From Tannockella kyphosi (GTDB taxonomy: Bacteria > Bacillota_I > Bacilli_A > Erysipelotrichales > Coprobacillaceae), in the NCBI RefSeq assembly GCF_021054785.1, contig NZ_CP088239.1, forward strand, positions 2,010,001 through 2,042,000: a stretch of DNA of 32,000 nucleotides, written 5' to 3'. The notes beneath the pieces were generated by a model. It was not told the DNA's origin and searched no databases. It saw nothing but the letters and a program-made list of their open reading frames with translations. The position numbers were made by a program, and so were the translations under genes. Numbering within the stretch: position 1 is the first letter of the stretch; each line of letters opens with the position of its first letter. Positions 1 to 32,000 of this stretch are shown piece by piece.

Positions 1-236
1 ATATAAGCAAATGATGATCCTAAATAAACAGGAACTTTTCCTTTTGTACAAATAGTATAAATGATTGTTCCACATCCAGAAGCAAATAATGCTACTGATA
101 CTGGAAAACCAGTTAAGATAGGTACTAATACAGTTGCTCCAAACATTGCAAATACATGTTGGAAACTTAATAATAACCATAATCCTGCTTTTGGTTTTTC
201 ATTTACATCAACGATTAAATTCTTTTTTTCTTCCAT
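1..236 (-). CDS. pyrP: Uracil permease (NCS2 / uracil-xanthine permease family), 5' part only; the gene runs off the left window edge
   Basis: Absent from the ORF track because it is open at the edge. Minus-strand translation from the ATG at 236..234 gives [78 protein letters not shown]. This carries the UraA/PyrP N-terminal signature [13 protein letters not shown] ... KGK-P-YLGSSFA. An AAGGAGAG Shine-Dalgarno lies just upstream. Confidence 0.85.
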
Positions 237-257
237 CTTCATCTCTCCTTTATTCTT

Positions 258-286
258 AAAAAAAAAGACCAGAAAAGGTCTTTTCT
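258..286 (-). terminator. Intrinsic terminator downstream of rpsR
   Basis: The minus strand reads AAAGACC-TTTTCT-GGTCTTT followed by a run of about 8 T, a few nt after the rpsR stop. The stem is short (7 bp, 3 GC pairs). Confidence 0.6.
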
Positions 287-288
287 AA

Positions 289-519
289 TTATTCACCAAC
301 GTATGGTAATAAAGCCATTTGTCTAGAACGTTTGATAGCAGTAGCTAACATTCTTTGGTATTTAGCGCTTGTACCAGTTACACGTCTAGGGATAATTTTC
401 CCATTAGCTGAGATAAATCTTTTTAATAACTCAACATCTTTATAATCAATATAAGTTACTTTATTTTTAGTGAAGAAACATACTTTTTTTCTTCCCATTC
501 TTTGTCTTTTGAATGCCAT
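289..519 (-). CDS. rpsR: 30S ribosomal protein S18 (bS18)
   Basis: 76 aa with an unmistakable S18 sequence ([46 protein letters not shown]). Sits in the canonical rpsF-ssb-rpsR arrangement. Confidence 0.97.
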
Positions 520-537
520 TTTGAAATTCTCCTTTCG

Positions 538-1068
538 TTAAAATGGTAAATCATCTTCCATGATTGCATATGAATTATCAGAATTTCCAAATTCTTCTTG
601 TAAATTCCTTGTTGGTTGTACAGGTTGTGCCTGTGCTACCGGTGGTGCATCATAGTAATTGTTGTTATTTTGTGGTTGTTGTTGGTATCCACCTTGAGGT
701 TGTTGATAACCTTGTTGGTATCCGCCTTGTTGTTGGTTTGCTTCTCTAGCCCCTTTTGTTTCAAGGAATTGAACAGAGTCACATACAACTTCTACAACAT
801 ACACTTTTTGTCCTTGAGCATTATCATATGATCTTGATTGAAGTCTTCCTTCAACCCCTACCAATGAACCCTTAGAACAATATTTTTTTACATTTTCTGC
901 TACTTTATTCCAAACAGTACAATTAATAAAGTCTGCTTGTTGTCCGTTTGTAGAATTATAATTTCTATTCATTGCTAAGGTAAAGCTAGTTACAGAGGCG
1001 TTATTACCTACTGTTCTTAGTTCAGGATCTCTTGTCATCCTTCCTACTAATACTACTCTGTTTATCAT
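538..1068 (-). CDS. ssb: Single-stranded DNA-binding protein
   Basis: N-terminal OB fold (MINRVVLVGRMTRDPELR...), a Gln/Gly/Pro-rich linker and the acidic C-terminal tip DDLPF. Located between rpsF and rpsR. Confidence 0.95.
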   Translation of the reverse strand: MINRVVLVGRMTRDPELRTVGNNASVTSFTLAMNRNYNSTNGQQADFINCTVWNKVAENVKKYCSKGSLVGVEGRLQSRSYDNAQGQKVYVVEVVCDSVQFLETKGAREANQQQGGYQQGYQQPQGGYQQQPQNNNNYYDAPPVAQAQPVQPTRNLQEEFGNSDNSYAIMEDDLPF

Positions 1069-1081
1069 TGTTAGCTCCTCC

Positions 1082-1363
1082 TTATTTGCGAAGAGTTAAT
1101 TGACGTAGAACAGAATCATTGATTTTAGAAATACGATCAAATTCTTTAATGTTAGCTGGTGTAGTTGTTGTTTCAATAACTACATAGTAACCTTTTGAGA
1201 ATTTTTTTACTTCGTAAGCTAAATCACGTAATCCCCATTCGTTAACTGAATCAATAGTACCGTTATCTGTAGCTAAAATTGCTTTTAACGTTTCGATAAC
1301 TGTATTTCTTGCTTCTTCTTCAACGTCAGGTTTTACAATAAACATAATTTCATACTTGTTCAT
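1082..1363 (-). CDS. rpsF: 30S ribosomal protein S6 (bS6)
   Basis: 93 aa, MNKYEIMFIVKPDVEEE... is typical of S6. GGAGG Shine-Dalgarno 8 nt upstream; first gene of rpsF-ssb-rpsR. Confidence 0.97.
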   Translation of the reverse strand: MNKYEIMFIVKPDVEEEARNTVIETLKAILATDNGTIDSVNEWGLRDLAYEVKKFSKGYYVVIETTTTPANIKEFDRISKINDSVLRQLTLRK

Positions 1364-1433
1364 TTTTATACCTCCTATGGTCTATTGGCCTATTCTCTTT
1401 TGGAATAGACAGGCAGTAAATTTTTTTACATGC
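1364..1433 (-). promoter_or_regulatory. Structured 5' leader of rpsF (candidate S6:S18 autoregulatory leader)
   Basis: The roughly 70-nt leader contains GUCUAUUC-CAAAAGA-GAAUAGGC (8-bp hairpin). The segment AAUAGAC just before the Shine-Dalgarno could pair with the same 5' arm instead. Assignment to the known rpsF-leader motif rests on position only; I cannot align it to the covariance model by eye. Confidence 0.3.
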
Positions 1434-1439
1434 TCAACG

Positions 1440-1468
1440 ATTATAGCATACTTTATTTTAATTATCAA
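1440..1468 (-). promoter_or_regulatory. Sigma-A type promoter of rpsF-ssb-rpsR
   Basis: Minus strand: TTGATA - 17 nt - TATAAT, a near-consensus -35/-10 pair about 75 nt upstream of the rpsF ATG. Confidence 0.6.
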
Positions 1469-1569
1469 TATTATATTGGAAAATAGGCACTTTTTTACAT
1501 TCTATTTTTCATTAATAAATCATCATCCTTCCATCTATTTATGATATACTCTTTTGTGAGGTGAAAACA

Positions 1570-2217
1570 ATGATAAAAGCAGTGTTATTTGATATGGATG
1601 GAGTATTAATTGAAAGTGAAATAGAGTATATGAAGCGTTTTGTTGAAGTTTTTCGTAGTAAAAATATTATTGTAAGGGAAGAAGATTTTTACTGCCTAGT
1701 TGGGGCTAGTTCTCCAGATAGTTTAGAAACTTTTGATAAGCTTGCAAAGCCTATTAGTGGTGCTAAAATGATGAGTTTATGTGCGCAAAGTATTCTTGAT
1801 AATCCATTTGCGTATAAGGAAATAAGAACAGAAAATATTTATGAATTATTGCGTGATTTAAAAGAAGATGGTTATAAGATTGCAGTAGCTTCTGCAACAA
1901 GTAGGCAAGGTATTCAACTTGCCTTAAAAGAAACTTCTTTAGATCAGTTTGTGGATGTTTATTATTCTGGAGATGATTGTCCTAGAAGCAAACCTTTTCC
2001 AGATGTATATTTAAAAGTAATGGAACTATTGGATGTGACTCCTGAACAATGTGTTATTCTAGAAGACTCTAAGCCAGGTATTCAAGCTGCAACTAGTGCT
2101 GGAGGCTATGTTGTAGCGAGAGAAGTGCCAATATTTCCTATTGATCAATCTCTTGCTAGTGAAAAGATTAGAGATGTTTATGATTTATATGCGATTGTTA
2201 AAAAATTAGATAAATAA
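1570..2217 (+). CDS. HAD-superfamily hydrolase (beta-phosphoglucomutase / sugar-phosphatase-like subfamily IA)
   Basis: HAD motif I FDMDGVLIESE and a C-terminal EDS-PGIQAA motif. I prefer the ATG at 1570 (GAGGTG Shine-Dalgarno 7 nt upstream) over the GTG at 1561 in the ORF track. Confidence 0.85.
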   Translation: MIKAVLFDMDGVLIESEIEYMKRFVEVFRSKNIIVREEDFYCLVGASSPDSLETFDKLAKPISGAKMMSLCAQSILDNPFAYKEIRTENIYELLRDLKEDGYKIAVASATSRQGIQLALKETSLDQFVDVYYSGDDCPRSKPFPDVYLKVMELLDVTPEQCVILEDSKPGIQAATSAGGYVVAREVPIFPIDQSLASEKIRDVYDLYAIVKKLDK

Positions 2218-2220
2218 AAA

Positions 2221-2244
2221 AGTCCGAGAAACTCGGATTTTTTT
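2221..2244. terminator. Bidirectional intrinsic terminator between the convergent HAD and glycerate kinase genes
   Basis: AAAAAG-TCCGAG-AAA-CTCGGA-TTTTTTT; an A-run and a T-run flank a 6-bp GC-containing stem. Confidence 0.7.
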
Positions 2245-3364
2245 ATTTGAATAAGATTTTAGAAATATTGATTACTTCTTGATAAAGACATTGTTCCCCT
2301 AAAGCCAATGATGTTTCTAAAGGCATACATTCATTAACAATCGAGAACATTGCAGTGACACCAATATCATATAAGTTGCTTGCTTCTTTTGTTACTCTAC
2401 CACCAAATGTAATAAATGGTACTTGGTGTTTTGATGTTAATCTTGCGATTCCACTAATTGTTTTGCCATCAATAGTTTGTCCATCAATACTACCTTCTCC
2501 ACTAATTACGAGATCAGCATCTAAAATAGCCAATTCTAATTTAGTAATATCCATTACTAAATCAATTCCACTCACTAAAGAAGCTCCTAATAAATAAAAT
2601 GCTCCTCCTAGTCCTCCTGCACTTCCGGTTCTAGGTACATCACGAATCTCTTTGTTGGTTGCTTGTAAAAAGATAGTTGCAAGATGATTAAGATCTTGAT
2701 CCATTTGTTCCACTTGTTTAGGAGATAATCCTTTTTGAGGTCCAAAAGTATAACTAGCACCATTTTTACCAATATATGTATTTTCAACATCACTTGCTAT
2801 TTGGATTTCAATACCTTCTAAGTTTACAAATGTTGTTGTTAAATCAACACTTGCTATTTTTGCAATAGAAGATACATGACAGGGTAATAGTTGCCCTTCA
2901 TGATTATAAAATTTTGCTCCTAAGGCACATAACATTCCAAAACCACCATCTACTGTTCCACTACCACCTAAACCAACAATAATTTTGGTACAATCACGAC
3001 TCATGGCATCTAAGATAATTTGACCTAAACCATAGCTCGTTGCTTCTAATGGTTGCTTTTGATTATCGAGCAGGTAAGTAATCGCTAGATTACTTGCTGC
3101 TTCGATAAATGCAGTGTGTTGATGTATACCATAGGTTACATTGATATCTTGATGATATAGATTTTTTACTTTTACTGTTTGGAGTCTTGCATTGGTAGCA
3201 TCACTTAGGATTTGTGCTGTTCCTTCACCACCATCTGCCATTGGTATTTTTGTATAGGTGTAAGTAGGATGAATTTCTTTCATGGCTTTTTCTATTACAT
3301 CACAGGCAATTGATGCATCCATACATCCTTTGAATGAATCACATGCTATTACTATTTTCTTCAT
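2243..3364 (-). CDS. glxK: Glycerate kinase (GlxK/GarK family)
   Basis: 373 aa with the typical N-terminus MKKIVIACDSFKG.. and C-terminal ITGEG-type motif (VISGEGSIDGQT). Last gene of the PTS/GH38 operon, with a 19-nt gap to the upstream gene. Confidence 0.9.
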   Translation of the reverse strand: MKKIVIACDSFKGCMDASIACDVIEKAMKEIHPTYTYTKIPMADGGEGTAQILSDATNARLQTVKVKNLYHQDINVTYGIHQHTAFIEAASNLAITYLLDNQKQPLEATSYGLGQIILDAMSRDCTKIIVGLGGSGTVDGGFGMLCALGAKFYNHEGQLLPCHVSSIAKIASVDLTTTFVNLEGIEIQIASDVENTYIGKNGASYTFGPQKGLSPKQVEQMDQDLNHLATIFLQATNKEIRDVPRTGSAGGLGGAFYLLGASLVSGIDLVMDITKLELAILDADLVISGEGSIDGQTIDGKTISGIARLTSKHQVPFITFGGRVTKEASNLYDIGVTAMFSIVNECMPLETSLALGEQCLYQEVINISKILFK

Positions 3365-3383
3365 TAGATCAGCCTCTTTTCTT

Positions 3384-5945
3384 TTAAATAATAAATGATT
3401 TAACTTGATTATAAGCGATATTGTTGTTTGAATCTATTGTTTCTTCATTTAAGTTTGTTACTTTTTTAATAGGAACATTTAATTCTATTGTTTGTTCTTC
3501 TTTTGTGATTTGGAAAGCACGAACTAATAATTGTTCTTCTTTTTCCATTTTCTTTACAGTACTGATAACAATATTTTTGTTTGTTTGTGTAAATAAAGAA
3601 TGTGTATAAGGAGTTTGTTTTCCACTGTTGTTTAGTTTCATTGCGTTATAAGGCATTTTGTTATAAGAAACTAATGGTGTTGTATAAGCTTTTGCTTTTG
3701 TTGCAAGTTCATTTGTAGATGCATAAGTAGATATACCTAAGTCCATTGTAATTGTTCCTAACATTTGAGAATCTGGTGTTTCCATCTTAATTCCTGATGG
3801 ACGCCCAGGACGACGTACTAAGTTTTCTTTCCCTAATACTCCGACACTTCTAAATAAGGTAAGTGCGATTGTTTCATAGTTATCTCCAATTACTTCATAT
3901 TCACGAATAGAATTTGTAAAAGCCACTAGAGATGCATCTTTTAATGTTACATAGCTTAACATTGGATAAATCGTATCTGGTCTTTCACTCCATTTTTCTT
4001 TTTCCCAATAATCTAATGCATCATCATAAACTGGTCTTTCTATAATACCAAACTGATTATCGCTTAAGGATACTTTACCAGCAATATTTTGAGGAATATA
4101 GGTACGTAATCGATGATCTTCTGCTTTATTATCTACCGTAATTTGAATAGAAATAAAATCACTATTTTTCTTTAATCCTACTTCAATGCTAAAGTCCATT
4201 GTAGCATCTATAAATCCTTCACTACGTCTTTGTAAGTTTTTTGGTACTTCCATTGTATAATTAATAATTGCTTTACTTGTTAAGTCAGTAGCATTGATTG
4301 TTGTATTTGCGATTACATCATTAGATGTAAAGATTACATCTTCTATTAATGGTGAGTAATCATATCCATCTCCATCATCTGAACCATCTTCCATTAATAA
4401 TACATCACTATATTCTTTATTAGTTGTTTTATCTAAAATAGTTAATGTTCCATTATTAGCTACTTCAATTACATAATATTCATTTTCTAAATGATTTGCT
4501 TGTTTTGTTGTTACTTCCATAGAACAAGTATCTTCTACTAAGAAGAATGTTGTATAACCCATAGATGGAATGGTTGTATCTATTTGTAATGTATATTCTA
4601 CAAATGGATCATAGTTACCATAATGTACAATTTGACGATCAATTAAACCAGCATCAATGATTTGTTTTGTTTCAATAGTATAAGCTACTTCTTGGTTATT
4701 ACTATCTACTAATTTAAATCCTTTCATACGTGTAATTACTTTGCCAATTACTACTTCTTTTCTAGTAGTAGGTAACATATTAAATACTGTTAATTTATCT
4801 AATGCTATTGCATTATCCATCGAATCTACTATTTTTCTTTGATAGAATTCAATGAAACGATCTACTTTTTCTAAAGCTAAGATAAATCTTTCTTTTATTT
4901 CACGATGTACTTTATCACTACAACAACATCCTATTGAATCATGGGCATGGTTTTTCATAATATCTTTCCAAATAGATTCGATAAAACCATGATAGTATTC
5001 AAACCCTAATGAATAAGCTAAAGAAGCTAATGGTTCTAAGATATTTGTTATTTTATTTTCAATAATTGTGTTTAAGATTTTAATATCTGCTCTAGAAGAG
5101 AAGATAGAGCGATGAACACGCATGTATTTTCCATCTAAGAATTCTCCATGTAATGTATCATAATCAGTTTTCTTTTCTAATTCTTCAAATAAGTTATCAA
5201 AACTACTTAAGAAGAAGTCTTTTGTAGGATAAATATTTTTTAATTGAACCATTACTTCTTCAATATTTTGTTGAATTGGCATTTGGTCATGACCATTTGG
5301 TAATAAAATATTTTCTCCAGTAGCTCCTCTTTCTAATACTGGCATGTATTTTTCACAACGTTTTGCAAGAGCTTCTTTTTCTTCTGGTAAATATTTACCA
5401 ATAGCATATCCTAAAGGTAATAATTGGGTTAATACTTTACTTCCATCATCACTTGTCCAATAGAATTCTGTATTTGTAGTACCCATTCTTTCACTAGTAC
5501 CTCTCCAAAACATACTTCTATGAATATCAAATCCATTTAATATCATTGGCATTTGAGCTGATTGTCCAAAAGAATCAGGTAAGTATCCTAGTTTCATTAC
5601 AGGTCCAAACTCTTCACAATCTTTATGTCCATATAATAAGTTACGTACAATTGACTCTCCACCAACTACCATTTCATCAGTTTGGCTATACCAAGGACCA
5701 ATAATTAATCTTCCTGCTTGTGTTAATTTTTTTAATCTTTCTTTGTTTTCTGGCATGATATTTAAGTAGTCTTCTAATACTGCTGTTTGACCATCTAATG
5801 TATAAGTTGGATAATTAGGATCATTTTCTAATCTTGTCATGATTTCTTCCATGTTGTTTACTAATAATAATTTTGATTCTTCGGCTGAAAAATACCATTC
5901 ACGATCCCAATGCATATGGGGTACTACATGTACTTTGTTTGACAT
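3384..5945 (-). CDS. mngB: Glycoside hydrolase family 38 alpha-mannosidase (MngB-like mannosylglycerate hydrolase candidate)
   Basis: 853 aa. GH38 N-terminal signature VHVVPHMHWDREWYF, and a size and architecture like E. coli MngB. Lies 10 nt downstream of the PTS gene. Confidence 0.88.
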   Translation of the reverse strand: MSNKVHVVPHMHWDREWYFSAEESKLLLVNNMEEIMTRLENDPNYPTYTLDGQTAVLEDYLNIMPENKERLKKLTQAGRLIIGPWYSQTDEMVVGGESIVRNLLYGHKDCEEFGPVMKLGYLPDSFGQSAQMPMILNGFDIHRSMFWRGTSERMGTTNTEFYWTSDDGSKVLTQLLPLGYAIGKYLPEEKEALAKRCEKYMPVLERGATGENILLPNGHDQMPIQQNIEEVMVQLKNIYPTKDFFLSSFDNLFEELEKKTDYDTLHGEFLDGKYMRVHRSIFSSRADIKILNTIIENKITNILEPLASLAYSLGFEYYHGFIESIWKDIMKNHAHDSIGCCCSDKVHREIKERFILALEKVDRFIEFYQRKIVDSMDNAIALDKLTVFNMLPTTRKEVVIGKVITRMKGFKLVDSNNQEVAYTIETKQIIDAGLIDRQIVHYGNYDPFVEYTLQIDTTIPSMGYTTFFLVEDTCSMEVTTKQANHLENEYYVIEVANNGTLTILDKTTNKEYSDVLLMEDGSDDGDGYDYSPLIEDVIFTSNDVIANTTINATDLTSKAIINYTMEVPKNLQRRSEGFIDATMDFSIEVGLKKNSDFISIQITVDNKAEDHRLRTYIPQNIAGKVSLSDNQFGIIERPVYDDALDYWEKEKWSERPDTIYPMLSYVTLKDASLVAFTNSIREYEVIGDNYETIALTLFRSVGVLGKENLVRRPGRPSGIKMETPDSQMLGTITMDLGISTYASTNELATKAKAYTTPLVSYNKMPYNAMKLNNSGKQTPYTHSLFTQTNKNIVISTVKKMEKEEQLLVRAFQITKEEQTIELNVPIKKVTNLNEETIDSNNNIAYNQVKSFII

Positions 5946-5955
5946 TTTATTTCCT

Positions 5956-7842
5956 CTATTTCTTTAGTTTTTGTTTTCTAGTAATTACTAATAATGAAGC
6001 TGATATGATTGCTCCTAGCACTGCTGCTCCAAACCATACTGCCATTGCTACTGGCATGTTATCTGCTGTTAATACAAATATGGAGAAAATTCCTGCTCCT
6101 GGTACATCTAAACCAATTTGGAACATAGCTACTAAAGCTCCACAAACTGCTGATCCTACTGACATCGAAAACATTACTCGTAAAGGATCTGCCATCATAA
6201 ATGGAATCGCACCTTCTGTAATACCAGCTAATCCAAGTAACCAAGTTGAGTTACCAATTTCTCTTTCTTGTTCTGTATATAAATCTTTTGCAAACTTAGT
6301 TGCTAATGTTACTGCAAATGCAGAAACCATTTTAACGGATGCAAATACACAATATGGTACTAATACACCTTCTGCCATTGCTGCAACACAGAATGCATAT
6401 GATGCTTTATTTACAGGTCCTCCTAAATCAAAAGAAACCATGATTCCAACAATTGCCCCAAGTAATGCTGCATTTGTCCCTGATAAAGAACTTAACATAG
6501 CTACTAAACTATTATTTAACCAAGTTACTGGTTGTCCTAATACAAATAACATAATAATTCCAACAATTAAAACAGATGCAACAGGATAAATAACAAAACT
6601 TACAAACCCTGCAAATGTTCCTTTAGCAGGAATATATTTCTTTAAACCTAACATAACAAATCCGGCAACAATCCCACCTAGCATCCCAGCTAAGAATCCA
6701 CCTTCTATCATATTGGCACATAACCCAGCAGCAAACCCTGCTGTTAACCCTGGTTTTTCTGCAATACTATAAGCCATATATGCTGCTAATACTGGTACCA
6801 TTAGTGTCCCTAATAAAGTACTACCTAATAATTTAATTTGATATAAATAACTAGTTGAATCACTTAATAAAACCTCTGCTCCAAACAATCTTGCAAAGAT
6901 TGTTACTAAAGCTGCAATCATCCCTCCTGCTACAATCAAAGGAATAACATGAGAAATCCCTGTCATTACAGATTCTTTAATAATTCCTGTTATACTTTCA
7001 TCTACTGCATCTTGTTCTACAAATTCTTTTTTATCACTATTACTAGCTTTATCTAATGCATCTTGAATAATGCCTTGGGCATTATGTAATGGTGCTGCTA
7101 CTCTTGTACGGATAGTTGGTAAATGTTGATAACGTTCTTCATTTTTTACTGCTACATCGACACTAAAGATAGCTGCATCTGCATTTTTTAATTGTTCATT
7201 TGTATGACGATCTTCAATTCCGTTTGCCCCTTGTTTTTCAACAAATACTTGAACACCCATTTCTTTACCCGCTTTTATAAGTGCTTCGGCCGCCATATAA
7301 GTATGTGCTATTCCAGCAGCACATGCTGTAATTGCAACAATGCTGTGTGTATATGTTACTTCTTCTTTTTCTGTTGTTTGATTAGGATCATAATCTAATA
7401 GTTCTACGAATTGTTTTGGAGATGTTGCACTATATAATTTACTTGTATAATTCATATCGGACATCTTTGTCATTAAAGTAGATAATAACTTCATTTGTGT
7501 TCCTGATTCATCTACTTCTGGTATTGCTAATAAGAAAACATATTTAACTTCATTGGTTGGTACAACACTTGGCCAATCAGTAGCAATATTATTTAAGATT
7601 GCTACTGCAAAAGATGCTTCTTTTACAGCTGATGATTTACCATGAGGAATAGCAAGTCCAGCATCAATTCCTGTTGCACTTATTTCTTCTCTTGCAATAA
7701 CTGCATTGTAAAATTCTTCTTTGTTAGAAATTTTATCTTCTTGATATAATTTCTCAATTAATGCATGAATAATTTCGTCTTTGTTTACTAAATCACTATG
7801 GATAGTAATTAAAGATTCTTTTGTTAATTTTGATAGTTCCAT
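5956..7842 (-). CDS. mngA: PTS fructose/mannitol-family enzyme IIABC (MngA-like)
   Basis: EIIA-2 domain with the active-site context LAIPHGK. EIIB(Fru) with AITACAAGIAHTYMAAEAL, then a polytopic EIIC. The start is trimmed to the ATG at 7842 (MELSKL..., AAGGAGAA Shine-Dalgarno). The ORF-track extension to 8016 overlaps the rpiR-family gene and has no Shine-Dalgarno. Confidence 0.88.
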   Translation of the reverse strand: MELSKLTKESLITIHSDLVNKDEIIHALIEKLYQEDKISNKEEFYNAVIAREEISATGIDAGLAIPHGKSSAVKEASFAVAILNNIATDWPSVVPTNEVKYVFLLAIPEVDESGTQMKLLSTLMTKMSDMNYTSKLYSATSPKQFVELLDYDPNQTTEKEEVTYTHSIVAITACAAGIAHTYMAAEALIKAGKEMGVQVFVEKQGANGIEDRHTNEQLKNADAAIFSVDVAVKNEERYQHLPTIRTRVAAPLHNAQGIIQDALDKASNSDKKEFVEQDAVDESITGIIKESVMTGISHVIPLIVAGGMIAALVTIFARLFGAEVLLSDSTSYLYQIKLLGSTLLGTLMVPVLAAYMAYSIAEKPGLTAGFAAGLCANMIEGGFLAGMLGGIVAGFVMLGLKKYIPAKGTFAGFVSFVIYPVASVLIVGIIMLFVLGQPVTWLNNSLVAMLSSLSGTNAALLGAIVGIMVSFDLGGPVNKASYAFCVAAMAEGVLVPYCVFASVKMVSAFAVTLATKFAKDLYTEQEREIGNSTWLLGLAGITEGAIPFMMADPLRVMFSMSVGSAVCGALVAMFQIGLDVPGAGIFSIFVLTADNMPVAMAVWFGAAVLGAIISASLLVITRKQKLKK

Positions 7843-7947
7843 TTCTTTGTTCTCCTTCTTTTCTTTACAAGCACATCCTAACATATAATTTAGTGTGTCC
7901 TTTTTTTTCATTATTTTTATACATTTTTTAAAAAACTTCTTACTTGC

Positions 7948-7965
7948 TTGTGTATTTATACACAA
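7948..7965. promoter_or_regulatory. Perfect palindrome TTGTGTAT-TT-ATACACAA in the PTS operon promoter region (candidate operator)
   Basis: An 8+8 nt perfect inverted repeat about 105 nt upstream of the PTS ATG and about 20 nt downstream of the RpiR-family gene stop. Its function is inferred from symmetry and position only. Confidence 0.3.
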
Positions 7966-7984
7966 AAAAGGAAGCTTAGCTCCC

Positions 7985-8713
7985 TTAAATACAATACTCT
8001 CTCCAAAATACTTCACTTAACTCTCTAAGTAAAATCATTAATCCGGTTCTATCCGTAACATTAAAACCATCTAGTCTTCTCTCTTCACCCCAAAAATACA
8101 ACGCTTTATTACTAATACTACTTAAACTATTTTTATTAAAATGAGTAATACTAATTACACATACTCCTCTTTCTTTGGCTTGTTTAGCTACTTCTATTAA
8201 TCTTTTATTTTCTCCAGTAGCACTTATAAATACCAAAACATCCTGTTGATCACAATGACTTACTCGATAATCTATTTCATGATAGTTATGATAATATTCT
8301 GCTTTTTTATTGATACAACGTAAATTATTAGCCATCATTTCACAAAAATAAATAGAATCTCCTACTCCTAGAAAATAAACTGTTTTACATTTCTTCATTT
8401 TTAAAGATACTTGAAATAAAGCATCATAATTAATTAATTCAATTGTTTTCGATACATTATTTGGTATCTTTTTTATTTTACCTGCTTCTTCATTTTCTTG
8501 TTGAATCATTATTTTTAATTGTGCAAAGCCAGTATATTCTAACTTCTTAGCTAAACGCATAATAGCGTTTGGTACACTATATACTTCACTCGCAATATCT
8601 TGTATTGATAATGTATGTATTATGCTCCGATTCTTTCTAATATAATCAATAATCTCATCATCCGTATCATTTAATTTAAATTCCTGTTTTAATACACGTT
8701 CTTCAAAATTCAT
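7985..8713 (-). CDS. MurR/RpiR-family transcriptional regulator (HTH_6 + SIS domains)
   Basis: N-terminal HTH (IQDIASEVYSVPNAIMRLAKKLEYTGFAQLK) and a SIS domain (VYFLGVGDSIYFCEMMANNL ... VLVFISATGEN). GAAGGAG Shine-Dalgarno. Confidence 0.9.
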   Translation of the reverse strand: MNFEERVLKQEFKLNDTDDEIIDYIRKNRSIIHTLSIQDIASEVYSVPNAIMRLAKKLEYTGFAQLKIMIQQENEEAGKIKKIPNNVSKTIELINYDALFQVSLKMKKCKTVYFLGVGDSIYFCEMMANNLRCINKKAEYYHNYHEIDYRVSHCDQQDVLVFISATGENKRLIEVAKQAKERGVCVISITHFNKNSLSSISNKALYFWGEERRLDGFNVTDRTGLMILLRELSEVFWREYCI

Positions 8714-8740
8714 AAAACAATACTCCTTCTATTTTATTTT

Positions 8741-9376
8741 TTATAAATCGGATGGTGTTGTTATTTTTTTGTTTTCATAATCACCTACAACAACATACAC
8801 TTTCTTGTTTGTAAACATTTCTACTAAAGAACTATCATCCGTAGCAACAAAGTTATTCTCTTTTCCTTTTTGATAAGCTTCCTTGATTAAGTTAGTCTCA
8901 AATACTTGTGGTGTTTGTGCATTCATCATAGTATGACGAGCTGGTGTTTTCACCACAATTCCATCTACTACTTCTTTTAATGTATCAATACTTGGAACCA
9001 TCACTAAACATGCTTTGTGTTTTTCCACACACTGGCATAATTCATCCATTGTTTTTCTAGCAACATAAGGTCTTGCTCCATCATGAATAAAAACATATTC
9101 TTGATTCACTACTTGAAGTCCAGCATAGACACTATCTTGTCTTTCTTTACCACCGATACAATATTTGATACGTTTATCAGATACTAATGCATCAAATTCA
9201 GGCATTTCTTCTTGTTTACAAACAACAATAATTTGATGACAACGACTATCATTTAAAAAGAGTTTCATTGTTTTTTGATAGACTGTTTCCCCATCTTTTT
9301 GATAAAACATTTTATTATAACCTAATCCTGTTCTAGAACCACTTCCAGCACATAAAACAATCGCACTATATTTCAT
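8741..9376 (-). CDS. ispD: IspD/TarI-family cytidylyltransferase (2-C-methyl-D-erythritol 4-phosphate cytidylyltransferase most likely)
   Basis: AIVLCAGSGSRTG (P-loop-like), GGKERQDSVYAGL, IHDGARP, TPQVF, ATDDSSL, ENKKITTPSDL. All are IspD-family motifs. Sequence alone cannot exclude the ribitol-5-P cytidylyltransferase function. Confidence 0.82.
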   Translation of the reverse strand: MKYSAIVLCAGSGSRTGLGYNKMFYQKDGETVYQKTMKLFLNDSRCHQIIVVCKQEEMPEFDALVSDKRIKYCIGGKERQDSVYAGLQVVNQEYVFIHDGARPYVARKTMDELCQCVEKHKACLVMVPSIDTLKEVVDGIVVKTPARHTMMNAQTPQVFETNLIKEAYQKGKENNFVATDDSSLVEMFTNKKVYVVVGDYENKKITTPSDL

Positions 9377-9415
9377 CGTATCACCTTCCTTTGCTTTATT
9401 TTATCACGGTTATCT

Positions 9416-9445
9416 AAAAAAAAATAGAGTCTAAATTAGACTCTA
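9416..9445 (-). terminator. Intrinsic terminator after the LytTR / LiaF-like gene pair
   Basis: Minus strand TAGAGTCTAA-T-TTAGACTCTA followed by T9. The TAG stop codon is the first 3 nt of the stem. Confidence 0.75.
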
Positions 9446-10102
9446 AATATAAATAATTTGTAATTCACTACAAGTAATACTTCCTTTTACATATAGTGTA
9501 TATACTTGATCATCAATAACACCTGTTTTAGAGACATCTCCAAACAATGTTTTTACAGAAGATTCTACTTTCCAACTCCTTGGTACAAATAAATTAACTT
9601 CTCCACAAGTTACTTTTATATTCACAGTTGCTTCATTCATTAACATCGTTGTTTGATCAAAATATACTTTCACTTCTCCAAAAGTACAATGAATATTTGC
9701 TTCTTCAAAGTGATTCGAAGAAATATATTTTTCTACTCCTCCAAATGTAATCGATACATCATCACTTATATCTTGGTAGAGTACTTTTTCTTTCTTTGTT
9801 TTTTGGGGAAAAATCAAAGAAACACCAATACTTAATAATGTTGCTATTACCATTAAAGCTAGAAAAGATATTCTAGGCATCGATAATGCTTCATACGTAA
9901 AAATATAACAAAAAGAAAAACTAAAGATAGCTTGACTAAAGTTTCTTTGATAAATCCCTGCAATCCCTATTCCTCCAAAGATAACTCCTGCTACTACTGT
10001 TCCAAATTCAAAATTAGGCAAATATCCTAATTCTGATAGTAAGAATAACAATGCACTTATAATTAATGTTATCCCTATAATTTTATCACCATACTTATTC
10101 AT
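9443..10102 (-). CDS. Membrane protein with LiaF-like (DUF2154-type) C-terminal domain
   Basis: The N-terminal half has about 4 hydrophobic helices. The C-terminal half has repeated FG-x-V/I beta-strand motifs (TFGGVEK, CTFGEVKVYF, VTCGEVNLFVP, LFGDVS), as in the LiaF / cell-wall-active-antibiotic response protein family. The start lies 1 nt after the LytTR gene stop. Confidence 0.6.
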   Translation of the reverse strand: MNKYGDKIIGITLIISALLFLLSELGYLPNFEFGTVVAGVIFGGIGIAGIYQRNFSQAIFSFSFCYIFTYEALSMPRISFLALMVIATLLSIGVSLIFPQKTKKEKVLYQDISDDVSITFGGVEKYISSNHFEEANIHCTFGEVKVYFDQTTMLMNEATVNIKVTCGEVNLFVPRSWKVESSVKTLFGDVSKTGVIDDQVYTLYVKGSITCSELQIIYI

Positions 10103-10103
10103 T

Positions 10104-10556
10104 TTATTTCCTCTTTCTTTCTAGAACATATTGGAAATTTTTATAATATGTTCTTGATATCGATACATTCTTATGACTTCCTTTAAATTCAACCATTCCA
10201 TTTCTTACTAAGTCTCGATTAATAGCATAAATATTTTTCACATTTACAATAGCTGACTTCGATACTCTAACATAAAAGTCAGGTAATAATTGTTCTAGTT
10301 CATATAGTTTATATTTTACTTGGTATACCTTATCTATTGTATGTGCTACGATGTCTCTACCTTCTGTTTCAAAAAATAAAACATCATCCAGATTTAAAAA
10401 ACATTCTTTTTCTAATAGATATCCTTTTATTTCTTGTAATTGAGGATATGCATTTAGTTGTTTTTCTAGTTTTTTTATATCTTCATTATATTCTTTTGTA
10501 AGAATATGAACGGTTGTTTCTTCTAAGTCTTCTTTTATTTCTACTACAACTTTCAA
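10104..10556 (-). CDS. LytTR-family DNA-binding protein (no receiver domain)
   Basis: C-terminal LytTR domain (FFETEGRDIVAHT...YVRVSKSAIVNVKNIYAI). I favour the TTG at 10556, preceded by AAGGAGG with 7-nt spacing. The ATG at 10577 in the ORF track has no Shine-Dalgarno and sits only about 8 nt from a TATGAT -10 box. Confidence 0.8.
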   Translation of the reverse strand: MKVVVEIKEDLEETTVHILTKEYNEDIKKLEKQLNAYPQLQEIKGYLLEKECFLNLDDVLFFETEGRDIVAHTIDKVYQVKYKLYELEQLLPDFYVRVSKSAIVNVKNIYAINRDLVRNGMVEFKGSHKNVSISRTYYKNFQYVLERKRK

Positions 10557-10645
10557 AACAATTCCTCCTTTACGCATTTAGCTTATCATATTTTTGTTTT
10601 TATTTCTTCTTTTTTGTTTAACAGGTTACTTTTTTAGTCTAAGAA

Positions 10646-10675
10646 GTAAAAAAGGATATCTAAAATAGATATCCT
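10646..10675 (-). terminator. Intrinsic terminator after the Clp ATPase gene
   Basis: Minus strand AGGATATCTA-TTT-TAGATATCCT followed by TTTTTT; the stem overlaps the TAG stop. Confidence 0.75.
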
Positions 10676-12677
10676 ATTGATAAGTAAGTACTTCTTTTTG
10701 TATTAAATATTGTTGTAATTGTCTTAGTGCTCCTCTTGCTCCTAGATGAATTTGATAGTTATTGAGCAGGTTTTCTAGTTCTTTTGATGATAATTCAAAA
10801 GCACAATTGTTTTGTAAAATTGTTAAGATTGCATCTTTTGATAAGTCAAAGAATTGAAAAGTATAGTCAATTCGATTGATAAATTCATCACTAAAATAGT
10901 GATAAATATTATCTTGTTTCTTTGTTTTCTTAAAACCTAAACCATTATTTTGTTGGAATATGTTTGCAGTCATAATAATCAAACAGTCATGAAAATAGAT
11001 TTTTCTCTTTTGGTTATCTTCTAGATAACCTTCATCTAATACTTGTAGAAATAGGTGTAAGACATCAGGATGGGCTTTTTCTATTTCATCTAATAAGATA
11101 ATTGATTTTTGATTTGTTGTCAGCTTTTCTAAAAACAAACTAGATTTTTCATATCCTATATATCCTGGTGGAGATCCTAATATTTTTTGTAGCGAAGTTG
11201 GGTCTTTGTATTCAGACATATCTAATCGAATAATTGGTTTATTCATGAATATGCTTAGTTGTTTTACTAATTCTGTTTTTCCAACACCTGTTCTACCGGT
11301 AAATAAGTATACTCCTTGTGGTTTGTTTCTTTGTTTTTTAGGATATGCTAGATGATTAATAAACGTATCAATAATAGAATCTTGCCCAATTACTTTCTTT
11401 TTTAATGATTCTTTTAGGGCAGGATAATCGTATTCTTGATCTATCTTTATTTTTGTATACTCTTCGATTGTTTGTTTTAAGATATCTTTGGTTACTGTTT
11501 TTGCTTGTAAGAATTTTGTTTTTACACAAGCTAAATCTAATATATCAATTGCTTTATCTGGAAAAGTTCTGTTTTTCATATAACGTGTTACTGTTTCTAA
11601 TAGATAGTCTAAACAATCATCTGGTAATAAGATACCATGATATTGTTCATAATAGGCTTTATTTTGTAAGAGAATTTGTTTTGTTTCTTCACGAGTGTTT
11701 TCTTGTAACATTACAATACTAAAGCGACGATTCATTGCTTGTACAGGTTCAAAGTATTGGTAATACTCACTTGTTGTAGTGGCACCTATAATGGTGATAT
11801 CTTTTCTAGCAATATATGGTTTTAATATATTAGAGGCATCGATAGCACCTTCTGCTCCTCCTGCTCCTATCATAGTATGAATTTCATCAATAAATAGAAC
11901 AACATTATCTAATCCTTTTACCTTATCAATTATTTTCTTTAGTTTCTCTTCAAATTCTCCTCGATATTTTGTTCCTGATACAACACCAGATAAGTTTAAT
12001 TCATAAATTAATGTTTTTTGTAAGCTTGGTATTACATTCTTTTCATTAATCATCATTGCTAGTTTTTCAACTAATGCGGATTTTCCAACACCTGCTTGTC
12101 CTATAATTAAAGCATTGCTTTTCTCTTTTTTAGAAAGTATCATACATAATTGCTCTATTTCTTTTTCTCTTCCTACTATTTCTTTTTTGTTTTCTTTCAT
12201 TCTTTTGTTTAGATTAATTAAGGTTGGTATTTGATCTAGTTTTGATTCTAAGTCACTATTTTCTTTCATTTCAAAAATAATTTCTTCTATATCTACCTTA
12301 TATTTCTTTAATAGCTCCATTGCAACACTTTCTCTAGACTCTAATAACGCTAGTGATAAAATATTGATTGATACTTTATCACTTGCTGTTTCTTTTACTA
12401 ATTGTATTGCTTTTTCTAATATGTCTTGTACTATTTCGCTATATTCCATATAAAAAGGTTGATCATCACTTCGTCCAAATAAACGAATAATATCATCCTC
12501 TATTTTTTTATCATCTACATCGTACTTTTGTAATGCATTTGTTAATTTTGCATCTGTCATTTTTAATATTGCAAGCAATAAGTGTTCACTTCCAACACTA
12601 GGATGTCCAAAGTCAAAGGCAATGCTTTCGCCTATTACTATTGCTTTTTGAGACTGTTCATCAAATTTTGTTAACAT
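10674..12677 (-). CDS. clpC: ATP-dependent Clp protease ATP-binding subunit, compact ClpC/ClpA-like class I AAA+ (two AAA modules)
   Basis: Clp_N repeat (GHPSVGSEHLLLAILK). Walker A in D1 GQAGVGKSAL and Walker B FIDEIH. Walker A in D2 GRTGVGKTEL and Walker B LLDEIEKAH. ClpP-docking-type tripeptide LGF (NNGLGFKK). At 667 aa it is clearly shorter than typical ClpC. Confidence 0.9.
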   Translation of the reverse strand: MLTKFDEQSQKAIVIGESIAFDFGHPSVGSEHLLLAILKMTDAKLTNALQKYDVDDKKIEDDIIRLFGRSDDQPFYMEYSEIVQDILEKAIQLVKETASDKVSINILSLALLESRESVAMELLKKYKVDIEEIIFEMKENSDLESKLDQIPTLINLNKRMKENKKEIVGREKEIEQLCMILSKKEKSNALIIGQAGVGKSALVEKLAMMINEKNVIPSLQKTLIYELNLSGVVSGTKYRGEFEEKLKKIIDKVKGLDNVVLFIDEIHTMIGAGGAEGAIDASNILKPYIARKDITIIGATTTSEYYQYFEPVQAMNRRFSIVMLQENTREETKQILLQNKAYYEQYHGILLPDDCLDYLLETVTRYMKNRTFPDKAIDILDLACVKTKFLQAKTVTKDILKQTIEEYTKIKIDQEYDYPALKESLKKKVIGQDSIIDTFINHLAYPKKQRNKPQGVYLFTGRTGVGKTELVKQLSIFMNKPIIRLDMSEYKDPTSLQKILGSPPGYIGYEKSSLFLEKLTTNQKSIILLDEIEKAHPDVLHLFLQVLDEGYLEDNQKRKIYFHDCLIIMTANIFQQNNGLGFKKTKKQDNIYHYFSDEFINRIDYTFQFFDLSKDAILTILQNNCAFELSSKELENLLNNYQIHLGARGALRQLQQYLIQKEVLTYQ

Positions 12678-12756
12678 AGTACACCTCTTTCCTTTCTAAT
12701 ATATGTATTACCTATTTAAATTATTAACAATGCTTTTGGTTTTATGCTTTTTTTCA

Positions 12757-12783
12757 AAATAAAAAGTTAGATTAGATCTAACT
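12757..12783 (-). terminator. Intrinsic terminator after the small secreted-protein gene
   Basis: Minus strand AGTTAGAT-CTA-ATCTAACT followed by TTTTTATTTT; the TAG stop lies inside the 5' arm. Confidence 0.65.
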
Positions 12784-13140
12784 AAACAAAGATAAAAACC
12801 ATGATTTCTTAACTACATCTTGACTACTACTACAATAGTTCAACTCTAAAGTACCTTGAATGCTTTTTCCATTTCCATCACCTTGAACAATCAAATACTC
12901 CCCATTATAAAAACTAGCATCATATTCATTTGTATGATCAGCACAAACTTGATATAAATCATCTACTCCTTTTGACCAATCTATATAATCTGCCAACAAT
13001 TGATTTTTAGTTTGATAAGCCTTATCAATATCTTCTTGATTATTACTTGCTGCTACAATCGTATAAGTTGGAGATTCACTCCCTGCATCTATCGTTAGCA
13101 TATTCATTATTATAAAACATATTACAATATATTTTCTCAT
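12778..13140 (-). CDS. Small secreted/membrane-anchored protein of unknown function (weak SpoIIR-like motifs)
   Basis: Start trimmed to the ATG at 13140 (MRKYIVICFIIMNMLTIDAG..., GAGGTGAA Shine-Dalgarno). The N-terminus is a signal-peptide-like hydrophobic segment. I recognise no confident family. Confidence 0.6.
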   Translation of the reverse strand: MRKYIVICFIIMNMLTIDAGSESPTYTIVAASNNQEDIDKAYQTKNQLLADYIDWSKGVDDLYQVCADHTNEYDASFYNGEYLIVQGDGNGKSIQGTLELNYCSSSQDVVKKSWFLSLFS

Positions 13141-13206
13141 TCTATTCACCTCAAGTTCATTTTTCACCATTATAATTATTTTATACATATAAAGAGGAGA
13201 ATTTTT

Positions 13207-13881
13207 ATGGGAAATAGTTATGAGGTGTCGTTATCTGACTTAATGTTAGATGAAGCAGTGTTTTCTTCTATTAATGAATTTGCACAAATTCAACAAATAT
13301 ATAGTGCAGCTATTAAAGAGATTAAAACAAAGCTAGAAATATTAGATGATGAGTTTGCAGTACGTTATGATTATAATCCAATTCATCATATGGATTATCG
13401 TTTAAAGAAACCTAGAAGTATTATTAATAAGTGTCGTAAAAATAATATTCCTGTTAATGCGGATGCGATTCAAAAGAATTTATTTGATATAGCAGGTATT
13501 CGTGTTATTTGTAATTATGTGGATGATATTTATTTAGTAGCTAATTTATTATCAAAACAAGATGATGTTACACTTCTTGTTAAAAAGGATTATATTAAAA
13601 ACCCTAAACCTAGTGGTTATCGTAGTTTACATCTTGTTTTAGAAATACCAATATTCTTAGCAGATGAAACAAAAATGGTTCCTGTAGAAATACAAATTCG
13701 TACAATCGCAATGGATTTTTGGGCAAGTCTAGAACATCATATGAAATACAAAACAGATGCTAGTGTCCCTGATGGTGTTCGTTTAGAGCTTACAGAGTGT
13801 GCTAATTCGATTAGTAAACTAGATCATAAAATGCAGGGTATTCATAATGAACTAACAAAACTATCAAAAAAGGATGACTAA
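13207..13881 (+). CDS. relQ: Small alarmone synthetase / GTP pyrophosphokinase (RelQ/RelP, YjbM/YwaC family)
   Basis: Single RelA_SpoT synthetase domain: DIAGIRVICNYVDDIY, GYRSLHLVLEIP, VEIQIRTIAMDFWASLEH. There is no hydrolase domain. Confidence 0.9.
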   Translation: MGNSYEVSLSDLMLDEAVFSSINEFAQIQQIYSAAIKEIKTKLEILDDEFAVRYDYNPIHHMDYRLKKPRSIINKCRKNNIPVNADAIQKNLFDIAGIRVICNYVDDIYLVANLLSKQDDVTLLVKKDYIKNPKPSGYRSLHLVLEIPIFLADETKMVPVEIQIRTIAMDFWASLEHHMKYKTDASVPDGVRLELTECANSISKLDHKMQGIHNELTKLSKKDD

Positions 13882-13900
13882 TTGTTATCCTTTTGTTTTT
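13865..13900. terminator. Bidirectional terminator shared by convergent relQ and pnuC
   Basis: AAAAA-AGGATGAC-TAATT-GTTATCCT-TTTTGTTTTT (8-bp stem including one G.U pair). The stop codons of both genes lie in or at the loop. Confidence 0.6.
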
Positions 13901-14567
13901 CTTTCATTTTTTTCCAATTATAATAAGCATATAAATCATTTACTAAAAATACACAAAAACATAAAACCATGGTTAGATAAGTACTATTTTGTATGGTTGC
14001 AAGCAACCATAATATAATTAATATTATATCATTGAATGCATAGGCAATTGCATAATAATGACTACGCAAATAAGTTAACCCGACTGCCATAAAACTAGTA
14101 AAAATAGACAACACACTAACGATTAAATTTTGTGTATTAAAATATTTTAAAACAAAATAAAATAGAATCGTTACTATCATTGTCAAAAAACATAAACATA
14201 GAAACTTTGGTTTTGTTAGATTGGCTACTTCAACTTCATCTATTGATCCTTGATAAGGATTTTTCAACCATTCTATTGTTGCCAGTAATGCCATAGGTCC
14301 TGTCATACAAAGATATGTCAACATTTCGCCATAATATCCAAATTGATAAGATATATATCCATACAATATACTAAACACAACCGTTATTATTTGTCCTAAT
14401 ACATTGCCTCTTGCTAAATAAAGCAATCCAGTAATTCCTAATAATGTTGTAAAAAGTGATAAATAATGAATATTTCCATGAAAGATATTAACACTTAAAA
14501 TAATAGTTATCGATAGTATCCATAATCTCATTTCTATTTTATTAAAACAAAATATCATCTTTTTCAT
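13878..14567 (-). CDS. pnuC: PnuC-family nicotinamide riboside/NMN transporter (probable)
   Basis: 229 aa with about 7 TM helices. The segment ARGNVLGQIITVVFSILYGYISYQFGYYGEM resembles the conserved PnuC core, and a W-rich C-terminus is present. Call made from memory of the family; no search was run. Confidence 0.6.
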   Translation of the reverse strand: MKKMIFCFNKIEMRLWILSITIILSVNIFHGNIHYLSLFTTLLGITGLLYLARGNVLGQIITVVFSILYGYISYQFGYYGEMLTYLCMTGPMALLATIEWLKNPYQGSIDEVEVANLTKPKFLCLCFLTMIVTILFYFVLKYFNTQNLIVSVLSIFTSFMAVGLTYLRSHYYAIAYAFNDIILIILWLLATIQNSTYLTMVLCFCVFLVNDLYAYYNWKKMKEKQKDNN

Positions 14568-14580
14568 ATCTTTCTCCCAA

Positions 14581-14612
14581 AAAAAGAAGCATTGATCATG
14601 CTTCTTTTTAAA
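14581..14612. terminator. Intrinsic terminator ending the lysine-biosynthesis operon (hairpin also flanked by an A-run)
   Basis: Minus strand AAAAAGAAGCAT-GATCA-ATGCTTCTTTTTTT, located between the GNAT stop and the pnuC Shine-Dalgarno. Confidence 0.7.
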
Positions 14613-15023
14613 CTATATTTCTTTTAACATGGTAACATGAGGACAATGTTCATCTAAGTATTCTTCGCCTTTTTGATGATACCCCATCTTTTGATAAAAT
14701 ATTTTTGCTTGTACCTGTGCCGATAGTTTTATTTTATGATAACCTTCTTTTTTTATTTCTTTTTCTAAATACTCCATCATTTGTTTGCCTAAATGAGATT
14801 TACGATATGCTTTGGCTACTGCTATTCTACCTATAATTGCATAGTCATCTTCGTAATAGATTCTTCCTACCACAACAGGTAGTTCTTCTTCCATAAACAC
14901 AACATGTTTACAACTAGCATCTCTTGATTCAAATTCATCTTGAAATCCTTGTTCTTTTACAAATACTTCTTCTCTAAGAATTTTGGCTTGTTCAAATAAA
15001 CCAATTTGACATATTACTTCCAT
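14613..15023 (-). CDS. GNAT-family N-acetyltransferase (YjcF/ElaA-like)
   Basis: EEVFVKEQGF..., RIAVAKAYRKSHLGKQMM (acetyl-CoA binding Q/R-x-x-G-x-G/A-like region). The start is uncertain: the ATG at 15023 (1 nt after the lysA stop) is preferred, and 15035 or 15056 are possible. None has a strong Shine-Dalgarno. Confidence 0.8.
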   Translation of the reverse strand: MEVICQIGLFEQAKILREEVFVKEQGFQDEFESRDASCKHVVFMEEELPVVVGRIYYEDDYAIIGRIAVAKAYRKSHLGKQMMEYLEKEIKKEGYHKIKLSAQVQAKIFYQKMGYHQKGEEYLDEHCPHVTMLKEI

Positions 15024-15024
15024 G

Positions 15025-16320
15025 TTATTGTTCATCAAATAATAATAGATCATCAAAAGTTTGACGACGCACTACTACTTTGCTTTCTCCTTCATGGGTA
15101 AAGACAACTGCTGGTTTTGGTAACTGATTGTAATTAGAAGCCATTGAATAATGATAAGCTCCTGTTGTAAACATTGCCAAAATATCTCCTGGTTGTGGAT
15201 CACTAAGGGCAACATCTTTACATAGAATATCCCCTGACTCACAGTTTTTCCCTGCTACTGTTACAACTGTATCCTTTTCTTTACTTGCTTTATTAACAAC
15301 TAGTGCTTCATATTTTGCATCATATAAGCTAACACGAATGTTATCTGTCATACCACCATCTACACTAATATATTTACGAACACCTGGAATATCTTTATAA
15401 GCTCCAACTGTATATAAAGTAACCCCTGCATTCCCAACTACATACCTACCTGGTTCAATTAGTACCATTGGAACATCAAAGCCTTTTGCTTTGAATCCTT
15501 TGGTAATAATATCCATGATTGTATCTGTAATAAGATCAAAATCTAATGGTTTATCTTCTTTGGTGTAGGCTATTCCATAGCCTCCACCAGCATTTAATTT
15601 CTTAATGACAATTCCAAATGTATCATATATCTCATAACTTAATTGTACAAATTTATGCATTGCATCAACATAGGCTTGAATATCTTCTATTTGAGAACCA
15701 ATATGACAATGTATTCCAACAAACTCAATATGAGAACAATCTAATACTGCTTGAATTGCTTTTAAATAAGTTTCATCATGACTACTAAAACCAAACTTTG
15801 TATCTGTTGCACCTGTTTGAATATATTCATGATTCCCTGCTGTAACTCCTGGAGTGACACGCATTGTTGCTTGTATTATGACATTGTATTGTAATGCATA
15901 TTTTTGGATAAGTTCTATTTCATAGAAGTTATCTACAACAAAGTTTTCTACCCCATTTTTAATAGCGTATTCTATTTCACTAGGTAATTTATTATTTCCG
16001 TGGAAATAAATTTTTTTCTTGTTGAAACCAGCTTTTAATGCTATTGACATTTCTCCTGATGATACTACATCAATACCTATATCATATTGTTTTGCTAGTT
16101 TGTAAATAGCTAAACAACTAAATGATTTAGATGCAAATAATGGCAAAGTATTTGGATACTTTGTCATCATTTCTTGTAATTTATCAAGTCTTGAACAAAT
16201 ATGTCCTTTTGACATTACAAATAAAGGTGTACCATATTCCTTTACCAAATTTATTGATGATACTTCATCAATGAAAAGGTCATCTCCTTTTACTTCTATA
16301 AAATCTCTTTGTAAAACCAT
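15025..16320 (-). CDS. lysA: Diaminopimelate decarboxylase
   Basis: Orn/DAP/Arg decarboxylase fold-III PLP enzyme with EPGRYVVGNAG and GAYHYSMASNYN motifs. Start trimmed to the ATG at 16320 (MVLQRDF, GGGAGAG Shine-Dalgarno); the ORF-track start overlaps dapB. Confidence 0.95.
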   Translation of the reverse strand: MVLQRDFIEVKGDDLFIDEVSSINLVKEYGTPLFVMSKGHICSRLDKLQEMMTKYPNTLPLFASKSFSCLAIYKLAKQYDIGIDVVSSGEMSIALKAGFNKKKIYFHGNNKLPSEIEYAIKNGVENFVVDNFYEIELIQKYALQYNVIIQATMRVTPGVTAGNHEYIQTGATDTKFGFSSHDETYLKAIQAVLDCSHIEFVGIHCHIGSQIEDIQAYVDAMHKFVQLSYEIYDTFGIVIKKLNAGGGYGIAYTKEDKPLDFDLITDTIMDIITKGFKAKGFDVPMVLIEPGRYVVGNAGVTLYTVGAYKDIPGVRKYISVDGGMTDNIRVSLYDAKYEALVVNKASKEKDTVVTVAGKNCESGDILCKDVALSDPQPGDILAMFTTGAYHYSMASNYNQLPKPAVVFTHEGESKVVVRRQTFDDLLLFDEQ

Positions 16321-16328
16321 TGCTCTCC

Positions 16329-17072
16329 CTAATATAAAGTTTTCAAAGTATATAAACCGCACTCTTTATTTTCTAAAGATTTCGCTGCACTAATTGCTCC
16401 TTGTACAAAGACTTCTTTCGATAACGCATTATGAGTTACTTCAATTACTTCGTCCTTTCCAGCAAATACGATTGTGTGTTCTCCAAAGATAGTACCTCCA
16501 CGGATTGCTTGAATTCCCACTTCTTCTTTTTTTCTTTTTTCTCTTGTTTGACTACGATCATAAACAGCTCTCGTATTTGTTACTTCTTCTTCAATAACAT
16601 CATAGATTAATTTAGCTGTACCACTAGGTGCATCTATTTTTTGGTTATGATGCTTTTCAATAATTTCAATATCAAAACCACTATCATATAATTCTTTTGA
16701 TACTGTTCTTAATATTTTTGTAACCATTTGAATTCCTAATGATGTGTTATAAGATTGGAAAATAGCAATTTCTTGACTAGCTTCTTCTATTTTATTTAAT
16801 TGATCTTGATTGTATCCTGTTGTTGCAAGAACTAACTTTGTTTTATTTTTTAAACCATATTCTAATACCATATCTAAATTACTAGGGTGTGAAAAATCAA
16901 TAATAACATCTGCTACTTCATAACACCCTTGTAAGTTTTCATACATTGGTTCTGGTGCTGGTTCATCAAAAAAATTAGATACTACTGCTAATAAGTCCAT
17001 GTCTTCTTGTTCACGAACTTTTGCGGCAACCTTCTTCCCCATAAAACCATAACCTACAACAATCGCTTTCAT
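16329..17072 (-). CDS. dapB: 4-hydroxy-tetrahydrodipicolinate reductase
   Basis: MKAIVVGYGFMGK Rossmann N-terminus and the diagnostic EKHHNQKIDAPSGTA motif. Confidence 0.95.
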   Translation of the reverse strand: MKAIVVGYGFMGKKVAAKVREQEDMDLLAVVSNFFDEPAPEPMYENLQGCYEVADVIIDFSHPSNLDMVLEYGLKNKTKLVLATTGYNQDQLNKIEEASQEIAIFQSYNTSLGIQMVTKILRTVSKELYDSGFDIEIIEKHHNQKIDAPSGTAKLIYDVIEEEVTNTRAVYDRSQTREKRKKEEVGIQAIRGGTIFGEHTIVFAGKDEVIEVTHNALSKEVFVQGAISAAKSLENKECGLYTLKTLY

Positions 17073-17074
17073 TC

Positions 17075-17968
17075 TTAGTACCCTAATGCATCAAATGCAT
17101 CCATTGCTGCAAATAACGCTTCTCTTTTTGCTTGTGTTGTTGGTACTAATGGCATACGTAAAATATTTTTACAAATACCTTTTTTCGATAATGCTGCTTT
17201 GGCATTAATTGGATTTACATCACTAAATAATTGATCATTTAAGTCATCCATATCTAATGCCATTTTCTTTGCTTCTTCCATATTTCCATCTAATATATGT
17301 TGGCATAACATTTGTGTCTCTCTAGGATAAACATTAGAAACAACAGAAATAACTCCTTTTGCTCCTGAAGCCATCATTGGTAAAATAATATCATCATTTC
17401 CTGAATACACTACAAAATCTTCTATATCTCTCGTTTTTGTCATAATTTCTAAAGCATAAGATAAATTACCTGTAGCATCTTTAATACCAACAATATTTTT
17501 ATGTTTTGCAAGTTCTACTACTGTATCTACTTCAATTAACATTCCTGTACGACTTGGTACACAATATAAAATAATTGGAATATTTACACTATCAGCAATC
17601 ATTAAATAATGTTTTAATAAACCTTCTTTCGAAGTTTTATTATAGTAAGGAGTTACTACTAATAACCCATCTACTCCTAAAGACTCTACATATTTACTTT
17701 GATCAATTGCATGTTTTGTATCATTTGATCCAGTACCAGCAATTACTTTGCATTTCCCTTTTGCAACCTTAAGTGCTAATTTTAATAACTCATGTTCTTC
17801 CTCTACTACTAAAGTAGCTGGTTCTCCTGTCGTACCATTTACGATAATAGCTTTTACTCCACCCTCTAGATTACTTCTTACAAGCTTTTCATAAGCTCCA
17901 TAATCTACGCTAAAATCTTCATTCATTGGTGTAACTAATGCTGTCCCGCATCCTTCAAATAATGCCAT
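17075..17968 (-). CDS. dapA: 4-hydroxy-tetrahydrodipicolinate synthase
   Basis: GTALVTPM, VNGTTGE, YYNK motifs. Start trimmed to the ATG at 17968 (MALFEG, AAGGAGAAG Shine-Dalgarno). Confidence 0.95.
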   Translation of the reverse strand: MALFEGCGTALVTPMNEDFSVDYGAYEKLVRSNLEGGVKAIIVNGTTGEPATLVVEEEHELLKLALKVAKGKCKVIAGTGSNDTKHAIDQSKYVESLGVDGLLVVTPYYNKTSKEGLLKHYLMIADSVNIPIILYCVPSRTGMLIEVDTVVELAKHKNIVGIKDATGNLSYALEIMTKTRDIEDFVVYSGNDDIILPMMASGAKGVISVVSNVYPRETQMLCQHILDGNMEEAKKMALDMDDLNDQLFSDVNPINAKAALSKKGICKNILRMPLVPTTQAKREALFAAMDAFDALGY

Positions 17969-17979
17969 ATTCTTCTCCT

Positions 17980-18426
17980 TTATCTTCCTTCGACACAAGC
18001 TACTGCTTGTTCGATTTTATCTTTATCTACTAAGTATGTTATGGATGTATCGGATGTTGTTACTTGATAAAAAGTAATATCATTACTTGCAAGTAAATGA
18101 AATAACTTAGTTGCAACTCCAACAGACTCTTTCATTGCTGTTCCTTCTACATGAAGTTTAGCATACTTTGTACTTTGAAATATTTCTAAAGTAGGATGTT
18201 CCTGCTTTAGTAATTGAATTGCTTTATTCAATTTATCTGCATCTCTTAGATGACAAGTAAACTCAATTAAGCTTTGATCTTCTAAGGTTACCTTAGAAAT
18301 CATATCTACATTTACCCCACAATCACTTACAACAGCAAATATCTTTGCAATATAAAAGGGATGCTTGGTTACATTTAGTAATTTCACTTGAATTACATCT
18401 TTTTCATAACTAACTTTGTTTTCCAT
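17980..18426 (-). CDS. Stand-alone tandem ACT-domain protein resembling the regulatory (beta) part of aspartate kinase
   Basis: 148 aa. The second half, LHVEGTAMKESVGVATKLFHLLASNDITFYQVTTSDTSITYLV, matches the aspartokinase ACT region pattern (..G.GM....GVA.K.F..LA..NI....I.TSE..IS.VV). No amino-acid-kinase catalytic domain is present. First gene behind the L-box. Confidence 0.75.
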   Translation of the reverse strand: MENKVSYEKDVIQVKLLNVTKHPFYIAKIFAVVSDCGVNVDMISKVTLEDQSLIEFTCHLRDADKLNKAIQLLKQEHPTLEIFQSTKYAKLHVEGTAMKESVGVATKLFHLLASNDITFYQVTTSDTSITYLVDKDKIEQAVACVEGR

Positions 18427-18440
18427 AGAATTCTCCTCAA

Positions 18441-18656
18441 ATTAAAAATTGCAATGATATCATTGCAACAAGGTTCCTTCTGTTAACAATGATAGCACAA
18501 CATTACATAACGCAATGACAGTATTATTGATTTTCTCAAATAACACCAGATTTATATGAAAGCGCAACTTCATATCATCTTCGGCAAAACGTTCCCCCAC
18601 TTTTATCTAGTTGCACCTTACAACAAAAGATTCTTAACATCTCGCACCTCTATCTA
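18441..18656 (-). promoter_or_regulatory. Lysine riboswitch (L-box) with terminator expression platform
   Basis: The minus strand reads GATAGAGGTGCGAGATGTTAAGAATC ... GUGGGGGAACGUUUUGCCGAAG ... UCUGGUG ... ACUGUCAUUGCG. These match the conserved L-box blocks of B. subtilis lysC (GATAGAGGTGCGAAC..., AGGGGAGCGTCGCCGAAG, CTGTCA). It ends in the perfect hairpin TTGCAATGAT/ATCATTGCAA plus TTTTTAATTT (18441..18468). The upstream segment GUCAUUGCG can pair with the terminator 5' arm, giving an antiterminator alternative. Confidence 0.8.
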
Positions 18657-18665
18657 ACTACATAA

Positions 18666-18694
18666 AATATAGCATAAAAGGATATTTTTTACAA
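18666..18694 (-). promoter_or_regulatory. Promoter of the L-box / lysine operon
   Basis: Minus strand TTGTAA - 17 nt - TATATT, placing the transcription start a few nt before the first L-box block. Confidence 0.55.
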
Positions 18695-18749
18695 CCATTA
18701 TTCTATATATAAAAATTTAGTAAACTTTACAATAATATTTAGTAAATTA

Positions 18750-18778
18750 TTGACTATTTTTTACTAAAGAGTTAGAAT
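18750..18778 (+). promoter_or_regulatory. Promoter of the LacI-family regulator gene
   Basis: TTGACT - 17 nt - TAGAAT, about 80 nt upstream of the ATG at 18860. Confidence 0.5.
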
Positions 18779-18859
18779 GTTTATGAAAGTAAAATAATTA
18801 ATTTGAATGATTTATTCAATCATTTTTATATAAAACTATCAATAATAAGGAGGTCCTAT

Positions 18860-19864
18860 ATGCCCACATTAAAAGATGTTGCTAAAAGAGCAGGCGTTTC
18901 TTCTTCTACTGTTTCTAGAGTTTTAAATAATGATAAGAGTCTTACTCTTCCTATTGAAACAAAGAAAAAGATATTAGATGCAGCAAATGAACTTAACTAC
19001 ATTAAAAAACAAAAGAAGAATACTCATGAATATACTATGGGGATATTACAATGGTATTCTTTACAACAAGAAATGGAAGATCCTTTTTATCTTTCTATTC
19101 GTACAGGGGTAGAGTTGTTTTGTCAAGAACATAATATTTTAACTACTCGTGTTTTTAAAAGTGATTCTAATTATATGGATAAACTAAAGGGGATTACTAG
19201 TTTGGTTTGTATGGGGAAATTTGGAAAAGAGGAAATGGAGAATTTAGCTCTTATTACAAATAAGATAGTATTTATTGATATGGAAACAAAGTCTATTCAA
19301 TATTCTACTATTTCTTTAGATTTTATAGCAGCTATGCAAACAACAATCGATTATTTATCTTCTTTAAATCATCGTAAGATTGGTTTTTTAGGAGGGCAAG
19401 AGTTTTTAGATGAATCTACTATCTATCCCGATGTCCGTTATGATTTATTTGTTAAAAATTGTGAAAAGTTAGATATTGAATATAAACCTTATGTTATTAA
19501 TGGATCTTTTACAAGAGAGTCTGGATATAATATGATGTTAGACTTAATTCAAAAAGGTACGTTACCTACTGCTATTGTAGCAGCAAGTGATCCGATTGCA
19601 ATTGGAGCTCTTCGTGCTTTAAAGGAAAACAATATTCGAGTACCTGAAGATATTTCTTTGATTGGTTTTGATGATATTGCGGATACAAATTATACCGATC
19701 CACCATTAACTACGATTCATACCCCTTCTTTCCAAATGGGTCAATATGGAGCTTATATTGTCGATCAATTGTTAACAGAAAAGAATTCTTTACCAATGCG
19801 TGTTGTTTTACCTTGTTTCTTAATGGAAAGAGAATCTTGTGTTCTATATAAAAGCGAAGCTTAA
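18860..19864 (+). CDS. LacI/GalR-family transcriptional regulator
   Basis: N-terminal HTH MPTLKDVAKRAGVSSSTVSRVLNN followed by a periplasmic-binding-protein-like sugar-binding fold. Start trimmed to the ATG at 18860 (AAGGAGG Shine-Dalgarno). Confidence 0.9.
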   Translation: MPTLKDVAKRAGVSSSTVSRVLNNDKSLTLPIETKKKILDAANELNYIKKQKKNTHEYTMGILQWYSLQQEMEDPFYLSIRTGVELFCQEHNILTTRVFKSDSNYMDKLKGITSLVCMGKFGKEEMENLALITNKIVFIDMETKSIQYSTISLDFIAAMQTTIDYLSSLNHRKIGFLGGQEFLDESTIYPDVRYDLFVKNCEKLDIEYKPYVINGSFTRESGYNMMLDLIQKGTLPTAIVAASDPIAIGALRALKENNIRVPEDISLIGFDDIADTNYTDPPLTTIHTPSFQMGQYGAYIVDQLLTEKNSLPMRVVLPCFLMERESCVLYKSEA

Positions 19865-19878
19865 TGCTTCGCTTTTTC
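19850..19878. terminator. Bidirectional terminator shared by the convergent LacI and histidine-phosphatase genes
   Basis: AAA-AGCGAAGC-TTAAT-GCTTCGCT-TTTTT, a perfect 8-bp stem. Both TAA stops lie in the loop, and the arms encode the last residues of both proteins. Confidence 0.7.
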
Positions 19879-20445
19879 ATACCATTCTTTTGCTTCTTTG
19901 TTATCTAAGTTTATAGCTTCTATTTCTAATGTTTCACTATTTATTATTGTTATAGAAACGTTTTTTAAAAAAATTCTTCCTTCTCTTTTTGTAGGATCTA
20001 ATTCTTTTATTAAAGCTGCTATTGCAGAGCCATGACTAACTACTAAGATATCATTTTGATACGTTTGACAATAATCATCAAAAGCTTCTTTCATTCTTTT
20101 ACGAACAATTTTATAAGATTCTTCTCCTGGTGCATGTCCATCGGGATATCTTGAATACCTTTCTTTAATAGGTATTCCTTCTGTCACACCAAAGTCTTTT
20201 TCAATAATTCTAGAATCTACTACTATTTTATCAACCTTTGCTTCCTCTATTAAAATATCTCCCGTTTGTCTTGTTCTTATTAGAGGAGATACTATCATCG
20301 CTTCAAAACTCTTATCTTTAAATACTGGTTGTACTTCTCTTGCTTGTTGTTTTCCTGTTTCATTCAAAGGAATATCACTTCGCCCTTGTACAATTTCTTG
20401 TTTGTTATGTTCAGTTTCTCCATGACGAACTAAATATATATACAT
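19861..20445 (-). CDS. Histidine phosphatase superfamily protein (phosphoglycerate-mutase-like, branch 1)
   Basis: MYIYLVRHGETEHN (RHG catalytic motif) and a later VSHG motif. Start trimmed to the ATG at 20445 (GGAGG Shine-Dalgarno 5 nt upstream). Lies 15 nt downstream of the DUF2229-like gene. Confidence 0.85.
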   Translation of the reverse strand: MYIYLVRHGETEHNKQEIVQGRSDIPLNETGKQQAREVQPVFKDKSFEAMIVSPLIRTRQTGDILIEEAKVDKIVVDSRIIEKDFGVTEGIPIKERYSRYPDGHAPGEESYKIVRKRMKEAFDDYCQTYQNDILVVSHGSAIAALIKELDPTKREGRIFLKNVSITIINSETLEIEAINLDNKEAKEWYEKAKH

Positions 20446-20460
20446 AATTTCCTCCAAATA

Positions 20461-21696
20461 TTATAAATTTTCTTTTGCTACAGAAAGCATTAGTTTAATT
20501 CTATTTTCTTGATTTACTTTTGTAGCACCTGGATCATAATCAATTGCTACAATATTTGCTTTCGGGAATTGTTTCACAATTTTACGAACCATTCCTTTTC
20601 CAGCAATATGATTTGGTAAACATCCAAATGGTTGAGCACATACGATATTTCCATATCCTGATTCTGCTAATTCTAACATTTCTGCTGTAAGTAACCATCC
20701 TTCACCCATTTTACACCCATAACCAATAACTGGTTCTACTAATTTTTTTAAGTGTTGATAAGTTCCAGGAGGCGTAAATCTTGTTCCTTGTAATGATTCT
20801 ATTAAATATGTTTCATATTTTGTAAGGAAGTTAAATAACTTTTTACAAACAATATCTTTTATCTTATTTCCACCATATAATTTAATATCTTCAATACGAT
20901 TATCTACTTTAAATAACATAAATCCCATTAATCCAGGAACCATTACTTCACAATCTTGTTCTTGTAAAAACTTTTCTAAATTATTATTTGCAAGAGGAGA
21001 ATATTTTACATAAATTTCTCCAACAATACCTACTTTTACTTTCTTTTCTTCTTTTATTTCTATTTCTTCAAAAGATAATGACATTTCTTTTAAGTATTTT
21101 TTCATTTCTTTTTGAGAATATCCTTTGTTTTGTTCAAATAACTCACTTATTTTTACAGTCCATTGTTCTAATAAAGTATCTGTTTGTCCTTTTTTTATTT
21201 CATAAGGTCTAACTTGGTTACTTAATAACATCAATAAGTCTCCATAAACAGCTGCTGCTACCATTCTTCTAATAAGCGGTAATGATAACTTAAAACCACT
21301 ATTCTTTTCTAAACCAGACATATTAATAGAAATAACTGGAATATCACCTAATCCTGCATTTCTTAATCCTTTTCTAAGTAAATGGATATAATTAGAAGCA
21401 CGACATCCACCTCCTGTTTGAGACATGATTAAAGCAGTGTGTTCTAAATCATAATCACCACTTTTTAATGCACTTATCATTTGACCACTAGTTAGTAATG
21501 CTGGATAGCAAGTATCATTATGAATATATTTTAATCCTTCATCAATGACACTTTGATCTGTATTCGTTAGTATTTCCATCGTATATCCATAACTAGTAAA
21601 TATTTTTTCTAATATTTTAAAATGAACATTCAACATATTTGGTACTAATATTTTATGTGTTTTCTTCATTTCTTTTGTGAATTCAACTCTATCCAT
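20461..21696 (-). CDS. Acyl-CoA dehydratase activase-related protein (DUF2229 / HgdAB-like module), uncharacterised
   Basis: About 411 aa. The pattern ILVPNMLNVHFKILEKIF... HNDTCYPALL ... GGGCRASNY ... CAQPFGCLPNH is typical of proteins encoded next to or fused with HgdC/BcrAD-type ATPases. Start trimmed to the ATG at 21696 (GGAGG Shine-Dalgarno; 1 nt after the upstream stop). Confidence 0.75.
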   Translation of the reverse strand: MDRVEFTKEMKKTHKILVPNMLNVHFKILEKIFTSYGYTMEILTNTDQSVIDEGLKYIHNDTCYPALLTSGQMISALKSGDYDLEHTALIMSQTGGGCRASNYIHLLRKGLRNAGLGDIPVISINMSGLEKNSGFKLSLPLIRRMVAAAVYGDLLMLLSNQVRPYEIKKGQTDTLLEQWTVKISELFEQNKGYSQKEMKKYLKEMSLSFEEIEIKEEKKVKVGIVGEIYVKYSPLANNNLEKFLQEQDCEVMVPGLMGFMLFKVDNRIEDIKLYGGNKIKDIVCKKLFNFLTKYETYLIESLQGTRFTPPGTYQHLKKLVEPVIGYGCKMGEGWLLTAEMLELAESGYGNIVCAQPFGCLPNHIAGKGMVRKIVKQFPKANIVAIDYDPGATKVNQENRIKLMLSVAKENL

Positions 21697-21697
21697 A

Positions 21698-24604
21698 CTA
21701 ATCCTCCAATCCTGTTGCTGCAAACAAGCTACGTAATCTTATTTTTACAGCCCCTAAGTTCGTAATTTCATCTATTTTTATTTGTGTATAGATTTTGTTT
21801 TTCTCTTCTAAAATATGACGTACTTCATCTGTTGTAATCGCATCTACACCACATCCAAAGGATACTAATTGTACTAAATTTATCATTGGATCATTGCTTT
21901 GTGCAATATATTTAGCACTAGAATATAATCTAGCATGATAAGTCCATTGATTTAAGACTTCTGTTTTTACATAATCTACTTTATGGCTTATCGCATCTTC
22001 ACATATTAGGACTGCTCCACAATCACATACTAAATTATCTATTCCATGATTGATTTCAGAATCTAAATGATAAGGTCTTCCTGCTAAGACAATAATTGGT
22101 AAATTATTGTCTTTTGCAATTGCTAAATATTTTTCCCCTTTATCTCTAATCTTTTGCATATAATGATCATATTCTTGATATGCTTTTTTACATGCTTTTT
22201 CTATTTCTTTTTTATTAAAAGGACCAAATTCTCTTTCTAATATAAGTTGTATTTTTTTAGGGAAATCTTTTTTACGATGAATACCTATATAATCATGAAT
22301 ATATTTTATATCATCTATTGCACTAATATTTGCTTTTACTACCTCTGGATAATAAGCAACTACCGGACAATTATAATGATTATCACTTTTTCCTTCTTTT
22401 AAATTATAAGACATACAAGGATAGAATATAGCATCTACTTGTTGTTCTAATAATACTTCCATATGTCCATGAATAAGCTTTGCTGGATAACAAACAGTAT
22501 CCGAAGGAATGGTATGTTGTCCTTTTACATAAACATCACGGGTAGATTCCGGTGATACATATACTCCAAAACCTAATTCTTTAAAGAACGTATGCCAGAA
22601 AGGTAGTAACTCAAACATATTTAAAGCGAAAGGAAGTCCTATTGTTTCTCTTGTTCCACTACAATTTTCATATTTTCTTAAATATCTTTTTTTATCATCA
22701 AACATATTATATTTTTCTTTTTTACTTTTTAACTGTAATGGCTTTTCACAACGATTACCACCTATAAAAATATTATTGTTTGCAAACGTATTCACTGTTA
22801 ATTTACAATGATTTGTACAACGATTACAGGTAACTGATTTTACAACATGTTTAAATTCTTGTAATTGTTCTAATGTCAAAATATTACTTTTTTCAATATT
22901 CTTTTCTTTTATATATAAAGCAGCTCCATAAGCTCCCATTAATCCTGAAAGCAAAGGTCTAGTAACCTCAATATTTAATTCCTTTTCAAAAGCACGTAAT
23001 ACTGCATTATTTAAGAAAGTTCCCCCTTGTACTACAATATGTTTCCCTAAAGATTCCGCATTAGCAACACGTATTACTTTATACAATGCATTTTTAACAA
23101 CACTAATCGCAAGCCCAGCTGAAATATCTTCTACACTCGCCCCATCTTTTTGTGCCTGTTTAACTGAAGAATTCATAAAAACAGTACAACGAGATCCTAA
23201 ATCTACTGGTCTTGGAGCAAATAATCCTGATTTTGAAAAATCTGCAATATCTTGATTCAATGCTCCTGCAAAAGTTTGTAAAAATGAACCACATCCAGAA
23301 GAACAAGCTTCATTTAAAAAGATATTATCAATTGCTTGATTTCTTATTTTAAAACATTTAATATCTTGACCACCTATATCAATAATAAAATCTACTTCTG
23401 GATTATATTTTTTTGCAGCTCTAAAATGAGCCATTGTTTCTACTAACCCAGCATCTCCTTGAAAAGCATTCTTTATTATTTCTTCTCCATATCCTGTTGT
23501 AGCAAGACCACCTATTTCAATTCCTGGAAATCTTGTATATAAATCAACTAAAAAATCTTTTACTAATAATACTGGTGATCCTTTATTTGACATATAAGCA
23601 GTATGTACTAATTTATCATCTTCACCTAAAACAACTGCTTTTAATGTGGTAGACCCAGCATCTATTCCTATATATGCTTTTCCTACTAAAGGAAAAGTTT
23701 CTATTTCTTGATCAATTCCATGACGATCACTAAATTCTTTATATTCTTTTTCATCTTTAAATAATGGTGCTAAACTACTATATCCACCACTTGTTTTATA
23801 ATTACTAATATCTTCTATTAATTGTTTCATATCAAAAACTTTTTCATCTTGATATAAAGCAGTCCCCATTGATACAAAGTATAATGAATTTTCAGGAAAT
23901 ATTCCCTTTAAATGCAATGCTTCATCAAATGTTTCTCTTAATTTAGAAAAGAAAGTAAGTGGTCCACCTAAATAAACAACATTCCCTTTTATTTCTCTAC
24001 CTTGAGCTAATCCTGCAATTGTTTGATTCGCTACCGCTAAAAAGATACTTGCTGCAATATCTTCCTTACGAGCACCTTGATTTAATAATGGTTGGATATC
24101 ACTTTTTGCAAATACACCACATCTTGATGCAATACTATATAATTTTTGACTATCTTTGGCATATTCGTTCATTTCTAAAGGGGTAATGTTTAGTAGCGTA
24201 GCCATTTGATCAATAAATGCACCAGTCCCACCAGCACAACTACCATTCATTCGCACTTCCATTACTCCATCTAAAAATAAAATCTTTGCATCTTCTCCAC
24301 CTAATTCTACTACACAATCACTTTCTGGTAATAATGTCTTTACTGCAAGTCTTGTAGCATATACTTCTTGTACAAAAGGAATATCCATTGTATTCGCAAA
24401 ACCCATTCCTGCTGAACCAGATATTTTAATGCTTACTTCTTTTTGATCAGGAAATTTGTTTGATATTTCTTCTAACATTTCTTTTGTCTTTGTTATTATT
24501 TGTGCAAAATGCCTTTGATAATTGCTATAAATAATTTCATTGTTTTCATTTAACACAACACACTTAAGTGTTGTAGACCCCACATCTAACCCTATTCTAA
24601 ACAT
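21698..24604 (-). CDS. CoA-substrate-specific enzyme activase-like protein: two BcrAD/BadFG (HgdC-type) ATPase domains fused to a DUF2229/HgdAB-like module
   Basis: Two ASKHA ATPase starts (FRIGLDVGSTTLKCVV and AYIGIDAGSTTLKAVV). Cys-rich linker CNRCTNHCKLTV...GGNRCEKP. The C-terminal third resembles the downstream gene product (DTVCYPAKL..., VSFGCGVDA). Start trimmed to the ATG at 24604 (GGGGAG Shine-Dalgarno). Confidence 0.85.
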   Translation of the reverse strand: MFRIGLDVGSTTLKCVVLNENNEIIYSNYQRHFAQIITKTKEMLEEISNKFPDQKEVSIKISGSAGMGFANTMDIPFVQEVYATRLAVKTLLPESDCVVELGGEDAKILFLDGVMEVRMNGSCAGGTGAFIDQMATLLNITPLEMNEYAKDSQKLYSIASRCGVFAKSDIQPLLNQGARKEDIAASIFLAVANQTIAGLAQGREIKGNVVYLGGPLTFFSKLRETFDEALHLKGIFPENSLYFVSMGTALYQDEKVFDMKQLIEDISNYKTSGGYSSLAPLFKDEKEYKEFSDRHGIDQEIETFPLVGKAYIGIDAGSTTLKAVVLGEDDKLVHTAYMSNKGSPVLLVKDFLVDLYTRFPGIEIGGLATTGYGEEIIKNAFQGDAGLVETMAHFRAAKKYNPEVDFIIDIGGQDIKCFKIRNQAIDNIFLNEACSSGCGSFLQTFAGALNQDIADFSKSGLFAPRPVDLGSRCTVFMNSSVKQAQKDGASVEDISAGLAISVVKNALYKVIRVANAESLGKHIVVQGGTFLNNAVLRAFEKELNIEVTRPLLSGLMGAYGAALYIKEKNIEKSNILTLEQLQEFKHVVKSVTCNRCTNHCKLTVNTFANNNIFIGGNRCEKPLQLKSKKEKYNMFDDKKRYLRKYENCSGTRETIGLPFALNMFELLPFWHTFFKELGFGVYVSPESTRDVYVKGQHTIPSDTVCYPAKLIHGHMEVLLEQQVDAIFYPCMSYNLKEGKSDNHYNCPVVAYYPEVVKANISAIDDIKYIHDYIGIHRKKDFPKKIQLILEREFGPFNKKEIEKACKKAYQEYDHYMQKIRDKGEKYLAIAKDNNLPIIVLAGRPYHLDSEINHGIDNLVCDCGAVLICEDAISHKVDYVKTEVLNQWTYHARLYSSAKYIAQSNDPMINLVQLVSFGCGVDAITTDEVRHILEEKNKIYTQIKIDEITNLGAVKIRLRSLFAATGLED

Positions 24605-24683
24605 AAGTTCTCCCCTCTGCATGCTTAATACTATATTATTAACACCTTTTACTTATTAATGCAATACTTTCATTTTCTTTACC

Positions 24684-24710
24684 ATAATAAAAAGCTCTTT
24701 TACAAGAGCT
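24684..24710 (-). terminator. Intrinsic terminator after mgtE
   Basis: Minus strand AGCTCTT-GTAA-AAGAGCT followed by TTTTATTATGG; the stem overlaps the TAG stop. Confidence 0.65.
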
Positions 24711-26043
24711 ACATTAATTTTGGTAAGAACATAGTTGCAAAACCTAAGAAAAATAAGAATCCTAAAATATCAGTAACCATTGTTACAAAAATACCACTTG
24801 CTAAAGCAGGATCAACATTACATCTCTTTAAAATCATTGGTACACAAAAACCAGCTATTGTTGCAATCATCATATTATTAATCATTGCCATCCCTGTAAC
24901 AATCCCAAAATAGATATTATCCGCAAATAAATACCCACCTATTGTTGCAATACAACCAACTGTAATCCCAGCAACCACACCTACACCAATTTCTTTGATA
25001 CATACTTTAAATGCATTTTCTTTCGTGATTTCACCTAAAGATAAGGCACGAACTACAATTGTTAATGATTGTGTTCCAGCACTTCCACCTAGTGCTGTAA
25101 CAATTGGCATTACTGTTGCAAGCATAACTACTTGTTCAATTGTTCCTTCAAAATAATTTACGACACATGCTGCAAGAGATGCAGTAAACAAATTAATCAT
25201 TAACCAGGGAGCACGACTTTTATAGGATTCTAAAAAAGTAGAATGGATTCTTTCTTCTGAATTAATCCCCCCCATTAAATGGATATCTTCTGTTGTTTCT
25301 TCTTCTAATACATCCATTACATCATCAAAATTAATAACCCCTAATAAATGATCTTCTTCATCTACTACTGGCATTAAGATATAACCATATTTTACAAACT
25401 TATTAGCAACTGCTTCTTGATCTTCACTATATAAAATCTTTTTAACATTCGTATTCGTAATAGATAACATCGGTGTTTCATCAGAACTTGTTATAATATC
25501 TCTTAATGATACTACTCCTTTTAAAACATTATTTTTATCTACTACATACAAATAATAAGATGCATCTTCTGAAACATTTGTTTGTAAAAACTCTATTGTT
25601 TTACGTACTGTATTTTTAGCAAATATGTCAATGTATTCCGTTGACATAATCCCCCCAGCACTTTCTGGATCATATTCTAATAAGGTTTGAATTTCTTCTC
25701 TATCTTCTAAACCAACTTTATCTAATAATTCTTTTTGTTCTTCTGGGTCTAATTCCCCTATTAAGTCTGTAATTTCATCATTACCCATCTCTTCTAAGAT
25801 AGCTTTTTGATGATCATCTACAAACAATTGTAATAATTCATATTGTTCTTCTGTTTCTGCTTCTTCTAATATATCAGCAATCATATCAGATGGTAAATTT
25901 TGTAAGATATTCTTCGCATTTTCTTCATCTTCATGAATTAAATCTAAAATGTCTGCTGGATGGACATGTCCTATTAGTTCTTTGACACGTATTTTTGATC
26001 CTTTTAATAAAAGATCTTTTAATTCTTCTTTGCGATTTGTCAT
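24709..26043 (-). CDS. mgtE: Magnesium transporter MgtE
   Basis: 444 aa: an acidic MgtE_N domain, a tandem CBS pair and a C-terminal 5-TM domain (…GGSAGTQSLT…, …VTMVTDILGF…). GGAGGAAAG Shine-Dalgarno. Confidence 0.95.
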   Translation of the reverse strand: MTNRKEELKDLLLKGSKIRVKELIGHVHPADILDLIHEDEENAKNILQNLPSDMIADILEEAETEEQYELLQLFVDDHQKAILEEMGNDEITDLIGELDPEEQKELLDKVGLEDREEIQTLLEYDPESAGGIMSTEYIDIFAKNTVRKTIEFLQTNVSEDASYYLYVVDKNNVLKGVVSLRDIITSSDETPMLSITNTNVKKILYSEDQEAVANKFVKYGYILMPVVDEEDHLLGVINFDDVMDVLEEETTEDIHLMGGINSEERIHSTFLESYKSRAPWLMINLFTASLAACVVNYFEGTIEQVVMLATVMPIVTALGGSAGTQSLTIVVRALSLGEITKENAFKVCIKEIGVGVVAGITVGCIATIGGYLFADNIYFGIVTGMAMINNMMIATIAGFCVPMILKRCNVDPALASGIFVTMVTDILGFLFFLGFATMFLPKLM

Positions 26044-26158
26044 GCTTTCCTCCTTTTATGGATTATTTGCACCCGGATGGTGGCAAATGATCTTCTTGTT
26101 CTTTGTTTATCTTCTGTTCGGGACTCATTTATAACCACCTACCTTTTCTCTATTCCTC

Positions 26159-26186
26159 ATTGTAACATAGTTATTCTTCTATTCAA
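26159..26186 (-). promoter_or_regulatory. Candidate mgtE promoter
   Basis: Minus strand TTGAAT - 16 nt - TACAAT, giving a leader of about 105 nt. Confidence 0.45.
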
Positions 26187-26245
26187 TAGCATTTTCTTGT
26201 TAATTTACTATGAATTGTTATAATAATATTATTAGGAGGGATTTT

Positions 26246-27223
26246 ATGAAATTAGCGACAGTTGGTACCGGTAGTATTGTGGACAAATTTTTGGATGCTA
26301 CTACAAAGAATGAAAACATAGAGGTAATAGCGATGTATTCTAGGAAAGAAGAAACTGCTAAGTATCTTGCAAATAAGTATTCTATTCCTTTTATTTATAC
26401 ATCTCTAGAAGATATGTTAGACAATCAAGAAATAGAATTTATTTATATTGCTTCACCAAATTCATTCCATTATCCCCAAGCCTTACAAGCACTACTTGCT
26501 GGTAAACATGTTCTATGTGAGAAACCTTTTTGTTCTACTACAAAAGAGTTAGATCATTTACGTACTATTGCAAAAGAAAAGAAGTTATTTTTATTCGAAG
26601 CAATTACAACCATTCATTTACCTAATTATTTAGAAATGAAAAAAAGATTATCTTCTATTGGTAAAATACATATGGTGGAATGTAACTTCTCTAAGTATTC
26701 TTCTCGATACAAGGAGTTTTTAAATGGAGATGTACCAAATGTATTTAACCCTGTTTTTTCTGGAGGAGCATTAGCAGATTTAAATATTTATAACCTCCAT
26801 TTTGTAATCAATCTTTTTGGTAAACCAACATCTTGTATTTATTATCCTAACTTAGAATATAATGGGATTGATTCATCTGGTGTCGCCATACTACAATATC
26901 CTAACTTTCAAGCAACATGCATTGCTTCTAAAACATCCAATGCTTATAACTTTGGTCAAATATCAGGAGAGAATGGGTATCTTTTCATAAAAGGTACTAG
27001 CACTTGTTTAGAATTAGAAGTTCATACATTAGAATCAATAGAAACAATTAACTTACAAACATATTCTAATAAAATGGTTTATGAATTAGCAGTATTTGAA
27101 AACATATATCTTACAAATGATTATGCTAGATGTTATCAACTATTAGATGATAGTTATGATGTATTATGTATCTTTGAAACACTTCGTAATCAAGCTAATC
27201 TAAAATATCATCATTATTTATAA
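26246..27223 (+). CDS. Gfo/Idh/MocA-family NAD(P)-dependent oxidoreductase
   Basis: N-terminal Rossmann MKLATVGTGSIVDKF and the family EKP motif (VLCEKPF). Start trimmed to the ATG at 26246 (AGGAGGG Shine-Dalgarno). Confidence 0.85.
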   Translation: MKLATVGTGSIVDKFLDATTKNENIEVIAMYSRKEETAKYLANKYSIPFIYTSLEDMLDNQEIEFIYIASPNSFHYPQALQALLAGKHVLCEKPFCSTTKELDHLRTIAKEKKLFLFEAITTIHLPNYLEMKKRLSSIGKIHMVECNFSKYSSRYKEFLNGDVPNVFNPVFSGGALADLNIYNLHFVINLFGKPTSCIYYPNLEYNGIDSSGVAILQYPNFQATCIASKTSNAYNFGQISGENGYLFIKGTSTCLELEVHTLESIETINLQTYSNKMVYELAVFENIYLTNDYARCYQLLDDSYDVLCIFETLRNQANLKYHHYL

Positions 27224-27280
27224 TCATCTAGCTAGTAATATTTTATAAATATTATATACTATTTATATCGGAGGAATTTT

Positions 27281-27628
27281 ATGAAAACATTTATATTATA
27301 TCCTAAATGTTCTACTTGCATAAAAGCTAGAAAACATTTAGAAGAAAAGGGTATTGATTTTACACAAAGACATATTGTAGAAGAGGCTTTTAATTTTGAT
27401 GAGTTATTAGAAATATACAAAATGAGTGGTTATCCACTAAAAAAATTCTTTAATACATCAGGTATCAAATACCGTGAGTTAGGTCTAAAAGATAAGTTAC
27501 CTTTAATGAGTGAAGAAGAACAATTACATTTACTAGCAAGTGATGGTATGTTAGTAAAAAGACCTATCTTAATCGATGGATCATCTATTCTTATTGGTTA
27601 CAAAAAAGAAGAATATAATAACTTATAA
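27281..27628 (+). CDS. ArsC/Spx/YffB-family thioredoxin-fold protein
   Basis: 115 aa. N-terminal YPKCSTCIKARKHLEEKGIDF (CxxC context as in Spx/YffB), FFNTSGIKYREL, LVKRPILIDG. Whether it is a regulator or a reductase cannot be decided from sequence. Confidence 0.8.
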   Translation: MKTFILYPKCSTCIKARKHLEEKGIDFTQRHIVEEAFNFDELLEIYKMSGYPLKKFFNTSGIKYRELGLKDKLPLMSEEEQLHLLASDGMLVKRPILIDGSSILIGYKKEEYNNL

Positions 27629-27636
27629 ACATAAAA

Positions 27637-27671
27637 GGGGCATTCATTGTTTAGATGAATACTCCTTTTTA
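27637..27671. terminator. Bidirectional terminator between the ArsC-family gene and the helicase gene
   Basis: GGGGCATTCAT-TGTTTAG-ATGAATACTCC-TTTTT (11-bp stem with one mismatch and one G.U). The complementary strand also ends in TTTTATGTTTAT. Confidence 0.6.
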
Positions 27672-27706
27672 TATGCTTCGTTTCTTGCCACAACATAAAT
27701 GAACAG

Positions 27707-30385
27707 CTATTCCAAAGCACCCTTTACTCGCTTGCCTGTGATACTTCTTTCTTGTTTATTAGAAAAAGCTTTCTTTCTTCCTTTTAACAAGATTTTACGT
27801 CCTTCACTATTTCTTGTATAAATAACTTCATATTTTCCAATATAAGGAGTCATTGATTTTGCAAACATTTCAGCATCCTCTTTGCGTTTTGAAAAGATAT
27901 CTGGTATTGCAAAATATCCATAGACATTATTTTTATGTTTTTTAGAATATAAAATGTATCGTTGATTATCTATTGTTTCAAAAAATTCTGCTACACTTTT
28001 AGAAAACAATGCTTGATCTTGTCCTGTTCCACCTTTTAAATAAATATTTGATGCTAGAGGTGTTGAAGTAACTTCTACTCGATTGATAGAGGACTCAAAT
28101 AAACTTCTTTGTTCTAATGCTTTTCTTATGCCTTTACCAATACTTCCTAAAGAACGAACTGGACTTCCTAAAGAAATAAACTGCTTTATTACTAACAAAT
28201 AATAAATAAGTGCCATAAAAGCGGTAATACCAACTAATAAATAACAAAACTCTTTAGTGACTGAAAATGTAGAAAGTAGGACATTAAATTCAATATTTAT
28301 TAAAATAGTATAACCTACTGAAAATAAAAATACTCTTATAAAATCTACTAAAAAAAATGAAGTTAATACCTTGTTTTTTACAGATACCTCTTGGTTTATT
28401 TCGATATCATTTGCTATTGTTAGAGCTTCTTGCCATCTTTTTAACAATACTTCTCGTTTAGAAGATCGTTCTAACATTTCATTATTAAAACGTTTTGTTT
28501 GTCCTTTTGTTTGATTGAACTTCGTTACATCCATGATTCGTTCTACTCCCGTTTCTATCACGTTTAAGGAGCGGTGTAACCCTAAGAAGTGTTCCATCCT
28601 TCTTACCAATGTTTCCATATCATCATTTGCTACAAAATCTTCTACATTTTGTTGTATTTTTTCAATACAAGCAAGATGCCATATATTACTTGTTTTATTT
28701 GGATCTCTTACATAGCTTCTAATTGCTCTACCACGCATTTGATTACTTAACATAAAACTTCCTACAAAACTTGCTAGAATTAAAGAATTGACACAAGGTG
28801 AATCCCATCCTTCTCCTAATAATGCCTTTGTTCCAATTAATACCTCTACTTCCCCTTCCTCAAAAAGTTTAGTCACTATCTCTGTTAAACAATGACGATC
28901 CCCTCGAATCTTCACCTCATTGTAACTACTTTCCCCTAGTTTCCCTAATGAATTAAATGATATTTTATCTTTTTTATCAACTAATTCTAGTAATCTTTCT
29001 TTGGCTTGATTTGGGATAATTACAATACTTCCACATAATACTCCTAATTTTACATTTGTTTTTCTTTGTTCATTTTCTCTTCTTAACAATTCAAATATTG
29101 GGATAACACCCAATGCATGTACTTCTAATTCTTTATTACCAATTGCTTGTAAATAATCTTTTTTTATATAATCACATAAAATTAATAGCCTTAGTTTTTC
29201 CTTCATACTACTATATTCATAGAAACAAATATCTTTTATACTTTCACACTTTCCTATTGAACGAACAAGTCCTTTTTTTATACTTGGTTTTGATACTAGT
29301 GTAACTTTGCGATTTTCAATTAGACCATATGTTTTTAATTTTGCTATATATTTTTCTTGTTCTTCTTTTGTTATAGAAAAGGATTCTGTATCTTGATAAA
29401 GCATGTTTTGTAATAGTATTTCTAACCATTTTTCTGACATCTTTTCTAAATGTGTATATCCTAATAATTTTCTATAATTTCTAGGTACTTTATGATTCTT
29501 ATGGTTTATATAAATAAGTAAAGAGGATAAGTACGCAGGATTATCAAGTATTTTATCCATATCTACCGTATTTTTAAATATATCATGAGATACTATTATT
29601 TTTTCTAACTGTTCATCTGCCATGAACTCTTCCATCAACGCTTTTCTAGCATTCTCGAAGTCTTTTAGTTTTGCTTGTTCTTCTTTGGTTGGATAGTTAA
29701 TATAAACATAATCTTGATGTGGACATAAGTTGCCATCTTTCACTAGTTCTGGTACCGTTATTTCTTCATCTATTTGACCACACATTTTCATATAACGTAA
29801 CCACATTTCTGGGGATGAATCATATGGGGGTGTTGCTGTTAGTGCAATAGTATAACTTAGTTTTGTTTGTTTATTAAAATCTTCTAGTGATTTCCACCAT
29901 TCATTTCTTAGATGATGACATTCATCCAAACAAATCGTTTTTATTTTATTTTTACTAATTTCTGCTAATAAGTCAAATCCTTCAAAATCAACTTCTTCTT
30001 GATAAGAAATATCTTCATCACATTCTTCAATCAATGTTCCTTTGTATTGTTTCATTGCACTATGAATTGCTTGATAGGAAGTTACTGTAATTAACTTCAT
30101 ATCTCTTAGATTTTGTGATAACACATCCGATGATACGACACCTTCTTTTAAAAATGCCTCCTCCATACGATGAATCCATTGTTCACGAATTGTAATAGTT
30201 GGTACTAATACAATACAAGGTTCATTCATTAAACGTATTAATTCTATTCCTAAGGTTGTTTTCCCAGAACCAGGAGCTGCAACTATATGAACTTTCCCAT
30301 CTCTTTTATAATCATAGTACTTATCTAAAACACGTTGTTGGTATTTTCTCCACGTTCCTTTAAAACATAATATGTTTTGATACAT
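27707..30385 (-). CDS. Superfamily-2 (DEAD/DEAH, ResIII-like) helicase with an internal transmembrane hairpin and an unassigned C-terminal domain
   Basis: 892 aa. Motif I AAPGSGKT, motif II DECHH, motif III TATP, motif VI QMRGRAIR. Residues about 673-739 (nt about 28169..28369) are hydrophobic: SFFLVDFIRVFLFSVGYTILINI and FCYLLVGITAFMALIYYLLVI. A 153-aa basic tail follows, in which I recognise no motif. GGGAG Shine-Dalgarno, 17 nt after the upstream gene. Confidence 0.85.
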   Translation of the reverse strand: MYQNILCFKGTWRKYQQRVLDKYYDYKRDGKVHIVAAPGSGKTTLGIELIRLMNEPCIVLVPTITIREQWIHRMEEAFLKEGVVSSDVLSQNLRDMKLITVTSYQAIHSAMKQYKGTLIEECDEDISYQEEVDFEGFDLLAEISKNKIKTICLDECHHLRNEWWKSLEDFNKQTKLSYTIALTATPPYDSSPEMWLRYMKMCGQIDEEITVPELVKDGNLCPHQDYVYINYPTKEEQAKLKDFENARKALMEEFMADEQLEKIIVSHDIFKNTVDMDKILDNPAYLSSLLIYINHKNHKVPRNYRKLLGYTHLEKMSEKWLEILLQNMLYQDTESFSITKEEQEKYIAKLKTYGLIENRKVTLVSKPSIKKGLVRSIGKCESIKDICFYEYSSMKEKLRLLILCDYIKKDYLQAIGNKELEVHALGVIPIFELLRRENEQRKTNVKLGVLCGSIVIIPNQAKERLLELVDKKDKISFNSLGKLGESSYNEVKIRGDRHCLTEIVTKLFEEGEVEVLIGTKALLGEGWDSPCVNSLILASFVGSFMLSNQMRGRAIRSYVRDPNKTSNIWHLACIEKIQQNVEDFVANDDMETLVRRMEHFLGLHRSLNVIETGVERIMDVTKFNQTKGQTKRFNNEMLERSSKREVLLKRWQEALTIANDIEINQEVSVKNKVLTSFFLVDFIRVFLFSVGYTILINIEFNVLLSTFSVTKEFCYLLVGITAFMALIYYLLVIKQFISLGSPVRSLGSIGKGIRKALEQRSLFESSINRVEVTSTPLASNIYLKGGTGQDQALFSKSVAEFFETIDNQRYILYSKKHKNNVYGYFAIPDIFSKRKEDAEMFAKSMTPYIGKYEVIYTRNSEGRKILLKGRKKAFSNKQERSITGKRVKGALE

Positions 30386-30402
30386 TTTATTTCTCCCTGT
30401 CT

Positions 30403-31665
30403 TTACTCATATATAAGTATCATGGTAAAACTATTCATCTCATCATTAGAAATCCATATATAAGAAGAAGCTCCTGTTATGTTTGCTTGATTCACTACTT
30501 TTGATATTAAATCATCATTATTAATATTCCATATTATTTGATTATATATCTCACTATCACTTGTTTTCCAAACATAATAATTATCTACTACTGGATTTTT
30601 AAAGATTTCTACTAACCTTGACTCACTATAAGTATCTACTACTAATCCTTCTACTACAAAGAAATTATATTGTGTGGCTGTTACTTCTGGTAATTCAAAA
30701 TAATCATCTGCATAATGATTACTAGCAATATCTTCTTCTGTCACTAATAGGTAATCATAGTTTATTTGTTCTGCTAATAAGGATGCATTTTCATCACTTG
30801 AATAATTAGGATCTCCCCATGTTACATCCACATAATAATATTCATCCTCAATAAGAACTAAATTCCATCCATGTCCTTCCTCACTCTCAAAAAAACTCGT
30901 AGTACCGCTTATGAAAGTACAAGAAATACCCATCTCATTTAATATATATTGCATTGCTCTAGCATATCCCGCACATACTGCCTCTTGTTTAACAAGCGCC
31001 CCATAGCTTGTTTGATCATAATCACTAAATTCATATTCAACATGAAATACAATATATTCATAAACAGCTTTTACTTTTTCATAATCTGTTGCATCCCCAT
31101 CTATTCCACTGATTGCTTCTTGGACTACTTGTTTTGCTTCTTCTTTTTGTATTTCTATTTCTTCTGTGTCATAACGATAGTCAAATACTATCGTACAATT
31201 TGTAGTTGAGAAAAAATCACTACGCTTAACACTTATAGTTTCAACATATTCAGCTTCATAAAAATCAGAACGAATACAATTCCATATTTTTGTAATATCA
31301 TCTTCTGTTATATCCTTTGTTTTAAAAGAAATATTTGGTTCTAAATTAATAATAGCTTCTGCCATTAATAAATATATTTTTTGTTCATCTTGACTTAACG
31401 TACTATATGCCCAATATTCCAAATCTTCTTCAAACACTTCTTCTTTTTCTTCAAATAAAGAATAATCTAATGATTCTATTGATTGATAACTAGTTTGCAT
31501 TTCTTCAATCCATGTATTCATATCAAATTCATTATCTAATAGATTACTTGCAGTGACTCCTATTACTGCTATCACTGTCATAATACAAATAATTTTGATT
31601 ATAAACATAATAAACTTTGCAATAATCACGCTTATTTTCTTTTTTTCTCTTCTCTCTGGTTCCAT
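30403..31665 (-). CDS. Membrane-anchored transglutaminase-like (papain-fold Cys-His-Asp) domain protein
   Basis: N-terminal basic stretch plus a single TM (ISVIIAKFIMFIIKIICIMTVIAVIGV). Transglutaminase-core triad context: QEAVCAGYARAMQYIL (Cys), EGHGWNLV (His), YYYVDVTWGD (Asp). GGGGAG Shine-Dalgarno. Confidence 0.8.
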   Translation of the reverse strand: MEPERREKKKISVIIAKFIMFIIKIICIMTVIAVIGVTASNLLDNEFDMNTWIEEMQTSYQSIESLDYSLFEEKEEVFEEDLEYWAYSTLSQDEQKIYLLMAEAIINLEPNISFKTKDITEDDITKIWNCIRSDFYEAEYVETISVKRSDFFSTTNCTIVFDYRYDTEEIEIQKEEAKQVVQEAISGIDGDATDYEKVKAVYEYIVFHVEYEFSDYDQTSYGALVKQEAVCAGYARAMQYILNEMGISCTFISGTTSFFESEEGHGWNLVLIEDEYYYVDVTWGDPNYSSDENASLLAEQINYDYLLVTEEDIASNHYADDYFELPEVTATQYNFFVVEGLVVDTYSESRLVEIFKNPVVDNYYVWKTSDSEIYNQIIWNINNDDLISKVVNQANITGASSYIWISNDEMNSFTMILIYE

Positions 31666-31689
31666 ATATATCTCCCCTTTTATATTTTT

Positions 31690-31718
31690 ATTATCTATCA
31701 GATCCTAATGTTTGTAAA
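31690..31718 (-). promoter_or_regulatory. Candidate promoter of the transglutaminase-like/helicase operon
   Basis: Minus strand TTTACA - 17 nt - GATAAT, about 25 nt upstream of the ATG at 31665 and directly downstream of a terminator. Confidence 0.45.
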
Positions 31719-31723
31719 TAGCA

Positions 31724-31750
31724 ATAATAAAAAAGTAGATGCTATCTACT
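31724..31750 (-). terminator. Intrinsic terminator after the small membrane-protein gene
   Basis: Minus strand AGTAGAT-AGC-ATCTACT followed by TTTTTATTATT. The TAG stop spans the stem/loop junction. An A-run on the other side makes it formally bidirectional. Confidence 0.65.
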
Positions 31751-31975
31751 TTTTTTATCTGCTATATAAATTAAAATTGTTCCTGCTAATTGTAAAACAA
31801 TGCTTTGCACAAATACTGCTACTAACAACAGTAAAACAATAGACGTAATATCTACTAATTCTCCTGTATTAATGGCTGCTAATATTATATAAACAGGTAA
31901 TAAAACAAGGCTTACTTTTTTTAAAAACTTTGATCCTCTTATAAAGTGATTTCCTATATAATGATATCTTTCCAT
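31742..31975 (-). CDS. Small hydrophobic protein (2 predicted TM helices), unknown function
   Basis: ORF with two hydrophobic stretches (VSLVLLPVYIILAAI; IVLLLLVAVFVQSIVLQLAGTILIYI). The ATG at 31975 is preferred over the TTG at 31987. There is no clear Shine-Dalgarno, so coding status is only moderately supported. Confidence 0.4.
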   Translation of the reverse strand: MERYHYIGNHFIRGSKFLKKVSLVLLPVYIILAAINTGELVDITSIVLLLLVAVFVQSIVLQLAGTILIYIADKKSR

Positions 31976-32000
31976 CTTATTTACCAATACAAAAGCGTTT

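Follow-up and report, generated by a model that had tools for sequence, protein, structure and literature searches.

An SF2 helicase family with a predicted membrane hairpin, and its transglutaminase-fold neighbour in Tannockella kyphosi

Two adjacent genes on the minus strand of Tannockella kyphosi, the first coding for a 420-aa transglutaminase (TGase)-fold protein and the second, 17 nt further on, for an 892-aa SF2 helicase, are very probably functionally independent neighbours brought together by chance, the helicase representing a family that stands alone. The pair lies in a window of 32,000 nucleotides, the whole stretch of DNA that was analysed, and had been taken in the original prediction for a single functional system. 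The co-occurrence check proposed at the same time, when conducted on 80 species-level helicase-encoding genomes and three TGase contexts, disclosed no conserved adjacency. It is to the helicase alone that attention is due, as a member of a large, unstudied family of what would be membrane-tethered DNA or RNA motors; a literature search found no biochemical or genetic work on any member of it.

The locus and its transcription signals

Both open reading frames were recovered as initially described. The TGase-fold gene (gene 1; 30403..31665, minus strand) is preceded on the same strand by a GGGGAG Shine-Dalgarno sequence (31672..31677), and the helicase gene (gene 2; 27707..30385, minus strand) by a 17-nt spacer (30386..30402, minus strand) which places a GGGAG Shine-Dalgarno sequence before the helicase ATG, and which has the same length in a second strain of the species (L088). 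The product of gene 2 is 100% identical to the Tannockella kyphosi 'DEAD/DEAH box helicase family protein'.

The terminators proposed on either side of the pair were borne out by folding. Upstream, a hairpin followed by a T-run (31724..31750, minus strand; -10.3 kcal/mol, z -3.0) overlaps the stop codon of a small ORF coding for a two-TM protein, and is the probable intrinsic terminator of that ORF. Downstream, where the helicase gene and an ArsC-family gene converge, a hairpin (27637..27671, assigned to neither strand; -13.6 kcal/mol, z -4.7), likewise with a T-run and equalled in stability by 0 of 200 shuffled sequences, is probably a bidirectional terminator. Both escaped a stricter terminator scan, on account of stems that are imperfect or poor in GC. 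The suggestion that the pair has its own promoter was sustained only in part: TTTACA-17-GATAAT (31690..31718, minus strand) is the top-scoring sigma-70-like site of the region, matching at 10/12, but the 29 promoter-like sites found in this AT-rich region, compared with 32.8 expected, represent a chance level, and the element is therefore only a candidate promoter. The TGase and helicase genes are probably co-transcribed in T. kyphosi.

The GC content of the window is uniform at ~30%, its remaining genes are housekeeping genes, and the locus is close to oriC. The neighbours of the pair code for MgtE, a GFO/IDH/MocA oxidoreductase and the ArsC-family protein. The gene order recorded in the second T. 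kyphosi strain is dnaA-rpmH-rnpA-yidC-jag-mnmE-small ORF-TGase-helicase.

The transglutaminase-fold protein and its adjacency to the helicase

Gene 1 codes for a predicted N-in/C-out protein held by a single N-terminal TM anchor (residues ~12-37; 31555..31632, minus strand; Kyte-Doolittle 19-mer values up to 2.87) which follows a Lys/Arg-rich N-terminus. Its TGase core (residues 189-280; 30826..31101, minus strand) scored 43.2 bits against Transglut_core PF01841, for which the cutoff is 23, and C231, H265 and D280, invariant in 30 out of 30 aligned homologues, correspond to a papain-like Cys-His-Asp triad, in agreement with the membrane-anchored enzyme originally envisaged. Homologues number about 4,200, and the family consensus has a lipobox at the position of the TM anchor; most members bear a lipobox, whereas gene 1 instead has what is read as an uncleaved TM anchor. 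Judged by sequence, the family is a large set of TGase-fold Cys-His-Asp enzymes of gut Bacillota, mostly predicted lipoproteins. A solved homologue, PDB 9CRN, was aligned by gene 1 at an E value of 1.9e-14 and by the family profile at 1.3e-55. Comparison with NCBIfam NF045980, the mycoplasma MAG6410 family, returned 111 bits against an equivalog cutoff of 450, so that gene 1 is not an equivalog of that family and the kinship is at domain level only. Gene 1 would be an extracytoplasmic protease- or amidase-type enzyme acting on a cell-surface substrate.

It had been proposed that the two products constitute an anti-phage or DNA-entry surveillance system, in which incoming nucleic acid would be detected by the helicase motor, with the Cys-His-Asp enzyme as the effector. 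The co-orientation of the genes, the 17-nt gap, the single promoter candidate and the hairpins on both sides would all accord with such a system, as would retention of the pair in the second strain and the presence, in one other genome (L068), of a TGase-domain gene upstream of the helicase. Synteny, however, is lacking: L068 is the only one of the 80 genomes in which a TGase-domain gene adjoins the helicase, and the 902-aa product of that gene has an architecture unlike that of gene 1. No matches were obtained when the 1,007 ORFs neighbouring helicases were searched by phmmer with the gene 1 protein. In the nearest relative of the helicase, at 68% identity, the upstream genes are ArsR/ArsP and a TGase is absent; other close relatives adjoin genes for PFK, a HAD hydrolase, adenylosuccinate lyase, PucR, DegV, YdjC or an alpha/beta-hydrolase. 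Conversely, the three TGase homologue neighbourhoods checked were of unrelated context, with no helicase close by.

The gene 1-gene 2 pair recurs only in the second T. kyphosi strain and, being adjacent in one species alone, is not a conserved system. The predicted compartments are also opposed, the lipobox of the TGase family consensus placing that enzyme outside the membrane, while the helicase is predicted to work inside, as the original prediction had itself cautioned. PADLOC-DB v2 offered no model for the TGase or the small ORF and only a partial, generic match (to PbeA) for the helicase, and the oriC-proximal, housekeeping and compositionally uniform setting likewise argues against such a system. 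The absence of synteny largely refutes the two-gene model, which is now considered highly improbable. The 17-nt gap, the promoter candidate common to both genes and the hairpins would nevertheless fit a real operon in T. kyphosi, and a lineage-specific functional link between TGase and helicase may therefore exist.

Architecture of the helicase and its solved relatives

The identification of gene 2 as a ResIII/DECH-type SF2 helicase was confirmed, the protein scoring 74.4 bits for ResIII (Pfam threshold 22.5) and 24.6 for Helicase_C (threshold 23.5). The full-length AlphaFold model (pLDDT 81) begins with RecA-like domain 1 (residues 1-232; 29690..30385, minus strand), within which ResIII covers residues 11-187 and which carries the Q-like motif and motifs I (GSGKT), Ia, II (DECH) and III (TAT). 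There follow an all-helical insertion (residues 234-397; 29195..29686, minus strand), which matched no Pfam family at E<=10, RecA-like domain 2 (residues 398-575; 28661..29194, minus strand) with motifs V (LGEGWDSP) and VI (QMRGRAIR), and a helical connector (residues 588-660; 28406..28624, minus strand) leading up to the membrane hairpin. Motifs I, II, III, V (EGWDSP) and VI were invariant in all 50 sequences compared.

The hydrophobic hairpin (residues 676-740; 28166..28360, minus strand) was modelled by AlphaFold as two helices, 676-706 and 711-740, with Kyte-Doolittle maxima of 1.97 and 2.33 and a net charge of +4 after the second (residues 736-760), consistent with an N-in/C-in membrane anchor. 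Throughout the family its hydrophobicity is kept and its sequence is not: a stringent Kyte-Doolittle test demanding two peaks was passed by 48 of 78 relatives, the helices of the remainder being weaker or shorter, and some members have a short hairpin rich in Gly and Ala. On the predicted topology, insertion and orientation alike being drawn only from hydropathy and the AlphaFold helices, the hairpin would tether the helicase at the cytoplasmic face of the membrane.

Beyond the hairpin lies a family-specific basic C-terminal domain of alpha/beta fold (residues 742-892; 27710..28162, minus strand), with a net charge of +14 over residues 740-892 and a confident model (pLDDT 91). In agreement with its original description as a domain of unknown fold, no match was found in Pfam, the PDB (E<1), the viral BFVD or PDB sequence profiles. 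It was identified in 1,042 representative proteins and, in the full-length hits listed (about 850-950 aa), always at the C-terminus. Neither Pfam nor PDB fold and profile searches recognised a nuclease or other effector domain in the helicase.

Among solved structures the best Foldseek fold matches were RIG-I, MDA5, Dicer, XPB and Hef (E about 1e-13), all of which have the order RecA1-helical insertion-RecA2 in common with the helicase. By sequence the closest is archaeal XPB/Rad25 (AfXPB, profile E value 3e-10), and the best TM-scores normalised to target were likewise those of XPB-Bax1-DNA (0.56) and Hef (0.51). XPB and Hef share with the helicase a DExH-type motif II, an EGxDxP motif V and the helical insertion between RecA domains, but the sequence similarity extends over only ~100 residues of RecA1, and both are devoid of the membrane hairpin and of the C-terminal domain. 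Moreover, the helicase scored 34 bits against the XPB equivalog NCBIfam NF045503 (cutoff 610), with only residues 12-111 aligned, and neither a Bax1-like nuclease partner nor a damage-recognition domain was detected.

The RIG-I-like receptors and the helicase domain of Dicer, which are DECH-box translocases on duplex RNA, provided the top Foldseek hits (RIG-I 5e3h, E 9.5e-14; MDA5, LGP2, DRH-1 and Dicer) over ~700 columns, and are resembled by the helicase in its succession of Hel1, helical insertion, Hel2, helical connector and basic C-terminal domain; motif II of RIG-I and MDA5 is DECH(H), as in the helicase. Identity in these matches was, however, only 13-16% with TM-scores of 0.3-0.4, and on the Hel1-Hel2i-Hel2-pincer core of the receptors XPB and Hef scored equally well. 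The C-terminal regulatory domain of RIG-I-like receptors binds zinc and recognises the ends of RNA; the C-terminal domain of the helicase, which had no PDB match, did not match it. In addition the helicase is bacterial, is predicted to be membrane-anchored and has no CARD domains. The likeness is an architectural resemblance, and not evidence of membership.

Distribution, neighbourhoods and possible role of the helicase

The helicase family comprises >1,000 clusters at 50% identity, distributed among Bacillota, Bacteroidota and Alphaproteobacteria, with full-length members reaching as far as Paenibacillus, Bacteroidota and Alphaproteobacteria, and was stand-alone in every genome examined, with no conserved neighbour. 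At 45 non-streptococcal loci the 95 immediate neighbours matched 111 Pfam families without a dominant partner, TrkA (7), DegV (5) and CxxCxxCC (5) being the most frequent, and no enrichment of defence genes was detected. Premature stop codons were present at 4 of 80 loci, an isolate genome among them, and the gene is therefore taken to be dispensable. Phage collections contain hardly any members of the family: three full-length relatives were recorded in 2.9 million IMG/VR contigs, and a phage database yielded two short faecal fragments.

Acting alone, the helicase would use ATP to translocate along duplex nucleic acid that approaches the membrane, with the basic C-terminal domain as a putative additional nucleic-acid-binding or regulatory module. 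Its role, assigned tentatively, is quite possibly a dispensable one in the handling of DNA or RNA at the membrane, with other roles also conceivable.

A less likely alternative is that the helicase constitutes a single-gene defence or foreign-DNA surveillance system, in which a motor tethered under the membrane meets injected or transforming DNA, translocates along the DNA and either blocks or marks it, with the C-terminal domain as sensor or effector. Such a role is favoured by the setting in mitis-group streptococci, where the gene keeps the same site immediately upstream of a variable restriction and abortive-infection hotspot. Of 23 loci, 14 hold type I R-M in this region, and others a KAP NTPase, AbiH or type II methyltransferases. 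The helicase is nevertheless the conserved flank of that hotspot and stands outside its variable content, and the genes beside it in other taxa, T. kyphosi included, are metabolic or housekeeping. The patchy occurrence across phyla, with identities that do not track taxonomy, and the nonsense alleles would be in keeping with defence, whereas the high sequence conservation (mean column identity 62% in the family alignment) and the failure to recognise a nuclease or effector domain speak against it.

The domain order of the helicase recalls that of RIG-I-like sensors, and weak matches in the RecA1 region were obtained with the defence protein PbeA (37 bits, 3.1e-10) and with the DndFGH-type restriction helicase TIGR04095 (7e-8), but scores against defence helicases fell far under the family thresholds (32 bits compared with 600), no partner genes of these systems, those of Pbe included, are present at the locus, and no PADLOC model applied beyond generic helicase similarity. 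Pfam ResIII is common to the helicase and the HsdR/Res subunits, and the streptococcal copy adjoins type I R-M loci; at the window locus no methyltransferase was detected, nor any nuclease domain in the helicase. The original view that the locus is neither a restriction-modification locus nor one of the named defence systems was consequently retained.

That the helicase might be a ComFA-like competence motor, pulling transforming DNA through a membrane channel, appears very unlikely. A membrane-located SF2 ATPase present in naturally competent mitis-group streptococci would suit this function, but no com-box (TACGAATA) was found upstream at 11 streptococcal loci, no ComFC or ComEC-type family was included among the neighbour families listed, and the family is found in numerous taxa not known as competent. 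Furthermore, the helicase belongs to the XPB/ResIII type whereas ComFA is a DEAD-box protein, and the streptococcal loci display an ordinary extended -10 promoter in the upstream position.

Layout and genomic setting of the locus

A check of the open reading frames (ORFs) in the window found the two genes of interest at the positions originally predicted: gene 1, encoding a transglutaminase-fold protein of 420 aa (30403..31665, minus strand), and gene 2, encoding an SF2 helicase of 892 aa (27707..30385, minus strand), separated by the anticipated gap of 17 nt with GGGAG present before the helicase ATG. The first ATG of gene 1 is preceded by GGGGAG. The product of gene 1 is identical to a database T. 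kyphosi protein, and that of gene 2 matches, at 100% identity, a T. kyphosi entry named 'DEAD/DEAH box helicase family protein', from which the window is taken to be chromosomal DNA of this Erysipelotrichaceae member. Hairpins were located at both predicted terminators, 31750..31724 (-10.3 kcal/mol, z -3.0) and 27671..27637 (-13.6 kcal/mol, z -4.7), each followed by a T-run. The first of these hairpins lies between the transglutaminase gene and a small ORF of 77-81 aa with two hydrophobic segments (31742-31987, minus strand), which yielded no match in Pfam, NCBIfam or PADLOC and whose counterpart in a second T. kyphosi strain is annotated as 89 aa and overlaps the end of mnmE. The sequence proposed as the promoter of the unit, TTTACA-17-GATAAT (31718..31690), was indeed the top promoter-like site, but because such sites were no commoner than in shuffled sequence it stays a candidate promoter. 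As a descriptive observation of the locus, the original prediction was confirmed.

GC content is even across the window (26-36%) and does not depart from this at the gene 1/gene 2 locus, and the remaining large ORFs are housekeeping or metabolic, encoding MgtE, a histidine phosphatase, a LacI regulator, DapA and LysA, a Clp ATPase, PTS components, a GH38 mannosidase, an ArsC-family protein, a GFO/IDH/MocA oxidoreductase and a CoA-enzyme activase pair of 974 aa and 420 aa with BcrAD/BadFG ATPase and DUF2229 domains (20461-24622, minus strand). The activase pair is of the ordinary anaerobe type and bears no relation to the helicase or the transglutaminase. In the second T. kyphosi strain, whose transglutaminase is 95% identical to the window copy, the gene order is dnaA, rpmH, rnpA, yidC, jag, mnmE, the 89-aa ORF, transglutaminase, helicase, ArsC, GFO/IDH/MocA and MgtE; the locus accordingly belongs to the origin-proximal chromosome core and not to an island.

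Synteny of the transglutaminase and helicase genes

Relatives of the helicase were sought in 185,579 species-level genomes, and at least 588 loci were recovered. The best 80 of these, with flanks of up to 8 kb per side, were analysed; among them are loci from uncultured Erysipelotrichaceae/Erysipelotrichales, Lachnospiraceae, Roseburia, Agathobacter, Saccharofermentans, mitis-group streptococci, Granulicatella and Carnobacterium. Searching the 80 loci with the window transglutaminase by tblastn produced a single match (E 1e-6), in a locus from a goat-rectum Lachnospiraceae MAG (L068), and the corresponding phmmer search of the 1,007 ORFs called in the helicase flanks produced none. The L068 neighbour (5096-7804) is a protein of 902 aa with a C-terminal Transglut_core domain, encoded 175 nt upstream of the helicase; this sole other transglutaminase-helicase adjacency among the 80 loci thus involves an architecture unlike that of the window protein. 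Because transglutaminase-domain proteins are so common in these genomes (about 4,200 matches), chance could apparently account for one adjacency in 80.

Inspection of the contigs of close relatives gave an equivalent picture. The nearest helicase relative (68% identity) has a divergent ArsR/ArsP pair and an acetyltransferase as its neighbours, the gene upstream of a relative with 57% identity encodes an alpha/beta-hydrolase, and those upstream of other close relatives encode phosphofructokinase, a HAD hydrolase, adenylosuccinate lyase, a PucR regulator, DegV or YdjC. In the reverse test no helicase was found near the three transglutaminase homologues located on long contigs, which lay beside prepilin peptidase and carbamoyl-phosphate synthase, or between RF3 and Asp23/NusB. 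The pair is kept only within T. kyphosi. The original prediction had joined the two genes in a candidate system recalling anti-phage and DNA-entry surveillance and had made synteny in other genomes its own test; apart from the L068 adjacency, such synteny was absent from the searches of the 80 loci, the contigs of close relatives and the reverse test alike. We conclude that the two genes adjoin as a feature of this lineage and that the two-gene system is unsupported. Co-transcription of the two genes in T. kyphosi is plausible, which is no evidence of a common function, and the proposed system can be abandoned, sparing follow-up work.

The properties forecast for gene 1 itself were borne out. 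The transglutaminase core scored 43 bits against a Transglut_core cutoff of 23, the Cys-His-Asp core (C231, H265 and D280) was invariant in 30/30 homologues, and one hydrophobic segment following a Lys/Arg-rich N-terminus corresponds to the single-pass anchor. The family consensus starts with a lipoprotein signal, L-x-G-C, from which the transglutaminase would be expected to act outside the membrane; the helicase, being ATP-dependent and without a signal peptide, would have to act inside, in agreement with an earlier caveat that the two proteins may occupy opposite sides. Gene 1 is most simply regarded as encoding a surface-exposed Cys-His-Asp hydrolase or cross-linking enzyme belonging to a large lipoprotein family. 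A solved structure of that family, PDB 9CRN chain A ('transglutaminase-like domain-containing protein'), was recovered by the family profile at E 1.3e-55; the literature searched contained no paper that refers to it.

Architecture of the helicase

The SF2 ATPase encoded by gene 2 is intact, belongs to the XPB/Hef/RIG-I structural class and combines a conserved hydrophobic hairpin with a conserved basic C-terminal domain; its gene is a stand-alone one. Its assignment as a ResIII/SF2 helicase was upheld by a ResIII score of 74 bits with Helicase_C likewise above threshold, and all of the canonical SF2 motifs were invariant in 50/50 homologues. In an AlphaFold model based on the 50-homologue alignment (mean pLDDT 81), RecA1 (residues 1-232) and RecA2 (398-575) are separated by an all-helical insertion (234-397); a helical connector (588-660) leads on to a pair of long helices (676-706 and 711-740), after which comes a compact alpha/beta C-terminal domain (742-892). 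By sequence, the closest solved proteins were archaeal XPB/Rad25, over ~100 RecA1 residues only. The best fold matches to the model were RIG-I, MDA5, LGP2, DRH-1, the Dicer helicase, XPB and Hef (E 1e-13 to 1e-10), all of them SF2 translocases in which a helical domain either separates the RecA domains or interrupts one; with TM-scores of only 0.3-0.56 and identities of 13-16%, these matches establish class, not orthology.

Seven residues, C152, C156, C202 and C221 together with H157, H158 and H223 (window 29690-30385), were invariant in 50/50 helicases and lie within and right after motif II (CLDECHH ... MCG ... LCPHQDY); together they might constitute a metal-binding site, or the four cysteines a metal or Fe-S site.

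The two-helix membrane hairpin that had been read from the sequence was retained in the model: Kyte-Doolittle peaks of 1.97 and 2.33 coincide with the two long helices, and membrane insertion is predicted. This stretch is hydrophobic in every aligned sequence and yet is itself unconserved in sequence, which is the behaviour of a lipid-facing segment. A strict two-peak hydropathy test was passed by 48 of 78 helicase relatives; the others still have two hydrophobic helices, either weaker or short and Gly/Ala-rich, so that in some lineages the anchor may be re-entrant. The Lachnobacterium/Agathobacter loci L065 and L064 encode a hairpin (~residues 695-735) of ~15+15 Gly/Ala-rich residues, e.g. 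LLYAGAGAAAGVALAFTPAGWLGGAVALASGVYGV, which suggests that the segment inserts in a re-entrant or monotopic fashion and does not cross the membrane fully twice. The net positive charge following the second helix (+4 over residues 736-760, and +14 over 740-892) fits a topology with both termini cytoplasmic. SF2 motors anchored to the membrane through a hydrophobic segment of their own are apparently uncommon.

The C-terminal domain, for which no known fold had been recognised, showed no detectable relatives in the PDB, BFVD or Pfam. Modelled alone (pLDDT 91), it gave a best E of 1.2 against the PDB with Foldseek and of 0.18 against BFVD viral structures, and in sequence comparisons a best E of 0.7 against the PDB by profile and no Pfam match at E<=10. 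A profile of the domain recovered 1,042 representative proteins from a library clustered at 50% identity; in those listed at full length (about 850-950 aa) it occupies the C-terminus without exception, and the shorter matches inspected look like truncated gene calls. SF2 helicases are a known kind, and what is new is the architecture, which combines a membrane hairpin with an orphan C-terminal domain; the large family so defined is abundant in databases, where its names are generic only, e.g. 'superfamily II DNA or RNA helicase'. No study or characterisation of the family was found in the literature searched, and a match for 'transmembrane helicase' was discarded as a misprint for 'helices'.

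Known members of the XPB/Hef/RIG-I class translocate on duplex nucleic acid, and the helicase, like them, would be expected to move along a duplex, with the hairpin tethering it to the cytoplasmic side of the membrane and the basic C-terminal domain perhaps supplying an extra nucleic-acid contact or a regulatory function.

Distribution and possible role of the helicase family

What is left standing is a clearly bounded family of SF2 helicases abundant in gut and oral bacteria. Full-length relatives with 27-35% identity occur among ordinary gene neighbours on megaplasmids of Paenibacillus, Chondrinema (Bacteroidota) and Tritonibacter (Alphaproteobacteria). Carriage by phages was rejected, 2.9 million IMG/VR contigs containing three full-length relatives and a phage database two short faecal fragments, as was carriage by plasmids in general, those bearing the family being megaplasmids or chromids only. 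All-against-all clustering of neighbours identified no conserved partner and recovered only lineage-local synteny; the 95 immediate neighbours at 45 non-streptococcal loci represented 111 Pfam families, none occurring more than seven times (TrkA 7, DegV 5, CxxCxxCC 5), and almost none of these neighbours matched PADLOC.

In-frame premature stops were present in the helicase gene at four of the 80 loci (L040, codon 390; L052, codon 507; L053, codon 192; L063, codon 332), from which it follows that the gene is dispensable. As L052 derives from an isolate genome, that of S. mitis SK578, assembly error is unlikely for at least that case. Our tentative preference, at somewhat less than even confidence, is for some dispensable transaction of nucleic acids at the membrane that has nothing to do with defence. 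It is ranked slightly ahead of surveillance of incoming DNA by the helicase as a single gene, a reading which we regard as rather unlikely and in favour of which the same nonsense alleles count. The latter also draws on mitis-group Streptococcus, where in 23 genomes the helicase is always found at the same site, with FtsX, an MFS transporter and a divergent DedA/VTT gene upstream of it and a variable segment right after it (L035-L078, about 10640-17500 in locus coordinates) that differs between species and holds type I R-M genes (two HsdR families), AbiH, a KAP NTPase, or EcoRI-type and Dcm-type (type II) methyltransferases; in 14 of the 23 loci a type I restriction enzyme is encoded no more than three genes away from the helicase. 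Helicase identities, moreover, do not follow taxonomy, Lachnospiraceae/'Faecalibacterium' proteins being nearer to that of Tannockella than are several from Erysipelotrichaceae. However, the streptococcal helicase forms the conserved edge of this defence hotspot, outside its variable content, and elsewhere its neighbours are all ordinary genes; the protein is well conserved (mean column identity 62%), has no recognisable effector domain and, in line with the expected mismatch to named defence systems, shows only generic helicase similarity to PADLOC models (PbeA, 37 bits). A role as a ComFA-like competence motor is argued against by the finding of no com-box upstream of the streptococcal helicase.

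A bolder version of surveillance, to which we attach little credence, would make the family a membrane-tethered bacterial equivalent of the class formed by RIG-I and Hef. Acting alone, such a DECH-box protein would translocate on duplexes, and its orphan basic domain would sense incoming nucleic acid at the inner side of the membrane by recognising, for example, the ends of phage or transforming DNA/RNA, with no role for the transglutaminase neighbour. If true, it would represent a single-protein sensor-effector of an undescribed kind. Since the family is present, beside a defence hotspot, in genetically tractable and naturally competent mitis-group streptococci, its role, whether in defence, DNA uptake, repair or membrane RNA metabolism, should be testable by simple knockouts. 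The family is, in modest terms, a reasonable target, notably in streptococci, with a surprising mechanism not yet indicated.

A partnership with NUDIX hydrolases was rejected as sporadic, three NUDIX queries giving no match among the 1,007 neighbouring ORFs. The instances recorded were a protein cluster of three members (P0351, 1071-1119 aa) in which a NUDIX hydrolase is fused at the helicase N-terminus, a NUDIX gene just upstream of the helicase on a Lachnospiraceae contig (L096, 5131-5676), and another at position +2 downstream in Paenibacillus, beside NAD-salvage genes (L093, 11719-12495). The divergent DedA/VTT membrane-protein gene adjoining the helicase is conserved in mitis-group streptococci (e.g. 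L035, 7235-7855), and in the Paenibacillus locus two DedA/VTT genes lie just upstream (L093, 4068-6359) with undecaprenyl-diphosphatase and glycosyltransferase genes, a proximity that may be coincidence.
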